A stretch of DNA of 64,000 bases. Origin: Patescibacteria group bacterium. Its GTDB lineage: Bacteria; Patescibacteriota; Minisyncoccia; UBA6257; JACRHW01. The notes under the pieces were generated by a model, which ran no database searches, was not told the origin of the DNA, and worked only from the letters and a program-made list of their open reading frames with translations. Of this stretch, positions 1 to 64,000 are shown one piece after another. The position numbers were made by a program, and so were the translations under genes. The stretch spans positions 1,697-65,696 of the forward strand of contig JAGWJP010000003.1 of the NCBI GenBank assembly GCA_028865725.1, given 5' to 3'. The number at the start of each line of letters is the position of its first letter. Positions within the stretch are counted from its first letter, which is position 1.

Positions 1-77
1 TATTTTCGATACATATTGACAAGATATTTTGTTTTGTGATGTGATATTACTAGCTCATATCACGAAGGGGGATTTTT

Positions 78-518
78 GTGAAAGATTTATGCATTGTCCT
101 TGTAGCAATTCTTATGGTTCTGTGCGCATTTCGTTACGCGTATCAAATTAAGAAAAAAGAAATCAGCCCAATTCTTTCTACGTGGATAATTTTCCTATTA
201 GGAACACTGTTAAGCCTTATCACCTATGCACTTGCAGAGAAACATGATTTTCGTTCCGGCATCCTTAACACATTGGATGTACTGGTTGTGATGACCGTAT
301 TTTGCTCTATCCTTGCATGGGGTAATCGCCAAGTACGTTTCAAACCGTTTGAAAGGTGGTACCTTCTAGGTATCGCTCTCATTACCCTTTACGGACTTGT
401 ATCTGGGGATGCGTGGAGCTCTAATATTTTTACACAACTTTTAATCAGTATTGGGTATGCACCCACAATCCAAAACCTGATTACACAAAAAAAGAACACA
501 GAATCTTTTACAGGGTGA
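78..518 (+). CDS. small polytopic membrane protein, GTG start
   Basis: 146-aa ORF with 4 hydrophobic segments; GGGGGA SD-like 8 nt upstream of GTG at 78. Confidence 0.4.
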   Translation: MKDLCIVLVAILMVLCAFRYAYQIKKKEISPILSTWIIFLLGTLLSLITYALAEKHDFRSGILNTLDVLVVMTVFCSILAWGNRQVRFKPFERWYLLGIALITLYGLVSGDAWSSNIFTQLLISIGYAPTIQNLITQKKNTESFTG

Positions 519-800
519 GGATGTGCCGGTCTCGCTGGACTAGTTGCACTTTATCCTGCTACTGTGGACGGCAATGCGCTTGCCGCAGTGTATGCACTCC
601 GAACCATCGTCTTAGTTTCAAGTGTCATAGGACTCATGGCCTACTGCGAAATCAAGTCACGCAGCCTCGCATAAAAAAGAAAACCACCGCCATCTCGAAA
701 GACCTCTGGCTTTTTTTATACTTACATTTTGTTTCATACAAGATACAAACTGAGTACTAGATACTAGAAAAATCTGCTATACTCTAAACTACCTATATAT

Positions 801-1376
801 ATGATATTCGCACAGGGGATTATTATCGAAAAAAAAGAATCGGGCGATGCCGACTGGAAATATATCGCCCTTACTGAAGAGCTCGGAAAGATAGAATTTC
901 TTTCGCGTGGCGGGAGAAAGGTTCTTGCACGTCTTAGCGGGCACATCGAGCCTTTTTCTTATACGCAGCTTGAATTTACTCCCACTACTACGTTAAAACT
1001 TATAGGAGCAACGGTAAGTCATCATTTTCGAACACTCAATAATAATCCTGTATTATTCGCTATTGCGTATCGCAATGCTCAGTTTGTGAACCAATTTCTT
1101 CCCTTTCATTATCATGACGCTGATCTGTTTCAAATCTTTCATACCTATATATATGATATGCATACTCTGGGAGAGAACGTCGTACTGTCTGAAACGGAGA
1201 TAAGAAGAGAGGCGGAGAAACGCACCTATCATTTTCTTTATGGTCTTGGAAAACAGTTGGGGATAATATCTGAATTACAATTTTCTGAAAATACGCTACA
1301 ATTGAGAGAGGAGAATAATCAGCAGCTTTTAGTACGCAACAATAACCTTAGACATCATCTCTTGAGTAATCTTTAG
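801..1376 (+). CDS. recO: DNA repair protein RecO-like (short form)
   Basis: N-terminal OB-fold pattern GIIIEKKESGDAD..LTEELGKIEFLSRGGRK..ARLSGHIEPF resembles RecO N-terminus; 191 aa. Confidence 0.5.
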   Translation: MIFAQGIIIEKKESGDADWKYIALTEELGKIEFLSRGGRKVLARLSGHIEPFSYTQLEFTPTTTLKLIGATVSHHFRTLNNNPVLFAIAYRNAQFVNQFLPFHYHDADLFQIFHTYIYDMHTLGENVVLSETEIRREAEKRTYHFLYGLGKQLGIISELQFSENTLQLREENNQQLLVRNNNLRHHLLSNL

Positions 1377-1485
1377 AAAAAACAACACGAGAAACATGTC
1401 TGTCGCCAAATAATTTAATATGATAATGGTAACTTCTCTCTGTCTAAAATAAGAGAAGGGGAGAGTTCCAATACTATCGTCTGGT

Positions 1486-3378
1486 ATGCTTAAAGATACG
1501 GAGGAACATCTCTACGGGCGCGAGGATCAAACCAGTCCTCAAAAGCCAACTACATTACCAACAAAAGAAGCACCTCATACCTGGGAACAAATTGACACCA
1601 CTCGCATAGAATCATCACATACTATGCCCACACAATCTGCACCCACACCTAAACGAAGGACCGGCGCATTAAAAAAAATAGTGTTATGGATTTTCGTGCT
1701 TGCCGTAATCGGAGGCGGGGTAGCCACCTACCTTGCCAACTTTTTTTCAACACGTGCCCTCGCGGTGCACATGATGATACCCGACAATGTACCGGCGGGC
1801 AAACCATTCACGATAGATTTTATCTACAATAACAACACGCACGTCGCACTACGAAACGCACAAGTTTCACTCGATCTCCCTGGGGGCGTATTTTTTGCCG
1901 ATGATCCGAATAGGACACGCATTGAGCAAATAATTACACTCGGGGATATTTCTGCTAAAAAAACAGGCGATGTGTCTTTTTCTGTCATTGCGCTCGGAGA
2001 ACAAAATTCGATAAAAGAGTTTAAAACAACGCTTGATTATGGACTGGATGGATTGCGCAATCGCTTTGAAAAACAAACCTTGGCACAAGCTACGATAGGG
2101 GAGCCAGCTCTCAATGTCGACCTTGTCCTTCCCAGCAAAATTCAGGCAGGGGGACAATTTAATTTTGAAATTCATTATCAAAACACACTCGACACCCCCC
2201 TTGAAAACGCATGGGTGAAAATGGATTCTCCTCTTGGTTTTTCAGCCACCCTCACACGGCCAGTTTTTACCGCAACAAACTTTTGGAAACTAGGAGAAAT
2301 TAAACCGCAAGAGTCAGGAACAATCTTTGTTTCCGGATCTTCCATGGGACAAGGAGGAGACGTGATGCGCTTTGGAATTACAGGAGGTATTACATTGAAA
2401 AATGTAGATATTAATATCGCACGCAAAGAAGAGCAAACTGTGATCGCGCAAGCACCTTTTATGCTTGCAGTGGCACCGGAAATTCCTGCAGGAGATCCTG
2501 TCAAACCGGGAGACTCATTGCGCTATAAACTAACCTATAAAAATACGAGCGGCATAACCTTAAACGACGTGATTATCCGCGCGGCGCTTACAGGATCCAT
2601 GTTTCAACTTGATAACGTCTCAACAGATGGATTCTTTGACCCAAATACGCGCACAATCACATGGACAGCCGCACAGATCCCATCCCTTAAGACATTGAAC
2701 CCTAATGATGAAGGCTCTATAGAATTTGGAGTCTCTGTCGCCCGAGATTATCCTATTACAAGTGCCAATGACAAAAATCTTACCCTCCGTGTTGATGCAC
2801 AAATTGATTCACCATCCATTCCTGCGAACCTTCAGGTACAACAGAGTGCGGGAAAAGCATACACAGAGAGCAAGATAGAAGGTTCTATTATGATAGAACC
2901 CGCAGCTTTCTTCCGCGATGCAGCATCCGGATTTGTAAATTCAGGCCCTTTTCCTCCTCGCGTCGATACAGCCACCAACTATACTATCCACTGGAATATT
3001 AAAAATTATGCTGTTGATTCAAGCAATGTGGAAGTACGAAGCACCTTGCCACAAAATGCAATCTTTACAGGAAAGGTAACAGGAAATTACGGACCTCACG
3101 CGCCACAATACAATAGTAGAACACATGAAATAGTGTGGGATATCCCGTTTGTGGAAGCAAACTCTGGCGTGGTGGCGCCTTCCTACAATGCAATATTCCA
3201 GGTCGCAATGACGCCCACCATATTCAATAAAGGAAGCTCTGCCCTGCTTCTCGATCGCACGACCATTACTGCAACCGATACCTTTACGAATGCATCACTC
3301 TCGAATGTCGGAAAAGAATTGACGACGCTATTGCCGGATGATACAACGGTAGGAGCAAACGAAGGCGTAGTTCAGTAA
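1486..3378 (+). CDS. large membrane-anchored surface protein with repeated beta-rich domains (DUF11-like)
   Basis: 630 aa, one N-terminal TM helix (IVLWIFVLAVIGGGVATYLANFF), then long Thr/Asn/Gly-rich extracytoplasmic region with recurring ..L.Y...N.S motifs. Confidence 0.45.
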   Translation: MLKDTEEHLYGREDQTSPQKPTTLPTKEAPHTWEQIDTTRIESSHTMPTQSAPTPKRRTGALKKIVLWIFVLAVIGGGVATYLANFFSTRALAVHMMIPDNVPAGKPFTIDFIYNNNTHVALRNAQVSLDLPGGVFFADDPNRTRIEQIITLGDISAKKTGDVSFSVIALGEQNSIKEFKTTLDYGLDGLRNRFEKQTLAQATIGEPALNVDLVLPSKIQAGGQFNFEIHYQNTLDTPLENAWVKMDSPLGFSATLTRPVFTATNFWKLGEIKPQESGTIFVSGSSMGQGGDVMRFGITGGITLKNVDINIARKEEQTVIAQAPFMLAVAPEIPAGDPVKPGDSLRYKLTYKNTSGITLNDVIIRAALTGSMFQLDNVSTDGFFDPNTRTITWTAAQIPSLKTLNPNDEGSIEFGVSVARDYPITSANDKNLTLRVDAQIDSPSIPANLQVQQSAGKAYTESKIEGSIMIEPAAFFRDAASGFVNSGPFPPRVDTATNYTIHWNIKNYAVDSSNVEVRSTLPQNAIFTGKVTGNYGPHAPQYNSRTHEIVWDIPFVEANSGVVAPSYNAIFQVAMTPTIFNKGSSALLLDRTTITATDTFTNASLSNVGKELTTLLPDDTTVGANEGVVQ

Positions 3379-3442
3379 AGACAAAAAGGGGACCGCGCCA
3401 TAACGAAACGCTTATCGTATCAGTTATTTATCTTATTCGGTT

Positions 3443-4744
3443 TTGTTATTCACCATGCACGAGATCACAATGGAAACTATTATCGCACTTTGTAAACGCA
3501 GGGGTTTTGTCTTTCCCGGGTCTGAAATTTACGGAGGACTACAAGGCTTTTATGATTATGGCCCATTAGGAGTTGAGATGAAAAATAATCTCAAGGGGTT
3601 ATGGTGGAGCGAGATGACGAAAAAACACGATCATATCGTCGGTATCGACGGAGCAATCATTACAAACCCAAAGGTATGGGAAGCAAGCGGTCACGTTACA
3701 AGCTTCGCCGATCCTCTTATTGAATGCAAACAATGCCATCACCGTTTTAAGGCTGACGATGTGCCAGGAATTACCTCATGCCCGGATTGTGGCGGCGTCA
3801 TGACTGAACCACGCATGTTCAATACACTCGTATCCACTGAAATAGGCGTTATAGAAGGCGAGACCACACACACCTATCTCCGTGGAGAAGCGTGTCAAAC
3901 GATTTATCTTAATTACAAAAATGTACTGGATTCTACTCATTTAAAAGTTCCTTTTGGAATCTGCCAAATTGGCAAAGCGTTTCGCAATGAAGTAACGCCA
4001 GGGAATTTCTTGTTTCGACAAAGAGAGTTCGAACAATGGGACTTACAATGGTTTTGTCATCCTTCTCAAATGGAGCAATGGTTTTCGTACTGGAAGGATG
4101 AGAGGATGAATTGGTATAAAACCATTTTCACACACCCAGAACATCTCCGATTTTATGAACATGAAAAACTTGCCCATTATGCAAAAAAGGCTTTTGATAT
4201 TGAATATACTGCATCGCCTGTTGGAAAAGAAATGGAAGGAATTCACTGGCGCGGCGACTGGGACCTCTCCCGTCATTCAAAATATTCTGGAGAAAATTTG
4301 ACGTATACCGATCCAGAAACACAAGAAACTTTCATTCCACAAATTATTGAAACATCGGGGGGTGTTGATCGTACATTTCTCTTTTTATTACTTGACGCAT
4401 ATACGGAAGAAGGAGATAGAATAGTGCTAAAACTCAATCCAAAGATTTCTCCTTATAAAATTGCCGTGTTTCCGCTCCTTCGTAATAAGCCAGAATTAGT
4501 AACTAAGGCACAAGAAATATACCGCGGCTTACGAAATGAATTAGCTGTGGCATGGGACGATCGAGGAAATATCGGAAAGCGCTATTATAGTCAAGACGAG
4601 ATTGGAACGCCTTATTGCGTTACCATCGATTTCCAAACCCTTGAAGACAAGACCGTCACTATCCGCAATCGCGATACCATGCGGCAAGAACGGATCTCCG
4701 AACACGCGATCCTCACATATCTTAAAGATCATCACGTATACTAA
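3443..4744 (+). CDS. glyQS: glycine--tRNA ligase, single-chain class II
   Basis: METIIALCKRRGFVFPGSEIYGGLQGFYDYGPLG signature, class II motifs; alternative starts at 3455 or 3470. Confidence 0.9.
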   Translation: MLFTMHEITMETIIALCKRRGFVFPGSEIYGGLQGFYDYGPLGVEMKNNLKGLWWSEMTKKHDHIVGIDGAIITNPKVWEASGHVTSFADPLIECKQCHHRFKADDVPGITSCPDCGGVMTEPRMFNTLVSTEIGVIEGETTHTYLRGEACQTIYLNYKNVLDSTHLKVPFGICQIGKAFRNEVTPGNFLFRQREFEQWDLQWFCHPSQMEQWFSYWKDERMNWYKTIFTHPEHLRFYEHEKLAHYAKKAFDIEYTASPVGKEMEGIHWRGDWDLSRHSKYSGENLTYTDPETQETFIPQIIETSGGVDRTFLFLLLDAYTEEGDRIVLKLNPKISPYKIAVFPLLRNKPELVTKAQEIYRGLRNELAVAWDDRGNIGKRYYSQDEIGTPYCVTIDFQTLEDKTVTIRNRDTMRQERISEHAILTYLKDHHVY

Positions 4745-4769
4745 ATAATAATTAACACAACCTATTTTT

Positions 4770-6038
4770 ATGGAATTTCAAAAGCATCAACTTAAAAACG
4801 GCCTTCGACTCATTCTTGCGCCACAAGAAGATGCACGTGCAGCAACTATTCTCGTCCTTGTTGAGGCAGGATCAAAATATGAAACAAAGGATAAAAACGG
4901 CATATCGCATTTTCTCGAACATATGTGTTTTAAAGGAACCGCCAAACGCCCGCGACCTGTCGATATAGCAACCGAGCTCGATCAAGTAGGCGCCGCCTAT
5001 AATGCGTTTACCGGACATGAATCCACGGGATATTATGCAAAAGCCGATGGCAACCATTTTGATATGTTGCTTGATGTAATTTCCGATATTTATCTCAACC
5101 CTACTTTTGATCCAAAAGAAATTGATACTGAACGCGGCGTAGTAATTGAAGAAATCAATATGTATGAGGACACTCCGATGCGCAAGGTACAGGAACTTTT
5201 CCTCGCGCTCATGTATGGAGATCAGCCGGCCGGCTGGCCTCTCGGTGGAGATAAACAGATCCTGAGAACACTCCAGCGTGAAGATTTTGTTACCTACCGC
5301 TCACAACACTATCTCGCAAATGCGACAGTCGTAATCGCAGCGGGATCACTTCCTCATGACGCAAAAGAACGCATCGAAAAAGCATTTGCTGGAATGCCCC
5401 AGGGAGAGAAGGGGGCAAAACTCCCTGTACGCGAAGAACAAACAAAACCTCGCGTACTTCTCCAACATAAAGAATCAGACCAAACGCATTTTGTATTAGG
5501 AGTCCGCGCATTTAGCATTTTTGACCCGCGCCAGTACGTGCTTGAGGTAATGAGCGCCATTCTTGGGGGGGGAATGAGCTCGCGGCTATTTCAAAAAATA
5601 CGCGGAGAGCTCGGTGCTGCATATTATGTACGCAGCAGTGCTGATTTCTTTACTGACACAGGAATATTTTCAAGTTCCGTAGGCGCAGATCACAATAAAC
5701 TCGAACTTACCCTTCGTACGATTCTTGAAGAATACGCTCGTCTAAAACAAGAGTCGGTTTCTCAAGAAGAGTTACAAAAAGCAAAAGAGTATTTGAAAGG
5801 AAGCCTCGTCCTCTCTATGGAGACTTCGGATGAACTTGCCTCATTTTATGGAGGACAGGAGATCCTCACAAAATCCATCCTTACCCCTGAAGAGATATTC
5901 GCACGCATCGATGCGGTAACCTCCGAACAAATTCAGGCACTTGCCGCTACATTATTCGAAGACCGCAATCTTAATCTTGCGCTCATAGGGCCCGCGAAAG
6001 AGAACGCACTATTTGAGAAAATTCTTCACTTCGCATAA
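4770..6038 (+). CDS. M16 family zinc peptidase (pitrilysin/insulinase-like)
   Basis: inverted zinc motif HFLEHM (HxxEH) plus M16 fold-length protein of 422 aa. Confidence 0.85.
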   Translation: MEFQKHQLKNGLRLILAPQEDARAATILVLVEAGSKYETKDKNGISHFLEHMCFKGTAKRPRPVDIATELDQVGAAYNAFTGHESTGYYAKADGNHFDMLLDVISDIYLNPTFDPKEIDTERGVVIEEINMYEDTPMRKVQELFLALMYGDQPAGWPLGGDKQILRTLQREDFVTYRSQHYLANATVVIAAGSLPHDAKERIEKAFAGMPQGEKGAKLPVREEQTKPRVLLQHKESDQTHFVLGVRAFSIFDPRQYVLEVMSAILGGGMSSRLFQKIRGELGAAYYVRSSADFFTDTGIFSSSVGADHNKLELTLRTILEEYARLKQESVSQEELQKAKEYLKGSLVLSMETSDELASFYGGQEILTKSILTPEEIFARIDAVTSEQIQALAATLFEDRNLNLALIGPAKENALFEKILHFA

Positions 6039-6072
6039 AATAGCAGTAGGGTCACCAATCGTGTGACGCATC

Positions 6073-7083
6073 ATGCCCACTCCTACAAAATTAGATATTA
6101 CATGGAAGTCATTATTGAGAATCCTCATCATGAGTGCGGGTGTTTTTTTGATTTTTAAACTAAGCAATATTTTGACGCTTATCGTATTTGCAGTAGTGCT
6201 TGCCTCAGCGCTTAACCCGATTGCCACCTATTTTAGTTCGCGCGGATGGCCTAGAATTTTTGTAGTTCTTGCGCTCTACATTCTTATCTTTTCCATACTG
6301 GGAGCCGCGATCTACTATCTTTCCCCTCTTATCTTCAGCGAACTCCGTTCTTTTGTAGCACTTGTGGGAGGGTCACAATCTCCCGTACTTCAAGGATATG
6401 GAAACATTACCTACCTTATTACATTCCTTCAACACTTGGAATCAATATCTTCACAGGATATAACTATTCTTTTTTCACGTATTGGCTCACTGGTAGCGTC
6501 TCTTTTTGGCGGATTTACTTCCATGCTGGTTGTCATAGTTATCACATTTTATTTGCTTCTCTATGAACGCAGTCTTGGTGACTTTATTGCAGATATTGTG
6601 CCTGTCCAATATGAAGCGTATGTGCTCAATGTATGGAATAGAACCCAGCGTAGAATAGGACGTTGGCTACGAGCTCAAGTATTGCTAAGCGCGGTGATGG
6701 GCATACTCGTATTTTTTGGTCTCTCTATTTTAGGGCTCGATAATGCACTTCTCCTTGCAGTACTCTCGGCGTTCTTTGAGATTGTACCTATTGTAGGGCC
6801 CATTATGGCGGGGGCGGCCGCAACGCTTGCAACATTGAATACATCACCCACTCTTGCGCTTTATGTCATACTTATGTTTATCGGAATTCAACAATTTGAA
6901 AGCCATGTCCTTATCTCGCTGGTCATGAAAAAAGCAGTTGGTTTGAACCCCATTTTTGTAATAACCCTCCTCCTTGCAGGCGCTGAACTCGGAGGCGTCA
7001 TTTGGGTATTTCTCGCAATTCCCGTGGGCGTACTCCTTGAAGAAATCGTACATGATATGGTAGAGAAAAAAAGGAGGGTATAA
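6073..7083 (+). CDS. AI-2E family transporter (PerM/UPF0118)
   Basis: 8 TM segments and C-terminal conserved pattern VGLNPIFVITLLLAGAELGGVIWVFLAIPV typical of AI-2E family. Confidence 0.7.
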   Translation: MPTPTKLDITWKSLLRILIMSAGVFLIFKLSNILTLIVFAVVLASALNPIATYFSSRGWPRIFVVLALYILIFSILGAAIYYLSPLIFSELRSFVALVGGSQSPVLQGYGNITYLITFLQHLESISSQDITILFSRIGSLVASLFGGFTSMLVVIVITFYLLLYERSLGDFIADIVPVQYEAYVLNVWNRTQRRIGRWLRAQVLLSAVMGILVFFGLSILGLDNALLLAVLSAFFEIVPIVGPIMAGAAATLATLNTSPTLALYVILMFIGIQQFESHVLISLVMKKAVGLNPIFVITLLLAGAELGGVIWVFLAIPVGVLLEEIVHDMVEKKRRV

Positions 7084-7142
7084 GAAACAAATCCCGCCCC
7101 ATCCTCCTTTCCCTCACGCCTACCACGTGGGGAATATCATAT

Positions 7143-8636
7143 TTGCGACGTTCCAAGTATACTATGCAAAAAAAGTTTTATATTACTTCTGCTATTCCTT
7201 ATGTGAACGCAAAGCCTCATATCGGCCATACCCTCGAACTTGTGCAGGCTGACATGATTGCGCGTTATCACCGCCTGCAAGGGGATGAGGTGTTTTATTT
7301 GTTTGGCACAGATGAAAATGCATTAAAAAATGTGCAGGCGGCAGAACACGCAGGGATCCCACCGCAAGAATTCGTGGATATTCACGCGCGTTATTTCTCT
7401 GACCTTGCAAAAAAACTTAATGTGAAATTAGATGCATTCATAAAAAGCAGTGATCCTGTCCACCACTTTCCCGCAAGCCAAAAACTTTGGCAACGTTGCT
7501 ATGATGCGGGGGACATTTATAAACGATCCTACGAGGGCCTCTACTGTGTGGGGTGTGAGACATTTTATGCGCGTGATGAACTGAATGAACAAGGAGAATG
7601 CCTCGAACATCCTGGCAAAGCCCTGGAAACAGTATCCGAAGAAAATTATTTCTTCAGACTAGGACGTTACCAAGAAACACTTATCACTCTCATCAAAGAA
7701 GATCGCCTCGCAATTATTCCTGCAACACGTAAAAATGAAATCCTGTCGTTTCTCACACAACCACTTCAAGACATTAGCATTTCGCGCTCCAATGAACGGG
7801 CAAAAAATTGGGGCGTGCCCGTCCCTCATGATCCGACACAACGCATGTATGTATGGTTTGACGCGTTGAATGTATATCAGTCGGGAATAGGATTTGGATG
7901 GGATGAAACATCATATCGTAAATGGTGGCCTGCGGATTTACATGTTATTGGAAAGGGTATTACACGTTTTCATGCCATATATTGGCCCGCTTTTCTTCTT
8001 TCTGCGCAGTTGGAATTGCCAAAGGCGCTTTTTGTACATGGCTATATGACCGTGAACGGACAAAAAATGTCAAAAACGCTAGGCAACGTTATTGATCCTT
8101 TCGATTTGATTACACGTTATGGCGCCGATCCCATTCGTTACTACCTGCTCCGAGAGATACCTGCTGTGGGCGACGGTGATTTTAGTGAAGAAAAAATGAA
8201 TACACGCTACACAAGCGACCTTGCGCATGGAATAGGAAATCTTGCAAGCCGTATTACCACGCTTGCTGAAAACACGGGCACCATCACTCTTGAATCTTTT
8301 GACACCGGAATTGTAGATCCTTATTGGCACCGCTACCACGAAGCGTGTGTTGCATTCAAATTCAATGAAGCATTAGAAGTAACATGGGAACTGATTGCCT
8401 ATATTGACAGAGAGCTCACTCAAAAAAGGCTATGGGCCACTCCCACTAACGCGACACTTTCCTCTCTGGTTTCTTATCTCTTACATATCGCGTGGATGTT
8501 AAACCCTTTTCTCCCTCATACTTCCGAAACCTTGCTCAATGCGCTCGTAGGAAACAGTCCTGTGTATGGACATGACTATACAGGAAGTCGTCTTACTATT
8601 AAAAAAATAAGTCTCTTTCCCAAACGAGAAGCATAG
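7143..8636 (+). CDS. metG: methionine--tRNA ligase
   Basis: HIGH motif (PYVNAKPHIGHT) and KMSKS motif (KMSKTLGN); alternative start 7164. Confidence 0.9.
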   Translation: MRRSKYTMQKKFYITSAIPYVNAKPHIGHTLELVQADMIARYHRLQGDEVFYLFGTDENALKNVQAAEHAGIPPQEFVDIHARYFSDLAKKLNVKLDAFIKSSDPVHHFPASQKLWQRCYDAGDIYKRSYEGLYCVGCETFYARDELNEQGECLEHPGKALETVSEENYFFRLGRYQETLITLIKEDRLAIIPATRKNEILSFLTQPLQDISISRSNERAKNWGVPVPHDPTQRMYVWFDALNVYQSGIGFGWDETSYRKWWPADLHVIGKGITRFHAIYWPAFLLSAQLELPKALFVHGYMTVNGQKMSKTLGNVIDPFDLITRYGADPIRYYLLREIPAVGDGDFSEEKMNTRYTSDLAHGIGNLASRITTLAENTGTITLESFDTGIVDPYWHRYHEACVAFKFNEALEVTWELIAYIDRELTQKRLWATPTNATLSSLVSYLLHIAWMLNPFLPHTSETLLNALVGNSPVYGHDYTGSRLTIKKISLFPKREA

Positions 8637-8820
8637 ATATACTCTTATACCCTAAAAAGGGCGGGGTACCCCGTCTTTTTTGTATCATTCGCCAAGTATC
8701 TTGCCGAATACACACAATCACTTGCTTTTATTTGCACAAAAATACTGAAAAATAACCTCATAAAGCAATGCACGAACCCTTGTGTAAACAGCATTTTTTT
8801 GTTAAAGTAAACCACGTACT

Positions 8821-10302
8821 ATGAATAATCACGATGGCATGATAAGCCGCCCGCCAATAGTTGTAATCATGGGACACGTCGATCATGGAAAAACGACGCT
8901 TTTGGATTTTATCCGAAAAACGAACGTAGCACAACGCGAAGCGGGCGCAATCACCCAATCTATTGGTGCATACGAGATCGTTCACTATACTCATGAGAGC
9001 GGGGAGGGAAGAAAGATCACCTTTATTGACACTCCGGGACATGAAGCGTTTTCACAAATGCGCGGCAGAGGAGCACGCGCTGCCGACGTGGCCGTTCTTG
9101 TGGTAGCAGCAGATGAGGGGGTTAAACCGCAAACGAAAGAATCGCTTGAACAAATTAACGCAACCAAGACTCCTTTTATTATTGCATTTACAAAGATCGA
9201 CAAACCCGGAAGCGACGTGCAACGTGTACGCACACAGCTTTCAGAACTTGGGATACTCGTCGAATCTTGGGGAGGAGATATACCTGAACAAGAAGTTTCC
9301 TCATTGAGTGGAGAGGGAGTAAACGAACTCTTGGATCTTATCCTGCTTGTAGCCGATCTTCAAGAACTCAAGGCGAATCCCGCCGCGAAAGGGAAGGGAA
9401 TTGTGATAGAAACAAAACGCGATAGTAAGCGAGGAATCACAGCAAGCCTCATTATACAAGATGGGACCATTCATGAAAAAGATTTCATTGCCACACCAAG
9501 CACGCAAGGCAAAATAAAACTTATTGAAGATTTCAAAGGTACACGCATTACAGAAGCCTCATTCTCTTCCCCTGTTCTTATTACTGGTTTTGAAGAGCTC
9601 CCTCGCGTAGGTGAAGAATGGACGTGTGATGAACAACAGTTTTCCTCACACAAACAGACGGTGGAGACCACACAACATGCAAATGAATTTTTGAGGAAAG
9701 GAAAAGAGGTGCCCGAAGGTCACAAACTGATTAACGTCATTATAAAAGCTGACACGTATGGATCGTATGAGGCGCTCGAAACCATTGTCGAATCGCTCTA
9801 CAAAGAAGGCCTCAGTGTCCAATCGATAAGTCACGGAATAGGAGACATTACTGACAGCGATATTAAACTTGCCGACACATTTAAGGCAGTCATTCTAGGT
9901 TTTCACGTGAAAGTAAAAAAAGAGTGGTCACTTCTGGTAGATCAGCTCAAGGTACGGGTTATCACTTCCGATATAATCTATGATACTGTCACCCAGTTTG
10001 AAGCATTTCTTGATAAACAAGTGGCGGGAGAAAAGGAGTACCTTGGCGAGCTTGAGGTGCTTGCATGGTTTAGCGAATCAAAAAAAGGACAGTTGGTCGG
10101 CGGCAAAGTACTCATAGGCAATGTCAGTACCGGCAAGCGAATTGATCTCTACCGTGGCACAGAGAAGATTGGCGAAGGACGCATCACAACCCTGCACACA
10201 GGAAAACAAGAAGTAAAAACAGTTCCACAAAACAAAGAATGCGGACTTATTGTACAAGGGGCTCCTCGTGTCGAGGTGGGAGATCTTATAAAACTTTACT
10301 AA
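8821..10302 (+). CDS. infB: translation initiation factor IF-2, N-terminally truncated form
   Basis: G1 P-loop GHVDHGKTTLLD, DTPGHEAF, TKIDK; 493 aa lacks the usual long N-terminal region. Confidence 0.85.
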   Translation: MNNHDGMISRPPIVVIMGHVDHGKTTLLDFIRKTNVAQREAGAITQSIGAYEIVHYTHESGEGRKITFIDTPGHEAFSQMRGRGARAADVAVLVVAADEGVKPQTKESLEQINATKTPFIIAFTKIDKPGSDVQRVRTQLSELGILVESWGGDIPEQEVSSLSGEGVNELLDLILLVADLQELKANPAAKGKGIVIETKRDSKRGITASLIIQDGTIHEKDFIATPSTQGKIKLIEDFKGTRITEASFSSPVLITGFEELPRVGEEWTCDEQQFSSHKQTVETTQHANEFLRKGKEVPEGHKLINVIIKADTYGSYEALETIVESLYKEGLSVQSISHGIGDITDSDIKLADTFKAVILGFHVKVKKEWSLLVDQLKVRVITSDIIYDTVTQFEAFLDKQVAGEKEYLGELEVLAWFSESKKGQLVGGKVLIGNVSTGKRIDLYRGTEKIGEGRITTLHTGKQEVKTVPQNKECGLIVQGAPRVEVGDLIKLY

Positions 10303-10309
10303 ACTATCT

Positions 10310-10645
10310 ATGAGTCGTCGTACAGAGCGGGTGAATGAACTCATTCGTGAAGAAGTAGGAACGATACTTCTCAAAGATGTCACACTCCCAGGAAACTTTT
10401 TGATTACCATTACCAATGTAGACACTTCTCGCGATTTACGCAATGCAGCAATTTATTATAGCGTCATCCCCGATAGTGCGGTCAGGGAAGTAAAGGTGTT
10501 CTTGGATGAAGTAGCGGGGGATATTCAACACATCTTGAACAGACGCCTTAAAATGTATCCGATACCCCATCTTCGTTTTGTCTATGATCCACGAGAAAAA
10601 GAAGCCGCACGTCTTGATGAGTTACTGAAACAAGACCGCGCGTAA
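10310..10645 (+). CDS. rbfA: ribosome-binding factor A
   Basis: MSRRTERVNELIREEVGTILLKDV start typical of RbfA; directly follows infB as in the nusA-infB-rbfA operon. Confidence 0.85.
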   Translation: MSRRTERVNELIREEVGTILLKDVTLPGNFLITITNVDTSRDLRNAAIYYSVIPDSAVREVKVFLDEVAGDIQHILNRRLKMYPIPHLRFVYDPREKEAARLDELLKQDRA

Positions 10646-10661
10646 CCATTGCAACGTGAAT

Positions 10662-10733
10662 GGCGGCATAGTCAAGTGGTAAGACGAGAGTCTGCAAAAC
10701 TCTTATGCGCCGGTTCGATTCCGGCTGCCGCCT
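10662..10733 (+). tRNA. tRNA-Cys (GCA)
   Basis: cloverleaf: acceptor GGCGGCA/TGCCGCC, anticodon loop CTGCAAA, T-loop GGTTCGATTCC; no encoded CCA. Confidence 0.8.
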
Positions 10734-10811
10734 CTAGTACTTAATTTGGCACTCGGAACACGTAGAGTAATCTTCACATTATGCTACAATGAGGTTGCGA
10801 ACACGTAGGAT

Positions 10812-11438
10812 ATGAAAACGGTATTGGTCTTGATTTTTATGGGCGGTGTAGCGTATTTTTTGATTCCCCAATTTTTAAACGCTTCTTCTGATACATATCT
10901 CTCATTCCTTTCCTCTCCACTGAGTACCGCGGGGACACATGCAGTAGCAACACTTGCAAATGGAACGCGCACTGCCATCACCACTGGCACCACAAATGTG
11001 AAAAATAGCATACAACACGAGATTTATCAGCTCGCACGATCTGCAGCAAAGCAAGGCATCCAATCGCTCAGCGCATCATTCGGTATCTCAGATGCAACTA
11101 CAAAGGATGCGGGCACCGCCCCTTCTTCTCCCACATTTCTCTCCACAACCGACACCTCAGCTGTTCACAATGCAAGTTCCTCGGTTACCTTTTGTCCGCT
11201 CTATAATAAAAATGAGGATGTGCGCTACACTGTACGCGGCATTACATACACAACTACTCCCTATACCTTTTCGGTCGCCTGGGGCGATGGAGAACGTACA
11301 ACGGCACAGCCTCTCCCCACAGGCCAAGACCTGTCTCTCACTCATCCTTATTCTGCTGCAGGAGACTATACTATAACGCTCTCTCTTTTTGAGGGGGGCA
11401 GCACTTATACTTACGATAAAAGTGTTTGCATCAGATAA
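10812..11438 (+). CDS. secreted protein with C-terminal PKD-like domain
   Basis: N-terminal signal/TM (VLVLIFMGGVAYFLI); C-terminal WGDGERT...LTHPYSAAGDYTITL resembles PKD WGDG/..H.Y..G.Y core. Confidence 0.4.
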   Translation: MKTVLVLIFMGGVAYFLIPQFLNASSDTYLSFLSSPLSTAGTHAVATLANGTRTAITTGTTNVKNSIQHEIYQLARSAAKQGIQSLSASFGISDATTKDAGTAPSSPTFLSTTDTSAVHNASSSVTFCPLYNKNEDVRYTVRGITYTTTPYTFSVAWGDGERTTAQPLPTGQDLSLTHPYSAAGDYTITLSLFEGGSTYTYDKSVCIR

Positions 11439-11525
11439 TGCCATCCCTGTACTTTATAGAGGCCTTTTATTTTCACACAAAAATAACTCCGCATACATAA
11501 AAGCTCCTCAGGAGGAGCCGTTTAT

Positions 11526-12248
11526 TTATTGTTGTTTGTACCACTTCACTAATTCATGGGTGAGCGTGCGCACATCTCTTCTTGCACGGATTCGTGTTGC
11601 AACAACATCAGGATCGGTGATTGTCCGCGTCTGCAAATGAAATGGGTCTATCGTGCGAACTCCACTCAAGTCTTCTCGTCCTGAAATCTGCGGGGTTCCT
11701 TCCATACCCCAAAATATGTGTGTCTGATACATAGTTTCCAAACGATGTCGTGAATCTCCTTCTTTCATGGGTCCGTCAACTCCCACAGTCGCTGTGTCGC
11801 TTTGAATATTGGCCCTCGAAAGTCCAATATTGAATACCTCGAATGTCTTACCATTATAAATCGTGTCTGTCACAATCAGTGCCTTAAGAGGCGCCTTGTT
11901 CCCAAAACGCGTTTTAGGGAGAATACGTGTAAGATAACCTGCGATATCCTCTGGTTTTTGATTGTAATCATAATCCCAGAAACTTCCTCCACCGCTCAAG
12001 GCAAAAAAGACGAGATGCGGATATCCTTTTTCTTTGTACACTTCATTAATCAAACGAAGCAAAATAAGAGAGGGGATTCTCCCCGAGGCCTCATCACTAA
12101 TAAGAAGCTGATACTCGCCCTTTTCGATATGGGGTCGAAGCTTGTTGAGTAATTTTTTTATGGGCCCGCGTAACTCCTCGATCGCAGGGAGAAGCTCCAC
12201 GTGTTCTTTCTCCTCTCTTCGTTGAGAAATACTAGGTGATTGATGCAT
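11526..12248 (-). CDS. hypothetical protein with phosphoribosyltransferase-like motif
   Basis: PRTase-type PRPP-binding pattern LKALIVTDTIYNGKTF; otherwise unrecognised. Confidence 0.3.
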   Translation of the reverse strand: MHQSPSISQRREEKEHVELLPAIEELRGPIKKLLNKLRPHIEKGEYQLLISDEASGRIPSLILLRLINEVYKEKGYPHLVFFALSGGGSFWDYDYNQKPEDIAGYLTRILPKTRFGNKAPLKALIVTDTIYNGKTFEVFNIGLSRANIQSDTATVGVDGPMKEGDSRHRLETMYQTHIFWGMEGTPQISGREDLSGVRTIDPFHLQTRTITDPDVVATRIRARRDVRTLTHELVKWYKQQ

Positions 12249-12286
12249 AGCAGAATAGTACCTCTTCTTTCATGTAAAATCCAGAT

Positions 12287-12658
12287 CTACTTTTTCTGGA
12301 GATCGAGGCAAATAGAATTAATGCAATATCGTTTTCCTCCCCTCTCACGAGGCCCGTCATCAAACACGTGACCCAAATGTGCACCGCACTGTTTGCATAT
12401 CACCTCCGTTCTCCTCATGCCTCCGCTTGTATCTTCACGCAATTCAATATGCTCTCGGTTAGCGGGCTCGGAAAAACTGGGCCACCCTGTACCGGAATCA
12501 AACTTTGTATCTGAGGAAAACAGTTCGCTTCCGCAGACCGCACAAACATACATACCCCGTTCATGATTATTCCAGTACTTCCCTGTAAAAGGCGCCTCGG
12601 TACCCTGCTCACGTGCCACATGATAGAGCTCTTTTGATAACTCCTCATCTTTTTTCAT
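12287..12658 (-). CDS. msrB: peptide-methionine (R)-S-oxide reductase
   Basis: CxxC...GWPSF...CxxCGAHLGHVF SelR/MsrB signature. Confidence 0.9.
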   Translation of the reverse strand: MKKDEELSKELYHVAREQGTEAPFTGKYWNNHERGMYVCAVCGSELFSSDTKFDSGTGWPSFSEPANREHIELREDTSGGMRRTEVICKQCGAHLGHVFDDGPRERGGKRYCINSICLDLQKK

Positions 12659-12666
12659 AATAGTAG

Positions 12667-13206
12667 TTATTGTGTTAACAAATCATTAAATCGTTTTTTA
12701 AGCGTGTCGAGTTTTGGGTTGATAACGAGCGCGCAGTAGGGCTGGGTTTTGTTGCGCTCATAAAACCGTTTTTGATAATCTTCCGCCTCATAAAAAATAT
12801 CGAGTGGCTTGATTTCAGTAACCACGGGGAGACTAGATCCCGGCATATTGAGTTCGTGTATAAACGCACGCGCCTCATCTTTTTGTGTATCCAAAGTATA
12901 CAAAATAATCGAGCGGTATTCCGTGCCCACATCGTTACCCTGACGATTCAGTGTCGTAGGGTCGTGAGTCGCAAAAAACACGGTCAGAATATCATGAAAC
13001 GAGATAATCGCCGGATCAAACTCCACTTTTATTACCTCGGCATGCCCCGTTGCCCCTGAACATACTTCTTCATATGTAGGATTTTGGGTACTCCCTCCTG
13101 CATATCCCGGCGTCACAGCCCTCACTCCTTTTAATGAAGCAAACACCGCCTCGGTACACCAAAAACATCCCCCTCCCAACACAACAACTTCAGTATGCGT
13201 ATCCAT
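12667..13206 (-). CDS. msrA: peptide-methionine (S)-S-oxide reductase
   Basis: GGGCFWC active-site motif, GYAGG, msrA-msrB adjacent. Confidence 0.9.
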   Translation of the reverse strand: MDTHTEVVVLGGGCFWCTEAVFASLKGVRAVTPGYAGGSTQNPTYEEVCSGATGHAEVIKVEFDPAIISFHDILTVFFATHDPTTLNRQGNDVGTEYRSIILYTLDTQKDEARAFIHELNMPGSSLPVVTEIKPLDIFYEAEDYQKRFYERNKTQPYCALVINPKLDTLKKRFNDLLTQ

Positions 13207-13290
13207 ATACTCATGATAAAAGGAATGCGACCCTTTGTCACTCTGGAAAAAAATACGCCACGATGTGGCGGTTAGTTATATGTGTGTATC

Positions 13291-13686
13291 TTACGCATGA
13301 AAAGAACGCGTATTTGTCACTGCACTCATTAAGTTCATATCGGGATTTCCCACAATGTCGTTTTTTATAAGACTCTTGTACGCTTCGCGCATCTCATCAA
13401 TCTCTTTTTGTAATTCTTCTTTATAAGACTTCGGGTGCGGAAATTTATGAAGAAGACCTACCCTGTCTTCAAGATTATGATGCCAGTCTTCAACGCTATT
13501 GGGACATACCGCACGCACCCCATATCCCGGATAGCCGCCCATGACGACCTTATTTGTCAATGCGGCGCATATAGGACACAGAAACACCTGCAAACTCCGA
13601 AACGAATCTCCGCGTTGATTGGGATATGTCTTTCTACGCAAATCATAGAGTTGCACATCATTGGTATCGCTCATAAGCCCATCCAT
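13291..13686 (-). CDS. hypothetical Cys-containing protein
   Basis: 131-aa ORF with CPIC and CPNS pairs; no recognisable family. Confidence 0.3.
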   Translation of the reverse strand: MDGLMSDTNDVQLYDLRRKTYPNQRGDSFRSLQVFLCPICAALTNKVVMGGYPGYGVRAVCPNSVEDWHHNLEDRVGLLHKFPHPKSYKEELQKEIDEMREAYKSLIKNDIVGNPDMNLMSAVTNTRSFHA

Positions 13687-14127
13687 CCTCTTCTAAATGA
13701 TCTATCACCACCATACCTCACGATACCGGCGCATGCAATATGCCACGCGCGACGATGCGCTTCACCGTCTATTCACGCACAAAAAGATTGCAATGATCCT
13801 GCAGACTTTGTGGCAACGAGAATGCAAATTCAAGTATATTTATTAGACCTATGGGAGCGAATCCCCATCGCTGCACGCATGGGGGATAGAGCCGAAGCCC
13901 GGAACAAAGCGAGGGTCTCAAAAACTTAGAGAATCGTATCGATGCGCAGGAAGGGGGCGCGCGATTCGATACTCCTTGGCGAAAAGCGAAGGAATCAAGA
14001 AGCACAATGGGCATAAGCCCGCGGAAGGGTATTTGATTTCTCATTAATTCTCCTGTATTTTTAATTATGGCAACCCCATGTTTGCACCACACATGGGTCG
14101 CCTGGTTGAAATTTCATTTCAATCTAA

Positions 14128-14214
14128 GGAGAGGTGGCTGAGCGGCCGAAAGCGCCTCACTGCTAACGAGGTAGGGGGTAACACCCCTCGTGGGTTCGAA
14201 TCCCACCCTCTCCG
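14128..14214 (+). tRNA. tRNA-Ser (GCT)
   Basis: acceptor GGAGAGG/CCTCTCC, anticodon loop CTGCTAA, long variable arm, T-loop GGTTCGAATCC. Confidence 0.8.
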
Positions 14215-14250
14215 CATTGACATTTTTGTATCAGTGTGACCTTATTATTC

Positions 14251-14300
14251 GAGGTAGTGGGGCGGGTATCGGAGTGACCCATGCGGTTCGAGTCCTATTC
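14251..14300 (+). repeat. degenerate duplicate of the 3' half of tRNA-Ser (anticodon-stem 3' strand to ...TCTCCGCA)
   Basis: gaggtag(t)gggg...ggttcgagtcctattctctccgca aligns with tRNA-Ser 14170-14216 but T-stem no longer pairs. Confidence 0.6.
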
Positions 14301-14362
14301 TCTCCGCAAATGGGATTTCTGGTGAAAAAGCCTTGATGGGAACAGAGCTTTTTGGTTCTAAT
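14286..14362 (+). repeat. direct repeat copy 1 (ctctccgcaaatgggattt..aaaagccttgatgg..gctttttggttcta) containing a terminator-like hairpin
   Basis: roughly 65 nt at ~80% identity with 15079-15152; flanks HAD hydrolase gene. Confidence 0.6.
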
Positions 14363-14409
14363 ATAGAGCATCGTTGACCATATCGGAGGATTTCTGTATA
14401 GTGCATAGT

Positions 14410-15006
14410 ATGATAAAAGCAGTTATTTTTGACCTCAACGGGATTTTTATTCAAAGCCCAAAATTGAGTGATAGGTTTGAAAGCGATTTTCATATTCCTA
14501 CCACTGAATTTATTCCTAAATTGTCAGAAATAATGGATAATGTGCGACAACCTAATGCAGGTGCCGCATTCCAATACTGGAAACCCGCGTTGGAAGAGTG
14601 GAACGTCCATCTTACAGAACAGGAGTTCTGGGACTACTGGTTCGGGGCGGAAACAGTGTCCGAACAAATAGTGAACTTTGCGAGAGAATTAAAAAACAAG
14701 GGCATCCGCATTTTTGTCCTCTCTAACAACTTCAAAGAACGAGCCGACTACTATGGACACTATCCCTGGATGCACGAGGTGGTGGACAAAGCATATTTTT
14801 CTTGGCAGACAGGGTTTGTGAAACCCGATGAGAGAGCATGGATTTTGGTATGCTCCGAAAATAACCTCACGCCAGAAGAATGCCTTTACTTCGACGACCA
14901 GGTGAAAAACACCAATGCAGCAGAACACGTAGGCATGAAAGCTTTCATGTTCACAGGTGAAAACGAGTTACGAAAGACGGTAAACGAGTGCCTCAACGAA
15001 CATTGA
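14410..15006 (+). CDS. HAD-superfamily hydrolase (subfamily IA-like)
   Basis: motif I VIFDLNG (DxD), later FVLSNN and FDD; ORF begins 14374 but MIKAVIFDLNG at 14410 is the likelier start. Confidence 0.7.
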   Translation: MIKAVIFDLNGIFIQSPKLSDRFESDFHIPTTEFIPKLSEIMDNVRQPNAGAAFQYWKPALEEWNVHLTEQEFWDYWFGAETVSEQIVNFARELKNKGIRIFVLSNNFKERADYYGHYPWMHEVVDKAYFSWQTGFVKPDERAWILVCSENNLTPEECLYFDDQVKNTNAAEHVGMKAFMFTGENELRKTVNECLNEH

Positions 15007-15078
15007 GGCCTTTTCTTTTAGAAACTAGGAATATAAAACCGAGTGGTGGTATACAGGAAAAAGGTTCTAACCTCATCC

Positions 15079-15152
15079 ACTACTCTCCGCAAATGGGATT
15101 TTTGCTTGAAAAGCCTTGATGGTATCACGGCTTTTTGGTTCTAACCAAAAAG
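15079..15152 (+). repeat. direct repeat copy 2 with hairpin gaaaagcc/ggctttt + T-run
   Basis: matches 14286-14362; hairpin aaaagcc-N13-ggctttt followed by tgg ttc. Confidence 0.6.
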
Positions 15153-15209
15153 TTGACAAAATTAAATTATTATATTTGTATTATATCAGCACCCCAAAGG
15201 AGGTAACTA

Positions 15210-15656
15210 ATGTCACGACGCAATAGCCTGTGGGAAAAGGAGATTGGGAGCGTAGGGATTGATGCGGCACTTCTTGACCGTCTTCGATTTCATGGAGCTC
15301 TTACTGTCAGCGGAGTCATGGAATGCACCCAGCGTGGGAGACAGACCATCCTGAAACATTTCAAACGACTCGTAGAAAACAGGCAGGCACAATGGCGTCA
15401 GAAGGGAAATATGAGTACGATAACTCTCTTCAAGTATCCGCCCATTTCGCCCAGAACCCCTGTGAAAACAACTGAACCCAATATGGCTCTTCAAAGGGAG
15501 TGGACAGATGAGGGGTGGGAAAGTAAGAAGTGGGGTATCCGAGGTGAAGTTATCACCCATCACGATTCCCATGGTCTTTGCTATGAAGTAAGACATGAGG
15601 ACGGAACAAGAGGATATTATGACCCCTCCGAACTGGAAGTCATCTTGCTGGGATGA
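15210..15656 (+). CDS. hypothetical protein
   Basis: 148-aa ORF with strong SD AAGGAGG 7 nt upstream of ATG. Confidence 0.45.
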   Translation: MSRRNSLWEKEIGSVGIDAALLDRLRFHGALTVSGVMECTQRGRQTILKHFKRLVENRQAQWRQKGNMSTITLFKYPPISPRTPVKTTEPNMALQREWTDEGWESKKWGIRGEVITHHDSHGLCYEVRHEDGTRGYYDPSELEVILLG

Positions 15657-16122
15657 AGCAATCCCCATGAGAGAGCCGCATGCAAAAAAGTCTGATTTTT
15701 ATTTCAAACCGTGCGGAAAGGCTCGTGCATTCTTTACCACATGCGGTCACGTAGGGACGCTTCAATTTGACGTCGTGATACAAACAAACTGCAGAACGAT
15801 CACCCTGCTTAATCCCGAAGAAAGCCTTGCACGGCAAAAGAAAGGAATAAAAAACATAGATACGTATTGCGGGCGCTGCTATTTTGAATCAATCAAGAAA
15901 TTCGCAATCCGTTGCTGTTTCTGCGGAGATCCAATTCTTCCAGGCGATAGGGTGGGAACTTATAGTAAATCGTGTGCGCTCATTCGGAAAGAGATTACTA
16001 CCTTTGTGGAAGATGAAGTACTAGGATGCATGAAAGAAGGGTGTGGCTTCGCAGGTGCATTCGGAGGTTACTGGAGTGCGGAAGGATTCATCCCCGCATT
16101 TCCCCAAAAAGATACGACATAA
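15619..16122 (+). CDS. hypothetical Cys-rich protein (multiple CxxC pairs)
   Basis: ORF 15595-16122; AGAGGA SD-like before ATG 15619; CGRC..CCFCGD..CxxxxC pattern suggests metal binding; overlaps previous gene. Confidence 0.4.
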   Translation: MTPPNWKSSCWDEAIPMREPHAKKSDFYFKPCGKARAFFTTCGHVGTLQFDVVIQTNCRTITLLNPEESLARQKKGIKNIDTYCGRCYFESIKKFAIRCCFCGDPILPGDRVGTYSKSCALIRKEITTFVEDEVLGCMKEGCGFAGAFGGYWSAEGFIPAFPQKDTT

Positions 16123-16133
16123 AAAGATCAGGA

Positions 16134-16155
16134 CCGAGGATTCCTCGGTTTTTTG
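16134..16155 (+). terminator. rho-independent terminator
   Basis: ccgag-gattc-ctcgg followed by TTTTTTG, 12 nt after stop. Confidence 0.6.
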
Positions 16156-16276
16156 TTAGCCTTCAAAACGTATTTGTGCCATATGTAAAAAACTCAATGT
16201 GAGTAAGGACAGTAGAAAAAATAAATCATCATTTATTCGACCCATGCCATGTTACATGCTTTTTTAGACCATATGC

Positions 16277-18493
16277 TTAGATACATGAAAACCTGCATAA
16301 CCTTTCTATCTCTCGACCAAGCGCTCGTGCGTCCATGTTCCCCACACGATACTGTTCCGAGAAATGAATAAGACGTGTGTTCAGCTCATGCATGGTAAGA
16401 AAATTTTGATTCTTCTCTGCGAGGCCGTACGCCCAATGCGCCTTATTATTGAGAAATCTTAATCTATCAAATGCGTGCAAGAGCCAAAAAAGATCACGCA
16501 CAAACCTTCTCGTTTCGCGCACAAACCTTCCTTGATTCTGTACAGTAACCACCTCATTCTTCAAAAACTCCTCTCCTTGCGGAAGAGATGTGGGGGCGGA
16601 TTCAATGTGTGCAAACGCAGTCGTGCGGAGAAGCAGATCGAATGCTTTTTCTTCCGCATGCCGCGTACTATATAAATGCGCTATATTTCTGAAGAGTTCG
16701 GACATATCAAGCAAACTAGGATCGCTCCACCCAGGAAGCGGGGAATACAAATTCAAACTTACGTAGGAGGCACGTATTTTTTTAGACAGAATTTCGAATC
16801 GATGAGAAAGATCAATAATACGTTCCGTTTCGGAAGAAGCCAACGCGGCCTCCACATCATTAACCCCAAGAAGAGAGAGCATGCAACGGGCAAGATGCAT
16901 TTTCCGATATGCCACAAATCTCTTCTTCCAGCCCGCATCACTGATATGTTTAATTTCTGTGAGACGATGTAATACTTTCATGAGTCCCGTTCCTTCATGA
17001 CCAAATCGAGTACAAAGATGGTGGGAAGACGAAGTATAATAAGGACCCCGATATCTCACAAATGATGCGGACTCCAAATCGATAAGATGTCCGCTCAATG
17101 AGTAGTTTCCCATCGACCACGCACCGAGCATAAACCGATATGCAAAACACTCGGCGTCGAGCATAGCATACTCTCTCACCATGTTCTCAAAATCTATCGG
17201 AATCTCCGGATTCTGCTCTACATGACTCGGTCGATCGAGACTTCCTCCATCAACACGTACAAGGAGCGCGAGGGGAATCGGATTCGCATTCCACTTGCGC
17301 AAGACGCTATGCCTTAATGCAAAAAGAAGGGGATGGACCGGCACGCGCGGCATGAACCTATTAATCCAATGAGCAAGGATGACTCTGCGCATGGCCCCGA
17401 TTAATTCTGCCTCGCCGGTACTATGGCTCGGCACCGTACTCCGACAGAGGGTCGTTTTACCGACACCAAGGATATTATAGTCATCACCACAATAGACTGC
17501 TCTCCCTGAACCGATATTGCCGCTCAAACTGATGTCAGTTTTGTCTTTTTGTCGATCAGCATACACCAGCACACGATTCGCCGCGCTGCTTTCGTCATGA
17601 TGAAGCACAAGAGCGAACTGTCGAACATTTTGTAGGGTGGAATTTTTTTTCCACGCTGTGTTGAAATAAGTGTTATCCTTGTACACGATATCGTATTCAT
17701 CTGATAACAGGAGCCGTGCGCGTTGCGGAACAAAAAGAGAACGCCCTAATCTGTCCATAGCTGCAGGTGTCTGAACCTCAATAAAGCCAACCCGCGAATA
17801 TTTTGCCACCAGCCACCACCGAGGATGACTCTTCGCGTTGCATGAGGGAGGAGGACATGCGGTAACTCTATAATTACGATAGAACTCTTGTAATTTGCGG
17901 AGTACGACAACGCCGCTCTCTTCGCGCTTATAAAGCTTTTTTATAGCGAGTGCGCGACTTGGATACTGGCTTACTACTACATAATGAGGCCTCAAATGAC
18001 GAATGGCCGCTTTCCATACTGTGAGACTTTTTTTGATCCCCAACGCATAGTCATCATCTTTCAACGAGTCATACCATTTTTTAAGATTGGGAGCGACACG
18101 CGTCTTGCTGTGTTTTTCCTTGGAGAAAAAATTCCGATCTGCCCTATACGCCATCACCATATCATCAAATGGGTGGTTCGCCACCAATGCATCGACTCGC
18201 GTAGGAAGATCAACACCCACAACCACATCTTGAAGCAATTTACATACTAATCGTATTTTCGCGCGCGGTAATAGACGTTTATATGCCTGCTCAATATGTG
18301 CGGCCGCGCGCAGATCCGGTTCCACCACGTACACAATTCCTGCAAAATCAAGCAAGGAAAGCGCGCGACCAATTTTCGGTTCATAGCCCGGCGCTATCTC
18401 GACTACAACACCATTGCACGGCAACTCGATATGAAGAAAAATAGTATGCCAAATACGCGAAGTAGCAGGTACAAGCGTTTTCTCTTTAGACAT
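16277..18493 (-). CDS. large hypothetical protein, N-terminal amino-methyltransferase-like domain
   Basis: 738 aa; N-terminus VVVEIAPGYEPKIG (motif I-like) followed ~75 aa later by VANHPF (NPPF/NPPY-like motif IV); remaining ~600 aa unrecognised. Confidence 0.45.
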   Translation of the reverse strand: MSKEKTLVPATSRIWHTIFLHIELPCNGVVVEIAPGYEPKIGRALSLLDFAGIVYVVEPDLRAAAHIEQAYKRLLPRAKIRLVCKLLQDVVVGVDLPTRVDALVANHPFDDMVMAYRADRNFFSKEKHSKTRVAPNLKKWYDSLKDDDYALGIKKSLTVWKAAIRHLRPHYVVVSQYPSRALAIKKLYKREESGVVVLRKLQEFYRNYRVTACPPPSCNAKSHPRWWLVAKYSRVGFIEVQTPAAMDRLGRSLFVPQRARLLLSDEYDIVYKDNTYFNTAWKKNSTLQNVRQFALVLHHDESSAANRVLVYADRQKDKTDISLSGNIGSGRAVYCGDDYNILGVGKTTLCRSTVPSHSTGEAELIGAMRRVILAHWINRFMPRVPVHPLLFALRHSVLRKWNANPIPLALLVRVDGGSLDRPSHVEQNPEIPIDFENMVREYAMLDAECFAYRFMLGAWSMGNYSLSGHLIDLESASFVRYRGPYYTSSSHHLCTRFGHEGTGLMKVLHRLTEIKHISDAGWKKRFVAYRKMHLARCMLSLLGVNDVEAALASSETERIIDLSHRFEILSKKIRASYVSLNLYSPLPGWSDPSLLDMSELFRNIAHLYSTRHAEEKAFDLLLRTTAFAHIESAPTSLPQGEEFLKNEVVTVQNQGRFVRETRRFVRDLFWLLHAFDRLRFLNNKAHWAYGLAEKNQNFLTMHELNTRLIHFSEQYRVGNMDARALGREIERLCRFSCI

Positions 18494-19928
18494 AAATTTT
18501 TTGCGGGTAAAATGTCAATTGTGCGTTACCAGTGTTTGCTCCTTGCGCAATAGACTGATAGATATGAGAAAGTAGTTGGTTGGTAAATCCATGGAGTACA
18601 AATTCAGAATCATCGGGATTAGCTTCTATAAAATTGAGGAGGGTTACCTCGCGCGCATTCTCATTGTGACCGAAATAATACGCATCATTTCCGTGCAGTT
18701 CTCTCATTTCTTTTCCCATATTTATTTTTTGAAATACCTCCCCTCCTACGATCTTTTTATTTCTAAATACAAGAATCTCAAAATGATCATCGCTCCCCAC
18801 GCCCCCCTCCTCAACAACAGCAAGACTCGGTTCGTGTGACTGATACGAGTGAACGTGAATATTCAAAAAATGAGATACCTGAATAGTCACGCGCTCGTGC
18901 CTCACTCTCCCGTTTCCCTTATACGTATCCTCAGGCAACTCAAACCAGCTCCGACGCGAAAATGAGTTTTGTTGCAGATTAATGGAGCCGGTGGTAATCA
19001 CATTTGGACCCTGCATAAGTTGCGTCGAAATATAGGCATCAAGCTCTCCGAAATGGTCATATCGTATAGGATCGTAAGTACGGTAGAAATCACTAATCTC
19101 TTTTCGGTGAAATAATTTGTCATATGCCTTTTCATTGATTTGGTGAAAAAAGTCATTCGGCGTAAATTTTGCAGTAAACACCCGCACTGCGTCAGGCTGC
19201 GCATGAGGAAGAGCCGCATTCACTCCCGCAAGCCAAGCAAATAAATCTACAAAATGATAGCCGGAATGCATCAGTTTTCCATACCCATATTTGTAAGGAT
19301 GATTCTCCTTGCCAAATTCATGCGGCAAATTCCAGGCGCCGTCGGCATGATACACATCGATATACGAAACAGGGATTTCGAACTCAGACACAAAATCTTT
19401 GAGATAGTTTCGAATGAATGTGTATCCCTTATGATTTCTGCGCTGGCACATAATATAAAATTTCGCCCTACTGCCCTGGCGTGCATGCTCAAGTTCAAGA
19501 TAATCTTCATAGATTTGCCTGGCAGCACGTAAATCCGTGCTTGAATAGAGGGGTGCTGTAACAGGCTTGTCCATAAGAACATGAATGTTGTGCTGCAACG
19601 CCCACATCGCGTAGATTTTATGGACTTTGGGCTCGGTTGAAATAATTATTCCATCGATATGTTCTGTCTCTACAAGCCGCTCCAGTTCCTGCAACACAAG
19701 AGGATCAAGCGAGGTGCCGGCGCGATTTGATGCATTATCGGGAATAAAAAGGGTATGTTCGGGCTGGAGGTCGCGCTCAGAAAGATATGTATCTATCTTC
19801 GCAGCCTGACTTTCGAGCTCGATAAGCAGTTTAAGGCTAATTCCGAAACGCGCCCGATACTTCTCTAGGAAGGGGTAATAGATACGTTTTGCATGGGGGC
19901 CAAGGCCGACAAGAATATAGTTTTTCAT
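18486..19928 (-). CDS. Gfo/Idh/MocA-family NAD(P)-dependent oxidoreductase with long C-terminal extension
   Basis: MKNYILVGLGPHAKRIY Rossmann start, IDGIIISTEPKVHKIYAMWALQHNIHVLMDKPV consensus EKP-like segment; ORF runs to 19970 but MKNY at 19928 is the likelier start. Confidence 0.65.
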   Translation of the reverse strand: MKNYILVGLGPHAKRIYYPFLEKYRARFGISLKLLIELESQAAKIDTYLSERDLQPEHTLFIPDNASNRAGTSLDPLVLQELERLVETEHIDGIIISTEPKVHKIYAMWALQHNIHVLMDKPVTAPLYSSTDLRAARQIYEDYLELEHARQGSRAKFYIMCQRRNHKGYTFIRNYLKDFVSEFEIPVSYIDVYHADGAWNLPHEFGKENHPYKYGYGKLMHSGYHFVDLFAWLAGVNAALPHAQPDAVRVFTAKFTPNDFFHQINEKAYDKLFHRKEISDFYRTYDPIRYDHFGELDAYISTQLMQGPNVITTGSINLQQNSFSRRSWFELPEDTYKGNGRVRHERVTIQVSHFLNIHVHSYQSHEPSLAVVEEGGVGSDDHFEILVFRNKKIVGGEVFQKINMGKEMRELHGNDAYYFGHNENAREVTLLNFIEANPDDSEFVLHGFTNQLLSHIYQSIAQGANTGNAQLTFYPQKIYV

Positions 19929-20028
19929 ACACCTCCAGTGTAGGCGCGCATGCCGCGGGGGGCAATACATTATGTCGAATATTTAGACATAAAAAAGAGG
20001 GCATTGCGCCCTCAAGACGGTTGGGATA

Positions 20029-20607
20029 CTACGCGCGTGGCAAAAGTGTTTCAAAAAATTTTGCTAGATATTGTGTGGCTTCACACAACGCGCGGTTGTA
20101 GAGACGAACAATCCTGACACGTTCATTCAAATGTGCACGAAACACCTCATACATATGCAACAGAAACTCATCCTCATGCTTTTGCTCATCACGAATCACC
20201 TCGGGATCCAATGCGCGCATTTTCGCATACCGATCAAGAGCGCGACGTGCAATGATGGCGTTAAACGGAGCATCGATGTGCAAAAGACACACCTCGCTGA
20301 TTTTCTTGCTTTGGGCGATTTGCGCAAGTCTAGAGTAATCAATCTGAGGAATATATCCATCCGGACGGCGCACGGCATAGTGCCAGTGAATCACTACCAC
20401 CGAATTACGGGGCGCGCGAAGAATGGTGTGCACGATAAGCTGCTCCACCTCTTCGGCCGTCTTCATCTTTTTTGTGCCATAGACATAACGCCGAAACAAA
20501 GCCCCTGCATCCCGCATCACAAATTGCCCCTTAAATCTTTTTTGAAGAAACGAAATCAATGTACTCTTTCCCACGCCCTGCACACCGCCCACAAACACCA
20601 CTTTCAT
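20029..20607 (-). CDS. P-loop NTPase / small-molecule kinase-like protein
   Basis: Walker A GGVQGVGKST at N-terminus, 192 aa, AAA_33/NMP-kinase-like size. Confidence 0.55.
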   Translation of the reverse strand: MKVVFVGGVQGVGKSTLISFLQKRFKGQFVMRDAGALFRRYVYGTKKMKTAEEVEQLIVHTILRAPRNSVVVIHWHYAVRRPDGYIPQIDYSRLAQIAQSKKISEVCLLHIDAPFNAIIARRALDRYAKMRALDPEVIRDEQKHEDEFLLHMYEVFRAHLNERVRIVRLYNRALCEATQYLAKFFETLLPRA

Positions 20608-20725
20608 ACGACACTCCTTTATGAAGGTTCTGGCTCGAGTGTACTACGAGCGTCATAATGCACAATACTATCTGTCTAATTTTTTGACAATATCTTGACA
20701 ACACGGCTCTTATAGTTTATGATTC

Positions 20726-21469
20726 GTGCATATGGATGACCTTATAGACATCATAAAAAAACTGGGGCTCACCACAAAGGCAGCTCGTATTTACTTGGCA
20801 GCGTTAGAGCTCGGCGAGGCTTCAGTACAACAACTCGCACAAAAGTCCAAGCTGAAACGGACGACATTATATTACATTCTTGATGAACTCATTGACGCGG
20901 GGATCCTCATTCCTACAAGAACCGGAAAAAAACTTTATTATGTCGCTGAAAAACCAAGCACGCTCCTTAAAAATACAAAGGAGAACATCGCCCATTTTGA
21001 ACACTCATTATCCCTTTTAGAAGAGCGGGGGGCCTATATGAGCAACCGCCCGCGGACATACTTTCTCTACGGCACTGCCGGCTTCAAGCAGGTGTGGGAT
21101 ATGATTCTCGACTCTCCAGAAAAGATGTATCGGATTATTACAGAGGGGGAGAATTTTTTGGATTATGTACGGGAAAAGTATATCCTTGATGAAATCATCA
21201 GCAAAAAGAAGCAACTCGGCGTCTCCAGCAGACAACTTATCAGGAACTCCGCGTATGCCAAGCAAATCGTTGCGAAAGATGCGCGGGAAAATAGAACCTC
21301 CCGCATGTTGCCTGCGATCTACAAATTGCCGTTTACAGAAATCATTACTGACCATTTTGTGGCATGCATCTCCTCACGCCATGCCAATATGATTTTTGTC
21401 GTAGAAAATGCGGCATTCGCCAAAATGCGACAATCTATTTTTGAAATGTTGTGGGACTCTGTCCGCTAA
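20726..21469 (+). CDS. TrmB-family (sugar-responsive) transcriptional regulator
   Basis: N-terminal wHTH LGLTTKAARIYLAALELGEASVQQLAQKSKLKRTTLYYILDELIDAGIL characteristic of TrmB; divergent from the kinase gene. Confidence 0.7.
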   Translation: MHMDDLIDIIKKLGLTTKAARIYLAALELGEASVQQLAQKSKLKRTTLYYILDELIDAGILIPTRTGKKLYYVAEKPSTLLKNTKENIAHFEHSLSLLEERGAYMSNRPRTYFLYGTAGFKQVWDMILDSPEKMYRIITEGENFLDYVREKYILDEIISKKKQLGVSSRQLIRNSAYAKQIVAKDARENRTSRMLPAIYKLPFTEIITDHFVACISSRHANMIFVVENAAFAKMRQSIFEMLWDSVR

Positions 21470-21506
21470 CAACCAGGCGATTTCTATTCTTAAATGGATG
21501 CCCCGC

Positions 21507-21535
21507 GTTGACAACAACAGTATGTAACGCTATAT
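21507..21535 (+). promoter_or_regulatory. sigma70-type promoter TTGACA-N17-TATATT
   Basis: ttgaca 21507-21512, 17-nt spacer, tatatt 21530-21535; 36 nt upstream of ORF 21572. Confidence 0.5.
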
Positions 21536-21571
21536 TTTCTATAGCTCGTTTTTGAAAGGAAGAGACATGCA

Positions 21572-22123
21572 ATGGAAATAAGAAAATCCAGTTGGCATTA
21601 TCGCTGGATGGACTTTGTCTATAGGAGTTCTGTATTTTCACCTGCAGGCGTACCTCGAAATATCTGTTCTTACTTTTGGGGACTGGTCTTTAGCATACCT
21701 CATCTGTTGATTACGGGAATCGTTGCTCTTTTCTGCGTAATTATCACGATTGGGTTCATTGTGACCACTTATTTCATAAAAATCATCTGCTGGTTTTTTG
21801 GATTCGCAAGCAACTTTCAAGACCTGGATTCGGATTGTTATGCCTATAAGTATGGTCTGTATGGGAGACCGAGGAGAGAAGTGTTCGCTCCTTGGGAAGG
21901 ATGCACTCTCGGCACACTTCTGTGGACATGTCACACCCACCAGACATCTGTCGTATCCGTTTTTACGCATCCATTAGCGTGGATAGAACTGTGGTGGATT
22001 GTTCCGGCATGTAGTGTACTCATCCTATGTGGGATCTGTCTTACAAAATCGGCGGGACTTATTCTACCTTTCCTCACCTCCATAAAAGAAAAATATTGTA
22101 CACGTATTAAATTTATCGACTAG
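21572..22123 (+). CDS. hypothetical membrane protein
   Basis: 183 aa, several hydrophobic helices, AGGAAG SD-like upstream. Confidence 0.3.
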   Translation: MEIRKSSWHYRWMDFVYRSSVFSPAGVPRNICSYFWGLVFSIPHLLITGIVALFCVIITIGFIVTTYFIKIICWFFGFASNFQDLDSDCYAYKYGLYGRPRREVFAPWEGCTLGTLLWTCHTHQTSVVSVFTHPLAWIELWWIVPACSVLILCGICLTKSAGLILPFLTSIKEKYCTRIKFID

Positions 22124-22445
22124 CAGATGCACAAAACCGAGAAAACTCGGTTTTTTTTATACACCAAACCCGATCGTTCTATTCAAATATGTACACATAT
22201 ACAAATTTATGATGCGGGGAAATTTTCTCGGCGCAATTGTTGCCATTATCTATACGGTTTATATTTCGGCGCATCCGTTTCCTACAAAATCGCAGATGGC
22301 ATTTTTATTGGTGGTTCTCAACGCGCTGACGATCATCTTGATGACATTGGCATTCAAACACGAACTCGAATACAACACGGGTTCGCACTCTCAACACGTC
22401 GCTATGCGGCGTGTTGTTTTTATGTAGAACATAATATTTGGTATA

Positions 22446-24146
22446 ATGACACACGTTACCACCCTATTGTGTCTTTTTATGAAACCCGAAAAAGAGTCTC
22501 ACAATTTAGAACATCATTGGACGAGAAGCGCTGTCGTGTATCAGATCTATCCGCGAAGCTTTAAGGATAGCAACGGAGACGGAATAGGAGATCTCCGCGG
22601 AATTATCCAAAAACTCGATTACCTTAACGATGGGACAGAACGCTCGCTTGGCATTAATGCCATTTGGATTAATCCGATCTACCCCTCCCCCATGAAAGAT
22701 TTTGGGTATGATGTATCGGATTACTACTCTATCGACCCCTTATTCGGCACGATGGCTGATTTTGAAACACTCGTCTCATACGCCCACGCACGTACTATAA
22801 AAATACTCATGGATTTTGTACCGAACCATACTTCTTCACAACATCCGTGGTTTCTTGAATCTCGTTCCTCCCGTATGAACAAAAAACGCGATTGGTATAT
22901 TTGGCGCGACCCTAAGCCCGATGGAAACCCGCCGAACAATTGGCTTTCTGTATTTGGGGGTCCTGCATGGACATTTGATGCAACGACGGGACAGTATTAT
23001 CTCCATAGTTTTCTGAAAGATCAGCCAGATCTCAATTGGCGCACCATAGAAGTGCGAGAAGAAATGGAGCATGTGTTACGTTTTTGGCTGCAAAAAGGCG
23101 TCGATGGATTTCGCACTGACTCTATTAGCTATCTTATTAAAGACGACGGTTTTCGAGATGACCCTCCTAATCCAAATTATATCGCGGGCCGCAGCAATCC
23201 TTATGACGCACTCCTCCATATTTACAGCCAAGGGAGACCAGAGCTCCTCAGCGCGGCCAACACGCTTTGCAAAGTACTTGATGCCTATCCGCATGCATTT
23301 ATGGTAAGTGAGGCTTACCTCGGCATCCCTAAGATGGTCGAACTCTATCGCGCATGTGATAACAATCTTCATGCTCCGTTCAATTTCAACCTTATCACGC
23401 TGCCATGGAATGGGGAATCATTTAAAACATTTATCGATGAGTTTGACGCACATCTTCGACCTGACGATTGTCCGAACTATGTATTCGGCAACCACGATCG
23501 CTCCCGTGTTGCGACGCGCTTGGGACAAAAAAGAGCACGCATTGCAGCGGTGCTCCAATGTACGCTCCGCGGCATGCCTTTCATCTACTATGGGGAGGAG
23601 ATTGGTATGGAAGATTTACCAGTAAAGGAAGAAACGGGCTTAGATCCATGGGGAAAAAATGTCCCCGGGTTTAACCTTGGACGCGATCCGGAGCGCACTC
23701 CTATGCAGTGGGATGATACCCTCCACGCCGGCTTCTCTACAAGTACGCCGTGGCTTCCCCTAGCGAACAACTTTCGCACTATCAATGTAGCACGCGAATC
23801 TCTTAATCCGCGCTCCATGCTCACGCTTTATCGCACGCTTATTCATATCCGCACACATACTCCCGCACTCCTCAACGGATCCTATCACTCTTTACCTCTC
23901 CAAGGAGGTAAAGACATATTCTCTTTTATTCGCATATACAAAAAAGAGGGTATACTTATTATGATAAATTTTTCTGATACTTCCCATGTCGTCTCTTTTT
24001 CAGAAGATGTGCTGCGAGGGTTTCTCAACACAGGGTGCCGCGTGCTCTGCAACACTGAATGCAATGACGCAAAGAAATACATGAATATCGATACGTTAAC
24101 GCTGCGTCCCTATGAGGCGTACGTACTCGCATTACCTTCAAAATAA
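22446..24146 (+). CDS. GH13 alpha-glucosidase / oligo-1,6-glucosidase family
   Basis: VVYQIYPRSF, DGIGDLRGI, GINAIWINPIY, MDFVPNHTS, GFRTD regions of alpha-amylase family. Confidence 0.85.
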   Translation: MTHVTTLLCLFMKPEKESHNLEHHWTRSAVVYQIYPRSFKDSNGDGIGDLRGIIQKLDYLNDGTERSLGINAIWINPIYPSPMKDFGYDVSDYYSIDPLFGTMADFETLVSYAHARTIKILMDFVPNHTSSQHPWFLESRSSRMNKKRDWYIWRDPKPDGNPPNNWLSVFGGPAWTFDATTGQYYLHSFLKDQPDLNWRTIEVREEMEHVLRFWLQKGVDGFRTDSISYLIKDDGFRDDPPNPNYIAGRSNPYDALLHIYSQGRPELLSAANTLCKVLDAYPHAFMVSEAYLGIPKMVELYRACDNNLHAPFNFNLITLPWNGESFKTFIDEFDAHLRPDDCPNYVFGNHDRSRVATRLGQKRARIAAVLQCTLRGMPFIYYGEEIGMEDLPVKEETGLDPWGKNVPGFNLGRDPERTPMQWDDTLHAGFSTSTPWLPLANNFRTINVARESLNPRSMLTLYRTLIHIRTHTPALLNGSYHSLPLQGGKDIFSFIRIYKKEGILIMINFSDTSHVVSFSEDVLRGFLNTGCRVLCNTECNDAKKYMNIDTLTLRPYEAYVLALPSK

Positions 24147-24230
24147 CGCGACAGATGGCCTCTCAAAAACAATTGTTTGCTCTCAATTTGCTAAAAAAGA
24201 TTTATACTATATATATTATCTTATACCACC

Positions 24231-24827
24231 ATGCAGTATGCGCTTGCTCTTCTCCTTCGTTATCGTTACGCATTTCTCTTTCCGCTTGCGGCATTCGAAG
24301 GACCTATTATTTCACTCATTGTGGGATTCCTTACTCACCAAGGATATTTTAATTTTTTCTATGCCTATGGTATTCTAATCTTCGGGGATATTATTCCTGA
24401 TATTTTTTATTACTATATAGGAAGAACGGGGAATAAAAATAAGTTCCTTACGGAGTATCGCTCAAAGCTACACGTAGTCTCAGAAAACATAGAACACATC
24501 GAACGCTTGTGGCATTATCATGGAAAAAAAACTATGTTTTTTAGTAAGTTGGCGTATGGGCTTAGCACCCCAATGCTTATAAGCGCAGGAATCGTAAAAC
24601 TTCCTTTTCCTCGCTTTCTTTCCCTTGCACTTCCTATCACCCTTATCCAATACGCGCTCTTCATGACCATCGGTTATTATCTTGGCGCTTCCGTGTTTGA
24701 ACGCACAAGCAATTATCTGCGCTATGGAGAAATCGTGGTAAGTATCCTTGTCCTTGTTTTTGTCCTGTATCATTTACTCGCGCAAGCTTCAAAAAATCAA
24801 ATTACCAAGATGGACGCAGAAAAATAA
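24231..24827 (+). CDS. DedA/SNARE-associated family membrane protein
   Basis: N-terminal YAFLFPLAAFEGPIISLIVGFL and 4-5 TM helices typical of DedA. Confidence 0.55.
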   Translation: MQYALALLLRYRYAFLFPLAAFEGPIISLIVGFLTHQGYFNFFYAYGILIFGDIIPDIFYYYIGRTGNKNKFLTEYRSKLHVVSENIEHIERLWHYHGKKTMFFSKLAYGLSTPMLISAGIVKLPFPRFLSLALPITLIQYALFMTIGYYLGASVFERTSNYLRYGEIVVSILVLVFVLYHLLAQASKNQITKMDAEK

Positions 24828-26017
24828 TGAATATCGCCTTTTTTTCTGACAACTTTTATCCTGAACTGAGCGGCATTGCCGATTCTATCATTCTTACCGG
24901 CACCGAACTCGCACGCCGCGGTCATATTATTCATTACTTTGTACCTCACTACGACGCACGCGAATACCGCACCGCGGGTACCCACGCAAAGGAGCTCATC
25001 CTCGGATCCCGTATTACTATTCACAGGCTGCCCTCATTTCATGTTCCCGGACCCACCCTCCAGACACGTGCGGTCGTTCCCAATCCTCTCTTTGGCCTTT
25101 TGAAAGCAAAGCCGGATATTATCCACTCTCATAGTTTCTTCGGACCCGGTATTGACGCGCTCATATGGGCACGCAGGAACCATATTCCGCTTCTGGGCAC
25201 AAATCATACGCACATTGAATCATTCATTCGTTACAGCCCCATTCACCATCCTGCATTTCAGCGTTTCTTAAAACGCTATATTACATGGTATTACAATCAG
25301 TGCGTAACAGTAAGTGCGCCCTCTGATTTTCTCATTCAGGATATGCAAAAAAACGGACTTCACGCATCTTCTCACGTTATTTCTAATCCTATCGATCCTT
25401 CTTTTTTTATTGCTCCGGACTCAAAAAAAACACTAAAAGCACGCTACGGACTTGCGCCTCTCACGATCTTATATGCCGGAAGGATCGCATCGGAAAAAAA
25501 TATACAAATCTTATTCGATGCCTTTCTTCCTCTTGCCCATGAGCGCCCCGATGTGGATCTTCTCATTGTGGGGCAGGGCACGCTGCGAAAAATACTCGAA
25601 AGGCGTAGAGATACATCGGGCATAGCGTCTCGTATTAAACTACTCGGGCCTTTTCTTGGAGAGAATAAACAAGAGTTTTTTGATCTCTTTCACGCATCTG
25701 ATATCCTTGTTATGCCAAGCACATCAGAAACGCAAAGCATGGTGGTGCTTCAAGGTATGGCCTGCGGAATGCCTGTTGTCGCGGCGCGGACTGCTGCACT
25801 TCCTGAAATAGTCACCGCGGAACGCGGTGTTCTCTTTAATCCGACAGATGCACCTGAACTCACGACACATCTGAAAAATCTCTGTCAAAGTCAAGAATAT
25901 CGCGAGCAATTAGGACATCAGGCGCGGATATTTGCAGCACAGTTTTCCGTAGAATCAGTTGCGAACAAATGGGAAATGTTGTATAAAAGTATTTACACTA
26001 CTCGAGCCCGGATATAA
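24827..26017 (+). CDS. glycosyltransferase family 4
   Basis: MNIAFFSDNFYPELSGIADSI N-terminus and C-terminal E..G.PVVA GT4 donor-binding pattern. Confidence 0.8.
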   Translation: MNIAFFSDNFYPELSGIADSIILTGTELARRGHIIHYFVPHYDAREYRTAGTHAKELILGSRITIHRLPSFHVPGPTLQTRAVVPNPLFGLLKAKPDIIHSHSFFGPGIDALIWARRNHIPLLGTNHTHIESFIRYSPIHHPAFQRFLKRYITWYYNQCVTVSAPSDFLIQDMQKNGLHASSHVISNPIDPSFFIAPDSKKTLKARYGLAPLTILYAGRIASEKNIQILFDAFLPLAHERPDVDLLIVGQGTLRKILERRRDTSGIASRIKLLGPFLGENKQEFFDLFHASDILVMPSTSETQSMVVLQGMACGMPVVAARTAALPEIVTAERGVLFNPTDAPELTTHLKNLCQSQEYREQLGHQARIFAAQFSVESVANKWEMLYKSIYTTRARI

Positions 26018-26042
26018 ATAACAGGGCGCCAATAACGCTATC

Positions 26043-26786
26043 ATGAAAATTTCTGTCGTCATTCCTGCGCACAATGAAGAGGCGCGCATAAAAAATGTGT
26101 TAAATGCGGTGCTTATACAAGACTACCCTGATTTTGAAGTGATCGTTGTCGACAATGCCTCAACCGATAATACAGCCGCCATTGTACGATCGTTTAACGA
26201 CATTCGCTTGCAACTTATCCATGAACCACGTAAGGGTCTCCCTTTTGCGCGTGAAGCAGGACGCCTCGCGGCAACAGGGGATATCCTCGCTCAACTTGAC
26301 GCTGACTGTCTTCCCGAAACATGGTGGATCAGTAGGGCCGTCGACAAACTCTCGCGATCACCACACCTCGTGAGCATTTCGGGTCCATATTTGTATTATG
26401 ATTATGATTTCATAAAAAAATACACCCTGACATTCCTACAATTTCTTTCCCAGGGAATCATACTCAATTTCTTCGGGCAACTGCTTAATATGGGTGGGTT
26501 TGTTCTTGGAGGTAACGCGTTCATTAGAAAGAGTGTGCTTGACGCAGCGGGTGGATATAATACCAACATTTCTTTTTATGGAGAAGACACAGAAACCGCA
26601 AGAAGAATTAGCAAGTTTGGACACACTGGCTATACAATGCAACTCTATTGCAATAGTTCTGCACGACGCTTTAAACATATAGGATTTTTCAAAATGGGAT
26701 ACCTTTATTGCAAAACAGTGGTGTTTGTATTTATCAATAATAAAATTCTAGAAAAAAAAATCGATGGCTCCGATGACTTCCGCTAA
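26043..26786 (+). CDS. glycosyltransferase family 2
   Basis: ISVVIPAHNEE...EVIVVDNASTDNT and DAD motif. Confidence 0.8.
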   Translation: MKISVVIPAHNEEARIKNVLNAVLIQDYPDFEVIVVDNASTDNTAAIVRSFNDIRLQLIHEPRKGLPFAREAGRLAATGDILAQLDADCLPETWWISRAVDKLSRSPHLVSISGPYLYYDYDFIKKYTLTFLQFLSQGIILNFFGQLLNMGGFVLGGNAFIRKSVLDAAGGYNTNISFYGEDTETARRISKFGHTGYTMQLYCNSSARRFKHIGFFKMGYLYCKTVVFVFINNKILEKKIDGSDDFR

Positions 26787-27318
26787 TGCACACTACTATT
26801 CACGCCATGAAGCCACCCTACAAGCATGTGCACTTATCGCAAGCTCTCTCCTGTTTCTGATTGCATCCTCCCTCCAACACCACATAAAACTTACGGCGAC
26901 AGTGGTAGGTGGTGGAATTATGCTTATTCTCTTGTTTCTTCACACCTATTTTTCTATACTTCGGTTTAGCATATGGACGTCTAAATATGACGTACCACAA
27001 ACTCTGTTTAATATTATGCTCGTTATTTCATATTTTTTTACTGCATATATGAGTATGTGGCACATTACTCTCTTTTTTGTGGGGATGCTCACCATATTCC
27101 TCGTTGCAACATGGAAGTATAGTCTCCTCGCACGCGGGCACGCGTTCCAAGAAAAAATACTCTTCAAAAGAAACATCGATTTTCTCGCGTTGCCCGTCCT
27201 TATTGTATTGATTGTTCTTTCCCATGCGGGACATGTAATCCCCGCAATCGTCATCGGCACGCTCTTATATCTTGTAGGCACCTATCTTTTTTTCTTCGTA
27301 ATGCCCTTGTATTCATAA
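26764..27318 (+). CDS. hypothetical polytopic membrane protein
   Basis: 184 aa, 5 hydrophobic helices; overlaps GT2 3' end. Confidence 0.35.
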   Translation: MAPMTSANAHYYSRHEATLQACALIASSLLFLIASSLQHHIKLTATVVGGGIMLILLFLHTYFSILRFSIWTSKYDVPQTLFNIMLVISYFFTAYMSMWHITLFFVGMLTIFLVATWKYSLLARGHAFQEKILFKRNIDFLALPVLIVLIVLSHAGHVIPAIVIGTLLYLVGTYLFFFVMPLYS

Positions 27319-27338
27319 TCCTTTACTTAAAGATTGAG

Positions 27339-27366
27339 TTGACATGCCTTGATTCTACACTATAAT
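27339..27366 (+). promoter_or_regulatory. consensus sigma70 promoter TTGACA-N16-TATAAT
   Basis: ttgaca 27339-27344, 16-nt spacer, tataat 27361-27366. Confidence 0.6.
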
Positions 27367-27401
27367 AAATTGCAAAAATCCAAAAAAGGAGGCAAGCTTC
27401 T

Positions 27402-27602
27402 ATGCAGAAAACGCTGCGACTGATCGTATGCATCTTGTGTGGCAGGGAAGTCAAGAACGATTGCGGGCAGAGTCTTTGCACCAAAGACTGTCCCCATGAT
27501 GGAACAAGAATGAATGAGCGACCCACAGAAAGTATGGAAACCTACGTTTATGAATTAAAAGAAAGGCTTCCTTACCCCTCGCATACCGCTCCCGCCGAAT
27601 GA
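27402..27602 (+). CDS. small Cys-rich protein (zinc-ribbon-like), likely highly expressed
   Basis: 66 aa; CxxC-x7-Cx4Cx3C; AAGGAGG SD 9 nt upstream; consensus promoter and intrinsic terminator bracket it. Confidence 0.55.
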   Translation: MQKTLRLIVCILCGREVKNDCGQSLCTKDCPHDGTRMNERPTESMETYVYELKERLPYPSHTAPAE

Positions 27603-27616
27603 GGGCGGTTTTTGTT
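27592..27616 (+). terminator. rho-independent terminator
   Basis: ccgcc-N7-ggcgg then TTTTTGTTTG. Confidence 0.6.
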
Positions 27617-27681
27617 TGATGAAACAGGAATGAATATGGTAAAGTACACGCAGCATCCTTGTTAAGAAGGAGACGCAGGAT

Positions 27682-28728
27682 ATGGAATACGATGCAATTC
27701 GGCGTTTTAAGAAAATCGACCTTCATCGCCACCTTGATGGCGATGTGCGCCCCGGTGTCATGCAATTCATTGCAAAGAAAAACGGAATCGCGCTTCCTGT
27801 GCAGTCCAATGAGTCACTAGAGGACTATTTTGTGCGTCTCAAACAAGACGGCCTTCCCGCACTGTTCCAAAAGGGGTTTGGATTTGTCAGTTTGCTCTCT
27901 CAAACACCAGACAATCTTTTTCTTATCGCATATGAGGTGGTGCGCAACCTTCATGAAGACGGAATTATCTATGCTGAAATCCGATTCGCACCTCAGTATC
28001 ACACCGGAGAGTCAACATACTATGGTCATGCGGGAAAACGAATGTCCTATGAAGAGGTAATCCATGCCATTGCAGCCGGACTTAAAGCGGGAGAGCGCAA
28101 ATTTGGCGTAATGACAAAAATGATCGTCTGTATTGGCCGCGAAGCGGAACCGGAAGTGGGCTGTGAAATTGTAAAATCCGCACTCAATACAATGCATCTT
28201 GGCGTAGTTGGAATCGACTTGGCATGCGACGAAGCCGCGTATCCTCCAGAACGCCACCTGTCCGCATATCGCCTCACGTTTGACACGCCGTTGCGGCGCA
28301 CAGTACACGCAGGAGAGTTCGGTCCACAGCCCTATCGCAATATGGCGACAGCGATTCATGACCTTCGAGCACACCGCTTAGGACAAGCTATCCCGCTTGT
28401 GCGTCATCGTGGTTTGCTCGCCGCAGTGCGGGACAATCAGATTGGAGTTGAATTTTGCCCGCAATCAAATCTTTTCTGCGGCCACATCGGCCATGTACGA
28501 GACCTTGGCATTGAAACATGTCTTGCAGAAGGAATCCATGTCAGCATCAATTCAGATGATCCAGCCATGTTTGGCTATACCCTTACCGACACGTTTGCCA
28601 CACTCAATAAGTATACGTCTCTTACGCCGATTGATTTGTCTACAATGATGCACTCCGCGATGCAAAGCGCCTTCTGCTCTGAAGAAGAAAAGGACAAGAT
28701 CCTTGCACTGATTGATATACAAAAATAA
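27682..28728 (+). CDS. add: adenosine/adenine deaminase family
   Basis: DLHRHLDG, AEIRFAPQ, HAGE, SINSDDP motifs of adenosine deaminase; AGGAG SD. Confidence 0.85.
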   Translation: MEYDAIRRFKKIDLHRHLDGDVRPGVMQFIAKKNGIALPVQSNESLEDYFVRLKQDGLPALFQKGFGFVSLLSQTPDNLFLIAYEVVRNLHEDGIIYAEIRFAPQYHTGESTYYGHAGKRMSYEEVIHAIAAGLKAGERKFGVMTKMIVCIGREAEPEVGCEIVKSALNTMHLGVVGIDLACDEAAYPPERHLSAYRLTFDTPLRRTVHAGEFGPQPYRNMATAIHDLRAHRLGQAIPLVRHRGLLAAVRDNQIGVEFCPQSNLFCGHIGHVRDLGIETCLAEGIHVSINSDDPAMFGYTLTDTFATLNKYTSLTPIDLSTMMHSAMQSAFCSEEEKDKILALIDIQK

Positions 28729-28732
28729 CAAA

Positions 28733-28760
28733 AAAACCGGTCTATGCGCCGGTTTTCTAT
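28733..28760 (+). terminator. rho-independent terminator
   Basis: aaaaccgg-N8-ccggtttt. Confidence 0.6.
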
Positions 28761-28771
28761 TGTAGTGTTCG

Positions 28772-29107
28772 CTAATCAATATCCCACAAATTTGTGTAGG
28801 GAATATTAACAGGAGGATTATAAGAGTGAGCGCAACGAATCAATGCGTCAATAAATGCCGCAGGACACTCTGGATACTTCCTAATAAGATACGTACGAAA
28901 TTCATCATGATTCTCCTTATTCCATGCTTTTTTTGTTTTTGCGCTTACCCATTCTTTTGCAAGATCAGCCACTTCCTCATATGCCTCTTTGTAGAAGCTC
29001 GGTGGATTTTTGCCTAATATCGTTTGCAAATCAGAAAACCGAGAGACTTGATCGAACCCTGAATCTTTAAACTGTGGTGTAGATGTAATATCTTCTCTCA
29101 TATACAC
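28772..29107 (-). CDS. hypothetical protein
   Basis: 111-aa ORF, no recognisable domain. Confidence 0.35.
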   Translation of the reverse strand: MYMREDITSTPQFKDSGFDQVSRFSDLQTILGKNPPSFYKEAYEEVADLAKEWVSAKTKKAWNKENHDEFRTYLIRKYPECPAAFIDALIRCAHSYNPPVNIPYTNLWDID

Positions 29108-29162
29108 TTGTTTGTTTTAAGTATAATACCCTATACCCTGCACTGCAACAAAAAGAAAAACG

Positions 29163-29187
29163 AAACCGGCATACGTGCCGGTTTTTT
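29163..29187. terminator. bidirectional hairpin terminator (A-run / T-run on either side)
   Basis: aaaccggca-tacg-tgccggtttttt preceded by aaaaagaaaaacg. Confidence 0.55.
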
Positions 29188-29189
29188 CT

Positions 29190-29444
29190 TTATACCACCT
29201 CCTTTCTGATTTCCGCCTTGCTATATGCCACCCATGAAGGGACAGCAATCACAAGACGGAAAAATCCAAGAATTCCGCCGGCAAGAGCGACACGAGCAAG
29301 CCCTCGCGTCGTCTCACCGCGGTAGATCATAATCGCCCCAGCCCCAAAGCTAGAGGCGCTGAGACACACAACGATGATGATGATTGCTGCGAATACAGCT
29401 ATCGTCATCATCAAAATCATACGATTTTGATGTTTTTTGATCAC
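29190..29444 (-). CDS. small membrane protein
   Basis: 84 aa, two hydrophobic helices. Confidence 0.4.
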   Translation of the reverse strand: MIKKHQNRMILMMTIAVFAAIIIIVVCLSASSFGAGAIMIYRGETTRGLARVALAGGILGFFRLVIAVPSWVAYSKAEIRKEVV

Positions 29445-29645
29445 CCTAATCCTCCTGAATTTTGTTGACCATATTATAGCACATATACTGTTCTTGTCAA
29501 TACATTTTGGGTATACCGCAGATTCTCAATACGCTTTTTCAAACTTTCCCGAATACCATCCTTTATAGAGCTCTTGTTGGCACTGGATACTAAAGAATTG
29601 ACGCTCTCAGTACTATCGGGGATACTCAAAATACACATCCATCTT

Positions 29646-30644
29646 ATGAAACTTCCTCAGGAACTTGAACACGCTATTGAACAAGAATTTACCCACATAT
29701 CCCTCAAAACACTTGCGCACGCTACAAAATATTTGCGCGAGGAGTATCGCACCCAAGGCAATAACGCAAACACGGACGCGGAGAGGCTTACCGCTTATGC
29801 GGCATATCGCATGCCCGGGACATTTGCGGCAATTACCCATGTACTCACAGAGCTCCAACGAAGACATCCCGATTGGGTTCCTGCGCGCCTACTTGACGTC
29901 GGCGCGGGGCCGGGCACCGCACTCTGGGCTACTACGAAGATATGGCCTTCTTTGAATTCGATCACCTGCATCGAGAACAGTCCTGTAATGATTGCGCTCG
30001 GAAAACATCTCACTACACACGCATCAAATGCCACCATACAAAACGCGTCATGGGTTCACGCCAACATGCGTAACACAACACCCTCTGATTCCTACGACCT
30101 CGTAATCATCTCCTATGCACTCTCAGAACTCCCGGAAAAAGCGCGAAACCAAGTAATTCAGAACTACTTCGAACACACCACACATAGCCTTTGTATTATC
30201 GAACCCGCAAAATCTCCTCGCGGCTCTCGCGTGATAGAAGAGGCACGCGCCAAGCTTGTACGCCTTGGCGCACACATCATCGCTCCTATCCCGAAATCCT
30301 TCACCTACACCTTACCAGAAGGCCAATGGCTTCATTTTGCAGAACGTGTAGAACGTACCCACCTCGAGCGTGTGGTTAAAAAAGCATTCAGGCCCTACGA
30401 GGATGAAAAATTCTCGTATGTTATCGCCTCGCGCAGCGAGGGCACATCTTACGCTGCGCGTGTGATCCTGCCCCCTCAAACAAATCGAGGCTACATCACG
30501 CTCACGCTTTGTGCTAAAGAGGGGATCCAAAAAATAGTAGTAACAAAAAAACGCCACCCCAAGGCGTACCGATTAGCCAAAAAACTGCAGTGGGGCGATA
30601 CCTTAGATGCCCACAATCCACTACTCGCGCTCATTACTAACTAG
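29646..30644 (+). CDS. class I SAM-dependent methyltransferase (Rsm22-like)
   Basis: LLDVGAGPGTALWA motif I, DLVIISYALSEL; ORF opens at 29574 but MKLPQELEHAIE at 29646 matches the usual start of the family. Confidence 0.5.
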   Translation: MKLPQELEHAIEQEFTHISLKTLAHATKYLREEYRTQGNNANTDAERLTAYAAYRMPGTFAAITHVLTELQRRHPDWVPARLLDVGAGPGTALWATTKIWPSLNSITCIENSPVMIALGKHLTTHASNATIQNASWVHANMRNTTPSDSYDLVIISYALSELPEKARNQVIQNYFEHTTHSLCIIEPAKSPRGSRVIEEARAKLVRLGAHIIAPIPKSFTYTLPEGQWLHFAERVERTHLERVVKKAFRPYEDEKFSYVIASRSEGTSYAARVILPPQTNRGYITLTLCAKEGIQKIVVTKKRHPKAYRLAKKLQWGDTLDAHNPLLALITN

Positions 30645-30750
30645 GTAAAATTAATTCCAAGCTTGTTTTTTTCGAAAAAATCTCAGGCGAAAATTCAATA
30701 AAGCGATAAGCCCGACTCACTACCAATCTCGAATTTTCCTTTGGTGACAA

Positions 30751-31098
30751 CTAACTCTTAAATATCGCGACAAGAATCATCAACCCAATCAGTACGCTTG
30801 GAATTATAAAAACTAAAGCGAGCCACTTCTTTGAATGCCACCATTTTTGAATTGCAGGTATAGATACCCAATATCCCAATACTCCGAAAGCCATAAGTAA
30901 AAATCCGAGATCTCCCCAAAATCCTAAAACAAATTTCTTTCCAGAAACCCCAGAAGCCATGCCCATAACTACACTATCAGTAAACCAAATGATAAAACCT
31001 ACTAAAAGTAAGACGAGACCTAAAAAAACATTCTTACCGGACCAGCCGCATCTTTTGGCAATAGACTCGCCATCAACTTGTTGTATTACCTCATACAT
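30751..31098 (-). CDS. hypothetical membrane protein
   Basis: 115 aa, three hydrophobic helices. Confidence 0.35.
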   Translation of the reverse strand: MYEVIQQVDGESIAKRCGWSGKNVFLGLVLLLVGFIIWFTDSVVMGMASGVSGKKFVLGFWGDLGFLLMAFGVLGYWVSIPAIQKWWHSKKWLALVFIIPSVLIGLMILVAIFKS

Positions 31099-31120
31099 AT
31101 TTTTATAAAATCTATCTTAC

Positions 31121-31306
31121 TTATTTCTTTTCATAAATAACCATCGCGGTAGCAACGCCTTGCCAAAAAGCATATTTTATATCAACAATTTCCCCGCTTA
31201 TTTCTTTAATCGCAAGATTCACCGCTTCATCAAATTTTTGAGTGTTCTTTTCCCCACCGAAACCGGTGAAGTTGAGCCTAACAATTACCGTCTTTATTTG
31301 TTTCAT
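31121..31306 (-). CDS. small hypothetical protein (possibly dodecin-like)
   Basis: 61 aa; beta-alpha-beta-beta-like pattern; weak. Confidence 0.25.
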   Translation of the reverse strand: MKQIKTVIVRLNFTGFGGEKNTQKFDEAVNLAIKEISGEIVDIKYAFWQGVATAMVIYEKK

Positions 31307-31385
31307 ATCAATGATAAAAATTTTCTCTACAAAAAATTAAATAGATTCGAGCAAAATTATTATAAATGCACACTCACTACGTTCG

Positions 31386-31407
31386 TGTGCACCCAGTAGG
31401 AATCGGT
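31386..31407. repeat. 22-bp exact copy of the tRNA-Lys 3' end (cgtgtgcacccagtaggaatcg)
   Basis: identical to 31536-31557; region 31381-31538 also has inverted ggaatcg/cgattcc fragments. Confidence 0.7.
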
Positions 31408-31538
31408 CACAAGTTTGCCTACGGCATCTCGCGACCCCAGCTCGCGTGCTCGTTTCTACTCGCACAAGCTCCGCTATTCGATTCCTAACGTGAGTGAAGC
31501 AGTTCACTCCCTCTAGGTGCACTCTCGCTTCTCTCGTG

Positions 31539-31611
31539 TGCACCCAGTAGGAATCGAACCTACAACCGTCTCCTTAAGAGGGAGCTGCTCTGCCAGTTGA
31601 GCTATGGGTGC
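31539..31611 (-). tRNA. tRNA-Lys (CTT)
   Basis: reverse complement gcacccatagctcaactggcagagca...ctcttaa...ggttcgattcctactgggtgca; anticodon loop cTCTTaa. Confidence 0.8.
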
Positions 31612-31671
31612 ATGGTATATCAAAAATCTGAAAGACTAGTGTTCAGATGGTACTATATTTTTTATCTGCAA

Positions 31672-32622
31672 TCAATGATGATCGGATCCTTTTCTTCTCG
31701 TCCCATGAAACGCTTTGTGGATCTCCTTCAACTCTTTATTCGTGATATGCGTATATACTTGTGTAGTCGCAATATTTGCGTGGCCAAGCAGCATCTGAAC
31801 TGAGCGTAAGTCTGCGCCGTTCATCAATAAATCCGTGGCAAAGAGATGGCGCAATTTATGAGGAGTGGTGTGTTTTGCAATGCCCGCTTTTGTCGCATAG
31901 TGCTCAACAATGCGTTGTACGCTCCGCGGCGTAAGGCGTGTACGTGGACGCGGGGGATCGGAATGGGTAAAGGAAATAAACATCGCCTCTTCCATATCAG
32001 TACGCGCATGATAATAGGCCGTAAGTGCCGCCCTAGCACTGGGGGAGAGAAATACCACCCGCACCTTCCCTCCTTTTCCGCGTACTGAAAACTCCTCCCG
32101 TTCCATATCAATAGAATCACGATTCAATGCACAGAGCTCCGACACGCGAAGCCCTGTTGAGAATAAAAGCTCTAAAATAGCCTTATCACGCAATGCCTTC
32201 ACATCTTTTCCTCCCAAAGAAAGCATGCGTTCAAGGTCTTTTCCATCCAAAATATCGATATCGCGGTCAGGCACCTTCCCAAGCTCTATCTTATCGGCTG
32301 CAAGCGTTGCAATATCACGCTTTGCGCAATATTTCAGAAAATTGCGAATGGCGATCACGTAGTAATTTTGCGTCACTTTTTTAAGGGAGGGATGCTTGTC
32401 GCTCGCCACGCGATTGAGCCACAATCTAAACTGCCGTACCGACTCCTGCGTGATATCTTCTGGGTATTTTGCCTTTGAAGCCTCAAAAAACCGCTTCAGA
32501 TAGCGCTCATAATTCTCCCGCGTTTTGATAGACCGTCCCTTCTCGATCTCGAGATAATCGAGATAATCGATAAGAAGATCCTTAAGCTGTTTCATATTCG
32601 CATCATCAATCCAGTATAGCAC
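31672..32622 (-). CDS. tyrosine site-specific recombinase, XerC/XerD family
   Basis: N-terminal SAM-like core-binding domain; catalytic R..HxxR..Y (LRHLFATDLL...GH..I..TQVYTH). Confidence 0.8.
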   Translation of the reverse strand: MLYWIDDANMKQLKDLLIDYLDYLEIEKGRSIKTRENYERYLKRFFEASKAKYPEDITQESVRQFRLWLNRVASDKHPSLKKVTQNYYVIAIRNFLKYCAKRDIATLAADKIELGKVPDRDIDILDGKDLERMLSLGGKDVKALRDKAILELLFSTGLRVSELCALNRDSIDMEREEFSVRGKGGKVRVVFLSPSARAALTAYYHARTDMEEAMFISFTHSDPPRPRTRLTPRSVQRIVEHYATKAGIAKHTTPHKLRHLFATDLLMNGADLRSVQMLLGHANIATTQVYTHITNKELKEIHKAFHGTRRKGSDHH

Positions 32623-32706
32623 GTATAGGCTCCGCAGAGCTCAGTTGACATAATAAGCTAAATATGTTAATAACGTACTTAGCACAAAAACCTAGGAAGA
32701 TCTGTA

Positions 32707-33036
32707 ATGAAAATACTGGTAGGGGCGGCTGTTCATCTTTTTTGTGACATTCTTTTCTGGATGTTTCTCGCGCTCGTGGACGCGGTGACGATTTGGTTTC
32801 TTGCGCCGCTTTTCGGTGCAAAAATCACCCACTTCGTGTCACTCTGGAGGGGGATATTCATCGCCTTGTATGCGCTCCATTGGGCGCTGATGATGAGCCG
32901 GTCCATATGGCGCTCCTGCGAACGTGTCGCAGGAGAGTGGCGGGAGCGGGAGCAGTACCTCGCGTGGGCAAAAGCCCACCAAGGGATGAACGGGGAAGAG
33001 GAGGCACGGGCGCGGCTTGCGGAAAAGCGAGCGTAG
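32707..33036 (+). CDS. hypothetical small membrane protein in a locally GC-rich segment
   Basis: 109 aa, two TM helices, Arg/Glu-rich tail; segment visibly GC-richer than flanks. Confidence 0.3.
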   Translation: MKILVGAAVHLFCDILFWMFLALVDAVTIWFLAPLFGAKITHFVSLWRGIFIALYALHWALMMSRSIWRSCERVAGEWREREQYLAWAKAHQGMNGEEEARARLAEKRA

Positions 33037-33044
33037 CGCCGTGT

Positions 33045-33078
33045 GGGCGGTCACCATTGAGTGTCCGCCCTTTTTCTT
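33045..33078 (+). terminator. rho-independent terminator
   Basis: gggcgg-N14-ccgccc-tttttcttt. Confidence 0.55.
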
Positions 33079-33124
33079 TATAAGAATGGGCTGCTGAAAA
33101 ATTCTACCTGTTACAGTATGGGGC

Positions 33125-33153
33125 TTGATATTTATCATCACTTATGCTACAAT
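33125..33153 (+). promoter_or_regulatory. sigma70-type promoter TTGATA-N17-TACAAT with ~100-nt leader before rpsO
   Basis: ttgata 33125-33130, tacaat 33148-33153. Confidence 0.5.
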
Positions 33154-33262
33154 CATGGCATATTCATGGGCAGAAGGCCTTGCTGTCACACAATCATTTT
33201 TTATGCGATAGGGCAGTCTAGAGTTCTCCCTGCGCCATTATTTACTTTAATACCCAACATCA

Positions 33263-33529
33263 ATGTTAACAAAACGCCAAAAAGAAAACGTATTTAAAGA
33301 TTATGGTGTCCATGAGGGGGATACCGGCTCTGCAGAAGTGCAGGTTGCATTATTTACCAAAGAAATCGACTCACTCACAAAGCACCTTAAGACTAATCCC
33401 AAAGACAACAGCTCTCGCAGAGGGCTCTTGCGCATGGTTTCAAAACGAAAAAAGTTTCTTGTTCATCTTGAAGAGACGAACAAGAGAAGTTATAATAAAG
33501 TGACAAAAAAATTAGGTTTGAAAAAATAA
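33263..33529 (+). CDS. rpsO: 30S ribosomal protein S15
   Basis: 88 aa; HLK.N.KD..SRRGLL.MV..R.K.L.HL..TN..SY S15 signature. Confidence 0.9.
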   Translation: MLTKRQKENVFKDYGVHEGDTGSAEVQVALFTKEIDSLTKHLKTNPKDNSSRRGLLRMVSKRKKFLVHLEETNKRSYNKVTKKLGLKK

Positions 33530-33626
33530 GAGAAACTAGCAATGCGTGACTATTGACTTCTTGACTATTAACCGAATTATGTTTGGTGAACGATTAACCG
33601 TCAGTAGTTACTGCGTTTTTTAATTA

Positions 33627-34172
33627 ATGAGTGTTATCAAATACGGGGACCAACGCGTGGGGGTGTTAATTGACGTACAAAATCTTTACCACTCTGCGAA
33701 AAATCTCTACAACGCGCGGGTCAATTTTAAAGAGTTACTCAATGCCGCAACCGCAAAACGACGACTTGTGCGTGCATTTGGATATGTAGTAAAAAGCGAT
33801 ATACCCGCCGGTGAGGCTTCTTTTTTTGATGCGCTTGAAAAGTCGGGACTTGAGCTTAAAATGAAGGATCTTCAGATCTTTCCCGGAGGCGCAAAAAAGG
33901 CGGACTGGGATGTCGGAATGGCAGTAGACGCCATTCGCATTGCTCCTTCGCTCGATACCGTAGTTCTCATAACCGGAGATGGCGATTTTATTCCGCTCGT
34001 TGAATATCTTAAAAATATAGGGAAACAAGTCGAGGTTATCGCATTTGGGAAAAGCGCATCGGGAAAGCTTCGTGAAGCCGCTGATGAATTCATTGATCTC
34101 GGAGAAGATCCTAGCCGCTTCCTTCTTACCATTCATAAGCGCGCGCGACGTTACCGTACACAAGAACAATAA
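33627..34172 (+). CDS. NYN-domain (LabA/DUF88-like) putative ribonuclease
   Basis: VGVLIDVQNLYHS...LITGDGDFIPLVEYLKNIGKQVEVIAF acidic-residue pattern of NYN/LabA PIN-like fold. Confidence 0.65.
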   Translation: MSVIKYGDQRVGVLIDVQNLYHSAKNLYNARVNFKELLNAATAKRRLVRAFGYVVKSDIPAGEASFFDALEKSGLELKMKDLQIFPGGAKKADWDVGMAVDAIRIAPSLDTVVLITGDGDFIPLVEYLKNIGKQVEVIAFGKSASGKLREAADEFIDLGEDPSRFLLTIHKRARRYRTQEQ

Positions 34173-34180
34173 TCACTACC

Positions 34181-36283
34181 ATGCTACCCACAAAAGATTA
34201 TTCTATAGAAATCGGGGGGAAGACGTTAACCGCACGCTTCAGCACTCTTGCAGAGCAAACGAATGGTTCTGTCATAATACAGTACGGCGATACAGTCGTC
34301 ATGACAAACGTCGTGATGGGGAGAAAAGACAGGCTCGATCTCGACTATTTTCCTCTCATGGTGGAGTACGAAGAAAAATATTATGCCGTGGGACGCATTT
34401 TGGGAAGCCGATTTGTAAAACGAGAAGGAAAAGCTTCTGAAGAAGCGGTGCTTACCGGACGCATGATCGATCGCTCTATTCGACCGCTTTTTGATCACCG
34501 CCTCCGCCGCGATGTACAAGTCGTCGCGACCGTGCTTTCCTATGACACCGAAAATGATCCCGATATGGTAGGCCTCAATGGCGCATCGCTTGCTTTGGCG
34601 TGTTCAAACATTCCGTGGGATGGCCCTGCTGCGGCCGTGCGCATCGCAAAAAATGGGGGCACATTTATCGTAAATCCAACATTTCAGGAACGTCGCGAGG
34701 CAGACCTTGACCTCTTCCTCGCAATGGCAAAAGGAAAGATCAATATGATCGACGGCGAAGGCTGCGAAATGCCTGAAACAGATGTGATGAAAGCAATCGA
34801 ACTCGGTATACAAGAGCTCAATAAACTTATTGCGTTCCAGGAGTCTATTATTAAAGAACGCGGTGCCGAAAAAACGACCGTAGTACTCAAAGAATCTCCT
34901 GTGGAACTGATAACGGCAATAAAAGGATTTGTGGCTCCCTTGCTTGATGCCGCTCTTTTTGAGACTGACAAAGTCAAACGTGAAGTAAACCTCGAATCTA
35001 TAAAAACAAACCTTGTGGCACACCTCGTGGAGCTTGGATTCGACGAAGACGCACAAAAAGAAGCACACCACATTCTTGAAGATGAAATCGACCGCGTAGT
35101 GCACAAAAACGCTATCGAACATAGCCGACGTCCTGATGGGCGTGCTCTAGACGAGGTACGCCACCTCGAGGCGTACACAGGAATTCTGCCCCGCACTCAC
35201 GGCTCCGCGGTATTTATGCGCGGTACCACCCACGCGCTTGCCACCGTAACCCTTGGCGCACCTGGCGATGAACAGATTGTCGAAACCATGGAGGAATCGA
35301 CAAAACGCCACTTCATGCTTCACTATAATTTCCCCGCATATTCATCGGGGGAAACCGGTCCATTCCGCGGACCGGGACGTCGTGAGATCGGCCACGGCGC
35401 TTTGGCCGCAAAATCGCTCGTACGCATGATTCCCGACAAAGAACAATTTCCTTATACGATTCGTGCAGTTTCCGAAATTACCTCTTCAAATGGTTCCACG
35501 TCTCAAGCATCAATCTGCGGTGTTACCCTTGCGCTTATGGACGCAGGTGTACCCATCAAAGAGATGGTGGGTGGTATTGCGATGGGACTTATGTCCGATC
35601 CCATTTCCGGCGCCTACAAAGTGCTCACCGATATCCAGGGTCCGGAAGACCATTACGGCGATATGGATTTTAAGGTGGCAGGAACGAAAAATGGGATAAA
35701 TGCGATCCAACTCGATGTAAAAATCGACGGCCTCACAATGCCGATTATCGAGGAAACGCTTGCTGCCGCAAAAAAAGCGCGCCTCCACATACTCGAAACA
35801 ATGCGCAAAGAGATTTCTGAACCACGTAAAGAGCTTTCACCCTACGCACCTCGCATTATTACTCTCCACATCAATCCTGATAAAATCCGAGACGTGATCG
35901 GTTCCGGAGGAAAAGTGATCAATGATATCATTGCGCGTACGAACACCACCATCGATATTGAAGACGACGGTACTATATATGTAACAGGTCTTAATGCCAC
36001 ACAAACCGAAGAAGCGATTACGATTATCAACAGCCTCACCAAAGAGCTGGCTTTGGGTGAAATCATAGAAGGACCTGTCACCCGCATTATGGACTTTGGC
36101 GCTTTGGTAGAAATTCTTCCTGGAAAAGAGGGGATGATCCATATCTCAGAGCTTGCAAACACACGTGTCGAGAAGGTTACCGACATAGTGAAACTCGGTG
36201 AGCGCGTGCGCGTGAAAGTCATTCGCATTGATCCTGATGGAAAAATAGGACTTTCCCTCAAGGCATTACAAAGTAGAAATTAA
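34181..36283 (+). CDS. pnp: polynucleotide phosphorylase
   Basis: two RNase PH domains, KH and S1 C-terminus; hallmark segments GGKTLTARFS.LAEQTNGSV, DGRALDEVR, FPYTIRAVSEITSSNGSTSQASICG. Confidence 0.95.
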   Translation: MLPTKDYSIEIGGKTLTARFSTLAEQTNGSVIIQYGDTVVMTNVVMGRKDRLDLDYFPLMVEYEEKYYAVGRILGSRFVKREGKASEEAVLTGRMIDRSIRPLFDHRLRRDVQVVATVLSYDTENDPDMVGLNGASLALACSNIPWDGPAAAVRIAKNGGTFIVNPTFQERREADLDLFLAMAKGKINMIDGEGCEMPETDVMKAIELGIQELNKLIAFQESIIKERGAEKTTVVLKESPVELITAIKGFVAPLLDAALFETDKVKREVNLESIKTNLVAHLVELGFDEDAQKEAHHILEDEIDRVVHKNAIEHSRRPDGRALDEVRHLEAYTGILPRTHGSAVFMRGTTHALATVTLGAPGDEQIVETMEESTKRHFMLHYNFPAYSSGETGPFRGPGRREIGHGALAAKSLVRMIPDKEQFPYTIRAVSEITSSNGSTSQASICGVTLALMDAGVPIKEMVGGIAMGLMSDPISGAYKVLTDIQGPEDHYGDMDFKVAGTKNGINAIQLDVKIDGLTMPIIEETLAAAKKARLHILETMRKEISEPRKELSPYAPRIITLHINPDKIRDVIGSGGKVINDIIARTNTTIDIEDDGTIYVTGLNATQTEEAITIINSLTKELALGEIIEGPVTRIMDFGALVEILPGKEGMIHISELANTRVEKVTDIVKLGERVRVKVIRIDPDGKIGLSLKALQSRN

Positions 36284-36313
36284 TTCATGAAGATCTTGAG
36301 GAATCTTGAAGCT

Positions 36314-36340
36314 TAGCACATTCTGTGCTATTTTTCTTTT
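36314..36340 (+). terminator. rho-independent terminator (tagcaca-ttc-tgtgcta + T-run)
   Basis: near-identical hairpin repeated at 36956-36980. Confidence 0.55.
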
Positions 36341-36367
36341 AGATCCCTGAAAAGGAGCTGAAGCAAA

Positions 36368-36946
36368 ATGATTCGTGACTTTCTTCCGGAATATTCTGCC
36401 GCGCATCAACATTCTACCGAACCGGTCTACACCATTCTTCGCAGTATCGTGATTGATGGGCACGAAGTGGCGTGGATACAACTTGAGGGAACGGACCTGT
36501 ACGGAAAACAATATCGCTGCTACGACTTATATTGCGAGTGTTATTTCACACGCGGAATTGGCTGGGATATAAGAGACGGGAAAGCGACAGGTCTCTCGGG
36601 CGATAGCTGTATCAAAAAACGTGTTGCCACCTTTCTTCGTCATTGTGAAATTCAACAAGACATCCAATCACGCTTTCCGTTTATCAACTTAATACTATCA
36701 GAGGACGATCTTCACTGTATCATCTACGAGCTTATGCAACAGCTGAAGACAGGCTCATTCATTAACGATCAATTCCTTGATGGAACTAGTACCCGGCTTG
36801 ACCTGCGCACCCTGGAGTTTATACTCGATCACCCCATGCACGATATCTACGAAAAAGCCAATGCACTCGCCGCGGCGAAGAAAATCAAACTTGATTTCAA
36901 CATGGTTTACGCGTGTAAAAAACCGTCCTCAAAAAACCAAAAATAA
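36368..36946 (+). CDS. hypothetical protein
   Basis: 192 aa, AAAGGAG SD; bracketed by twin terminators. Confidence 0.4.
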   Translation: MIRDFLPEYSAAHQHSTEPVYTILRSIVIDGHEVAWIQLEGTDLYGKQYRCYDLYCECYFTRGIGWDIRDGKATGLSGDSCIKKRVATFLRHCEIQQDIQSRFPFINLILSEDDLHCIIYELMQQLKTGSFINDQFLDGTSTRLDLRTLEFILDHPMHDIYEKANALAAAKKIKLDFNMVYACKKPSSKNQK

Positions 36947-36955
36947 TACCCCTCA

Positions 36956-36980
36956 TAGCACATCATGTGCTATTTTTGTT
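36956..36980 (+). terminator. rho-independent terminator (tagcaca-tca-tgtgcta + T-run)
   Basis: copy of the 36314 hairpin. Confidence 0.55.
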
Positions 36981-37056
36981 TAAAGATGATGCTCTTGTGC
37001 ACAACGCTACTTTACATTGTGGTATACTAACAATAAGGTAACTACATTTAAAAACT

Positions 37057-38265
37057 ATGAATGACGATCAAAAACCAACACCCCTTTCGATGAACAATGA
37101 CAACACCATGCCAACTCCCGCTCCCGCGGCATCCACGCCGCCTGCCGTACCAAACGCAGGCGATTGGCCTGCTGCACCCCAGGAGTCTACAGCACCAATA
37201 GAACATGAAGCCCCTCACGTGCCCTCTCTTACCATTCCTAAGAACTCAAATATCCAAGACTCCACCGCGGCACCCCTCCCACCCTCTCATGTGGCCGAAA
37301 CTCACGCACAGCCAATTGCTCCTCCGATCCCGGCACCTTATCCGCCTTCACCTCCTACTCCGCAACAAACTCTCCATGCCGCCACGACACCGCCGCAAAT
37401 TGTTCTCCACACCATGGAGTCTGATATGCGAAACAATACTGCACCCACGCTACCGCACACACCTCCCCTACGCGAGCCCTCAGCACAACCTTCCTTCACA
37501 TTGCCCGAACACACCCCACGCAAAAGTAATATTTCGCGTGTACTCTCTATTTTTCTTGTGCTCGTGCTGCTGGGGGGAGTAGGGTATGCAGGCTACGTCT
37601 TTATTGCTCCGATCTTTTCCCCAAAAACACCCTCTGCCGTTGCTCCTACAACCCAAACCAATGAATCACAATCCATATCTACATCTTCTGCGATTATGGA
37701 ACAATCTGCGCCAACTCACACGAGCCTTCTTCATATTCCTGCCGATAAAGCCATATCGATCAATCTTCCCTCACTCGACGCACAAGCGGTAACTTCTGCG
37801 CTCTCTAACCTTCCCGCAGAAACTCCGGGAACACTTGAAGAAATCACTCTTAATATGAATGGAGTACCTGTGCCATTTGCAAGCTTTGCGGGACTTTACC
37901 TCAAAAATGTCCCTCTTGATATCTTTGGATCTGATATGTCGCTTGAACTCTACCATGATGCATCTGGCGTATGGCCCGTAGTTGTCACCACATTTAGTAC
38001 AAGCACCCCCAATGCAGTGCTTGAACAATCCTCTATTCGCCAAGCAATAGAACAAGATAGCCAATCCACTATTACTCAACTCTTTTTGAACAACCCAGGA
38101 GCACCGCGAGGCAATTTTCTTGACGGAAGTATCCCTGGTGTAGCTACACAATTACGCTATCGAGTCTTTCAGGGATCTGTAAGTCTCGACTACGGTTGGA
38201 TTGGAGATAAATTTGTTGTTGCAACATCCTACGCTGCCCTTAAAGAAGTGGCGGCGAGACTGTGA
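37057..38265 (+). CDS. bitopic membrane protein with Pro-rich N-terminal region
   Basis: ~170 aa P/T/A-rich low-complexity N-terminus, single TM (ISRVLSIFLVLVLLGGVGYAGYVFIAPIF), ~200-aa C-terminal domain. Confidence 0.4.
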   Translation: MNDDQKPTPLSMNNDNTMPTPAPAASTPPAVPNAGDWPAAPQESTAPIEHEAPHVPSLTIPKNSNIQDSTAAPLPPSHVAETHAQPIAPPIPAPYPPSPPTPQQTLHAATTPPQIVLHTMESDMRNNTAPTLPHTPPLREPSAQPSFTLPEHTPRKSNISRVLSIFLVLVLLGGVGYAGYVFIAPIFSPKTPSAVAPTTQTNESQSISTSSAIMEQSAPTHTSLLHIPADKAISINLPSLDAQAVTSALSNLPAETPGTLEEITLNMNGVPVPFASFAGLYLKNVPLDIFGSDMSLELYHDASGVWPVVVTTFSTSTPNAVLEQSSIRQAIEQDSQSTITQLFLNNPGAPRGNFLDGSIPGVATQLRYRVFQGSVSLDYGWIGDKFVVATSYAALKEVAARL

Positions 38266-38331
38266 GAATATCAAATTGCTTTTTCTCACTCTACACGGTA
38301 TAAATGGCGTATATATAAACTAACAAAGATC

Positions 38332-38365
38332 GAGGAGATCATGACCCGTATTTTATGATCTCCTC
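38332..38365 (+). promoter_or_regulatory. perfect 11-bp inverted repeat hairpin with embedded SD + 5-codon mini-ORF
   Basis: gaggagatcat-N12-atgatctcctc; GAGGAG then ATG 38341 (MTRIL-stop); ends 10 nt before the DksA/TraR-like gene. Confidence 0.45.
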
Positions 38366-38374
38366 ACACAAAGA

Positions 38375-38731
38375 ATGACTAACGAAATGAACAGCGAGCT
38401 CATAAACCGCCTCAAAAATGAAGAGGAGGAGCTTGTGAAAGAACTTGGAGAAGTCAGTGTGAAAACAGAAGCAGGTTTTGAACCTAAACCCACTGATTTC
38501 GGTTCGGATACAGAAAGTTACGACGGCGAAGAGGCTGATGAAGCAGAAGAACTCGGAAATTCACTTTCTGTGAAAACGGTGTTGGAGTCCCGCCTACGAC
38601 ATGTACGTTCTGCTCTCCGTAAAATAGAGAGCAATACCTATGGCACCTGCGAGCATTGCGGAACCCCAATCGAAGAGCGTGACCTTGAGATAGATCCCGC
38701 ACGCCCTCATTGCAAGAAGTGCAGCGAATAA
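38375..38731 (+). CDS. DksA/TraR-family C4 zinc-finger protein
   Basis: C-terminal CEHCGTPIEERDLEIDPARPHCKKC four-Cys finger after a coiled-coil/acidic region. Confidence 0.6.
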   Translation: MTNEMNSELINRLKNEEEELVKELGEVSVKTEAGFEPKPTDFGSDTESYDGEEADEAEELGNSLSVKTVLESRLRHVRSALRKIESNTYGTCEHCGTPIEERDLEIDPARPHCKKCSE

Positions 38732-38928
38732 CCGCGCATGATCTCCGCATCCTTCACGGAAAAACCTTGTCCCAAAAGGGCAAGGTTTTTGGCGGTAACG
38801 CAGCGCGACTATCCTTGCCCTTTAAACAAAATCCAAACCCGCTCAAATAACATACACGTGTCTTATTCTCTCGACATTTCACTACCAGACTTGTATTTTT
38901 AATTCAATACCAGCTAGAATACAGCATC

Positions 38929-40467
38929 ATGAGTACTGTCATCAAAATCTACGCGTCGTCACTTACCGGACTCAAAGCGATCCCTATCACTGTCGAAGTT
39001 GATACTGCACCGGGGCTTTATAGTTTTAATATCGTAGGACTTGGCGACAAAGCAGTAAATGAGGCGAAAGAGCGTGTCTCTCTTGCCCTCAAGAATAGCG
39101 GTACACTTCCCCCGAACAAACAAACGCGCAAAGTCATCGTAAACCTCGCCCCTGCAGATACAAAAAAGGAAGGCACACATCTTGATCTCGCCATCGCGCT
39201 TGGATATCTTGTTTCCACCGAGCAAGTCGCAACTTCGAACCTTGAACATAGCATTTTTGTCGGCGAACTTGCATTAAATGGCGACCTGCGTCCCGTCTCC
39301 GGCGTGCTGCCAATTACGCTTGAAATGAAACGACATGGATTTACCACTATGTACGTCGCGCCCGACAATGCAAAAGAGGCTGCTATTGTGGAGGGTGTTA
39401 CCGTCTATCCGGTTGAAAACTTGCGCGCGCTTATCGACCACCTTGAGGGGAGAACCGTTCCCGCGCCACAACCTCGCACGACATTAGTCCACACATCAAA
39501 GGCGGGAGAGAAACAAAATGATTTCTCGCATCTCAAAGGACAGCGCACAATAAAACGCGTCCTTGAAATCGCAGCAAGTGGAGGACACAATGTCCTCCTT
39601 ATAGGTCCTCCCGGAACGGGAAAAACAATGGCGGCGCGCGCCCTCACCTCAATTCTTCCCCCTCTTACCCATGAAGAGGCGCTTGAGGTTACCGAAATTT
39701 ACAGCGTAAGCGGACTCATTAAAGAGGGGGCTACGTTCATCACTGAACGCCAATTTCGTGCGCCACACCATACCGCCTCTGCGGCAGCATTGGTGGGTGG
39801 CGGCACTACGCCAAAACCGGGGGAAATCACGCTCGCCCATCGGGGCGTACTCTTCCTTGATGAGTTTACCGAATTTCAACACAATGTGATGGAGTCCTTA
39901 CGCCAACCCCTCGAGGATGGTGTTGTCACTATTTCGCGCTCCCGGGGCGCATTAACTTTTCCTGCCCGTTTTATTTTTATCGCGGCCGCAAATCCATGCC
40001 CTTGCGGATTCCTTGATGATCTCGAAATTCCATGCACCTGCACAAGCGGGGCGATTGCGAAATACAAACGCAAACTTTCAGGACCCATCTTGGACCGCAT
40101 TGATCTTCAGGTTTTTGTGCCGCGCATTTCATACGAAGAATTACGCAGCACCGCCCCTGAAGAGCCTTCAGAAAATGTTTCCTCACGCGTTATGAAGGCC
40201 CGAGCTCTACAATACCAACGCCTTGCTCCCTTTTCTCTCCACACCAATAGTGAAATTCCTTCCCAAAAAGTGGGGGAATATATTACCCTCGACACATCGA
40301 GTGAAACGCTCTTGAAACGCGCCGTTGATAAATATCATCTCTCGCCACGCGGCTATTATCGCATCTTAAAGGTTGCCCGGACCATCGCAGACTTAGAACG
40401 CAGTGAACATGTCACGAGTACTCATATTGCGGAAGCGCTGCGATACCGCATGGAAACGATAGATTAG
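38929..40467 (+). CDS. comM: YifB/ComM-family Mg-chelatase-like AAA+ ATPase
   Basis: N-terminal Lon-protease-like domain, Walker A GPPGTGKTM, Walker B LFLDEFTEF, C-terminal Mg-chelatase domain. Confidence 0.9.
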   Translation: MSTVIKIYASSLTGLKAIPITVEVDTAPGLYSFNIVGLGDKAVNEAKERVSLALKNSGTLPPNKQTRKVIVNLAPADTKKEGTHLDLAIALGYLVSTEQVATSNLEHSIFVGELALNGDLRPVSGVLPITLEMKRHGFTTMYVAPDNAKEAAIVEGVTVYPVENLRALIDHLEGRTVPAPQPRTTLVHTSKAGEKQNDFSHLKGQRTIKRVLEIAASGGHNVLLIGPPGTGKTMAARALTSILPPLTHEEALEVTEIYSVSGLIKEGATFITERQFRAPHHTASAAALVGGGTTPKPGEITLAHRGVLFLDEFTEFQHNVMESLRQPLEDGVVTISRSRGALTFPARFIFIAAANPCPCGFLDDLEIPCTCTSGAIAKYKRKLSGPILDRIDLQVFVPRISYEELRSTAPEEPSENVSSRVMKARALQYQRLAPFSLHTNSEIPSQKVGEYITLDTSSETLLKRAVDKYHLSPRGYYRILKVARTIADLERSEHVTSTHIAEALRYRMETID

Positions 40468-40546
40468 CCTTCACTCTTGTGGCAATGTATCACAACATTT
40501 CTTAAAATTCCAAGGGTGTACCATATCACGACAGCACCTTTTTCCA

Positions 40547-40575
40547 TTGATAGTGGAAACATAAAATGATACAAT
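40547..40575 (+). promoter_or_regulatory. sigma70-type promoter TTGATA-N17-TACAAT
   Basis: ttgata 40547-40552, tacaat 40570-40575, upstream of ORF 40614 with GAGGAGG SD. Confidence 0.45.
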
Positions 40576-40613
40576 CACACGAGCTCCACGATTCTAGATG
40601 AGGAGGATAAACA

Positions 40614-40970
40614 ATGAGTGGGGATAGGGACCTGCCTCGTGTCACACAGATATTTTCAAAAGACAAAATTATACTTATTGTGCCGATCGACTATCTCTTT
40701 GGAGTATTCAAAATGGAATTGCCTTTTACGATTCACACGGAACATAATCTGTGCAATTATATCGGTTTTCTTCAGATAAGCTCTGGATATATGCGAGATG
40801 GAGTTTTTGAATCCAGTCAATCAAATAGCGCAACCGTCTGCAGTGGGAAGGCTATCGTACAACAAATTTCGCACGCATTCCGTTATTTTGGCTTCGTAAA
40901 TACGTTCCTCGAAAAACACAAAACGAATCCGCCCACATTCGAAGAATTCCAAAAAAAGATTTTTAAATAA
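40614..40970 (+). CDS. hypothetical protein
   Basis: 118 aa with strong SD. Confidence 0.35.
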   Translation: MSGDRDLPRVTQIFSKDKIILIVPIDYLFGVFKMELPFTIHTEHNLCNYIGFLQISSGYMRDGVFESSQSNSATVCSGKAIVQQISHAFRYFGFVNTFLEKHKTNPPTFEEFQKKIFK

Positions 40971-41120
40971 GTAAACAAATAAACATGGTGACAATACCAT
41001 GTTTTTCTTTTTGTCCGGAAAAGGAGTGTAGTATCACTGTTACGTATGAATCTTGCCACAAGAGTATTAAATGTGCTATCCTCAAAAAGGATCCTCGACA
41101 CCAAAAAAGGGAGAAAAGAT

Positions 41121-41507
41121 ATGAAGAAGGGGATTTTTATTATACTGGTAATGGCTGGGCTTCTGTGCAGTACACTGCCCGCGAGAGCAGAGAAGCGCGT
41201 CATTCATATGAAGGCTTCCATCGTCAATCTTCGCCATGGCGAATTTGTCGGAGGGTGGAACCCCAAGCACATCGAAGTGCAAGAGGGGGACGAGGTAACT
41301 CTTATTATCAAATCCATCGATGCAATGCATATCTTTTATCTCACAGGATACAAGATTCGCTCAAAGCCTATTTCTCCTGGAAATCCAGTAACTATCAAAT
41401 TTGTCGCGAACACACCGGGAACGTTCAGATACATGTGCGGAATGGTATGCGGTCCTTATCATGTGCACATGTATGGGACTCTCGTGGTGCATCCCAAATC
41501 AAAATAA
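41121..41507 (+). CDS. secreted cupredoxin-domain protein with CuA-type ligand motif
   Basis: signal peptide MKKGIFIILVMAGLLCSTLPARA; H..(35)..CGMVCGPYHVHM = Cx3CGx2Hx2M as in cytochrome oxidase subunit II CuA; ORF opens 41046. Confidence 0.5.
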   Translation: MKKGIFIILVMAGLLCSTLPARAEKRVIHMKASIVNLRHGEFVGGWNPKHIEVQEGDEVTLIIKSIDAMHIFYLTGYKIRSKPISPGNPVTIKFVANTPGTFRYMCGMVCGPYHVHMYGTLVVHPKSK

Positions 41508-41513
41508 GCAATA

Positions 41514-41547
41514 AAAAACCAGGCTCGCCCTGGTTCTTTTTTTATCT
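41514..41547 (+). terminator. rho-independent terminator
   Basis: aaccagg-ctcgc-cctggtt-cttttttt. Confidence 0.6.
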
Positions 41548-41611
41548 GAATCACGCTATCCAAAGATGTGTAACAAAAAACTAAAAACTCTATGCACTAT
41601 GCGGATATTAC

Positions 41612-42805
41612 CTATCGCACAAATGGATTATGTGCTCCGATAACCCCGAAAGACAACTCGCATTGTGTTGCATTCCCTGTACTTCCCATTGTTCCTAAAA
41701 GCGCGCCCTTCGCTACATAATCACCCTCGGAAATATTGATCTGAATGAGGTGCCCGTAGGTAGTAAACACGCCATTTGGGTGTTCAATTTTTATCATGTT
41801 ACCCTCTCCTCCATTCCACCCCTCTTGTGCTTCGACGACAAGCCCTTCGGCGGCTGCACGCACTTCGGTGCCACATGAATTCACAATAGCAACCTCGTTC
41901 GCACCTCCATCCTGAGAAACCCCCTCGTTATGCCCGATTGTCGGTGCGCCAAGATAACCATTAATATTAACCTCTTGTACCTGGGACACGGTTGGAGGCT
42001 TTGCGTTACGTGGCGCGGTAGCATCAGGAAGAATAAGCACGTCGCCTTCCTTTATGGCGTTGTGGGGAAGATGATTAAATGCGACAATGCTCGCCACGTC
42101 AGTATGGTAAGCCGCGGCAATCTGTTCCAATGTTTCTCCTGCGATTACTTTATGCCAAGCTCCGCTTACCGGAAGAAGAATCACTTGCGCACCTGCATGC
42201 AATCTACTTCTTGCACTGAGTCCATTGGTCCATAGAATCGTATCCGCGCTCACCCCAAAACTTGAAGCAATCGATGCCACCGTATCTCCCTTACGTACGC
42301 GGTAAATAAAGCTCCCGTCATTATTCATTTGCACCGCCACAGGCGCATGTATGCTCTCCAATGAGTCACTTGTTACTACCATCTCTGAAAGGGAAGTTGG
42401 TGCGCTATTATTCGAAAATACGTAACTTTCTGGATTCAACGGTCCTGCGGAACCAGAAAACACAGAAGGGGCGGTATCGGTTGCATCTCCTCCCGCAAGC
42501 ACGGATTGTATCAGCGCAAATGAAATCGGCTCCTTAGAAGATTGTGCGGAAAAAACGGGGGACACATTCATGAGGCTGTAGGTTCCCACAAACAAAACAA
42601 ACAAGGTACCCAGCACTACTCCTTCTGCATGCCGTCCGATATTCATCCCCGCCCGCCGTAACGCGGGGCGTGCCCAAGTAATTCCTTTAAAAAAAGCCCG
42701 AATAATCGGCTTAATAATAAAGACAGACTCTTCCTCGACAAGATGACGAATATAAACAAAAAATTGATGGTATCGTGTTCCTCTCATAGAATCTTCCTCG
42801 AACAT
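41612..42805 (-). CDS. LysM-domain M23 metallopeptidase
   Basis: two LysM repeats (YRVRKGDTVASIA.., HKVIAGETLEQIA..) and C-terminal M23 core (HxxxD, HLH-like GHL...GSTGN.T..H). Confidence 0.8.
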   Translation of the reverse strand: MFEEDSMRGTRYHQFFVYIRHLVEEESVFIIKPIIRAFFKGITWARPALRRAGMNIGRHAEGVVLGTLFVLFVGTYSLMNVSPVFSAQSSKEPISFALIQSVLAGGDATDTAPSVFSGSAGPLNPESYVFSNNSAPTSLSEMVVTSDSLESIHAPVAVQMNNDGSFIYRVRKGDTVASIASSFGVSADTILWTNGLSARSRLHAGAQVILLPVSGAWHKVIAGETLEQIAAAYHTDVASIVAFNHLPHNAIKEGDVLILPDATAPRNAKPPTVSQVQEVNINGYLGAPTIGHNEGVSQDGGANEVAIVNSCGTEVRAAAEGLVVEAQEGWNGGEGNMIKIEHPNGVFTTYGHLIQINISEGDYVAKGALLGTMGSTGNATQCELSFGVIGAHNPFVR

Positions 42806-42960
42806 ATAACACAGCCCGGTGACCTTCCTTAGGGTACCATAGTTTGTTACAATACATCAACACATGTCTGCAGTAATTGATGAGAAATAATCCTTGAATT
42901 TCTATATAATTTGTGCGGCATACACCTCTTGCGCTCCTATAACCTGTTATTTTACGATAT

Positions 42961-44931
42961 GTGCTTAACTCGTCTTTCTCGTGCATGGACAAAAATGAAC
43001 TCCTAAAAGGTCTAAATGCTTCACAGCGCAATGCAGTAGAAACCATTGGCGGTCCTCTTCTTGTTGTCGCAGGGGCAGGATCCGGCAAAACAAAAACGCT
43101 TACGCATCGCATTGCATATCTCATTGCCTCAGGCGTGGACCCATCCTCCATCCTTGCCGTTACCTTCACGAACAAGGCAGCCAAAGAAATGAAAACGCGC
43201 GTGCAGACACTTATCGCAGCTCACGGACTCGTAACTGCTCCCGGATTTATAGGCACCTTCCATAGTCTGGGTGCCAAACTCCTCCGCGAGGAGGCAATGT
43301 ACTTCAAACGCACCCCTTATTTTTCGATTTCAGACAAAAGTGATTCCTTGTCTCTTATCAAATCCATCACGAAAGAGCTTAACCTCGACAAAGAAAAATT
43401 TCCCCCCCAAGCCATCCTCGCTGCAATTGGGCTTCGCAAAAACGGACAGTCAAAAGGGAACAATGAACACAACTTCTTTGAATCCATAGTAAGTAACATA
43501 CAAGCCAAATATGAAGATCTCCTTATCACGAATAATGCATTCGATTTTGATGATCTGATCATGAAACCCGCCACACTGTTTGCAGAAAATCCTGAGCTTC
43601 TTCGAAAATACCAAGCACGCTGGCATTATATTTTGATTGATGAGTATCAAGACATCAATCCGGTACAATATTCGTTGATGAAACAGCTTGCGGAACACCA
43701 CCGCAATATCTGTGCGGTAGGGGATGACGCACAATCAATTTATAGTTGGCGCGGCGCCGATTTTACCATTTTTCTTGATTTTGAGCGTGATTGGCCGGGT
43801 GCCTCTCTTGTGCTTCTTGAAGAAAACTACCGTTCAACCCAAACCATCCTCACCGCTGCAAATGCAGTCATCGCACATAACTCGCTCAAAAAAGATAAAA
43901 ACCTCTTCACACGCAAGGAAGCAGGTCCTCCTATTTATGTCATCGAGGCGGATAATGACATACAGGAGGCGGCGATCTGCATCGATACCATTGCGGGTCT
44001 CGCAAAAAACAATCTTAGCACACTCGAACAGGTTGCCGTTCTTTATCGCACTAATGCACAATCACGCGTTTTAGAGGAGGCATGCATCCGTGCGCGCCTT
44101 CCTTATCAAATGGTGGGAGGTACTAAATTTTATGATCGGAAAGAAATAAAAGACTTGCTGGCCTATCTCACTCTCGCTATCAATCCAAATGACACCATAA
44201 GCTTGGAACGGATTATTAATGTCCCCGCGCGAGGATTAGGAAAAGAGGCCGTCAACATTCTCCGTATCAGAGATACCCACGAACGCGAAGAAGCCCTCGG
44301 GCGGTATCGAAACAAAAAATCAGTCGCTGCCTTTCTCGAGTTTATTCACACTCTTCAGGAAAAAATGCGTGAGCTCCCTCTGGTACAAGTACTGCGTTTC
44401 CTTACCCACGAACTTAAATTTCAAGAATACCTCAGTACAAAAACAGAAGAGGGAATAAAACGGTGGGAGAATGTACAGGAACTCGTGAATGCGGCATCGC
44501 ACTACGATACACGAAGTACCAATAGGCTTGAAAATGGCGTTGCATTTCTTGAAACCGCAAACCTCTACCAAGACGCCGACGCATTGCACGAACACGCACG
44601 CGGCATTACGCTGATGACAATCCACGCCGCAAAAGGACTTGAATTTGAAACGGTATTTCTTGTAGGGCTGGAGGAGGGCATCCTTCCTCATGAACGCAGT
44701 CTTACTGAGGAATCTGCCCTTGAAGAAGAGCGACGCCTCGCCTATGTTGCGCTTACGCGTGCAAAAAAAACGCTCTATATTCTCTTCGCGCGCTCACGAA
44801 AAGTATTTGGTTCATTTAAAATGAACCTGCCCTCGCGTTTCCTTGCGGAAATCCCTGACACACTTGTGGAATACACCAACGCCACCTCTGCAAAAACTTA
44901 CATTGACGAAGACTTTATTGAATATAACTAG
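42961..44931 (+). CDS. pcrA: ATP-dependent DNA helicase, UvrD/PcrA family
   Basis: LNASQRNAV, Walker A AGAGSGKT, DEYQD box, C-terminal helicase motifs; alternative start 42985. Confidence 0.9.
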   Translation: MLNSSFSCMDKNELLKGLNASQRNAVETIGGPLLVVAGAGSGKTKTLTHRIAYLIASGVDPSSILAVTFTNKAAKEMKTRVQTLIAAHGLVTAPGFIGTFHSLGAKLLREEAMYFKRTPYFSISDKSDSLSLIKSITKELNLDKEKFPPQAILAAIGLRKNGQSKGNNEHNFFESIVSNIQAKYEDLLITNNAFDFDDLIMKPATLFAENPELLRKYQARWHYILIDEYQDINPVQYSLMKQLAEHHRNICAVGDDAQSIYSWRGADFTIFLDFERDWPGASLVLLEENYRSTQTILTAANAVIAHNSLKKDKNLFTRKEAGPPIYVIEADNDIQEAAICIDTIAGLAKNNLSTLEQVAVLYRTNAQSRVLEEACIRARLPYQMVGGTKFYDRKEIKDLLAYLTLAINPNDTISLERIINVPARGLGKEAVNILRIRDTHEREEALGRYRNKKSVAAFLEFIHTLQEKMRELPLVQVLRFLTHELKFQEYLSTKTEEGIKRWENVQELVNAASHYDTRSTNRLENGVAFLETANLYQDADALHEHARGITLMTIHAAKGLEFETVFLVGLEEGILPHERSLTEESALEEERRLAYVALTRAKKTLYILFARSRKVFGSFKMNLPSRFLAEIPDTLVEYTNATSAKTYIDEDFIEYN

Positions 44932-44935
44932 CGAT

Positions 44936-45757
44936 ATGGGACAAAAGCTTGGACAACATTTTCTGATCAATCCTTCCGTACTTGCCCGGATTGCCGACGC
45001 GATTCATCCTCATACCAACGAAACGATCATTGAAGTGGGGCCGGGGCACGGGGAACTTACCGACGCGCTCCTTGCACTCAACCCCCATATTCGTCTTATT
45101 CTTATTGAAAAAGATGCGCACCTTGCGAAAAACCTTCGCGATAAGTACAGCACCACATCTATTGAAATCATAACAGGAGATGTTCTTACCCTACTGCCAT
45201 CTCTCCTGCATCCGGCGCCTGATACGCCACACTCTGTAAAAGTGGTGGGTAACATTCCCTACTATCTCACGGGGTTTCTACTGCACCGCCTCCTCGAACT
45301 TGAAGAACCCCCCCACACGATCGTATTCACGATCCAAAAAGAAGTGGCGGAACGTATCGTCGCACATGCACCCCACATGAATCTTCTGGCTGCCTCTGTC
45401 CAATATTTTGGCACGCCGGAACTCTTGTTCACTATTTCCCGACAGGACTTTAATCCGCCGCCGCAGGTAGATTCTGCGACGATTCGCATTACACTACGCA
45501 CACCTATTTCCACACGAGAAGAACGTGCCATATTTTTTCGCGTCGTAAAAGCCGGCTTCAGCCATCCGCGCAAACTTCTTATGAGCAACCTCATCGCCGC
45601 ATTCGCAGTTCCTAAATCCACACTCGAAAATATCTTTACACGCCTCGCGATACGACACGACGCGCGCGGACAACATCTTGACATTGCAACATGGTCTGCC
45701 CTTTCTCGTGATCTTCAGGATTCCTATCCCACCCTCTTCGCATTACCGAAATCTTGA
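44936..45757 (+). CDS. rsmA: 16S rRNA (adenine1518/1519-N6)-dimethyltransferase
   Basis: GQKLGQHFL start, EVGPGHGELT SAM motif; ORF opens 44843 overlapping pcrA. Confidence 0.85.
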   Translation: MGQKLGQHFLINPSVLARIADAIHPHTNETIIEVGPGHGELTDALLALNPHIRLILIEKDAHLAKNLRDKYSTTSIEIITGDVLTLLPSLLHPAPDTPHSVKVVGNIPYYLTGFLLHRLLELEEPPHTIVFTIQKEVAERIVAHAPHMNLLAASVQYFGTPELLFTISRQDFNPPPQVDSATIRITLRTPISTREERAIFFRVVKAGFSHPRKLLMSNLIAAFAVPKSTLENIFTRLAIRHDARGQHLDIATWSALSRDLQDSYPTLFALPKS

Positions 45758-45826
45758 CATATAATCTAGACTAGGTTATATTATTATCGGTTCGTTCAAA
45801 AGAACGGCGGAAAGGGGAAACTCAAC

Positions 45827-46324
45827 ATGAGCAAACGGGAATTCCTTATTCGTTTAGGGATTACTGCGGTTATTCTTGCTCTGCCTGTTTTTTACATCAC
45901 AAGACTTGTACACGACAAGCTGTATGGCAGTGTGGCGAATAATATTGTGTACCATCCGAAAATCGCGCCCTCCGTGATGCGTGAGGGGCATGTTCCCCTG
46001 TTGCCACAGGACAAGGACTTTGAAGTTGCAAACCTTGACCAGTTTTTTGACAGGTCATATGATGTGGTCACTATTCAAAACGACGGATCATTTCTTTTGC
46101 TCTGCGGAAAACAAGGAGATTTATACCGCGTAGGAAAGTACGATCTTCAAAAGTATCAATCAATGAAGTATATCGTCCGCTGCGAAGTGGCTCATCACGA
46201 TATTGTCATTGTGTTTGCGAAACTGCCATGGCCTCTCATTCTTTTGTTTGCCGTCTTTGTAACATTTGTGACGGGAATGATTCTTTATCTTGTGTGGTCC
46301 AAGTATGTGTGGAGTGAGTGGTAA
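45827..46324 (+). CDS. hypothetical membrane protein
   Basis: 165 aa, N- and C-terminal TM helices, AAAGGGGAAA SD. Confidence 0.4.
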   Translation: MSKREFLIRLGITAVILALPVFYITRLVHDKLYGSVANNIVYHPKIAPSVMREGHVPLLPQDKDFEVANLDQFFDRSYDVVTIQNDGSFLLLCGKQGDLYRVGKYDLQKYQSMKYIVRCEVAHHDIVIVFAKLPWPLILLFAVFVTFVTGMILYLVWSKYVWSEW

Positions 46325-46340
46325 ATTTTAAAACCATCGA

Positions 46341-46363
46341 CCGCCTAGAGAGGCGGTTTTTTT
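46341..46363 (+). terminator. rho-independent terminator
   Basis: ccgcct-agag-aggcgg-ttttttt. Confidence 0.65.
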
Positions 46364-46487
46364 GTCACCTCGTAAAAATCCATGAATAAAAGACCGCAAA
46401 GACTCTGCAAGATCCTTGCACAAGATTTCAACCATGTTCACCCCTTATCCACAGTTTTTCCACGGACTTTTACTGGTATAATGAGAG

Positions 46488-47276
46488 GTGATGAAAACTA
46501 TTCCGCAGGGTCTTCACCAAGCACATGGCAAGTATTTTATTTCGCCTACTATAGACGTGCGTTTTGGTATTAAAAAGGGGGTGATGTGGGTGAGCGTTGC
46601 GGGTTTTGTTCTTCTCATATTAAGCTCCTTGAGCACGCTCGCGCACAAAACAAACGATTCCGCATTTACGCTTTTTAATGTATCCCTGGCCCCTCAAAAA
46701 AGAACAACCATGGTGCCGGCATCTGCTTCATTTACGGACGACCTCGGCGCACAAATCAGCAACGGTCTCTCGGAAAAAATTACCACGGCAGGAACGCTGC
46801 AGGATGCGCAATTCACCAATCCCGCAGAGTTCGCTTCGTTTGTACAAAACTATCTAGATACCGACACAAGCGATTACGAGCAATCACTGAAACAAAGTTT
46901 CGCAGAAGGAATATCCGTCCATGCACGCATCGAAAATCACGCAACCGCCGCAGAAAAAAAACACTATATCAATACGGTAACCGCTCTTATGGATCCCTCA
47001 CAATTTCCAGAACGCGATACCACAGCAAACATAAGCAGTGCGGAAACTTTTTACGCACACCTCGCTACGCAGTTAGAACAAACGCCTGTGCCGTCAGAAT
47101 ATTATTTTATCCACTACGAGTTTATACGCGCCGCGAAAATAAAAGCGGCGGGGTATGACGCATTTGTGAACATTGATTCAGACCCCGTAAAAGCGGCGGT
47201 CGTTATGAAAATTTTTGCGGAACTTGATACTCAAACATCCACCGCATATCAGGCATTAACCCACATGACGTCGTAA
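46488..47276 (+). CDS. hypothetical membrane-anchored/secreted protein (first gene of T4SS-like block)
   Basis: TG-n-TATAAT extended -10 at 46471-46482; alternative start MWVSVAGFVLLIL at 46584 gives signal-anchor. Confidence 0.35.
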   Translation: MMKTIPQGLHQAHGKYFISPTIDVRFGIKKGVMWVSVAGFVLLILSSLSTLAHKTNDSAFTLFNVSLAPQKRTTMVPASASFTDDLGAQISNGLSEKITTAGTLQDAQFTNPAEFASFVQNYLDTDTSDYEQSLKQSFAEGISVHARIENHATAAEKKHYINTVTALMDPSQFPERDTTANISSAETFYAHLATQLEQTPVPSEYYFIHYEFIRAAKIKAAGYDAFVNIDSDPVKAAVVMKIFAELDTQTSTAYQALTHMTS

Positions 47277-47297
47277 CCTATTCACCTTATCACTTCA

Positions 47298-49259
47298 ATG
47301 CGTTTTTCTCTTCATAAAAAAGTCCTCATTCTTGTTCTTGTCGTTGCTGTTTTTGTCGCCCAAACAGGAGTAACCCATGCCGCGCTTACCTCGACAATTG
47401 CCCTCTTAAAACAAGCGGGGATTTCTGCGACTCGCATCAACGATGTCTATAATGCATTAAATATTTGCTCTGTAGACGCACTCCATAATTTAGCGGTGGG
47501 GGACGGTCTGTCGAATACCGCCGCAGATGCGGCACTAAAGGGGCTGGGCGTTACGGTGTCAGGCGGATTAGGGGCTCTCATTAATTCTCCCTTCGATCTC
47601 ATCAATGACGCTTTTAATAAAAAAGAGCTTGCACAGGACACAAAAGATGTCATAGTACGTTGCCAGGAAATTACTGCCGACTTGGCTGGAATAACTACTG
47701 ATGCCGGAATATATACCGCCGCCGTTACAGAAAGCAATGTCCATACCGCTGCTGCTTATGCCTCTTGTGGAGCAGCTCTGGATCCATCTTTATGTTGGAC
47801 GACTGTAGAAGCACTACAAGCAGCCGAGAGCACAAAAGTCATAGGGCTTTTAGCCCAACTTAATACCGAACTCGATGCGGTATCAGACAAAATACACAAG
47901 CTTCAAGATCTTGTGAGACAGCAGGCAATAGACAGAAACACCAGAAAAGCCGCTGAGGAGGCAACGAAACAGCGACAGCTCATTCAATTTAACTCCATCC
48001 TTACGAAAATTACGGAGCGCATGAAACTTGCGTTAGTAGAATCGGTGAAAAGTAAGATCCTCGGCATTCTCCAAAACGATGGGTCGCCGCAATGGATCAC
48101 AAACTGGACAACCCGCTATACCAACACCTTCTTCGATACGTACGAACAAAAGTATGTAAATTACAATGCTATTTATAATACACAACACGGATACTATTCA
48201 AGCCGGTTTGCCACGTTTGACGGCTTTATGAGCGCGCTGCAAAGCGACCCGTCCCAGCTTCCCGGTGCCAATCATGCATTTCAAGGGCTTAATGTTCTCA
48301 TCCGCAATAGCGTAGCAGGTAATTCGGCGCAAACTGCAGCCAACGCGCAACAAGCGGAAGACGTTGCGAATAACGGAATGCAGGGCAAAGGTCATTGCGA
48401 AAACGACAACGGAGACAATGCTTCTGCCTCTCACAAGGCACAATCCTCGTCCCAAAACTGTCCACCAGGCCAACATTGGGTTACCGATACTCCAGGTCTT
48501 GCATTCTCCGACATGCTTCAGCAATTTCTTGGCATTGATATCCAGCAGATGCTGAATAACACCATTGAAAACTGGGTCAACCAATTTTTGAACGACAACG
48601 TCATCAATAAATTAAGCGGAAATGGCGGGGGAGGTGGCGGGGGTGGGGGAAGCATTGGGGGTACAGTAACACTTGCGAGTCTTCAGACGGGAGGAGGAAC
48701 TACTGATGTTGCTTCAAGCCAAATTGATTGTTCCGCATTTCCTCCAGGAAGTGCGCAAGATAACTGCCTCCTTGCAAGCGGACTCCACGACCAAGGTGCA
48801 CAAATTACCGAATCGCAGATTGATACCACGTTGAACAGCACTGATGCCAGCGGTAAAACATTTGTTGAACGACTCGCCTCGTCGACAGAGCAGCTTCAAG
48901 CAATTGTAGGAGCCATAAATTCCAATAATGCGTCTTCTACGCTTCTTCTTGCCTCATGTCCTTCGGAGCACGACGCGCTTGCCGCAAATGCCCAGCAAAA
49001 CGCGACACTCCTTGGCGTCGTGCAGCCTCTTATCGACACCTTTACCGCGGCACAAATGCAAATCGCATCTTCTACCGCAACATCATCGCCCACCATCGAT
49101 GTACTCATGACCTACCAAAGCTTTCTGGATGGCATACAAGCAAGCCTTGATACCGCGCAGACCAATATTCCTTCCTATTTTTCGCAAGCCCAGATACTCG
49201 CAGACGATATAAGCAATATCCAAACGAGATGCGCAGCGCCGCAACAAGCTACGCCTTAA
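47298..49259 (+). CDS. large secreted protein with coiled-coil and poly-Gly segment
   Basis: signal peptide MRFSLHKKVLILVLVVAVFVAQTGVTHA; 653 aa; GNGGGGGGGGGS run. Confidence 0.4.
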   Translation: MRFSLHKKVLILVLVVAVFVAQTGVTHAALTSTIALLKQAGISATRINDVYNALNICSVDALHNLAVGDGLSNTAADAALKGLGVTVSGGLGALINSPFDLINDAFNKKELAQDTKDVIVRCQEITADLAGITTDAGIYTAAVTESNVHTAAAYASCGAALDPSLCWTTVEALQAAESTKVIGLLAQLNTELDAVSDKIHKLQDLVRQQAIDRNTRKAAEEATKQRQLIQFNSILTKITERMKLALVESVKSKILGILQNDGSPQWITNWTTRYTNTFFDTYEQKYVNYNAIYNTQHGYYSSRFATFDGFMSALQSDPSQLPGANHAFQGLNVLIRNSVAGNSAQTAANAQQAEDVANNGMQGKGHCENDNGDNASASHKAQSSSQNCPPGQHWVTDTPGLAFSDMLQQFLGIDIQQMLNNTIENWVNQFLNDNVINKLSGNGGGGGGGGGSIGGTVTLASLQTGGGTTDVASSQIDCSAFPPGSAQDNCLLASGLHDQGAQITESQIDTTLNSTDASGKTFVERLASSTEQLQAIVGAINSNNASSTLLLASCPSEHDALAANAQQNATLLGVVQPLIDTFTAAQMQIASSTATSSPTIDVLMTYQSFLDGIQASLDTAQTNIPSYFSQAQILADDISNIQTRCAAPQQATP

Positions 49260-49284
49260 CTTATTCCGAAACGCACCCCGCCCC

Positions 49285-51666
49285 ATGTTCTCATTATCTC
49301 CACAATCCACATTCCGTCGTCTTTCCAAGCTCATTGGGGTACTGCTTGTTGTTGGCATTCTTCTTGTAAGTTCGCCCGCAAATTCATTTGCTCAAGGCGT
49401 TCTTGATAATAATCTTCCCACCCCATCAAGCAGTACCTCCTCTCTGGGTCCGGGGCATATCATAACGACAGACGTAGGGGCAACTACCATTGGATCTTCC
49501 GCCGTCCCCGCAGGGGGAAGTGTCGGTTTGCCTGCAGGCCCCGCGGGAGGAAGTGTTGATAGTACCGCAAATACGCCCTCATCAGCCGTGCCCTGCCCCG
49601 CGAACGGTCCGAGTGTAGTAGGAAAGGGTGCTTTTAGCCTTACAAATATCGGGCTTGACTTGCAAATGGTATTCGGGATGATACTCGTTGTCGGGACAAA
49701 TATATGGCTCTGGGTGCTTTATATGACGGCAACCTACATGAACCTGTTTGCCCAATACAACCCTGTCCACGAGCTTCACGCACTCGTAGAGATCTGGATG
49801 GTGCTGCGCGATTTTGTAAACATCGGGTTTGTAGTAGCCATGATCGTAATCGCGGTCGAAACGATGCTCGGGTTCACCACCTACACTTCACGTAACGCTC
49901 TCTTTACGCTTATTGTGGGCGCACTTCTCATTAACTTTAGCTTGGTGTTTATCAGCTTTTTTCTCGATCTTAATTCAGTGGGCACCTCATTTATGCTCGC
50001 GCAAATTAGCGGCAAAGGTCAATCATTTTCTCAAATCATCTACAATGGCGCGGGCGTTCAGCTCCAAACCACCCCGTCGCCGGGAAGCGGATGTCCCCCC
50101 GTAACTCAAGCCGAGGTAGACCTACAGAATTTAGGCGCATTAATGCACCTTGGAATGAGTGAGTTTACTATCATGATTATTACGCTTGTACTCCTCACTA
50201 TTTTTTGCGCATTTATCTTCCGTCTCGGCCACATCGCCGCGCTTGCGGTGACCTCGCCCTTTATTTGGATTGCGAATATATTTAACAATACAAAAAAAGA
50301 GTGGACGAAGTGGTGGTCTGAGTTCATCAAATGGTGTTTTATGCCCACCATCTCGCTCTTTTATATCTACCTCGCACTCACCGTCTATGCGGGCATAGGC
50401 GCATCGAAAACCGGAGGAATAGGCTTTCTTGACCAAGGAGCCAGCGGCACTGTGAACGCCTTTATGGGCATGGCGCTTACGAGCATCGTCCTCGGAATGC
50501 TTCTCATGACAGCAATTAAAGTAGCGTGGGTAAACTCCGGTGCGTTCGCGGAGCTCATGATGGCCGTCGCTGCCGTCGCCACGAACGGCATGACTGGCGC
50601 GCTTGGAACTGCAGTAAAAGGACTTGCCGGTGGGGCCCTCAAAGGAGCAGGAAAAGCCGCACTGAAGAGTGCGACAGAAGGAAAAGTTATTTCAAAAGTG
50701 CCTCTCATCCGCAGAGGAGTCGCTGGGATTGGTGAATCTGCCCTAGGGACAGGGGAAAAGTTCACAAAAGAGGTTCGGGAAAAGGCAGAAAAACGCGTCA
50801 AAGAAAAATCAAAGGAAAGGCTGGCATTTGATGCTGCCGAAGCACTTCGCACGGGCGCGCAGCAAAATATCATGGGAGCGGTTCAAAAAGCAGAAGCAGG
50901 GTTAGGAATAGGCAAGCTGCTGGCGGAAGATCCTCAGTTCAAGCTTAAAAATAAAGACGAGCTCAAACGCGCACATGATCTCATGAAAGCGGCGGGGAAC
51001 GAGGATGTATTCTTCAAAAATATTGGGAAAATGGATAGGGGTATTGCGAATGACTATGCAAAATCTCTCACAAAAGATGAAGATAGCCAAATGAAACTCG
51101 CGGAAAACCTTGCTACAAGCAAAAAACTCGACTCTGCCACTGCCGACGCAATGAGTATGAATGATCCTGCTACCAATAAACGCCTACAAACTCAATATCC
51201 AGAGGCGTATAAAAAAATTGTGGGTACAAATGTCATGTACGCGGAAAACGTGGTAAGCGCGGCAACCCCTAAAGATAAAGTAGCTGCTGCTTCAGCCAAT
51301 CTTTCGCGAATGAACAAGCAGGAGGCGGGCCAAGTAGATATGGATGACCTTTCGCACAATTCTGAAGGATTGGAAGCACTTACTAAATCACAAAGTCCAC
51401 AAGTCATCACAGAATATATACAACAAGGAAAAGAAAACAGCCAAATAGAAAGGCTCCATGCGCTGCGAGGAAACCTTCTGGGACAAATGGTGGCATCCGG
51501 TTTTCATGGCGACATAAAAACATTCGTAAAAACACATCCCGAGCTCCTGAAGCTGCACAAAACATTGAAAAATGAGAATACCAAGAAACTTATTACCTAT
51601 GCGGCTGGAAAAGCCTCAGCGGCGGGAAAACCTTCGAATAGGGATCTGCGAGAACTTTTACTATAA
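49285..51666 (+). CDS. VirB6/TrbL-like polytopic membrane protein with charged C-terminal extension
   Basis: signal peptide then >=6 TM helices in residues ~120-420, K/E-rich tail; size and topology like Gram-positive VirB6 homologues. Confidence 0.45.
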   Translation: MFSLSPQSTFRRLSKLIGVLLVVGILLVSSPANSFAQGVLDNNLPTPSSSTSSLGPGHIITTDVGATTIGSSAVPAGGSVGLPAGPAGGSVDSTANTPSSAVPCPANGPSVVGKGAFSLTNIGLDLQMVFGMILVVGTNIWLWVLYMTATYMNLFAQYNPVHELHALVEIWMVLRDFVNIGFVVAMIVIAVETMLGFTTYTSRNALFTLIVGALLINFSLVFISFFLDLNSVGTSFMLAQISGKGQSFSQIIYNGAGVQLQTTPSPGSGCPPVTQAEVDLQNLGALMHLGMSEFTIMIITLVLLTIFCAFIFRLGHIAALAVTSPFIWIANIFNNTKKEWTKWWSEFIKWCFMPTISLFYIYLALTVYAGIGASKTGGIGFLDQGASGTVNAFMGMALTSIVLGMLLMTAIKVAWVNSGAFAELMMAVAAVATNGMTGALGTAVKGLAGGALKGAGKAALKSATEGKVISKVPLIRRGVAGIGESALGTGEKFTKEVREKAEKRVKEKSKERLAFDAAEALRTGAQQNIMGAVQKAEAGLGIGKLLAEDPQFKLKNKDELKRAHDLMKAAGNEDVFFKNIGKMDRGIANDYAKSLTKDEDSQMKLAENLATSKKLDSATADAMSMNDPATNKRLQTQYPEAYKKIVGTNVMYAENVVSAATPKDKVAAASANLSRMNKQEAGQVDMDDLSHNSEGLEALTKSQSPQVITEYIQQGKENSQIERLHALRGNLLGQMVASGFHGDIKTFVKTHPELLKLHKTLKNENTKKLITYAAGKASAAGKPSNRDLRELLL

Positions 51667-51668
51667 AA

Positions 51669-53510
51669 ATGAACACAAGCATAACTTCACAACAGTACTT
51701 TGAACGGCTCGATATGCTCCCCGAAGACTTGAGAGACGCGTATTTTAGTCCGGACACTGAATCCATTATTGAAAAGGCAACGGAGGTAAACAACCTCACG
51801 CCCGAACAACTCAGTCTTGTCAAAGAAAATTCAGGATGGGTACTTCTTGGCTTTCTTCACCCCGATCATCTCGCAGAGATTTTAATACAGGACGCGGGAG
51901 TAAACCAAGCAACCGCTGTGATGATCGGACGGGAACTCAACCGCGATCTGTTTTTGCCGCACAAGAAATCTTTAACAGAAGTTCTCGTTACCTACCCACC
52001 CAAAAAAGAGTGGTTTGCAAATCTAGAAGGTAGAAAACAGAATATAGAAAATAACGAGGCCACACTCCCGAAAAATGATTCCATCATCCAGCGGCAAGCA
52101 CCCGCGCTGACACCGCCTACTCCAACGGCACCGCGTCCTATCGCGCCTCTCTCGCATCGGCTTACCCAGCCCACCCCTGTATTGCGTTCCGCGCAGCCTA
52201 TCACGCCGCCTCCCGCATCGACGCTTCCACCCCCTCCATCAACCTCGGCTCCTACCGCTTTGCACACGATCACCCCGCCACCTCTTGCCTCCGTAAGCCC
52301 CTCGGGGCTTCGCCCCGCGCTTCTTGAGGTCCAACCCCATGAAACAGATCAGACAACGACGGGTGTGCATAATCCCGTACCGCACGAAGAGGCAGAAGTA
52401 CGCACCGGCATGCCGTCTTCTGTGGCACCACAAAAACCACTCGCACAACCTTCCCTTGCTACACCAAGAAGAGTAGAACCCCAGCCAGATGCACGCCCAC
52501 ATACCACAGAACCACAAACCCCATGGACTCCGGCCCCGCTCCACTTCGATGCGCCTTCTGCCACCACTCCGCGGAGCGGATCTCCTGTACCCCCAAAAAC
52601 CTCTCCCTCTGTTCCCTTAACGCCACAGGCACCTCATACCATCTTTAAATACGGACCCCCCTCTCCACCACCCATTGTCGCAATTCCAAAAAACCAGCCG
52701 AATCCTTCCGTGCCACCCCTGCCCACACCTCGGCCTACCCCCGCAAGCCAACCTTCATCACCCCGTCCTTCTGCGCCGGCTCCTTTGGCACAATCCCGTC
52801 CCTTCACGCCCCCCTCAAAACCGGCAACGCCTCCCGCTCGCCCGAAACCCACAATGAATGGCGCTCCAGCATCACCCGTATCAAAAAATATTCCTGCCCG
52901 CGACACCGAGCCCTTGAATAACCCATCCGCCAATCCACGCATCGTCCAGCCTGCCCCAAAAGCACCGGAGCAAACTCAAAAACCGACCATGCCGAGCACG
53001 CCGTCGCCCTTGTCCCAGAACACCATGCCCCCACTTGCAACAAACACCCCGCCAGCGAACCCTTCCCCCAAGAATCATGCGATACCCGAAAAACAAGGAA
53101 ACAAACCCGAGGCTCAACTCATGGACTTATATCTCAAAAAACACGTCGGCGACGCGCAGACAGACTACCGAAAACCGACCGCGGAAAACAAGCAAACAGG
53201 AAGCGGGCAGATAGCAAATCGACGAGCGACCACCGGCTCGCAAACGGACGACAAACTACTGACCACAGAGAGCAAATCCCCGAAAAATGACAATGTCGCC
53301 CAGCGGCAGGCACCGAACGGGGATGGCGTTAAATCGGAGCAAGTGCAAAAAAATAATTCAATAAATGCAGCACGAGTCCCTTCGGCAAACTCAAAGCAGG
53401 CTTCCTCAACCACGCTCACCGATCCTCAGGTAATAGACCTTGAGGAATATAGTAAAACTCACAGAGGAAATGTGTTAAACTTAAAACAGGACGAAGAAAA
53501 TAGTAAATAG
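51669..53510 (+). CDS. protein with globular N-domain and ~450-aa Pro/Thr/Ser-rich low-complexity region
   Basis: 613 aa; PxxP-rich repeats. Confidence 0.4.
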   Translation: MNTSITSQQYFERLDMLPEDLRDAYFSPDTESIIEKATEVNNLTPEQLSLVKENSGWVLLGFLHPDHLAEILIQDAGVNQATAVMIGRELNRDLFLPHKKSLTEVLVTYPPKKEWFANLEGRKQNIENNEATLPKNDSIIQRQAPALTPPTPTAPRPIAPLSHRLTQPTPVLRSAQPITPPPASTLPPPPSTSAPTALHTITPPPLASVSPSGLRPALLEVQPHETDQTTTGVHNPVPHEEAEVRTGMPSSVAPQKPLAQPSLATPRRVEPQPDARPHTTEPQTPWTPAPLHFDAPSATTPRSGSPVPPKTSPSVPLTPQAPHTIFKYGPPSPPPIVAIPKNQPNPSVPPLPTPRPTPASQPSSPRPSAPAPLAQSRPFTPPSKPATPPARPKPTMNGAPASPVSKNIPARDTEPLNNPSANPRIVQPAPKAPEQTQKPTMPSTPSPLSQNTMPPLATNTPPANPSPKNHAIPEKQGNKPEAQLMDLYLKKHVGDAQTDYRKPTAENKQTGSGQIANRRATTGSQTDDKLLTTESKSPKNDNVAQRQAPNGDGVKSEQVQKNNSINAARVPSANSKQASSTTLTDPQVIDLEEYSKTHRGNVLNLKQDEENSK

Positions 53511-53514
53511 AAAA
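53496..53514. repeat. inverted copy of the AT-rich cluster motif (gaaaatagtaaatagaaaac)
   Basis: reverse complement gttttctatttactattttc ~ gttttctaatttctactttc at 54063. Confidence 0.5.
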
Positions 53515-53547
53515 CAAAAAATAGGTGGTGGTAACTACAAACTCATA

Positions 53548-53581
53548 TTATTCTAAATTCTATTTTCTACTTTCTAACACT
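53548..53581 (+). repeat. AT-rich cluster motif, forward copy (ttctaaattctattttctactttctaacact) immediately before ATG 53582
   Basis: shared core TTCTAWTTTCTACWTTCTAA with 54063, 54807, 56693. Confidence 0.55.
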
Positions 53582-53989
53582 ATGCAGGCAATGGTTCCAC
53601 AATTTATTGATGTAGAAGATCGCATCACCCCGCTTCTCACGATTAAGCAGTTTTTTTATTTAATAGCGGCGGGCGCGTGTTCGGCGATCCTCTACCCATT
53701 TTTGCAAACGATGCCATGGCTCGTACTTACTGCCCTTATATTAGGACTTGGAGCCGCATTCGGCTTTTTAAAAATTAACGGGCGCCCCTTTTCCGTAATG
53801 CTCTATATCGCTGCTAAATTTTTCTGGAACCCGCATCTTTATATGTTCCAGAAAAACATCACACGCGTGGAAATTTCCACGCCACAAGAACCTGTTCATG
53901 CGGAGAAAAAACGGGAACCTGAACGTGTTTCTTCGGAACGTCTCGAACAAATTTCACGCCTCCTCGATTCTAAAGGGGATTATAAGTAA
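53582..53989 (+). CDS. VirB3/PrgI-like small membrane protein
   Basis: ~135 aa, two adjacent TM helices after a short N-terminal segment, directly upstream of VirB4; ORF opens 53525 through the repeat. Confidence 0.45.
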   Translation: MQAMVPQFIDVEDRITPLLTIKQFFYLIAAGACSAILYPFLQTMPWLVLTALILGLGAAFGFLKINGRPFSVMLYIAAKFFWNPHLYMFQKNITRVEISTPQEPVHAEKKREPERVSSERLEQISRLLDSKGDYK

Positions 53990-54011
53990 GAAAATAGAAT
54001 GTAGAAATTAC
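53990..54011. repeat. inverted copy of cluster motif (gaaaatagaatgtagaaattac)
   Basis: gtagaaatta can pair with taatttctac at 54069-54078 (10-bp stem, ~57-nt loop). Confidence 0.5.
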
Positions 54012-54060
54012 AAAAGAGAACGCACAAAAACACTAACAGTTCTCCAAACAATTATAAACT

Positions 54061-54090
54061 CTGTTTTCTAATTTCTACTTTCTAAAAAAT
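54061..54090 (+). repeat. forward copy of cluster motif (ctgttttctaatttctactttctaaaaaat) before ATG 54091
   Basis: see above. Confidence 0.55.
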
Positions 54091-54735
54091 ATGGCTCAAG
54101 AATCTCAACCTACTCAACGCATCATCGATATTGAAACGATCCGAGATGGAACCGTTATCCTTAAAAACGGCGGGCTCCGCGCCGTAGTTATGGTACGCGG
54201 CATTAATGTTTATCTGAAGACGGAAAACGAACAAAATTCAATCATTAGCGCATTCCAGGAATTTTTGAACGGATTGGATTTTCCTATTGAAATCATCATT
54301 CATTCCCGCCGTCTCAATATCTTGGGGTATCTAGAAAAAATAAACGCGCGCAAAGAACAAGAAACTAATGACCTTCTCCGCACTCAAATAGATGAGTATC
54401 TTGCCTACATACGGGACCTCACCTCATCATCCACGATCATGTCAAAACGTTTTTACGTAGTTGTTTCGTACGATATGATTGCGCTTCCCGCACGCAAAGG
54501 AGGATTATTCCCACGTGCATCTCAAAACACATCGGCACTTCCTACTGATTTTGAAACTCAAAAATATCAGCTTGATCAACGTACTGATGTTATTATAGGG
54601 GGGCTTCAGCGCACGGGAGTCAATGCAGCACGCCTCGGTACCGAAGAGCTCGTCGAACTGTTTTATAATCTCTATAATCCTCAAGAAATAGAAAAGGGCG
54701 GCACCGACATTGCAAAACGACTGTCGTTAATATGA
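54091..54735 (+). CDS. VirB4-family protein, N-terminal fragment
   Basis: IIDIETIRDGTVILKNGGLRAVVMVRGINVYLKTENEQNSIISAFQEFLNGLDFPIEIIIHSRR matches the conserved N-terminal signature of Gram-positive VirB4 homologues (Tn916 Orf16/TrsE type). Confidence 0.55.
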   Translation: MAQESQPTQRIIDIETIRDGTVILKNGGLRAVVMVRGINVYLKTENEQNSIISAFQEFLNGLDFPIEIIIHSRRLNILGYLEKINARKEQETNDLLRTQIDEYLAYIRDLTSSSTIMSKRFYVVVSYDMIALPARKGGLFPRASQNTSALPTDFETQKYQLDQRTDVIIGGLQRTGVNAARLGTEELVELFYNLYNPQEIEKGGTDIAKRLSLI

Positions 54736-54806
54736 CAGTACCTAGAAAGAAGAAAACAGAAAATAAATAACATGAATACATCCCATTCACATTCTCTATT
54801 GTATAG

Positions 54807-54844
54807 TTCTATTTTCTACATTCTATTTTCTACATTCTAATACT
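54807..54844 (+). repeat. tandem duplication of cluster motif (2 x ttctattttctaca + ttctaatact) before ATG 54845
   Basis: 14-nt unit repeated head-to-tail at 54807-54820 and 54821-54834. Confidence 0.6.
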
Positions 54845-56650
54845 ATGGCATTTAATTTTCCTTTCTTTTCAAAGAAAAAAACAGAAGACCAAGACACATT
54901 TGGCCCTCTTCCTTCGCAGTATAAATTTGCAACGGATACGCTCCAAGACCTCTTGGCACCTCCGGGAATAGAAGCAACCAATGATTACTTGAAAATTGGA
55001 TCACTGTATACCAAAACGTTATTCCTGTTTTCATATCCCAATGTTCTTTCAAGCGGATGGTTTTCTTCGGTCATTAATATCGAAAAAAGCTTTGATATCG
55101 CCATTTACCTCGACCCCATGGACACCGCTACCGCGCTAAAAAATTTGAGAAAAAAAGTGGCGCAAATTGAAAGCCAATTGATGGAACAGCAGGAAAAGGG
55201 CCTCGTACGCGACCCTCTTCTCGAAGCATCTTACAAAAATATCGAAGGATTGCGCGATAGTCTTCAACAAGCAGAAGAAAAATTATTTAACCTTGGTATT
55301 TATATCACGATCTACGCTACGGACACATCCGAACTCCAGAAGTACGAATCCGAAGTAGCAGGATTGCTTGAGGGACGGATGATTTATATTAAGCCAACTC
55401 TCTTTGAGCATCTTGAAGGATTCCAAACTACTCTCCCGCTCGTATCCGACAAAGTACAGGTTTATACCCCTTTCGATACTGTTCCCATTTCGACACTATT
55501 TCCATTTGACTCCGCAGAACTTACCTCTGATGACGGGATTTTATACGGGGTCAACATGCACAATAACAGTCTCATTATTTTTGACCGCTTTTCTCTTGAA
55601 AACGCGAACATGGTTATATTTGCAAAGTCGGGATCCGGAAAATCTTTCTTCACTAAGCTGGAAATCCTCCGCAGTCTTATGATGGGAACCGACATTCTTA
55701 TCATTGACCCCGAAAATGAATACCAAGCTCTTTCCGAGGCAATCGGAGGAGGATATTTCCGTATTTCACTCTCTTCAGAACACCGTATCAACCCCTTTGA
55801 TCTTCCTCCCATTCCTCCCGACGAATCTCCATCCGATGTTTTACGTTCTCACATCCTCATGCTTACAGGACTTATTAAAATCATGGTGGGGGAGATTACT
55901 CCTACGGAGGAGGCCCTCATCGATCAAGCGCTTCTCGAAACATATGCCTCTCGAGAAATCGTGCCCGATTCTAACTTTACAGGAAAAACACCGCCCCTGC
56001 TCTCCGATCTCCAGACGGTTCTTGAAAGCATAGAAGGGGGGGCGGATCTTGCAAAGCGTCTCGAAAAATATACAAAAGGAACCTATGCGGGCTTTTTAAA
56101 CAGTCCGTCCAATGTACAAATCAGAAACCGTCTCACGGTATTTAACATCCGTGACCTCGAAGAAGAACTCCGTCCTATCGCCATGTATATGATCCTAAAC
56201 TTTATGTGGAGCCTGATTCGCGCGGAATTTAGAAAGCGCCTTCTTATCGTTGACGAGGCATGGGTACTCATGAAATACGAGGATGGGGCAAACTTTTTGT
56301 TTGGTATGGCAAAACGAGGCAGGAAGTATTTCCTTGGCATCACGACCATTACGCAGGATATTGACGACTTTCTGCGTTCGCCCTATGGACGCCCCATTGT
56401 CACAAACTCCTCGTTACAATTATTGCTCAAACAATCTCCCGCAACGATTGATATTATAGGAACCACATTCAACCTTACGGAAGCAGAAAAGATGATCCTC
56501 CTCGAAGCAAATGTGGGGGAGGGGATCTTTTTTGCGGGATTACGCCACGCCGCCATTCATGTCATCGCCTCTTACACCGAAGGTAAGCTTGCTTCTACAA
56601 AACCACAGGAATTACTTGCAAGAATGGAAGGAAAAACAGAAACGCAGTAA
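54845..56650 (+). CDS. VirB4-family ATPase, C-terminal part (ATPase domain)
   Basis: DYLKIGSLYTKTLFLFSYP N-domain continuation; Walker A AKSGSGKSF; Walker B LLIVDEAW; 601 aa. Confidence 0.8.
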   Translation: MAFNFPFFSKKKTEDQDTFGPLPSQYKFATDTLQDLLAPPGIEATNDYLKIGSLYTKTLFLFSYPNVLSSGWFSSVINIEKSFDIAIYLDPMDTATALKNLRKKVAQIESQLMEQQEKGLVRDPLLEASYKNIEGLRDSLQQAEEKLFNLGIYITIYATDTSELQKYESEVAGLLEGRMIYIKPTLFEHLEGFQTTLPLVSDKVQVYTPFDTVPISTLFPFDSAELTSDDGILYGVNMHNNSLIIFDRFSLENANMVIFAKSGSGKSFFTKLEILRSLMMGTDILIIDPENEYQALSEAIGGGYFRISLSSEHRINPFDLPPIPPDESPSDVLRSHILMLTGLIKIMVGEITPTEEALIDQALLETYASREIVPDSNFTGKTPPLLSDLQTVLESIEGGADLAKRLEKYTKGTYAGFLNSPSNVQIRNRLTVFNIRDLEEELRPIAMYMILNFMWSLIRAEFRKRLLIVDEAWVLMKYEDGANFLFGMAKRGRKYFLGITTITQDIDDFLRSPYGRPIVTNSSLQLLLKQSPATIDIIGTTFNLTEAEKMILLEANVGEGIFFAGLRHAAIHVIASYTEGKLASTKPQELLARMEGKTETQ

Positions 56651-56711
56651 GTAGAAATAGGAAAGGAGATGCGGAGTCTTAAATTTTGTTTACTACTTTC
56701 TATTTTCTCGT
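56651..56711. repeat. inverted (gtagaaatagga) and forward (ctttctattttctcgt) cluster motif copies flanking intergenic region
   Basis: same motif family as 53990/54061. Confidence 0.45.
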
Positions 56712-57413
56712 ATGTCTCGTGGTATAATAACAGTAATGCGTCAATTCCTACTTTTTGTATTTGCCGTGTTGTTTGCCGCCATACCCGTTTCATATGCGGC
56801 GAGTTCTCATTTTCTTACATGGAAAACAAATACCTATGTTCCTCAGGAGTTTTGGGGCAAACCGCTTCCTATAAAAGGATCGGCCGTCACGCTCAGCGTG
56901 CAATCCCTCGACCCTCAAGAATCGTTTTCAAACATACCGATAACATGGTATGTCGACAACATCATAATTGCACAAGGTAATGGCCTCTCCACCACCCCCT
57001 ATACGGTAACAGAAGGTCCCGGACTGTATGTCATCAAAGCATTTTTGCGCCTTCCTGACGGTACTCCTGAAACCCTCACCGCTCCCCTCAAAGTAGTCGC
57101 TCCGTTCGTGTCGCTTGTAGAACAACATGCGGCTACTGTGAATCATCAGATCTCTACCGCAAACACCGAGCTTCGCTTTCACGCCATTCCACTCTTTTAC
57201 AACACATCGTCCCTCCTTGGCCTTGCTTTCACGTGGGGAGTGGGGGATGTAACAAGCGAAGACCAAAATCCTCAAAATCCCGATTACGCATCCATTACTT
57301 TTCCAGAAGGAGCATCGTCCGGATCGCGCGGTACCGTCACAGTTAGCGTGACAAATATTGCGCATCCTGATGAACATGCTTCACAGTATACTACTGTAAT
57401 CACTCCCCAATAA
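56712..57413 (+). CDS. secreted hypothetical protein
   Basis: signal peptide MRQFLLFVFAVLFAAIPVSYAASS (alt start 56736); 233 aa. Confidence 0.4.
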   Translation: MSRGIITVMRQFLLFVFAVLFAAIPVSYAASSHFLTWKTNTYVPQEFWGKPLPIKGSAVTLSVQSLDPQESFSNIPITWYVDNIIIAQGNGLSTTPYTVTEGPGLYVIKAFLRLPDGTPETLTAPLKVVAPFVSLVEQHAATVNHQISTANTELRFHAIPLFYNTSSLLGLAFTWGVGDVTSEDQNPQNPDYASITFPEGASSGSRGTVTVSVTNIAHPDEHASQYTTVITPQ

Positions 57414-57427
57414 TACACCGGCTACCT

Positions 57428-58243
57428 ATGAAACGACTCTCTTTCGCCATTCTATTACTACTTGTCACCATGTTTCTTGGTGCGGGAATATTCTCGCTCG
57501 TATCCGCTGCTCCGCCGCCTGGTGATGTGACGCTCTCAGCGGGTCTCCCGGGGACTGGAAACACGCAAGAAATTAAACCCGGGGAAACCATACACGTCCA
57601 AACACTTGACCAACTTACAAATTATCTAAGCACGCTTATTCGTTTTCTGTTCGGACTTGCCGCGGTACTGGCTGTCGTCTCTATCGCATGGGCAGGTCTC
57701 CAATATATGGCAGCGGGGGCAAGTATTGGTAATATGCGCGCCGCAACCGATCGTATTCGCAACGTGATCTTTGGACTCGTTCTGCTCCTTACCGGGTTTT
57801 TAATCCTCCGCACCATCAATCCCAAAATTCTCAGCGGTCTTCCTGGAGAAGAAAAACTCCCTTTTCTCCCGATCATCAACGCGCCACAAGTTCAAACACA
57901 GGAAGTAACAATGAAAGTAATTAACCAAACAAAAGCAATCAAAAATACTAATGTCGACACTTATGTCCAACAGCGATTAACCGACAATGGCGGAAACCAA
58001 ACAAAAGCAATCAGCGCAACAACACAAATACTAAGTGAAATACGAGTGAGGATAGCTAAAGAGAACGAGGAGTTGAACAACTTAAAAAACCAAATCAATA
58101 CAACATCTGATCCAACCACCAAAGCTCAATTGGAATCATCTTATGGAGAATCCAGAGGAAATTTGCAACGAGATCAGGCAAGCTTGGCTCGAGAGCAAAA
58201 GACACTTCAAGTATTACAATCACAGTCAAACACGACACCTTAG
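57428..58243 (+). CDS. VirB2/TrbC-type pilin-like protein
   Basis: signal peptide, then two hydrophobic helices (LSTLIRFLFGLAAVLAVVSIAWAGLQYMAAGAS ; VIFGLVLLLTGFLILRTI) separated by a short basic loop, plus Q/N/T-rich tail. Confidence 0.45.
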   Translation: MKRLSFAILLLLVTMFLGAGIFSLVSAAPPPGDVTLSAGLPGTGNTQEIKPGETIHVQTLDQLTNYLSTLIRFLFGLAAVLAVVSIAWAGLQYMAAGASIGNMRAATDRIRNVIFGLVLLLTGFLILRTINPKILSGLPGEEKLPFLPIINAPQVQTQEVTMKVINQTKAIKNTNVDTYVQQRLTDNGGNQTKAISATTQILSEIRVRIAKENEELNNLKNQINTTSDPTTKAQLESSYGESRGNLQRDQASLAREQKTLQVLQSQSNTTP

Positions 58244-58255
58244 CAAAACAAGTAC

Positions 58256-59488
58256 ATGTCTCAGCGGCAAAAAATACTTATCATTATTGTCGGAATCATT
58301 GTCCTTATGGGATTTTTGGGGTTGCTTGTTTTCTTTTTTGGGAAAAAATCCGCATCTCCTCCTCCAGGAGCAAACACGGCAAATAGCGATATATCGACAA
58401 TACCATCGTTGACCCCTGAAAATATAACCGCGTCTTCATCGTTTACACAGATCACGGAAAACCCCGTCCCTCTCGCATATTACGATCAAGGAATACTCTA
58501 CTCCATCGATACGAATGGCGCATTGTGGAAAAAAGACTTGAGTGCTCCTACGACCGTCCAAACACAAGGTGTCTCTTCCTCCACCATTGCGGGGGAGGTA
58601 ATTCCTCCCGCTCCTACGAATGAAGCGCAACGTCTCGGCGGATTCACTGTCAACAATCCAAACACGCTACTCGTCTCTCCAAACGGAAATACCATTCTTA
58701 TTGGAGAGGGGACAGTAAACGGACAAAAAACATTTTCACTCGTCTCCCAAAACGGAGATCCCATAGTCACACTACCTCAAGGAGTGGAAGAAGCGGCGTT
58801 CTTAACAAATGCCACGCTTGCGTATTATAAAGAAACGATCTCAGGGGCTGGGATCTATACCTATACCATTACCGATAAAAAAGAGCGTCTGATACGAACC
58901 CTCAATCCACTTGATATACATCTCTACCGTATCGATGACACGACCCTTCTCCTCGCAGAAAAACCTACTCACGGTATTACCACGGCCAGCTTTCTTCTCA
59001 ATATGAAAACAGGGGTGCTCTCGAATTATTTTTCAGGGTTTCTTGGCACCTCATTATCTCCGCTAGGAAATCAAAGAGTCCTTGCTCTAACCGGAGATCC
59101 AATCGACGCAAATGGAAATAGCTCCTACCATCTCTCCTTGCTCAACAAGGAGGGGTCTGTCACCCATACGCTTACTATTATCACCATGCCGGAAAAATGT
59201 GTTGCCGACGCGCAGGGCATCTACTTGTATTGCGCGATCCCTTTGGAATGGACCTCGAATATGCCAGACTTGTCCTTACCAGACGACTACTATGCACAAA
59301 ATGCAGGATTTTCTGAGACTATTTTACGTATAAACCTACAAACCTTTTTTACTGAAAACATCAACCAGACCCCCACACTCTATGATGCAGTACACCTCTC
59401 GTTAAGCGCCGACAACACGACCCTCTATTTCTATGACAGAAGAACAAATAATGAATTTTCCCTCTTGTTGCCCCCTCCAAAAATCTGA
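58256..59488 (+). CDS. membrane-anchored extracytoplasmic protein (beta-rich)
   Basis: N-terminal TM ILIIIVGIIVLMGFLGLLVFFF, 380-aa beta-strand-rich ectodomain. Confidence 0.4.
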   Translation: MSQRQKILIIIVGIIVLMGFLGLLVFFFGKKSASPPPGANTANSDISTIPSLTPENITASSSFTQITENPVPLAYYDQGILYSIDTNGALWKKDLSAPTTVQTQGVSSSTIAGEVIPPAPTNEAQRLGGFTVNNPNTLLVSPNGNTILIGEGTVNGQKTFSLVSQNGDPIVTLPQGVEEAAFLTNATLAYYKETISGAGIYTYTITDKKERLIRTLNPLDIHLYRIDDTTLLLAEKPTHGITTASFLLNMKTGVLSNYFSGFLGTSLSPLGNQRVLALTGDPIDANGNSSYHLSLLNKEGSVTHTLTIITMPEKCVADAQGIYLYCAIPLEWTSNMPDLSLPDDYYAQNAGFSETILRINLQTFFTENINQTPTLYDAVHLSLSADNTTLYFYDRRTNNEFSLLLPPPKI

Positions 59489-59590
59489 TTCATGATGCCC
59501 TTACGGACCTCGTATTCGCCTGAAGCCTAACAAATATCCTCAGACTTACATGCCTGAGGATATTTATCTCACTGTCTCTCACACCGCGAT

Positions 59591-60034
59591 TTAAGGATTA
59601 TAAGGCCTAATTGTTACATAACGATTATCACCCTCTCCCTTACTCTCCGTAATAATATCAGGATGTACGGCAAGTTCAAGGTGAATAATGCGCCGTTCAA
59701 AGGGTTTCATGGGAGGAAGTCTAACTTCTTTTTTGGTCGTCACTACTTGTCGGGCTATTTTTCTAATATATTCCTTCAATTTTCCTTCCCGTTCACTCCT
59801 GTAATTATTAATATCAATAGAAAATACAGTGTCAATATTACTGTGTTTTGCGAGAAGTTTTAGTACTCTCTCGATATCAGAAATGTTTTCTCCATTTTTT
59901 CCAATCATAAACCCCGCGTCGTCAAGAGATATCTGTATTTTTGCAGCAGTACCCAGAAAGACCGCACTTACCTGTGGGTTCTGGATTCCCATATTATGTA
60001 AAAACTCTTCGATGAGTGTTTGGAGCTGTCCCAT
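59591..60034 (-). CDS. jag: Jag/KhpB-like RNA-binding protein (KH + R3H)
   Basis: IGKNGENI KH GxxG loop and C-terminal R3H (RRIIHLEL); adjacent to yidC. Confidence 0.8.
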   Translation of the reverse strand: MGQLQTLIEEFLHNMGIQNPQVSAVFLGTAAKIQISLDDAGFMIGKNGENISDIERVLKLLAKHSNIDTVFSIDINNYRSEREGKLKEYIRKIARQVVTTKKEVRLPPMKPFERRIIHLELAVHPDIITESKGEGDNRYVTIRPYNP

Positions 60035-60055
60035 ACCTCACAAATTTCTTGTTCC

Positions 60056-60772
60056 TTATATTTGTTTTATCTCCGTTTCAAGAGATTCTGACTGAATAAT
60101 ACGTTTTGTTACTACGTATTCACCAATGGAGAATACCGTACTTGCGATCCAGTACAATCCTACCACTGCAGGTAGTTTTACCAAAATAATCAACGTTAGT
60201 AAAGGAAACACAAAAATCATAGCCGACATCATTTGGGCCGCTTCTCCTCCCGCAGTATTCGGCATAAAGAATTTTGACTGTATAAACTGAAGAAGCGCGG
60301 CAACAAGTGCCACTTCAATAAGAGGTGTGTTTACATCGAAAAGACCTAAAAAGGTATGATGGACAGGAAGAGTAATATGAATAAATGAATAGAGGGAGGC
60401 CTGAACATTAGAGGAAAATGCCTTCATACTGATACGATAGAGTGTAATAAGAAGCACTACTTGTACAATGATAAAAAGAAAACCTGAAAAAGGATTAATT
60501 TTGTGCCTTTCATACAAGTGCATCATAGCCTTCACCTGGGCTTCTTTGTCGTCTTTATGCTCTTTTTGTATTTTTGCCATCTCAGGCTGAAGCTTGCTTA
60601 GTACCATCTGGTAGCGCATATTTTTGTGAAAAATAGGAAAAATAGCCAAGCGCACAACAATAGTAAACAAGATAATAGCAATGCCCGCATCTGAAAAAGC
60701 AGCGGTGTGGTAAATAAAAAATAAAAGATTGGTAAGCGGTCTTACTATAATTTCATTATAGAGAAAAACCAT
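60056..60772 (-). CDS. yidC: membrane protein insertase YidC (short form)
   Basis: GIAIILFTIVVRLAIFPIFHKNMRYQMVLSKLQPEMAKIQ conserved TM2-loop region of YidC/Oxa1; 238 aa. Confidence 0.85.
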   Translation of the reverse strand: MVFLYNEIIVRPLTNLLFFIYHTAAFSDAGIAIILFTIVVRLAIFPIFHKNMRYQMVLSKLQPEMAKIQKEHKDDKEAQVKAMMHLYERHKINPFSGFLFIIVQVVLLITLYRISMKAFSSNVQASLYSFIHITLPVHHTFLGLFDVNTPLIEVALVAALLQFIQSKFFMPNTAGGEAAQMMSAMIFVFPLLTLIILVKLPAVVGLYWIASTVFSIGEYVVTKRIIQSESLETEIKQI

Positions 60773-60787
60773 AACATTATTTCTTGG

Positions 60788-61144
60788 TTAAACTAACAAT
60801 TTTGCCCGACGAAAGAGCGTGGTAAGTTCTTGCCTCCGTTTTTCATGTTTCATGGTATACACGACAGAAGAAGTAACTCTTATTACTATATCATATCCCA
60901 TGACAAGAGAGGGGCGTAATTCTTCCATAACACCACGCATCGCCCTTTTTATATAGTTTCGTTCTACTGCTTTCTTATTTATTTTTGCCCCCACCACTAC
61001 TGTTGCTCGCGTACACATCAGATTATTTTCTTTGATATATAACGCGAAAAAGGGTGAGGATACCCTTTTACCCGACACAAAAACCTTTTTCACCCCATCG
61101 TTTCTTAAAAGACGCTGTATCTTTTTCTCCACAGCATTAAACAT
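60788..61144 (-). CDS. rnpA: ribonuclease P protein component
   Basis: K.V.RN.IKR..R RNR motif region; start overlaps rpmH stop (TAATG). Confidence 0.7.
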   Translation of the reverse strand: MFNAVEKKIQRLLRNDGVKKVFVSGKRVSSPFFALYIKENNLMCTRATVVVGAKINKKAVERNYIKRAMRGVMEELRPSLVMGYDIVIRVTSSVVYTMKHEKRRQELTTLFRRAKLLV

Positions 61145-61281
61145 TAAGCGCTTAAAGAAGCACGTCCTTTGCGACGCCTGTTCTGTAACACCCGCTTTCC
61201 CCCAGGAGTTCGCGATCGTTTTAAAAATCCATGAGTGCGCGCGCGTTTTCTTTTTTTGGGTTGATATGTTCTTTTTGGCAT
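61144..61281 (-). CDS. rpmH: 50S ribosomal protein L34
   Basis: hand translation of the reverse strand gives [45 protein letters not shown] (45 aa), below the 60-aa ORF-track cutoff. Confidence 0.85.
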
Positions 61282-61440
61282 AAAAAATAATACAGTTCAG
61301 TTCATTATTATGTGTATTTGCAGTATATCTTTTTCTCTGTTTTTTTTCAATCCCACTGCCAAAACAACATCGTTATACGAATAAGCCATTGGCATATAAG
61401 CCTGGGGGGGTTTTGTTTCTTAAATTTTCGAAAAAAATAT

Positions 61441-61449
61441 CTATCCACA
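61441..61449. promoter_or_regulatory. DnaA box (cTATCCACA) in rpmH-dnaA intergenic region
   Basis: 8/9 match to TTATCCACA. Confidence 0.4.
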
Positions 61450-61546
61450 GCTTCTTCACAACTTCTCCATTGGTCAAGACTTGTTCGCGTCACAAACGAT
61501 GCTATACTGCAGATATCACGTAAGTATTCTATCTTTGTTTTTTATG

Positions 61547-62914
61547 AACTGCGACGAATTATGGCAAAAGATTCTAGGAGAACTAGAACTCCAAATTTCG
61601 AAAGCTAATTTTATTACGTGGCTAAAGCACAGCTCCCTCACAGAAGTCAATCAGGGCGTTGCAAAAATATCTCTCAAATCAAATTTTGCAAAAGAATGGG
61701 TAGAAAATAAATATCACAAACAAATACTTCATCTTCTCCATTATTATGACAACTCAATACGCAATGCACATTATGTTATTGTCTCAGCCGCAACGATTTC
61801 TCCGCTCGTTTCTTCACAAAAAACATTTGCCGCTGCAGAAGAACTCCAGTTAGAAATTGCCGAGCAGGGAATTGATCCCGTTACCAACCTTAACGCGAAA
61901 TATAATTTCGATCATCTTGTAATAGGAGCCACTAATGAACTCGCCGCAGCGGCATGTTACGCTATTATTCAAGAAGTGGGTAAAAAATATAACCCGTTAT
62001 TTATCTATGGGGGAGTAGGAGTGGGAAAAACACATCTTCTTCAGGCAACGGGAAATGAAATTGTTAAAAAATACCACAATCAAATAAAAGTACTTTACGT
62101 CACGTCGGAAAAATTCACAAGCGATGTCGTCACTGCGTTACAAACAAAAGGAATCGAACGCATTGATGCCATGAAACAAAAATATCGTAATGCGGATGTT
62201 CTTATTATTGATGACATCCAGTTTATTGCTGGACGAGAACGTACGGAAGAAGAATTCTTTAATACTTTCAATGCTCTTTATAATAACAACAAACAGATTA
62301 TCCTTTCTTCTGATCGCCCCCCGCGCGCACTTCCTATTATTGCAGAACGCTTAAAATCTCGTTTTGAGGGGGGAATGCTTGCCGATATTCAATTCCCCGA
62401 ATATGAAATGCGACTCGCTATTCTTAAAAATAAACTCCTTGATAAACAATGCGATCTACCTGATTACGTAATAGAAACTATTGCACAAAAAGTTCAAAAA
62501 AACATACGAGAATTAGAAGGTATGCTTACCAAAGTTATTTTCATCACACGTCAAAAAGGACTTCCTCCCGAACAAGAGGAATTAGAGAAGGTACTTCGTG
62601 TGTATTCCGATACGTCTGTACGCATGATTTCTCCTGCAAAAATAATAAAAACTACTGCTGATTTTTTCGAAATTAATGAAAAAGATGTAATAGGCCATGA
62701 AAGAAAAAAAGAAGTAGTTCTTCCCCGTCAAGTTGCCATGTATCTTTTAAGAAAAGAATTAAAAGCTTCCTATCCTTTTATTGGTGCTAAATTTGGAAAC
62801 AGAGATCACACCACCGCTATTCATGCTTACAACAAAATTTCAAATGAAGTAGCAAAAAATAATAATTTGAATCGAATTATTTCGGAAATTATTGAACGCA
62901 TTAATAATAATTAA
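61547..62914 (+). CDS. dnaA: chromosomal replication initiator DnaA
   Basis: N-terminal LWQKIL, Walker A GGVGVGKTHLL, Walker B VLIIDDIQF, C-terminal DnaA box-binding HTT (DHTTAIHAY); ORF opens 61481. Confidence 0.9.
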   Translation, partial: NCDELWQKILGELELQISKANFITWLKHSSLTEVNQGVAKISLKSNFAKEWVENKYHKQILHLLHYYDNSIRNAHYVIVSAATISPLVSSQKTFAAAEELQLEIAEQGIDPVTNLNAKYNFDHLVIGATNELAAAACYAIIQEVGKKYNPLFIYGGVGVGKTHLLQATGNEIVKKYHNQIKVLYVTSEKFTSDVVTALQTKGIERIDAMKQKYRNADVLIIDDIQFIAGRERTEEEFFNTFNALYNNNKQIILSSDRPPRALPIIAERLKSRFEGGMLADIQFPEYEMRLAILKNKLLDKQCDLPDYVIETIAQKVQKNIRELEGMLTKVIFITRQKGLPPEQEELEKVLRVYSDTSVRMISPAKIIKTTADFFEINEKDVIGHERKKEVVLPRQVAMYLLRKELKASYPFIGAKFGNRDHTTAIHAYNKISNEVAKNNNLNRIISEIIERINNN

Positions 62915-63196
62915 TAAATGTGCGTAGGGGGAGAAGTATAATCTCATAATGTGGAAAATGTGGGGAAAAGTGTGGGTATAACTTATGAGTGGTTATAAGA
63001 ATAATGAGAGGATAATATTTCAAAAAATAAAGAAATAGATATTTTTCGGATATTATCCCCATAGTGGTTTATCTTTATCATCATATTATCCACAGGAATT
63101 TGTGTACTTTTTTTCTTGAACTGTACTCAAAATTAAACTATTTCCCCTTATTTTTTATAGTTATTACTATTACTACTAATTAGAATTATTACCATT
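62915..63196. promoter_or_regulatory. candidate oriC: DnaA-box cluster plus AT-rich tract between dnaA and dnaN
   Basis: boxes tgtggaaaa (62950), tgtggggaaaa (62959), tgtgggtataa (62971), ttatcccca (63053), ttatccaca (63087, perfect); AT-rich 63100-63196. Confidence 0.6.
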
Positions 63197-64000
63197 ATGA
63201 AACTCATTATATTGCGCGAACATCTTAATCGAGCACTTAGTATTGTTGAAAAATCTTTAGGAACAAATGAGTTAATGCCAATCTTAAAAAATGTAGTGAT
63301 CAGGACAGAGCAAGGAAAAATACATCTTATCACTACAAATCTTGAAACAGCTATTATTGCAACGCTAAACGGAAAAATTGAAGAAGAAGGGGATGTTGCA
63401 GTGTCAGGATCAGGGTTATTGCAGGTAATTTCTAATTTGAAAGATGAGAAAATACATGTGGTTACGGATAACCAGAAACTTCTTATTACCACCGATACAT
63501 TCCAGGGAGAATTAGTAACCGTTTCACTTACTGATTTTCCTCTTATCCCTAAAGTTCAATCTGATTCGTATATCGATGTGTCAGTAAAAGCCTTACATAG
63601 AGCGCTTGATATGGTTTCTCTCGCTATTTCACCCCATACTATTCGTCAAGAATTAAATGGAGTATTTTTTACCTTTAAGAACCACGATCTTGTGTGTGTG
63701 GGAAGTGATGGATTTAGGCTTTCAGAAAAAAAAATTAATATCATTTCTTCTACGATAGAAGAAATGCAATGTATTATTCCTTCAAGAACAATACAACTTC
63801 TTAGTAGGGTCATGGAATATACTTCCAGTGAAACTATTCGTATTGCAATAGAAGCGCATCAATGTATTTTTTTAGTAAATGAATATACACTTATTTCAAA
63901 TTGTGTAGATGGAAATTATCCGTCTTATGAGAATTTTGTTCCTAAAGATTTTGATACTGAAATTTTGATTAATAAAGTAACCCTTGCAGATGCTGTACGG
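63197..64000 (+). CDS. dnaN: DNA polymerase III beta sliding clamp (5' partial, continues beyond window)
   Basis: MKLIILREHLNRALSIVEKSL...LMPILKNVVIRTEQGKIHLITTNLETAI typical DnaN N-domain; no stop before 64000. Confidence 0.85.
   Translation, partial: MKLIILREHLNRALSIVEKSLGTNELMPILKNVVIRTEQGKIHLITTNLETAIIATLNGKIEEEGDVAVSGSGLLQVISNLKDEKIHVVTDNQKLLITTDTFQGELVTVSLTDFPLIPKVQSDSYIDVSVKALHRALDMVSLAISPHTIRQELNGVFFTFKNHDLVCVGSDGFRLSEKKINIISSTIEEMQCIIPSRTIQLLSRVMEYTSSETIRIAIEAHQCIFLVNEYTLISNCVDGNYPSYENFVPKDFDTEILINKVTLADAVR

Follow-up and report, generated by a model that had tools for sequence, protein, structure and literature searches.

The tRNA-Ser(GCT) gene studied here is followed by sequences that resemble pieces of its own 3' end, and this locus raises the question of whether these pieces were left behind by integrating DNA or arose in another way. 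The window, meaning the whole 64-kb stretch of Patescibacteria DNA that was analysed, had been described in an earlier note as carrying an att-type scar or island remnant at this position. Our analysis indicated that the tRNA gene is followed by two decayed tRNA-derived fragments, psiA and psiB, each continued by a 53-nt trailer (rA and rB, respectively), and that a HAD hydrolase gene lies between the two copies (Table 1). Copy A below denotes psiA with rA, and copy B denotes psiB with rB.

Table 1. Features of the tRNA-Ser(GCT) locus (positions are those of the window).
Feature	Position	Strand	Basis or description
Intact tRNA-Ser(GCT)	14128-14214 (end 14214/5)	+	ARAGORN; Rfam tRNA 55.2 bits, full model
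AT-rich spacer, 33 nt (TTGACATTTTTGTATCAGTGTGACCTTATTATT), tRNA to psiA	14217-14249	+	sequence
psiA, decayed tRNA-Ser copy, position 39 (anticodon stem 3' strand) to ...CTCTCCGCA	14250-14308	+	alignment
Trailer copy rA, 53 nt, degraded terminator-like hairpin at 14326-14353	14309-14361	+	45/53 identical to rB
Promoter-like site TTGACC-17-TATAGT ahead of HAD gene	14374-14402	+	consensus scan, 10/12 matches; consensus match only
HAD-IA family hydrolase gene, 198 aa, motif I = DLNG	14410-15006	+	Pfam PF13419/PF00702 (HAD_2/Hydrolase); TIGR01509
Intrinsic-terminator-like hairpin of the HAD gene, overlapping the stop codon, then CTTTTCTTTT	14990-15009	+	-11.9 kcal/mol, z -2.8
psiB, strongly decayed tRNA-Ser T-arm/acceptor fragment (GGTTCTAACCTCATCCACTACTCTCCGCA)	15063-15091	+	alignment
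Trailer copy rB, 53 nt, intact hairpin and T-run at 15109-15136	15092-15144	+	45/53 identical to rA
148-aa gene with strong Shine-Dalgarno, outside the repeats	15210-15656	+	variable helical N-terminus; conserved C-terminal SH3-like (YorP-like) domain

ARAGORN and Rfam gave the same call for the tRNA gene, which agreed with the earlier statement that an intact tRNA-Ser(GCT) ends at 14214. This position is the discriminator G, and CCA is not encoded; the spacer follows directly on GCA. The locus is reached through infB, rbfA, tRNA-Cys, two hypothetical genes, msrB, msrA and a 127-aa hypothetical gene on the minus strand, after which a 453-bp non-coding gap leads to tRNA-Ser(GCT) and the repeats with the HAD gene. 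Behind the repeats stand the 148-aa gene and a 167-aa hypothetical gene, then a 738-aa hypothetical gene, a GFO/IDH/MocA oxidoreductase and an AAA_17 kinase-like gene (minus strand), followed by a TrmB-type regulator and alpha-amylase. The GC-rich gap of 430 nt upstream of the tRNA gave no significant result in a structured-RNA test (z -1.3, -0.7) and showed neither protein-family matches nor conservation. An Rfam search at relaxed threshold over 13.3-15.3 kb and 31.1-31.7 kb returned tRNAs and spurious hairpin families only.

Alignment of psiA with the tRNA gene revealed two matching parts. The start of psiA matched the tRNA at 11 of 12 positions (CGAGGTAGGGGG vs CGAGGTAGTGGG), a score reached by 2 of 2000 shuffles, and the T-arm/acceptor part was identical at 20 of 24 positions (GGTTCGAATCCCACCCTCTCCGCA vs GGTTCGAGTCCTATTCTCTCCGCA). 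Among all local matches to the tRNA 3' half in the window, the latter ranked second and lay about 5 SD above the mean. The variable arm of psiA carries indels, and three insertions appeared in the global alignment. As judged by direct reading, the T-stem is broken, with 2 of 5 pairs remaining, and the tRNA model gave no match to psiA at E<=5. The earlier description of a 3'-half tRNA copy (placed at 14251-14300) that can no longer form a T-arm was therefore confirmed, with psiA now delimited as in Table 1. A 53-aa ORF had been called on the minus strand at 14245-14406; this call is spurious.

The match of psiA to the tRNA sets in sharply at position 39, immediately 3' of the anticodon loop, as the 33 nt ahead of psiA do not contain a tRNA 5' half. 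We considered whether psiA is a decayed full second tRNA gene and rejected this, since the preceding 33 nt are AT-rich and hold no trace of a tRNA 5' half. This spacer is also unrelated to the trailer behind psiA and psiB. Its sole similarity was a weak 14/15 match to the -10 region of the HAD gene (reached in 32 of 2000 shuffles). Homology of the spacer to the promoter regions behind copies A and B was rejected as well, the similarity being weak or not significant.

The two copies share a long direct repeat, 14293-14361 vs 15076-15144, which is 69 nt at 84% identity or, in an alternative alignment, 62 nt at 87% (blastn E=5e-12). The repeat starts at TCC...CTCTCCGCA, and the 3' edge of the T-loop is where copies A and B become identical. 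The secure homology of psiB to the tRNA is limited to 15076-15091 and was established through copy A; from 15063 to 15076, copy B is a heavily indel-ridden T-arm-like string, and upstream of about 15063 it showed no significant similarity to the tRNA or psiA. A repeated segment of about 65 nt had been reported earlier, with its second copy at 15079-15152; the repeat itself was recovered, and the coordinates were a few bases off, the end being at 15144. The terminator-like hairpin reported within it is intact in copy B (-17.1 kcal/mol, z -2.2) and degraded in copy A (fold z -0.2). Between A and B, the trailer is conserved better than the tRNA-derived part. The tRNA-derived parts form a decay gradient, from the intact tRNA through psiA (20/24 and 11/12, with indels) to the indel-ridden psiB.

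The HAD assignment of the gene between the two copies, made earlier from the sequence, was upheld by Pfam and by TIGR01509, for which the protein scored 40.3 bits vs a cut-off of 29.4. Homologues numbered 853, with hundreds of clusters spread over Patescibacteria lineages; the best were 65-73% identical, and all were of Patescibacteria type. The gene thus looks like an ordinary, widely conserved Patescibacteria gene, unlike typical island cargo. In three relatives, its homologues lie in compact, differing and repeat-free contexts. The protein is 72% identical to its homologue in one related locus (L027), whereas PNPase and ChlI are 45% and 47% identical, respectively, between the same two genomes. 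This high identity could mean strong constraint or horizontal spread.

The 148-aa gene, which flanks the repeats on the other side, encodes a conserved C-terminal domain of 70 aa. This domain was predicted to form an SH3-like barrel (pLDDT 89-97), and the best structural match of the predicted domain was B. subtilis YorP (E=8e-4). The domain was also present in seven IMG/VR viral contigs. In 3 of the 12 contexts examined, namely in the window and in the related loci L028 and L030, no more than about 250 bp separate the gene from a tRNA 3' end. These observations hint at a phage ancestry of the 148-aa gene but do not amount to evidence for an island.

The copy number of the repeat was determined with two probes, CTCTCCGCAAATGGGATTT and AAAAGCCTTGATGG...GCTTTTTGGTTCTAA, each of which matched exactly twice in 64 kb vs 0.00-0.01 matches expected. 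A profile of both copies detected no third copy in the 64-kb window, and the trailer was absent from 47 relative, chance-hit and viral loci (486 kb total). It was likewise absent near the HAD homologues (three contexts) and the 148-aa homologues (four contexts) of relatives. The search for further copies that had been proposed earlier thus ended with two in 64 kb and none in the public metagenome, viral, phage and plasmid collections searched. With these counts (two in 64 kb, none in 486 kb), the repeat does not stand in many copies behind unrelated genes, as a generic dispersed terminator or REP-like repeat does.

The 19-mer spanning the junction had three matches in metagenome contigs, all inside unrelated coding sequence and all attributed to chance, and none in IMG/VR. 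The 24-mer of the tRNA-Ser 3' end had 12 matches in IMG/VR; 11 of these lay in complete tRNA-Ser-type gene calls, mostly in phage tRNA arrays, and the twelfth lay in a tRNA-like gene without the acceptor 5' strand, called Phe. None of the 12 qualified as an attP of the tRNA-Ser locus. IMG/VR likewise held no match to psiA-specific sequence or to sequence specific to the tRNA-Lys insert described below, and no phage or plasmid DNA similarity was detected. Within the window, a 19-nt near-match to the tRNA-Ser 3' end at 45724-45742, at the coding end of ksgA, is probably a chance match; we rejected it as a distal att because the interval is full of housekeeping genes.

Related loci were collected with a profile of the neighbouring 127-aa protein, which gave 12 genomic homologues. 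The tRNA-Ser(GCT) gene adjoined the 127-aa gene in none of these 12 related genomes. The nearest relatives have a 127-aa protein 50-67% identical to that of the window. No empty site was found among the relatives, none of which is close enough (127-aa protein <=67% identical).

Integrase, excisionase, transfer and phage families were absent from 13.3-21.5 kb, including the sequence between and beside the repeats, which agrees with the earlier remark that no integrase is present locally. The sole recombinase in the 64-kb window is a Xer-type tyrosine recombinase at 31672-32595, 17 kb away. This protein scored 227.9 bits with the XerA model (cut-off 220), is of the XerA/XerC/XerD type and fell far below the cut-offs of integron-integrase models; it is probably the chromosome-dimer resolvase. 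GC content was flat throughout (0.42-0.50), and the GC3 of the HAD gene (0.49) was within the range of the other genes (0.38-0.52), so the base-composition scan proposed earlier gave no foreign signal. An island reaching into 15.2-20.6 kb, as the earlier note had suggested, found no support: this region has no further repeat copy, flat GC and no mobile-element families. A transposon was also considered and rejected, as neither a transposase nor inverted repeats were present.

Compared with an island remnant, the locus has an intact target tRNA, a displaced 3' fragment present as a direct repeat and a canonical repeat boundary; an encoded integrase and foreign composition or mobile cargo are missing. 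Compared with a CIME, it has flanking att copies (69 nt, 84%) around a segment containing only the HAD gene, and a related autonomous element of the same att specificity was absent from IMG/VR, metagenome contigs, phages and plasmids. Of the original att-type interpretation, the tRNA-derived repeats at integrase sub-sites flanking unique DNA were supported; the extension into 15.2-20.6 kb and a single attL/attR pair were not.

Duplicated tRNA ends were found at two other places. On the minus strand of the window, tRNA-Lys(CTT) at 31538-31611 has an exact 23-nt copy 151 bp downstream. The copy starts in the T-loop and runs 4 nt beyond the 3' end; of the 16 nt that follow it, 11 are identical, and the duplicate is fresher than the tRNA-Ser copies. 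In the related contig L030, which opens within a tRNA, the last 16 nt of this tRNA are repeated 188 bp downstream, and the promoter of a 148-aa homologue follows directly. No 3'-end duplicate was found at the 14 other tRNAs of the relatives' loci, where the longest background matches were 7-10 nt. The small inserts at tRNA-Lys and L030 and the upstream gap showed no similarity to one another.

We lean, with confidence slightly better than even, towards the interpretation that psiA and psiB are inert, decayed att-type scars, left when circular DNA inserted at least twice in succession at the tRNA-Ser(GCT) 3' half. Direct repeats that flank unique DNA are the product expected when a chromosome recombines with a circle carrying the repeat, and there are three tRNA-derived copies instead of one attL/attR pair; therefore, at least two events are needed. 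A simple tandem duplication was rejected, because the tRNA and psiA are followed by unrelated sequences (the spacer and the trailer, respectively) and only one copy of the HAD gene is present. An integrase-type event is favoured because the boundaries lie at the 3' edges of the anticodon loop and the T-loop, the two symmetric sublocations used by tDNA-targeting integrases (bioRxiv 10.1101/2020.11.02.365908). A regenerated gene with a displaced fragment is, according to the Islander report (PMC4383910), the defining mark of tDNA islands. Tandem arrays are documented to arise when an integrated element decays until it lacks an integrase and its target then receives another element (PMC5704250, PMC3146451), and three serial copies whose decay rises away from the gene fit this route. 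The same signature appears to recur independently at tRNA-Lys(CTT) and at the L030 tRNA, as judged by the duplicated ends, which supports reading these copies as scars.

We infer an order of events in which an integrase would have acted as follows. The ancestral locus may have consisted of tRNA-Ser, the 53-nt trailer with its terminator and the promoter of the 148-aa gene. A circle with the HAD gene and a copy of the tRNA 3' end plus trailer would then have recombined at the T-loop region, so that copies A and B came to enclose the HAD gene; copy B, now displaced, would have begun to decay. A subsequent recombination, this time crossing over at the anticodon loop, would have supplied a fresh, functional 3' half, which is that of the present tRNA, and displaced psiA. 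The second insert would since have been deleted almost wholly, with 33 nt remaining, and the recombinase gene or genes would have been lost.

Several observations stand against reading the copies as scars of integration. No mobile genes are present, the composition is flat, the HAD gene is conserved and no relative with an empty site was found. The repeat extends 53 nt beyond the tRNA, and the proposed second insert is just 33 nt. The apparent tRNA ancestry of copy B rests on 16-29 nt. A trailer of 53 nt past the tRNA exceeds most att cores; long att identity segments occur in some actinomycete elements. A RecA-mediated (Campbell-type) insertion of a circle would be expected to give the same picture.

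This last point leads to an explanation without any mobile element, which we regard as unlikely, though it deserves to be weighed: the HAD segment would have been looped out and reinserted next to the tRNA trailer by homologous (Campbell-type) or illegitimate local rearrangement, as part of frequent gene-order reshuffling around tRNA genes in this lineage. It accommodates the lack of integrase and mobile-element genes and of a compositional signal, as well as a native-looking, conserved HAD gene whose neighbourhood differs in every relative examined. Synteny also breaks at this point, as shown by the 127-aa gene, which is beside tRNA-Ser(GCT) in none of the 12 related genomes, and a repeat running 53 nt past the tRNA is expected if plain homology, not an att core, set its extent. 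However, an arbitrary rearrangement would not predict boundaries at the anticodon-loop and T-loop edges, which are found likewise at tRNA-Lys and L030, and the anatomy excludes a simple tandem duplication. In a further, improbable proposal, the 53-69-nt unit is a selected, reusable module (a terminator plus insulator, or a regulatory leader) placed before the HAD and 148-aa genes and its tRNA likeness is incidental or co-opted. Copy B does fold into a good hairpin that has a T-run, a TTGAC(A/C) -35-like box stands no more than 8-12 nt behind each copy, and the better conservation of the trailer between A and B is in line with such a module. Against this, the unit has two copies in 64 kb and none elsewhere in the sequences searched, the degraded hairpin of copy A (z -0.2) shows no sign of selection, and the HAD and 148-aa homologues of relatives have no such sequence nearby.

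Errors of assembly were weighed too, as the source is a MAG with contig breaks in tRNA sequences: position 14193 is where the Logan contigs begin, and 31438-31667 is an overlap of two NCBI contigs. A chimera, or a repeat that was collapsed or expanded in assembly, is hardly credible, since three independent assemblies (NCBI MAG GCA_028868355.1, whose contigs match the window at 100% identity, and Logan SRR32006840 and SRR32006850) were 100% identical across psiA, the HAD gene and psiB. The NCBI MAG and the two Logan runs recovered 14193-15203 and 14193-16143 at 100% identity, and the 16% difference and indels between the copies rule out collapsed or duplicated reads. The same three assemblies contained no variant junction, which speaks against a live, excisable HAD segment, as does the 84% identity of its repeats. 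We therefore hold it to be quite improbable that Patescibacteria tRNA 3' ends carry integrase-less micro-cassettes, that is, single genes or inserts <200 bp bounded by tRNA-derived repeats, that an integrase of a phage or island, or the single Xer-type protein of the host, still moves in trans; the tRNA-Ser, tRNA-Lys and L030 duplications are compatible with such cassettes.

Under the favoured interpretation of decayed insertion scars, we infer that only the tRNA, the HAD gene and the copy B hairpin matter in the present locus, and that psiA and psiB are inert. Transcripts of the tRNA may read into the HAD gene, because copy A is no longer terminator-like. Copy B would probably terminate transcription of the tRNA and HAD genes ahead of the 148-aa gene, and the HAD terminator together with the copy B hairpin would insulate the 148-aa gene. 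If this interpretation is true, a streamlined Patescibacteria genome has been subject to tRNA-targeted integration, after which the inserts were whittled down to dozens or hundreds of bases. It would add a little to what is known of mobile-element turnover and deletion bias in a phylum whose integrative elements are poorly documented. For annotation, the locus flags pseudo-tRNA fragments and the spurious minus-strand ORF described above; the scar by itself raises no new question.

Four known systems resemble this locus. In E. coli tyrT, 178-bp tandem repeats each start with the last 19 bp of the tRNA-Tyr gene. As at tRNA-Ser, a tRNA 3' end plus trailer is repeated behind the gene, and termination occurs inside the repeat; the tyrT units, however, are contiguous head-to-tail, whereas here the copies are split by unique DNA including a complete gene, and one of them reaches the anticodon stem. 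Integron cassettes share with the HAD segment a single gene between imperfect, hairpin-containing repeats of 60-110 nt. We rejected an integron cassette, because no integron integrase (IntI) or attI was found, the repeats are only two and are tRNA-derived direct repeats instead of attC palindromes, and the HAD gene has its own promoter-like site.

With Islander-type islands and prophages in tRNA and tmRNA genes, the locus shares an intact tRNA followed by direct-repeat 3' copies that delimit the insert (PMC4383910), and the repeats of these elements also start at the anticodon-loop and T-loop sublocations (bioRxiv 10.1101/2020.11.02.365908). The tRNA-Ser locus differs from them in having no integrase, tiny inserts (33 nt and about 0.7 kb), a cargo of one conserved, housekeeping-like gene and native composition; its repeat also carries the 53-nt trailer, and identity between its copies is no higher than 84%. 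CIMEs and tandem accretion arrays, such as the Streptococcus ICE/IME/CIME arrays (PMC5704250) and the Dehalococcoides ssrA islands (PMC3146451), likewise have serial repeats of a tDNA 3' end and elements between repeats without integration genes. Those arrays hold recognisable related elements and at least one integrase in the array or population, whereas no cognate autonomous element of this locus was found in the collections searched, and decay has probably left the att copies of this locus unable to recombine. The feature is real but ordinary: it is most likely a decayed, integrase-less case of tRNA-anchored insertion scars, and what is new about it is limited to the host phylum and to how small the inserts are.

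We identified a 23-nt direct duplicate of the 3' end of tRNA-Lys(CTT). The repeated segment comprises the last 19 nt of the tRNA, from the T-loop onward, and 4 nt of its trailer, and the second copy lies 151 bp downstream; a further 16 nt beyond the duplicate match at 11 of 16 positions. Each copy is followed by a hairpin based on GGTGCAC. The 128-nt insert between the copies is GC-rich and structured (z -3.7), and it contains an inverted piece of the T-arm, AGGAATCGAA, at 31477-31487. This is the second tRNA 3'-end duplication of the window, and it is much fresher than that at tRNA-Ser(GCT).

Coordinates of the tRNA-Lys region and of the gap before tRNA-Ser
Feature	Position	Strand	Remark
tRNA-Lys(CTT)	31538-31611	minus	
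23-nt direct duplicate of tRNA-Lys(CTT) 3' end	31383-31405 and 31534-31556		exact identity
Xer-type tyrosine recombinase, 307 aa	31672-32595	minus	XerA model cut-off passed
Gene-free gap, 453 bp	13675-14127		between divergent 127-aa gene and tRNA-Ser

The only recombinase gene within the window, of the Xer type, is located 60 bp upstream of tRNA-Lys in the same orientation. Its product scored above the XerA model cut-off and under those of XerC and XerD, and it is probably a chromosome-dimer resolvase. The NCBI assembly of the source MAG (GCA_028868355.1) is also broken at tRNA-Lys: contigs JAGWUQ010000010 and JAGWUQ010000004 have 230 bp in common (31438-31667), exactly across the tRNA. Strain heterogeneity or some repeat in this place possibly caused this break.

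Another tRNA-Ser-like sequence was found at 45724-45742, where a 19-nt string, ATCCCACCCTCTTCGCATT, matches the tRNA-Ser 3' end and the first trailer bases with one mismatch. It lies within the 3' coding end of a ksgA-like gene, with TTGACAT coming after it; the match is probably due to chance. The public annotation places a 53-aa minus-strand ORF at 14245-14406, antisense over the decayed tRNA-Ser copy and the adjoining trailer copy, and this ORF is almost certainly spurious. In the gap before tRNA-Ser, GC content reaches 0.50, compared with about 0.44 nearby. The gap matched no Rfam family and, in all frames, no protein family; it showed no significant fold and was not conserved among relatives.

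Motif I of the HAD protein encoded at 14410-15006 reads DLNG, as in its homologue from a related locus (L027). Because Asn replaces the usual second Asp, the protein may depart from standard HAD phosphatase chemistry. The two homologues share 72% identity, whereas PNPase and ChlI of the same two genomes share only 45-47%; judged by these identities, the HAD protein is far better conserved.

In the related Logan contig SRR12113384_2749107 (L030), positions 1-240 contain a partial tRNA 3' end that recurs twice, once inverted and imperfectly and once in direct orientation, upstream of a homologue of the 148-aa gene (window 15210-15656). The direct copies are 16 nt long and spaced 188 bp apart, and the tRNA end pairs with the inverted copy to form a roughly 40-bp hairpin (-70 kcal/mol, z -9.6). 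An NCBI contig, L029, begins within this repeat. The 148-aa family gene lies directly downstream of a tRNA in three of 12 contexts (Ser, Tyr and one partial tRNA). Its proteins, from the window and from relatives (L028, L030, L031-L038 and L044), have variable N-termini, and what they conserve is a C-terminal domain some 70 aa long, reading KYPPISPGT...HHDSHGLCY...DPSELEV, which viral contigs also carry. This domain is predicted by modelling to adopt an SH3-like fold, closest to that of B. subtilis YorP.

What the first reader, a model, noticed from the sequence alone, without database searches (positions are those of the whole stretch)
15210..21469. Uncharacterised six-gene cluster beside tRNA-Ser: 738-aa methyltransferase-like protein + extended Gfo/Idh/MocA oxidoreductase + P-loop kinase + TrmB regulator
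Two small unknown proteins lie on the plus strand after the tRNA-Ser and HAD/repeat region (15210, strong SD; 15619, Cys-rich). A convergent minus-strand unit follows: a 738-aa protein (16277-18493), a 480-aa Gfo/Idh/MocA-type dehydrogenase with ~150 extra C-terminal residues (18486-19928) and a 192-aa Walker-A kinase-like protein (20029-20607). Adjacent genes overlap or abut, so they probably form an operon. A TrmB-family regulator is transcribed divergently from a 118-bp spacer containing the direct repeat ttgacaatatcttgacaa. The dehydrogenase, kinase and TrmB combination suggests a sugar or cyclitol-modifying pathway, but the large protein has no recognisable catalytic domain beyond an N-terminal amino-methyltransferase-like fold. 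This could be a novel small-molecule, nucleotide-sugar or DNA/RNA-modification system. It also sits where genomic islands usually insert.
Basis: partly seen in the sequence, partly recalled or inferred. Interest (0 to 1): 0.6.

Follow-up and report, generated by a model that had tools for sequence, protein, structure and literature searches.

The report
Methyltransferase–SelO fusion enzyme regulon in Patescibacteria
The large "unknown" protein is a rare fusion of a methyltransferase-like domain with a divergent SelO-type nucleotide-transferring (kinase-fold) enzyme; in one group of ultra-small bacteria it is co-regulated with a sugar-type dehydrogenase and a nucleotide-kinase-like protein through a shared DNA operator, and its chemistry is still unknown.

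Summary
All six ORFs exist, but only four form a conserved unit. The two small plus-strand ORFs recur only in contigs of the same strain.

The 738-aa protein does have a recognisable catalytic domain. Residues ~240-738 are a divergent SelO/YdiU-type kinase-fold nucleotidyltransferase (Foldseek 5e-8; profile-profile E 8e-32 over 403 columns). It keeps the metal-binding Asn/Asp and the phosphate-binding Arg pair but lacks the canonical Lys/Glu pair. Residues 1-235 have a class I methyltransferase fold with an (S/N)HPF motif.

The family is rare: 175 representatives among 1.84 billion proteins. It splits into three clades by context: Gfo-linked, cNMP-domain-fused, and radical-SAM-linked.

In the window's clade, a ~475-aa Gfo/Idh/MocA dehydrogenase lies directly upstream in 11 of 13 informative loci. 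An archaeal-adenylate-kinase-like P-loop gene and a divergent TrmB-like regulator usually accompany it.

The genes form two transcription units, not one operon. Each is preceded by the same conserved palindrome, TGTCnAAAAnTTnGACA, and a conserved terminator follows the P-loop gene.

No evidence supports a genomic island or DNA modification.

My best reading is an inducible pathway that adds a nucleotidyl and a methyl group to, and oxidises, a sugar- or nucleotide-type substrate. The main rival is protein or NAD+-directed regulation of the dehydrogenase.

The parts
20726..21469 (+). TrmB-family winged-helix regulator (247 aa from GTG 20726; conserved start probably ATG 20732, 245 aa), transcribed divergently from the enzyme genes
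   Evidence: Pfam TrmB 1.7e-9, 37.8 bits against a cut-off of 25.6, over residues 11-73 only. Orthologues at 45-73% identity sit in the same divergent position in all cluster loci. A promoter-like TTGACA-17-TATGAT (11 of 12) lies at 20695-20723. The NCBI record annotates 245 aa.
20663..20689 (-). Operator/promoter element O1 upstream of the P-loop gene: TGTCAAAAAATTAGACAGATAGTATTG (palindrome TGTC-N9-GACA followed by a -35-like TTG)
   Evidence: The 27-nt pattern occurs only twice in the 64-kb window, with 0 expected. It is conserved in the same spacer of L001, L002, L004, L006, L019 and L020. The core motif is present only in cluster-bearing loci.
20684..20701 (+). It equals the left half of the O1 palindrome plus an additional upstream half-site, and also supplies the -35 of the trmB promoter
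   Evidence: consensus GTCAAATnTTGTCnAAAAnTTAGACA.
20029..20607 (-). 192-aa P-loop protein, a distant full-length homologue of archaeal-type adenylate kinase (NMP-kinase-like); forms its own transcription unit
   Evidence: Profile against PDB: 1ki9 adenylate kinase, E 1.3e-7, residues 2-178. All 9 orthologues hit NCBIfam PRK04040 (best 3.7e-11) but far below its 155-bit cut-off. Invariant GGxxGxGK and HWHYAV..P.GYIPQ.
19997..20013 (-). Intrinsic-terminator-like hairpin GAGGGCGCAATGCCCTC followed by TTTTTT, immediately after the P-loop gene
   Evidence: A hairpin plus T-run is present at the same place in L001, L002, L006, L019 and L020 (alignment A4).
19963..19989 (-). Operator/promoter element O2 upstream of the Gfo gene: TGTCTAAATATTCGACATAATGTATTG
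   Evidence: The consensus TGTCGAAAAnTTCGACAAAATGTATTG is conserved in all seven aligned loci.
18486..19928 (-). 480-aa Gfo/Idh/MocA-fold NAD(P)-type dehydrogenase belonging to an uncharacterised, highly conserved ~475-aa subfamily
   Evidence: Pfam PF01408, 7.8e-9. AF2 pLDDT 87.7, pTM 0.90. Foldseek hits GFOR, scyllo-inositol DH, DgpA, glucuronide-3-DH and NAD-dependent glycosidases at E 1e-14 to 3e-16 over the full length. Invariant GLGPH, DKP and MHSGYH..D. No NCBIfam equivalog is reached.
17789..18493 (-). N-terminal module (residues 1-235) of the 738-aa protein: class I SAM-methyltransferase-like Rossmann fold
   Evidence: Foldseek hits NSun6, MmtN, Bud23, BpumL, MtfA, NTMT1 and Hen1 at about E 1e-3, prob 1.0. 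Invariant E32-x-APG-x-E-x-KI, E58(PD) and (S/N)H107-P-F-D-D-M. It is a separate adjacent gene in L020, L008, L032, L033 and L035. No sequence-level MTase hit.
16280..17776 (-). C-terminal module (residues ~240-738) of the 738-aa protein: divergent SelO/YdiU-type kinase-fold nucleotidyltransferase with a helical C-terminal region
   Evidence: Foldseek hits 6eac SelO at 5e-8 and YdiU 6k20/6lna/9jyn. hhalign against E. coli SelO plus bridge sequences gives Prob 99.9, E 8.2e-32, 403 columns. 7 of 29 relatives hit Pfam SelO weakly. N463, D472, R413 and R421 are invariant.
16133..16149 (-). Possible terminator hairpin downstream of the 738-aa gene, between convergent genes (weak T-run)
   Evidence: Consensus match only; conservation was not tested.

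Best explanation
Shown:
- The locus is a conserved regulon of Patescibacteria (Paceibacteria-type CPR).
- A divergently transcribed TrmB-family regulator faces two transcription units, and each is preceded by the same palindromic operator, TGTCnAAAAnTTnGACA.
- Unit 1 encodes an archaeal-adenylate-kinase-like P-loop protein and ends at a conserved terminator.
- Unit 2 encodes a Gfo/Idh/MocA sugar-type NAD(P) dehydrogenase translationally coupled (8-nt overlap) to a bifunctional protein. That protein is a class I methyltransferase-like domain fused to a divergent SelO-type kinase-fold domain.

Inferred:
- The SelO-like domain binds an NTP in the SelO 'flipped' orientation. The two phosphate-holding arginines and the Asn/Asp metal site are kept. 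It transfers the nucleotidyl (AMP or UMP) group to an acceptor and releases pyrophosphate.
- The fused methyltransferase methylates the same acceptor or the newly added group. WbdD uses the same logic when it caps a glycan with methyl-phosphate.
- The acceptor is most likely a sugar-, nucleoside- or nucleotide-sugar-type small molecule or glycan. The Gfo-like enzyme oxidises it at a ring hydroxyl, and the NMP-kinase-like protein phosphorylates it or recycles the nucleotide by-product.
- The TrmB-like protein senses the substrate and switches both promoters together.
For: Architecture.

SelO residues retained (with the residue roles from PMC8097203):
- R413 and R421 match Ec R170 and R177 (Ps R176 and R183).
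- N463 and D472 match Ec N247 and D256 (Ps N253 and D262).
- The Gly-rich GSGR motif is kept.

Fusion and split: MTase and SelO-like are fused across distant representatives and split into adjacent genes in several loci.

Gene linkage: Gfo lies directly upstream in 11 of 13 informative loci of the window's clade, and context tracks phylogeny.

Regulation: one shared operator sits at both promoters, only in cluster loci, with 0 expected by chance. A terminator follows the P-loop gene.

Partner proteins:
- The Gfo-like protein's nearest structures are all sugar or cyclitol oxidoreductases. It keeps the cofactor and catalytic motifs. In Microgenomates it sits with a second Gfo gene, an SDR and a xylose-isomerase-like TIM gene.
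- The P-loop protein is NMP-kinase-like.

Precedents:
- Kinase-fold plus MTase enzymes (WbdD, NoeA/Lani_1194) act on glycans or sugar-bearing signals (PMC9758233).
- The SelO-family member MchC acts in microcin maturation (PMC3281104).

Distant clade: those members sit beside three radical-SAM genes, a natural-product-like context.
Against: - No substrate is identified, and nothing here distinguishes a small-molecule acceptor from a protein acceptor.
- Canonical SelO/YdiU modifies proteins.
- The sister clade carries two cNMP-binding domains and has no metabolic partner genes. That fits a signalling or regulatory enzyme.
- Partner genes differ radically between clades (Gfo plus kinase, radical SAM, NAD synthetase). 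A regulatory module explains this more easily than one fixed pathway does.
- The canonical SelO Lys/Glu pair is missing at the aligned positions (Leu342 and Arg370), so even nucleotidyl transfer is inferred.
- The AF2 model is of low confidence exactly at the catalytic loop, residues 457-490.
- The MTase assignment rests on fold (E about 1e-3) and motifs only, and motif I is atypical.
- The Gfo-like family exists without any SelO-like partner in other phyla.
Confidence: 0.42

Rival explanations
1. Regulatory protein-modifying enzyme. The MTase-SelO-like protein is a writer of post-translational marks (AMPylation or UMPylation plus methylation), like canonical SelO/YdiU. Its target in this clade is the co-translated Gfo-like dehydrogenase and/or the kinase-like protein. 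In the sister clade the same core is controlled allosterically by cyclic nucleotides instead of transcriptionally by TrmB.
For: - Homology with SelO runs over the whole domain.
- SelO and YdiU AMPylate or UMPylate proteins (PMC8097203; abstract of PMC13355359).
- The sister clade is fused to two cNMP-binding domains, and one giant ORF has a receiver domain upstream. The cNMP clade has no recurring metabolic neighbours.
- Variable partner enzymes across clades fit a module that regulates different enzymes.
- Some MTase fold hits are protein MTases, such as VCP-KMT and NTMT1.
Against: - A dedicated local regulator with a shared operator on three enzyme genes looks like an inducible metabolic pathway.
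- The SelO Lys/Glu pair and the residue equivalent to YdiU D246 are not conserved. This suggests altered chemistry or a different acceptor.
- No target is identifiable.
- The Gfo-like family functions without this partner elsewhere.
Confidence: 0.27
2. NAD+-directed control. The SelO-like domain is an NAD+ pyrophosphatase (NAD+ to NMN plus AMP), or the reverse NMN adenylyltransferase. It gates its co-translated NAD(P)-dependent dehydrogenase by changing local cofactor supply, and the adenylate-kinase-like protein recycles the AMP produced.
For: - A 2026 commentary reports that SelO hydrolyses NAD+ to NMN and AMP, and that SelO/YdiU bind and restrain NAD-dependent dehydrogenase complexes (PMC13391479).
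- YdiU-NAD structures are among the top fold hits (9jyn, 9jym, 9l29).
- The gene is translationally coupled to an NAD(P)-type dehydrogenase.
- The co-regulated protein is AK-like.
- One relative is fused to glutamine-dependent NAD synthetase (P0208).
- There is a semi-conserved Cys in the 'KLCxLP' motif near the end of the module, and the window protein ends ...LCRFSCI.
Against: - The reported NADase needs the C-terminal Cys/Sec-Ser-Ser tail. Here the Cys is not in that position, and in the cNMP clade about 300 residues follow it.
- The model gives the conserved fused methyltransferase no role.
- The NAD synthetase fusion is a single representative.
- The basis is a commentary on one study.
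Confidence: 0.12
3. RNA or nucleotide end-modification. The SelO-like domain acts like the nidovirus NiRAN domain (NMP or RNA transfer) and the fused methyltransferase methylates the product, giving a cap-like or repair-like modification of RNA. The P-loop protein would act as a polynucleotide or nucleotide kinase.
For: - NiRAN is a SelO-like kinase-fold domain that works with methyltransferases in capping (PMC8863163 abstract).
- MTase fold hits include RNA MTases (NSun6, Bud23, TrmR, Hen1).
- The (S/N)HPF motif resembles the (D/N/S)PP(Y/F) motif of amino-group methyltransferases (the motif comparison is from my own knowledge).
- The partner is NMP-kinase-like.
Against: - No RNA-binding domain, ligase or phosphatase partner is present.
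- The Gfo-type dehydrogenase has no role in this model.
- No Rfam element lies in the locus.
- TrmB-type local regulation is unusual for RNA processing.
- The case is purely analogical.
Confidence: 0.07
4. Horizontally acquired genomic island or defence/DNA-modification cassette inserted at tRNA-Ser.
For: - tRNA-Ser lies 2 kb away.
- att-like duplications of the tRNA 3' end exist nearby.
- The cluster is patchily distributed, with different flanks in different genomes.
Against: - GC is 0.44-0.48 across the locus against a window mean of 0.453, and GC3 and codon usage lie within the window's spread.
- The 69-nt repeats bracket only the HAD gene, and no third copy exists in the window.
- No integrase is present.
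- No PADLOC hits for the enzymes and no phage DNA match for the small ORFs.
- Other loci have different tRNAs at varying distances, or none.
- Context follows the protein phylogeny, which suggests mainly vertical inheritance within a clade.
Confidence: 0.04

Closest known systems
SelO / YdiU protein adenylyltransferase (Pfam PF02696; PDB 6eac, 6k20, 6lna)
   Same: - Same kinase-like fold and full-length profile homology (E 8e-32).
- Conserved Gly-rich GxGR motif, the two phosphate-binding arginines, and the metal-binding Asn and DFG-like Asp.
- The implied mechanism is flipped-NTP binding with nucleotidyl transfer.
   Different: - Only 12-13% identity, and the window protein does not reach the Pfam threshold.
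- The beta3 Lys and alphaC Glu are replaced at the aligned positions by Leu342 and Arg370. An invariant Lys lies four residues later, in GVGKT.
- The YdiU D246 position is Gly or Ser.
- No C-terminal Cys/Sec-x-x tail.
- Always combined with a methyltransferase-like module, either fused or as an adjacent gene.
- Different gene context.
MchC/MceJ branch of the SelO family (microcin H47/E492 maturation)
   Same: It is a SelO-family member working inside a biosynthetic gene cluster on a non-canonical acceptor (PMC3281104). This parallels the radical-SAM-linked distant clade and a small-molecule or peptide role.
   Different: - No microcin precursor, glycosyltransferase or export genes here.
- No direct sequence comparison was made.
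- The details of the MceIJ reaction come from my own knowledge.
WbdD and the NoeA/Lani_1194 and Lcin_0519 families (kinase-fold plus class I methyltransferase bifunctional enzymes)
   Same: - Two-domain logic, with a methyltransferase and a kinase-fold domain in one polypeptide of about 700 aa.
- They are known or proposed to decorate glycans or secreted sugar-bearing signals.
- They have conserved gene neighbours (PMC9758233).
   Different: - The kinase domains there are not SelO-type. They keep the catalytic-loop Asp equivalent to PKA D166 (PMC9758233); that they transfer phosphate is known for WbdD (my own knowledge) and only predicted for the two Legionella families.
- No detectable homology was found here, and WbdD is not among the top fold hits.
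- The resemblance is an analogy, not membership.
Nidovirus NiRAN domain with cap methyltransferases
   Same: A SelO-like kinase-fold nucleotidyltransferase acts together with SAM methyltransferases on one substrate.
   Different: - That system is a viral RNA-capping machine with a protein (nsp9) intermediate.
- No polymerase or RNA-handling partners here.
- No sequence relationship was tested.
Gfo/Idh/MocA sugar dehydrogenases (GFOR, scyllo-inositol DH, glycoside 3-dehydrogenases DgpA/BT_2158, UDP-GlcNAc 3-DH)
   Same: - Same two-domain fold over the whole protein.
- GxGxxA cofactor motif, (E/D)KP motif and a conserved His in the substrate domain.
   Different: - About 100-150 residues longer.
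- 10-15% identity to solved structures.
- No equivalog model is reached.
- It has its own invariant motifs (ENHPYKYGYGKLMHSGYH, NLQQNSFSRR, YKGNGRVRHE).
- The substrate is unknown.
Archaeal-type adenylate kinase (AdkA, PRK04040; PDB 1ki9, 1kht, 1nks)
   Same: - Same length.
- P-loop, the central H..(K/R).P.GY(L/I)P segment and the RR..D lid-like segment align over the full length.
   Different: - 34 bits against a curated cut-off of 155.
- Found in bacteria, co-regulated with the cluster, and absent from one cluster locus (L030).
- Probably a specialised NMP or metabolite kinase, not the housekeeping Adk.

Membership tests
SelO/YdiU (PF02696) | Protein-kinase-like fold matching solved SelO/YdiU structures | tested here: met
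   Foldseek: 6eac_A at E 5.2e-8, prob 1.0, TM(target) 0.56. All nine top hits are SelO/YdiU.
SelO/YdiU (PF02696) | Sequence or profile homology across the domain | tested here: met
   hhalign of the family profile against E. coli SelO plus 11 bridge sequences: Prob 99.9, E 8.2e-32, 403 columns, Ec residues 6-475.
SelO/YdiU (PF02696) | Reaches the Pfam SelO model threshold | tested here: not met
   No Pfam hit for the window protein. 7 of 29 relatives hit weakly, best 3.7e-6. No PDB sequence hit.
SelO/YdiU (PF02696) | Metal-binding Asn and DFG-like Asp (Ps N253/D262; Ec N247/D256) | tested here: met
   N463 and D472 align to them and are invariant in 29 sequences.
SelO/YdiU (PF02696) | Arg pair holding the buried gamma-phosphate of flipped ATP (Ps R176/R183) | tested here: met
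   R413 and R421 align to Ec R170 and R177 and are invariant. Roles are from PMC8097203.
SelO/YdiU (PF02696) | beta3 Lys and alphaC Glu (Ps K113/E136) | tested here: not met
   The aligned positions are Leu342 and Arg370. A near-invariant K346 four residues downstream (GVGKT) may substitute, but this was not tested structurally.
SelO/YdiU (PF02696) | C-terminal redox Cys/Sec tail (CxxC/Uxx at the end) | tested here: inconclusive
   The window protein ends LCRFSCI. There is a semi-conserved Cys in 'KLCxLP', but not at the -3 position, and the cNMP clade has about 300 further residues after it.
SelO/YdiU (PF02696) | AMPylation or UMPylation activity | not testable with these tools
   Needs biochemistry.
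Class I SAM-dependent methyltransferase | Rossmann-like MTase fold | tested here: met
   Foldseek hits to many SAM-MTases over about 170-280 columns, E 7e-4 to 7e-3, prob about 1.0. The N-terminal module has pLDDT of about 90.
Class I SAM-dependent methyltransferase | Motif I (E/D)xGxGxG SAM loop | tested here: inconclusive
   Invariant E32-x-A-P-G36-x-E-x-K-I, with only one Gly. This is an atypical loop.
Class I SAM-dependent methyltransferase | Acidic residue at the end of strand 2 and a motif IV catalytic loop | tested here: inconclusive
   Invariant E58 (with P59 and D60 at 95%) and invariant H107-P-F-D-D-M preceded by S or N. This resembles (D/N/S)PP(Y/F). The positions were not verified on a structure.
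Class I SAM-dependent methyltransferase | Hit to any curated MTase family model or solved MTase by sequence | tested here: not met
   No hit in Pfam, NCBIfam or PDB, even with a profile.
Gfo/Idh/MocA oxidoreductase | N-terminal NAD(P) Rossmann domain (PF01408) with GxGxxG/A | tested here: met
   36.7 bits against a cut-off of 24. Invariant G8-L-G10-P-H-A.
Gfo/Idh/MocA oxidoreductase | Whole-protein fold, including the alpha/beta substrate domain | tested here: met
   Foldseek E 3e-16 to 1e-13 against GFOR, TM_0425, DgpA, scyllo-inositol DH and others. Alignments span about 480-510 columns.
Gfo/Idh/MocA oxidoreductase | EKP motif and catalytic His/Asp in the substrate domain | tested here: met
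   Invariant D120-K121-P122 (a variant of EKP) and invariant H221-S-G-Y-H225-x-x-D228. The assignment of roles is by analogy, from my own knowledge.
Gfo/Idh/MocA oxidoreductase | Membership of a characterised equivalog (IolG, glycoside 3-DH, UDP-GlcNAc 3-DH, levoglucosan DH) | tested here: not met
   Best is 20.8 bits against cut-offs of 330-750.
Archaeal-type adenylate kinase (PRK04040) | Full-length similarity with a P-loop | tested here: met
   Profile against 1ki9: 1.3e-7 over residues 2-178. 9 of 9 orthologues match.
Archaeal-type adenylate kinase (PRK04040) | Reaches the curated equivalog cut-off | tested here: not met
   34.4 bits against 155. It is therefore NMP-kinase-like, not Adk.
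TrmB-family sugar-sensing regulator | N-terminal TrmB winged helix | tested here: met
   PF01978, 37.8 bits against 25.6.
TrmB-family sugar-sensing regulator | C-terminal sugar-binding effector domain, or equivalog-level match to TrmB/TrmBL1 | tested here: not met
   Only residues 1-89 match. NF047390 scores 22.8 bits against 650. No Pfam hit for residues 90-247.
tRNA-linked genomic island | Bracketing att repeats, an integrase and deviant composition | tested here: not met
   The repeats bracket only the HAD gene. No integrase appears among the ORFs. GC, GC3 and codon usage are typical.
Known anti-phage defence systems (PADLOC) | Any component model hit for the enzymes | tested here: not met
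   No hit for the 738-aa or Gfo proteins. Only HTH-type hits for the regulator.

The most novel reading that the evidence does not exclude
The MTase-SelO-like fusion could catalyse a reaction not yet described for the kinase fold. One option is installing a methylated nucleotidyl (or methyl-phospho) group on a sugar, nucleotide, RNA end or protein. Another is acting as a SelO-type NAD+ pyrophosphatase or adenylyltransferase that gates its co-translated dehydrogenase. The loss of the canonical Lys/Glu pair would reflect a non-hydroxyl acceptor such as a phosphate, carboxylate or amine. The three clade-specific contexts (TrmB/Gfo/kinase regulon, cNMP fusion, radical-SAM cluster) would then be three ways of deploying one new catalytic module.
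Probability: 0.22. Interest if true: 0.82.

Novelty: new variant of a known kind. Interest (0 to 1): 0.6.

Why it matters
SelO-type pseudokinases overturned the idea that inactive-looking kinases do nothing. Their known chemistries keep growing: AMPylation, UMPylation, NiRAN RNA transfer and NAD+ hydrolysis.

This finding is a rare, deeply divergent SelO branch. It is always paired with a methyltransferase-like module. It has lost the hallmark Lys/Glu pair but keeps the metal and pyrophosphate sites.

In Patescibacteria, which have minimal metabolism and depend on hosts, this branch has its own regulator, its own operator and two dedicated partner enzymes. That makes it a compact, testable system of four proteins and one 17-bp palindrome. 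It could reveal a new kinase-fold reaction, and it could show what these episymbionts sense and modify.

Tried and rejected
- **Direct family and structure-sequence searches of the 738-aa protein.** Pfam, NCBIfam and PDB phmmer/hmmsearch found nothing. Homology appeared only through fold search and a bridged profile-profile alignment.
- **hhalign against a single E. coli SelO sequence.** Not significant (E 0.14), although it aligned the catalytic loop correctly.
- **Profile of the N-terminal module against PDB.** Only noise.
- **Word-indexed homology search for the P-loop protein.** Two hits only. I used orthologues from fetched loci instead.
- **Rfam scan of the locus.** Only the tRNA, so there is no riboswitch in the conserved 100-bp gap. 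The conservation there is an operator/promoter plus a terminator.
- **PADLOC.** No defence system.
- **Phage DNA search for the small ORFs.** No match.
- **Island hypothesis.** Rejected.
- **Search for a recurring extra regulon member.** Extra operator copies sit downstream of the big gene in L004 (before an MBL-fold hydrolase) and in L033 (before a membrane protein). They are not consistent.
- **Neighbours of the cNMP clade.** No recurring partner.
- **Giant ORFs as informative fusions.** Considered, but they string together unrelated regulators and enzymes, so I did not use them as functional evidence.
- **Literature search for Pur10-type Gfo enzymes acting on nucleotides.** Nothing usable.

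Full report
**1. Observation**

tRNA-Ser(gct) is at 14128-14215. The window matches a Patescibacteria MAG, GCA_028868355.1, whose 738-aa protein is annotated 'hypothetical'.

Pfam confirms a Gfo/Idh/MocA Rossmann domain, a P-loop (AAA_17) protein and a TrmB winged helix. It finds nothing for the 738-aa protein or the two small ORFs. The repeat TTGACAATATCTTGACAA is real and unique in the window.

**2. The 738-aa protein**

A homology search found 53 relatives, essentially all from Patescibacteria metagenome bins, in three length classes:
- about 700-770 aa;
- about 1040-1070 aa, with cNMP-binding domains;
- about 500-530 aa, covering only the C-terminal two thirds.

The alignment shows two modules. 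The C-terminal module has invariant motifs GNxGSGRA, GVGKT, HSTG, RR, LDRPSHxE and GAWSxxNYSLxGxxIDLE.

Seven of 29 members weakly match Pfam SelO. An AlphaFold2 model has pLDDT 81 but is low at residues 457-490. Its best PDB matches are P. syringae SelO and E. coli YdiU (E 5e-8 to 9e-6). After those come many class I SAM-methyltransferases for the N-terminal ~230 residues (E about 1e-3).

A profile of the C-terminal module included distant homologues. I aligned it to E. coli SelO plus eleven 'bridge' sequences, which match both families. The result was Prob 99.9, E 8.2e-32 over 403 columns, covering SelO residues 6-475.

Residue mapping, using the roles given in PMC8097203:
- **Kept:** the Gly-rich GxGR motif; R413 and R421 (Ps R176 and R183, the gamma-phosphate binders); H424 and E426; N463 and D472 (Ps N253 and D262, the metal site). 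All are invariant.
- **Not kept at the aligned positions:** the beta3 Lys is Leu342, with an invariant Lys346 four residues later. The alphaC Glu is Arg370. YdiU D246 is Gly or Ser.

So the domain is a true but divergent SelO relative. It is probably catalytically competent, with a remodelled phosphate pocket.

The N-terminal module has invariant E32-x-APG-x-E-x-KI, E58-P-D and (S/N)-H107-P-F-D-D-M. The last resembles the (D/N/S)PP(Y/F) loop of amino-group methyltransferases; that comparison is from my own knowledge. The module has no sequence-level match to any MTase family or structure.

**3. Size and diversity of the family**

An exhaustive profile search of 1.84 billion representatives found only 175 proteins at E <= 1e-3, of which 99 are at E <= 1e-30.

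The MTase-like module is fused N-terminally in many distant representatives. It is a separate gene immediately upstream in L020, L008, L032, L033 and L035. This is a classic fusion/split pattern and argues that the two modules work together.

Other fusions include NAD synthetase with a CN-hydrolase domain (P0208) and radical-SAM domains (P0214, P0220).

Distant members (27-32% identity; Riflebacteria and others) sit divergently from three radical-SAM genes, two of them B12-binding.

**4. Gene neighbourhood**

I examined about 40 loci from reference genomes and metagenomes and several look-ups. The order trmB (divergent) / P-loop / Gfo / MTase-SelO-like recurs in the window, L001, L002, L004, L006, L019, L020 and L026. 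L030 has it without the P-loop gene. L032 and L035 show Gfo at the contig edge.

The partners are absent from all cNMP-fused loci and from L008, L018 and L021.

A distance tree of the SelO-like domains separates three clades that coincide with context:
- Gfo-linked, with 11 of 13 informative loci positive;
- cNMP-fused;
- radical-SAM-linked.

The two small plus-strand ORFs (15210-16122) occur only in contigs of the same strain, so they are not part of the unit.

**5. Regulation**

I aligned the spacers from seven loci. The same element appears upstream of the P-loop gene and again upstream of the Gfo gene: the palindrome TGTCnAAAAnTTnGACA followed by AAATGTATTG.

In the window it occurs exactly twice, at 20663-20689 and 19963-19989 on the minus strand, with 0 expected. 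Among fetched loci it occurs only where the cluster is present.

A GC-rich hairpin plus T-run follows the P-loop gene in the window (20013-19997) and in the other loci.

The minus-strand genes are therefore two transcription units: the P-loop gene alone, and Gfo plus MTase-SelO-like with an 8-nt overlap. They share one operator, presumably the site of the divergently encoded TrmB-like protein; that last step is inference.

No Rfam family matches the locus apart from the tRNA.

**6. Partner proteins**

*Gfo-like protein.* It belongs to a highly conserved ~475-aa subfamily: 1288 hits, 58% mean column identity across phyla, all starting at MKNYIL. This subfamily also occurs in Anaerolineae, Microgenomates and a Chryseobacterium without SelO-like or P-loop partners.

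Its model is confident (pLDDT 87.7, pTM 0.90). The model matches sugar and cyclitol oxidoreductases over its full length: GFOR, scyllo-inositol DH, 1,5-anhydrofructose reductase, the glycoside 3-dehydrogenases DgpA and glucuronide-3-DH, and NAD-dependent glycosidases. The extra length is therefore not an independent C-terminal domain. No characterised equivalog is reached.

*P-loop protein.* It is a distant, full-length relative of archaeal-type adenylate kinases but falls far below the equivalog cut-off.

**7. Island and DNA-modification ideas**

- GC, GC3 and codon usage of the cluster genes lie within the window's range.
- The tRNA-Ser 3' end is partly duplicated at 14285-14308. A 69-nt repeat brackets only the HAD gene (14293-14361 and 15076-15144). 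No further copy exists in the window.
- Other loci have different tRNAs nearby, or none.
- There are no PADLOC hits for the enzymes and no phage DNA similarity for the small ORFs.

These ideas are not supported.

**8. Mechanism**

*Shown:* the architecture, the retained and lost SelO residues, the fusion/split linkage of the MTase and SelO-like modules, the clade-specific linkage to Gfo, P-loop and TrmB genes, and the shared operator and terminator.

*Inferred:* nucleotidyl transfer with pyrophosphate release, methyl transfer to the same acceptor, a sugar- or nucleotide-type acceptor, and TrmB-mediated co-induction.

Precedents:
- Kinase-fold plus MTase bifunctional enzymes (WbdD, NoeA/Lani_1194, Lcin_0519) decorate glycans (PMC9758233).
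- MchC is a SelO-family maturation enzyme (PMC3281104).
- NiRAN works with cap MTases (PMC8863163).

Main rival: a regulatory protein-modifying enzyme. It is favoured by canonical SelO function, by the cNMP-fused sister clade that has no metabolic partners, and by the variability of partners among clades.

A related rival follows the 2026 report that SelO/YdiU hydrolyse NAD+ and restrain NAD-dependent dehydrogenases they bind (PMC13391479). It fits the translational coupling to an NAD(P) dehydrogenase, the AK-like partner and the NAD-synthetase fusion. It gives the methyltransferase no role, and it lacks the required C-terminal Cys tail.

**9. Novelty**

I found no description of a SelO-type domain fused to a methyltransferase, nor of this regulon. 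The 2012 SelO survey reported no real multidomain SelO proteins.

This is a new variant of a known kind. It is a divergent, rare SelO branch with a new obligatory partner domain, dedicated partners and an operator. The superfamily and the individual folds are already known.

Noticed in passing
window 14193-15144: The 3' end of tRNA-Ser (14193-14216) is duplicated at 83% identity at 14285-14308. A 69-nt direct repeat (14293-14361 and 15076-15144, 84% identity) that begins with that tRNA-like fragment brackets the single HAD-hydrolase gene (14374-15006). This looks like an att-type scar around a 783-bp one-gene cassette. No third copy exists in the window.
   Followed up: partly
L036 2-16243 (+) and L031 1-10536 (+): Two metagenome contigs carry the MTase-SelO-like-cNMP module inside giant ORFs. 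L036 has no stop codon of any kind in one frame over 16.2 kb, while the other frames have 125-369. The flanks contain domains that are normally separate proteins: response-regulator receiver, a second class I MTase, class II aldolase, CsrA x2 and LacI HTH. They match the giant representatives P0176 (7620 aa), P0177 (4071 aa) and P0250 (5515 aa). These polyprotein-like genes are unexplained.
   Followed up: partly
L010-L015 (e.g. L012 4922-9043, minus strand): Distant SelO-like homologues (Riflebacteria and unclassified MAGs), sometimes in tandem pairs, sit divergently from a conserved triad of radical-SAM genes. Two of these have B12-binding domains.
   Followed up: partly
P0208 (1548 aa, from the representative search): A single representative fuses the MTase-like and SelO-like modules to a CN-hydrolase plus NAD-synthase (glutamine-dependent NAD synthetase) C-terminal part.
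   Followed up: partly
L004 12142-12158; L033 about 2395: Extra copies of the TGTC-N9-GACA operator lie just downstream of the MTase-SelO-like gene. In L004 the copy precedes a small ORF and a 346-aa MBL-fold hydrolase. In L033 it precedes a 141-aa membrane protein. These may be lineage-specific additions to the regulon.
   Followed up: partly
L002 5668-5743: ARAGORN calls a 'tRNA-Stop' with anticodon tta (it would read UAA) in a Yanofskybacteria contig, about 1.3 kb from the trmB orthologue.
   Followed up: no
window 60000-64000: GC falls to 0.32-0.38 and GC3 to 0.22-0.35 in the last three ORFs. The window means are 0.45 and 0.43. This region may be of foreign origin.
   Followed up: no
L021 9661-11558; L044 10424-10993: A 189-aa small GTPase follows the SelO-like gene in two loci of the cNMP clade. 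In L021 a class II aldolase-domain gene follows as well. An aldolase II domain is also found downstream in the giant ORF of L036.
   Followed up: no
L019 10334-12103; L020 2076-3580: Nucleotide-handling genes (an HD/PDEase-like phosphodiesterase, PPK2, NUDIX and MBL-fold hydrolases) lie near the cluster in some loci, but not consistently.
   Followed up: no
window 12287-13206: msrB and msrA (methionine sulfoxide reductases) lie about 3 kb from the cluster. Canonical SelO is linked to redox stress, but this adjacency was not seen in the other loci.
   Followed up: no

Follow-up and report, generated by a model that had tools for sequence, protein, structure and literature searches.

The ten co-directional plus-strand ORFs at 46488-59488 of the 64 kb window (the whole stretch of DNA that was analyzed; all coordinates are positions within it) very probably make up an origin-proximal Patescibacteria type IV secretion system (T4SS)/pilus locus of the Paceibacteria-type ten-gene form, which would act as a host-directed, contact-dependent conduit or attachment device. 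Homology of its VirB4, TrsD, PrgI, VirB6, and pilin genes points to a T4SS of MPF-FATA/CD1110 type, in line with the Gram-positive-style T4SS with a pilin that the initial annotation had proposed. The cluster matches the published MPF-FATA-derived Patescibacteria-clade T4SS (Wang 2023; Quinonero-Coronel 2025; FEMS review 2025), a kind described in 2023-2025 of which the window copy is an ordinary member. For this clade, published work already covers the lack of relaxases, the pilins, and a location near dnaA; the novelty implied by the initial annotation was overstated, both the system and the reasoning being in print already. What is new here is that the ORFs left "unassigned" are conserved lineage-specific families and that unusual heptad-repeat hairpins lie in four core intergenic spacers. 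The cluster is probably central to host exploitation by ultrasmall Patescibacteria (CPR).

A conserved locus beside the origin

The block is bordered by ksgA on one side and jag-yidC-rnpA|dnaA on the other, and Pfam places this origin-proximal housekeeping flank at 59591-62914, with jag/khpB, yidC, and rnpA on the minus strand and dnaA on the plus strand. The same jag/yidC/rnpA/dnaA flank is present at 38-51 related loci. The order ksgA-g1-slot-VirB6-g4-PrgI-TrsD-VirB4-g7-pilin-g9-jag-yidC-dnaA recurs in ~35 Paceibacteria-type loci from Jorgensen-, Harrison-, Lipton-, and Nealsonbacteria and similar genomes, which bears out the conserved chromosomal position beside oriC that the initial annotation had raised, while Saccharibacteria retain a core of pilin array-VirB6-PrgI-TrsD-VirB4. 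Because ~35 genomes share both position and gene order, comparison of the sequences identifies the cluster as a core locus passed on by vertical descent rather than an integrated conjugative element (ICE). Earlier work likewise recorded dnaA, ksgA, and rnpA near the T4SS genes of Paceibacteria, and TrsD, PrgI, VirB6, and VirB2-like genes near virB4 in Patescibacteria, where relaxases are rare (PMC12102498).

A terminator search found no internal terminator in the ten-gene block, so the ten genes probably form a single operon. Signal peptides or transmembrane (TM) segments are present in seven of the ten products. When the nearest relatives are compared, the ATPase is 83-87% identical and the exported parts only 30-45%, a low identity that fits host-facing surfaces. 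Upstream of the cluster, Pfam matches to Peptidase_M23 and LysM identify a peptidoglycan endopeptidase gene (41612-42805, minus strand) that also precedes the cluster in 14 related loci; it is a candidate VirB1-like wall-remodeling partner, and M23/LysM "VirB1-like" genes near virB4 have been recorded for Paceibacteria (PMC12102498).

Core components and a divided VirB4

The initial annotation had read 54091-56650 as one VirB4 gene carrying Walker A and B motifs and a Gram-positive N-terminal signature. The ATPase with both motifs is there, and so is the signature, but they belong to two genes. A plus-strand ORF at 54091-54735 terminates at TGA and is followed by a 109-nt spacer with stops in all three frames, after which the ATPase ORF (54845-56650, +) runs in a different reading frame. 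The first ORF, which holds the N-terminal signature, encodes a TrsD-like, separately encoded VirB4 N-terminal domain; it matches the NCBIfam models VirB4_plasma (E 8.8e-14) and, weakly, TrsD (E 3e-7), aligns to positions 2-120 of conju_CD1110 (CD1110-type VirB4), and has relatives annotated PF26593 TraC-like. The second encodes a VirB4 ATPase of the CD1110 family, scoring 96 bits against Pfam P-loop_TraG and 358 bits against NCBIfam conju_CD1110 (equivalog cutoff 325; model positions 183-728), with Walker A AKSGSGKS at aa 260-267 (nt 55622-55645) and Walker B LLIVDEAW at aa 466-473 (nt 56240-56263). Together the two span a full VirB4 by NCBIfam, and the TrsD-like gene immediately precedes VirB4 in 79-81 of 83 related loci. 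A homology search returned more than 8000 relatives of the ATPase; among the best 120 listed, all with a taxonomic name are labeled Patescibacteria or CPR. These nearest matches suggest that it belongs to the Patescibacteria VirB4 clade, reported to be monophyletic within MPF-FATA (PMC12102498).

The remaining core assignments of the initial annotation held up. The PrgI/VirB3-like small membrane protein (53582-53989, +), a two-helix hairpin, falls under the gathering cutoff of Pfam PrgI when searched alone (E 5.9e-5; 24 bits versus 27); it matches a PrgI-family HMM built from related loci at E 3.5e-37, and its relatives in that family bear precomputed PF12666 annotations. The VirB2/TrbC-like pilin (57428-58243, +) has a signal peptide and two hydrophobic helices and exceeds the cutoff of Pfam T4SS_pilin (31.5 versus 26.6 bits), with TrbC/VirB2 as second match and a weak match to the NCBIfam Mbov_0395 pilin-like family. 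Its pilin domain covers aa 61-122 and is followed by a hydrophilic C-terminal extension of ~140 aa; by HMM search it is the sole pilin copy in the window. In the extended polytopic membrane protein (49285-51666, +), six or more TM segments span aa 119-411, accompanied by a signal peptide, a Ser/Pro/Gly linker, and ~380 aa of hydrophilic tail. As a single sequence it had no Pfam match; a profile of its TM domain (34 sequences) has R388 TrwI/VirB6 (7o3v_F) as top PDB match at E 1.1e-4, and 3 of the 34 family members match Pfam TrbL. On this profile and these relatives it is probably VirB6/TrbL-like, and its family occurs in 61 loci, Saccharibacteria included.

Accessory families and intergenic hairpins

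The initial annotation suggested that the unassigned ORFs beginning at 47298, 51669, 56712, and 58256 are lineage-specific parts of the machine, and families conserved across related loci support this. The conserved cluster opens with g1 (46488-47276, +), which encodes a signal-anchored protein with one TM segment and a helical ectodomain, and its true start is probably M33 (nt 46584); the family had no Pfam or PDB match and is found in 18 related loci, each time immediately 3' of ksgA. Between g1 and VirB6 lies a fast-evolving slot, occupied here by g2 (47298-49259, +), a large secreted protein with a signal peptide, mainly helical, with a Gly run and a conserved Cys. It had no Pfam match, and its AF2 model is unreliable (pLDDT 52); hhalign joins it to the slot-protein family (85% probability, E 6e-6), and a slot protein of 490-700 aa is present in all examined Paceibacteria-type loci except L018, L033, and L007.

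The g4 product (51669-53510, +) is a cytoplasmic proline-rich protein (17.6% proline across the whole protein) without signal peptide or TM segment, built from a conserved N-domain of ~105 aa, a long disordered linker, and a short conserved C-terminal motif. Pfam and PDB gave no match; the family sits between VirB6 and PrgI in 29 loci, and the N-domain, with 1058 cluster representatives, is nearly always N-terminal. Immediately 3' of VirB4, in 35 loci, is the g7 family (56712-57413, +), whose signal peptide and profiles indicate a secreted Ig-like (Rib/PKD-type) beta-sandwich protein; a few members match Rib, BiPBP_C, or PKD, and the PDB profile matches are weak and Ig-like. The last gene, g9 (58256-59488, +; family in 36 loci), is modeled by AF2 from nine sequences (pLDDT 81, pTM 0.77) as a helix at residues 3-29 followed by an all-beta domain, and Foldseek against the PDB returned WD40, TolB, and prolyl-oligopeptidase propellers (E ~1e-9 to 4e-10). 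The model thus predicts an extracellular beta-propeller anchored by an N-terminal TM helix.

Four intergenic hairpins (53494-56711, +) built of TAGAAnn and TTCTAnn heptads occupy the g4|PrgI, PrgI|TrsD, TrsD|VirB4, and VirB4|g7 spacers, and the 3' arm of each stops 3-8 nt upstream of an ATG. All eight occurrences of the heptad motif (0.14 expected) fall within 52024-54839; the repeat families are D1, D2, and I1-I9. Folding z-scores are -2.9, -2.1, -0.6, and -1.3, and relatives conserve the hairpins in part and to a varying degree.

Proposed function and alternatives

By homology to T4SSs that have been solved and studied, we propose that the VirB4 ATPase would receive its N-terminal domain in trans from the TrsD-like protein, dock on PrgI/VirB3 and the extended VirB6 platform of the single membrane, and supply the power to pull the VirB2-like pilin out of the membrane and polymerize it into a wall-crossing tube or pilus. 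Location and fold suggest that the exported g1, g2, g7, and g9 products may serve as building blocks or decoration of the extracellular part and make contact with the host, and that g4 could be an adaptor or a substrate. The whole would be a host-directed conduit or attachment device, contact-dependent and required for the epibiotic lifestyle, with host macromolecule import and effector export as candidate directions. This host-directed role, suggested by the gene content, is consistent with Southlakia, in which the T4SS and pilins are essential for epibiotic growth and comEC is not (PMC10633639; PMC12857230), and with tubular structures at a parasite-host interface read as possible T4SS pili (bioRxiv 10.64898/2026.06.21.733656).

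More specific functions can be weighed against these data. Manipulating or holding on to the host cell, through protein-effector translocation or as a purely adhesive pilus, is a possible role, if on the unlikely side. Some T4SSs without a coupling protein (T4CP) secrete proteins (Ptl, Brucella VirB), Wang et al. suggested protein export or another capacity (PMC10633639), the exported parts evolve rapidly, and g4 combines the lack of a signal peptide with a disordered body and a conserved C-terminal motif, as often seen in T4SS substrates. However, no effector was identified, the position of g4 is conserved as for a structural part, and adhesion in Saccharibacteria is already served by type IV pili. 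We consider it unlikely that a VirB2-type tube pierces the host envelope and imports cytoplasmic material such as host RNA or nucleotides. For a cultivated representative of the phylum, a 2026 preprint describes host RNA uptake along with tubes that it reads as possible T4SS pili, and it also reports that PNPase and VirB4 are each ancient and monophyletic (bioRxiv 10.64898/2026.06.21.733656); in the window, a NYN-domain protein and PNPase are encoded 10-13 kb upstream of the cluster. Yet that preprint leaves the tube-T4SS link undemonstrated, no T4SS is known to import RNA, and the linkage of PNPase to the cluster is loose in the window.

ORFs of 120 aa or more, taken across all 64 kb of the window, yielded no T4CP, relaxase, VirB11, or VirB9/10, in keeping with the initial annotation, which could recognize no VirD4, relaxase, VirB11, or VirB10; the cluster itself showed neither a VirB8-like nor a VirB1-like protein. 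The missing relaxase and T4CP, the conserved synteny of comM and a uvrD/pcrA helicase immediately upstream, and the literature's hypothesis that DNA or other macromolecules are imported would suit a machine like H. pylori ComB or archaeal Ced, taking up host or environmental DNA for nucleotides or recombination. We judge this quite improbable: the CedB score of 49.9 bits is far under the cutoff of 700, ComB-type VirB7-10 genes are absent, and in Southlakia, the one experimental Patescibacteria system, competence, which needs comEC and type IV pili, is dispensable whereas the T4SS is essential (PMC10633639; PMC12857230). By analogy with most Patescibacteria genomes, which carry VirD4-like genes elsewhere (PMC12102498), a VirD4-like T4CP may be encoded outside the window, in which case DNA transfer would be possible.

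The view that this is an ordinary ICE or its remnant, exporting the element's own DNA, is very improbable and largely refuted: VirB4, TrsD, and PrgI are homologous to conjugative plasmid genes of Bacillota and Actinomycetota, but the 64 kb hold no relaxase or T4CP, the block has neither an integrase nor att sites at its edges, its GC content resembles that of its flanks, the ksgA to jag/yidC/dnaA site is identical across many genera, and VirB4 relatedness tracks host relatedness (PMC12102498). The window's sole tyrosine recombinase is ~14 kb upstream of the cluster, past housekeeping genes, and bona fide conjugative relatives carry relaxase and VirD4 within ~5 kb of VirB4. Since it lacks a coupling protein and relaxase and is fixed beside oriC, the cluster most likely does not conjugate itself.

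Comparison with known systems

Gram-negative MPF-T systems (Agrobacterium VirB, R388 Trw) share homologous VirB2 (TrbC/T4SS_pilin), VirB3, VirB4, and VirB6 with the window, and a presumed pilus biogenesis in which VirB4 and VirB6 act on the pilin; the window differs in its single-membrane envelope and split VirB4, and in lacking VirB5, VirB7-VirB10, VirB11, and a recognizable VirB8. The DNA-import systems H. pylori ComB and Sulfolobales Ced are likewise T4SS-derived and relaxase-free, with import as the proposed direction, but the window scores far under the cutoffs of the CedB and CedD models and has no ComB-type outer-membrane core genes.

Conjugative MPF-FATA systems of monoderms, of the pGO1/pIP501 TrsC-TrsD-TrsE type and the CD1110/CTn2 type (e.g., C. 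perfringens pSXP-169_2), resemble the window in the CD1110-family VirB4 (358 bits for the window), the PrgI-(TrsD)-VirB4 order, a large polytopic VirB6-like protein, and an associated cell-wall hydrolase. Unlike the window, they reside on mobile replicons, carry a VirD4-type T4CP, relaxase and MobC, topoisomerase, and sortase or adhesins beside VirB4, and are usually without a VirB2-like pilin; their VirB4 is only ~30-36% identical to that of the window. Pilin-bearing, T4CP-less clusters also occur in megaplasmid-annotated records of Pontibacillus sp. (NZ_CP062975.1) and Priestia megaterium (NZ_CP045273.1), ordered as two pilin-like genes, VirB6-like, PrgI, TrsD-like, VirB4, and M23 peptidase. 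They too have no relaxase or T4CP (within 12 kb), and all five core families match the Patescibacteria HMMs (E 1e-11 to 5e-51). They differ in their Bacillota host, annotated 0.9-1.1 Mb replicon, flanking flagellar genes, 35% identical VirB4, and absence of the g1, g4, g7, and g9 families.

The remaining comparison is with the Patescibacteria-clade T4SS (Quinonero-Coronel et al. 2025, PMC12102498; SEML1_0006-0019 of Southlakia epibionticum, Wang et al. 2023, PMC10633639). In place of the array of 6-8 short pilins seen in Saccharibacteria, the window encodes a single pilin with a long C-terminal extension, and it lacks a peptidase or lysozyme directly 3' of virB4, its M23/LysM gene being on the opposite strand, ~12 kb upstream of virB4 and ~4 kb upstream of the cluster. 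It adds g1, the slot protein, g4, the Ig-like g7, and the beta-propeller g9, which are uncharacterized in the cited Patescibacteria T4SS literature. Both are without outer-membrane parts and without relaxase or T4CP in the cluster. They share VirB4, a separate TrsD, PrgI/VirB3, VirB6, and a VirB2-like pilin, as well as a chromosomal site adjoining dnaA, ksgA, and rnpA.

Results

Layout and localization of the cluster

Ten plus-strand ORFs separated by gaps of 2 to 109 nt occupy positions 46488–59488, and we refer to them in order as g1 to g5, g6a, g6b, and g7 to g9. There was no terminator-like site on the plus strand within 46359–59488, so g1 to g9 probably form one operon. A scan for consensus promoters and terminators gave counts no higher than the shuffled expectation, and its only convincing hit was a strong terminator at 46339–46358. 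This terminator follows g0 (45827–46324), a gene between ksgA and the cluster which encodes a small membrane protein (165 aa, two transmembrane (TM) segments) and has a promoter-like site near consensus (TTGACA-17-TATATT, 45754–45782). Because g0 has no homolog in any of 83 related loci, it appears to be an insertion specific to this lineage at the edge of the cluster. Rfam and ARAGORN (tRNA) scans returned nothing inside the cluster.

Localization was predicted from a Kyte–Doolittle scan combined with N termini read by eye for cleavable signal peptides. By these means, g2, g3, g7, and g8 have cleavable signal peptides, g1 and g9 have N-terminal anchors, g5 is a two-helix hairpin, and g3 contains at least six TM segments; the Kyte–Doolittle scan found no hydrophobic segments in g4, g6a, or g6b.

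The VirB4 ATPase and its separate N-domain gene

The initial annotation had described a single VirB4 gene at 54091–56650. The ATPase with its Walker motifs stands, but it is accounted for by two genes in different frames, g6a (54091–54735) and g6b (54845–56650, 601 aa), with a stop-filled spacer between them. g6b matched Pfam P-loop_TraG (96 bits) as well as AAA_10 and DUF87, and its 358 bits cleared the cutoff of 325 set for the CD1110 family of VirB4-like conjugal transfer ATPases, an NCBIfam equivalog. Both its Walker A (AKSGSGKS, aa 260–267, with GSGKS at aa 262–266) and its Walker B (LLIVDEAW, aa 466–473, with DEAW at aa 470–473) are intact. The CD1110 match of g6b is limited to model positions 183–728, and g6a matched positions 2–120 of the NCBIfam conju_CD1110 model. 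g6a also matched positions 100–234 of the mycoplasma ICE VirB4 model (E 8.8e-14) and, at 30 bits where the cutoff is 200, the TrsD/TraD model NF041427 (E 3e-7), and its relatives bear PF26593 (TraC-like). Judged by these model matches, g6a is the missing N-terminal part of the g6b VirB4.

We rejected a single VirB4 gene read by frameshift or UGA recoding, given the different frames, the stops in all frames of the 109-nt spacer, and the conservation of the split; UGA recoding would not join g6a to g6b, because an in-frame TAA follows the TGA. NCBI annotation also numbers the genes separately, with g2 (MDE1970742) and VirB4 (MDE1970747) five genes apart, and a TrsD-like gene lies directly upstream of VirB4 in 79 to 81 of the 83 related loci.

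A search with VirB4 yielded at least 8000 homologs, all at E 1e-10 or better. Among the best 120 of these, every taxonomically named one is labeled Patescibacteria or CPR (59–87% identity), and nearly all are 565–605 aa long, so these best-listed homologs lack the N-domain too. Plasmid VirB4s are at most 36% identical to g6b, and the best plasmid matches come from Bacillota and Actinomycetota. NCBIfam ranked the CD1110 (358 bits) and mycoplasma ICE VirB4 (275 bits) models above TraC-F (185) and VirB4_CagE (120 bits). Model scores and best plasmid matches together point to the MPF-FATA types (Firmicutes, Actinobacteria, and Tenericutes) as closest to this VirB4.

PrgI, VirB6, and pilin partners

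The VirB6/TrbL-like, VirB3/PrgI-like, and pilin-like genes named in the initial annotation all found HMM or profile matches, the first two at family level. g5 (53582–53989), whose ORF opens at a GTG at 53525 and whose likelier start is the ATG at 53582, scored 24 bits on Pfam PrgI, just under the gathering cutoff of 27; it matches the HMM of its family with E 3.5e-37, and that family is present in 73 related loci and has members bearing precomputed PF12666 matches. g3 (49285–51666) gave no Pfam match as a single sequence. We name it from a profile of 34 aligned family members trimmed to the membrane domain, trimming being needed because the full-length profile was swamped by coiled-coil matches from the hydrophilic C-terminal tail of ∼380 residues (the tail for which we call g3 an extended VirB6). 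The best PDB match of the trimmed profile was the R388 VirB6 homolog TrwI (7o3v_F, E 1.1e-4), in an alignment spanning the conserved R..L..L...PLAWL.W..P.....F.KWW region, and three of the 34 members matched Pfam TrbL directly. The VirB3 (PrgI) and VirB6 assignments are weak for the single sequence and firm at the family level. g8 (57428–58243) passed Pfam T4SS_pilin (31.5 bits against 26.6), with a second match to TrbC/VirB2 and a weak one to the NCBIfam mycoplasma "Mbov_0395 pilin-like" model. The TrsD-like gene, PrgI, VirB6, and the VirB2-like pilin all lie within 6 kb of virB4.

Accessory proteins

The ORFs that begin at 47298, 51669, 56712, and 58256, which had been suggested to be lineage-specific parts of the machine, proved to be conserved lineage-specific families at related loci and not random ORFs. 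Structure prediction was informative for g9 but not for g2. g9 (58256–59488) belongs to a family found in 36 loci, and its sequence profile had given weak TolB and WD matches before modeling. The AlphaFold2 model from a nine-sequence alignment (pLDDT 81, pTM 0.77) has an N-terminal TM helix (residues 3–29), a short linker, and an all-beta domain, and Foldseek matched it to WD40, TolB, tricorn, and prolyl-oligopeptidase propellers in the PDB (E ∼1e-9 to 4e-10). g9 is thus confidently modeled as a membrane-anchored extracellular beta-propeller. Elsewhere in the window, a 402-aa protein without Pfam assignment (37057–38265, plus strand) had a marginal match (E 0.0025) to the g9 family HMM; the other large ORF lacking a Pfam assignment encodes 738 aa (16277–18493, minus strand).

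g7 (56712–57413) is a secreted protein of ∼200 aa whose family was found in 35 loci, always directly after VirB4. A few family members match Rib, BiPBP_C, or PKD, and the profile had weak Ig-like matches in the PDB; with modest confidence, we predict an Ig-like fold. A 630-aa DUF11/Ig-like protein encoded at 1486–3378 (plus strand) may be a surface protein. g1 (46488–47276), with a signal anchor, belongs to a family of 18 loci in which it always comes first after ksgA; it had no Pfam or PDB match, and its ectodomain looks helical from the sequence.

g2 (47298–49259) holds the slot between g1 and VirB6, and its only close homolog among the loci is in L006, one of the closest relatives. hhalign joined this pair to a 14-member family from the same slot (85% probability, E 6e-6, 206 columns), with which it has the motifs GxPxF/WxTNW and C..TTPG in common; a word-indexed search with a 16-sequence profile returned only four proteins. 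The AlphaFold2 model of g2 (four sequences, pLDDT 52, pTM 0.30) was unreliable and was not used, and we treated the weak PDB matches as coiled-coil noise.

g4 (51669–53510), found between VirB6 and PrgI in 29 loci, has neither a TM segment nor a signal peptide. It consists of a conserved N-domain of ∼105 aa, a long disordered linker, and a short conserved C-terminal motif, with 17.6% proline across the whole protein. Among 1.84 billion cluster representatives, 1058 carry a relative of the N-domain, nearly always at the very N terminus of proteins of 100–640 aa; no Pfam domain was present in any of ten sampled relatives, and the profile had no PDB match.

Heptad-repeat hairpins in the core spacers

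Four consecutive spacers in the T4SS core (53494–53581, 53980–54090, 54742–54844, and 56646–56711) each form a long imperfect hairpin, with TAGAAnn heptads in the 5′ arm and TTCTAnn heptads in the 3′ arm, which stops 3–8 nt before the ATG of prgI, trsD, virB4, or g7. An 18-mer from the hairpins occurs in eight copies in the 64 kb, all in this region, against 0.14 expected, and a further site with the heptad motif lies inside g4 (52023–52051). In L004, a close relative, this heptad hairpin also precedes trsD, both L003 and L004 have hairpins of other sequence at equivalent positions, and L006 has no spacers at all. The hairpins could possibly act in mRNA processing or stability, occlude the start region, or represent small palindromic insertions.

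Synteny and genomic neighborhood

We compared the 83 related loci, drawn from species-representative genomes and assemblies, using tblastn together with iterated HMMs. The gene order of the window recurs in about 35 Paceibacteria-type loci (from Jorgensen-, Harrison-, Lipton-, and Nealsonbacteria, and others), namely comM, M23 (minus strand), (uvrD), ksgA, g1, a secreted slot protein of 490–700 aa, and VirB6, followed by g4, PrgI, TrsD, VirB4, g7, pilin, g9, jag and yidC (both minus strand), (rnpA), and dnaA. Saccharibacteria loci have the core only: an array of about eight pilin genes on the opposite strand, then VirB6, PrgI, TrsD, and VirB4. In the closest relatives (L003 to L006), VirB4 is 83–87% and TrsD 70–79% identical, PrgI is 54–58%, and g1, g2, g3, g4, g7, g8, and g9 are only 30–46% identical; by these lower identities, the exported and membrane parts evolve much faster than the motor.

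Upstream of the cluster are genes for an NYN-domain protein, PNPase, comM/yifB, a LysM-M23 endopeptidase, uvrD/pcrA, and ksgA (0.7 kb away), and downstream are jag/khpB, yidC, rnpA (1.3 kb), and dnaA (2 kb). The ksgA/rnpA/dnaA flank, and with it the position relative to oriC, is kept across related loci, in agreement with the literature. The 13-kb cluster is transcribed toward jag/yidC/rnpA (minus strand) and dnaA (plus strand) at 59591–62914, an orientation toward the dnaA side that is kept in related loci; should oriC be located between rnpA and dnaA, transcription of the operon would run head-on to the replication fork. Plus-strand GC skew is negative over almost the whole window and turns positive only past about 62 kb. 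The NYN-domain protein, whose annotation is a putative RNase family, and PNPase are located 10–13 kb upstream (33627–36283), comM/yifB, LysM-M23, and uvrD/pcrA are directly upstream (38929–44931), and comM, M23, and ksgA are syntenic with the T4SS in 11 to 18 related loci. This upstream gene set may be relevant to hypotheses of nucleic-acid import, or it may merely be origin-proximal housekeeping.

Absent components and mobility

We scanned every window ORF of at least 120 aa against Pfam and found neither a coupling protein (VirD4/TraG/TcpA) nor a VirB11, and no relaxase anywhere in the 64 kb, in line with the initial annotation, which had recognized no VirD4, relaxase, VirB11, or VirB10. The outer-membrane core components VirB7, VirB9, and VirB10 had no Pfam or NCBIfam match among the window ORFs. 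As to the DNA-import T4SSs ComB and Ced, the window contains no VirB7–10 homologs of the ComB type, and the NCBIfam CedB and CedD models scored 49.9 bits against a cutoff of 700 and 12.9 against 600, respectively. Our search for an NTF2-like (VirB8) candidate found none: g1 looks helical from its sequence and has no PDB match, and the g9 fold is a beta-propeller.

A relaxase or VirD4 nearby had been named as the sign of an ordinary integrated conjugative element (ICE), and neither occurs in the 64 kb. The sole tyrosine recombinase in the window (31672–32622, minus strand) is separated from the T4SS block by 14 kb that include PNPase, comM, and further housekeeping genes, and is unrelated to that block. 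It combines Phage_integrase with a SAM-like N-domain and adjoins tRNA-Lys(ctt), the two features together spanning 31538–32622 (minus strand); it may represent XerC/D or one end of a small integrated element. We rejected the ICE explanation on this distance, on the same position and flanks across genera, and on the lack of a relaxase and a T4CP (VirD4-type coupling protein) in the window. The fixed position and order across many genera, together with the absence of mobility genes, mean that the cluster is a vertically inherited core locus.

Discussion

Membership of the cluster in the Patescibacteria T4SS family is supported on every defining feature that could be tested; judged by its best homologs, its VirB4 may fall inside the monophyletic Patescibacteria clade. 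With neither a coupling protein nor a relaxase in the locus, conjugative self-transfer is unlikely, and our best reading is a contact-dependent conduit or attachment device directed toward a host. By homology with the R388 and Agrobacterium T4SS architecture (summarized in PMC12857230), VirB4, with its N-domain supplied in trans by TrsD, would bind PrgI/VirB3 and a platform formed by VirB6 and would drive the VirB2-like pilin out of the membrane and into a polymer. After signal-peptide cleavage, the two helices of the pilin would put a 140-aa C-terminal extension outside the cell. The extracellular or anchored g1, g2, g7, and g9 are candidates for parts that span the wall, form the tip, or bind the host, the LysM-M23 enzyme kept in synteny is a candidate wall opener (VirB1-like), and g4 is a possible cytoplasmic adaptor or substrate.

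A more elaborate proposal, which we regard as rather improbable in its entirety, joins a host-penetrating import tube to hairpin control of subunit stoichiometry. The tube would be a VirB2-like polymer made by the split VirB4 and the extended VirB6, guided through the wall and onto the host by four accessory proteins, g9 (anchored), g7 (Ig-like), g1 (helical), and g2 (secreted and hypervariable), with g2 as a host-specificity or tip factor. It would bring RNA or DNA of the host into the parasite, with the proline-rich g4 serving as a cytoplasmic receptor in place of a coupling protein, and the hairpins before prgI, trsD, virB4, and g7 would be a dedicated device acting after transcription to set the stoichiometry of the subunits.

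Patescibacteria, which depend on hosts, account for a large part of bacterial diversity, and their T4SS was the first to be demonstrated as essential to the cell that carries it. The window adds no new kind of system; it is a clean example of the ten-gene Paceibacteria-type layout beside the origin region, in which the "hypothetical" genes are conserved families with predictable localization and one confidently predicted fold, the anchored beta-propeller. Beyond the papers cited here, the leads are the folds and localization of the accessory families, the fast-evolving slot protein, the heptad hairpins, and a look-alike on Bacillota-annotated replicons. The accessory folds, the divergence pattern, and the look-alike can steer the choice of targets for work on the few cultivated members.

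The description of the block as a T4SS/pilus-like module without a coupling protein, and its interpretation, agree with the published Patescibacteria T4SS (Wang et al. 2023; Quinonero-Coronel et al. 2025). The cluster is the same system as SEML1_0006–0019 of Southlakia epibionticum (Wang et al. 2023), in which the subunits most resemble those of conjugative T4SSs of the Gram-positive type, pilins are essential, and neither a coupling protein nor a relaxase is recognizable (PMC10633639). Quinonero-Coronel et al. 2025 surveyed this system as well and placed 2,425 VirB4s in a monophyletic Patescibacteria clade nested in MPF-FATA, with TrsD as the commonest accompanying component and PrgI, VirB6, and VirB2-like pilins near virB4 (PMC12102498). 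In that survey, relaxases are rare, T4CP homologs are mostly far from virB4, and dnaA, dnaN, rnpA, ksgA, and rpmH are near virB4 in Paceibacteria and Microgenomatia; an import role was hypothesized (PMC12102498). A 2025 review restates the points of the survey (PMC12857230), and in a 2026 preprint the acquisition of host RNA is connected with tubular structures that were read as possible T4SS pili (bioRxiv 10.64898/2026.06.21.733656).

Two bona fide conjugative relatives, both on plasmids, differ from the window cluster in having their transfer genes within a few kb of VirB4 and a T4CP next to it. The Clostridium perfringens plasmid pSXP-169_2 carries MobC, a relaxase, a VirD4-like CD1115 protein, PrgI, and a full-length VirB4, as well as an SLT hydrolase, topoisomerase III, and a sortase, and an Embleya plasmid carries PrgI, VirB4, a T4CP, and a replication-relaxation protein. 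A look-alike was found in a locus on NZ_CP062975.1 (344340–370067), annotated as an 898-kb non-mobilizable Pontibacillus "plasmid," where a cluster at locus coordinates 7462–17015 encodes two pilin-like proteins, a VirB6-like protein, PrgI, a TrsD-like protein, VirB4, and an M23 peptidase of 1050 aa in the order seen in Saccharibacteria, with flagellar genes adjoining and no T4CP or relaxase within 12 kb. A similar cluster lies at ∼685–689 kb of NZ_CP045273.1, a 1.08-Mb record annotated as Priestia megaterium. Given these two clusters, a monoderm T4SS that has a pilin and a split VirB4 but lacks a T4CP also occurs on Bacillota-annotated replicons and is not confined to Patescibacteria, and this is relevant to whether the transferred system had the pilin from its ancestor or co-opted it at a later stage.
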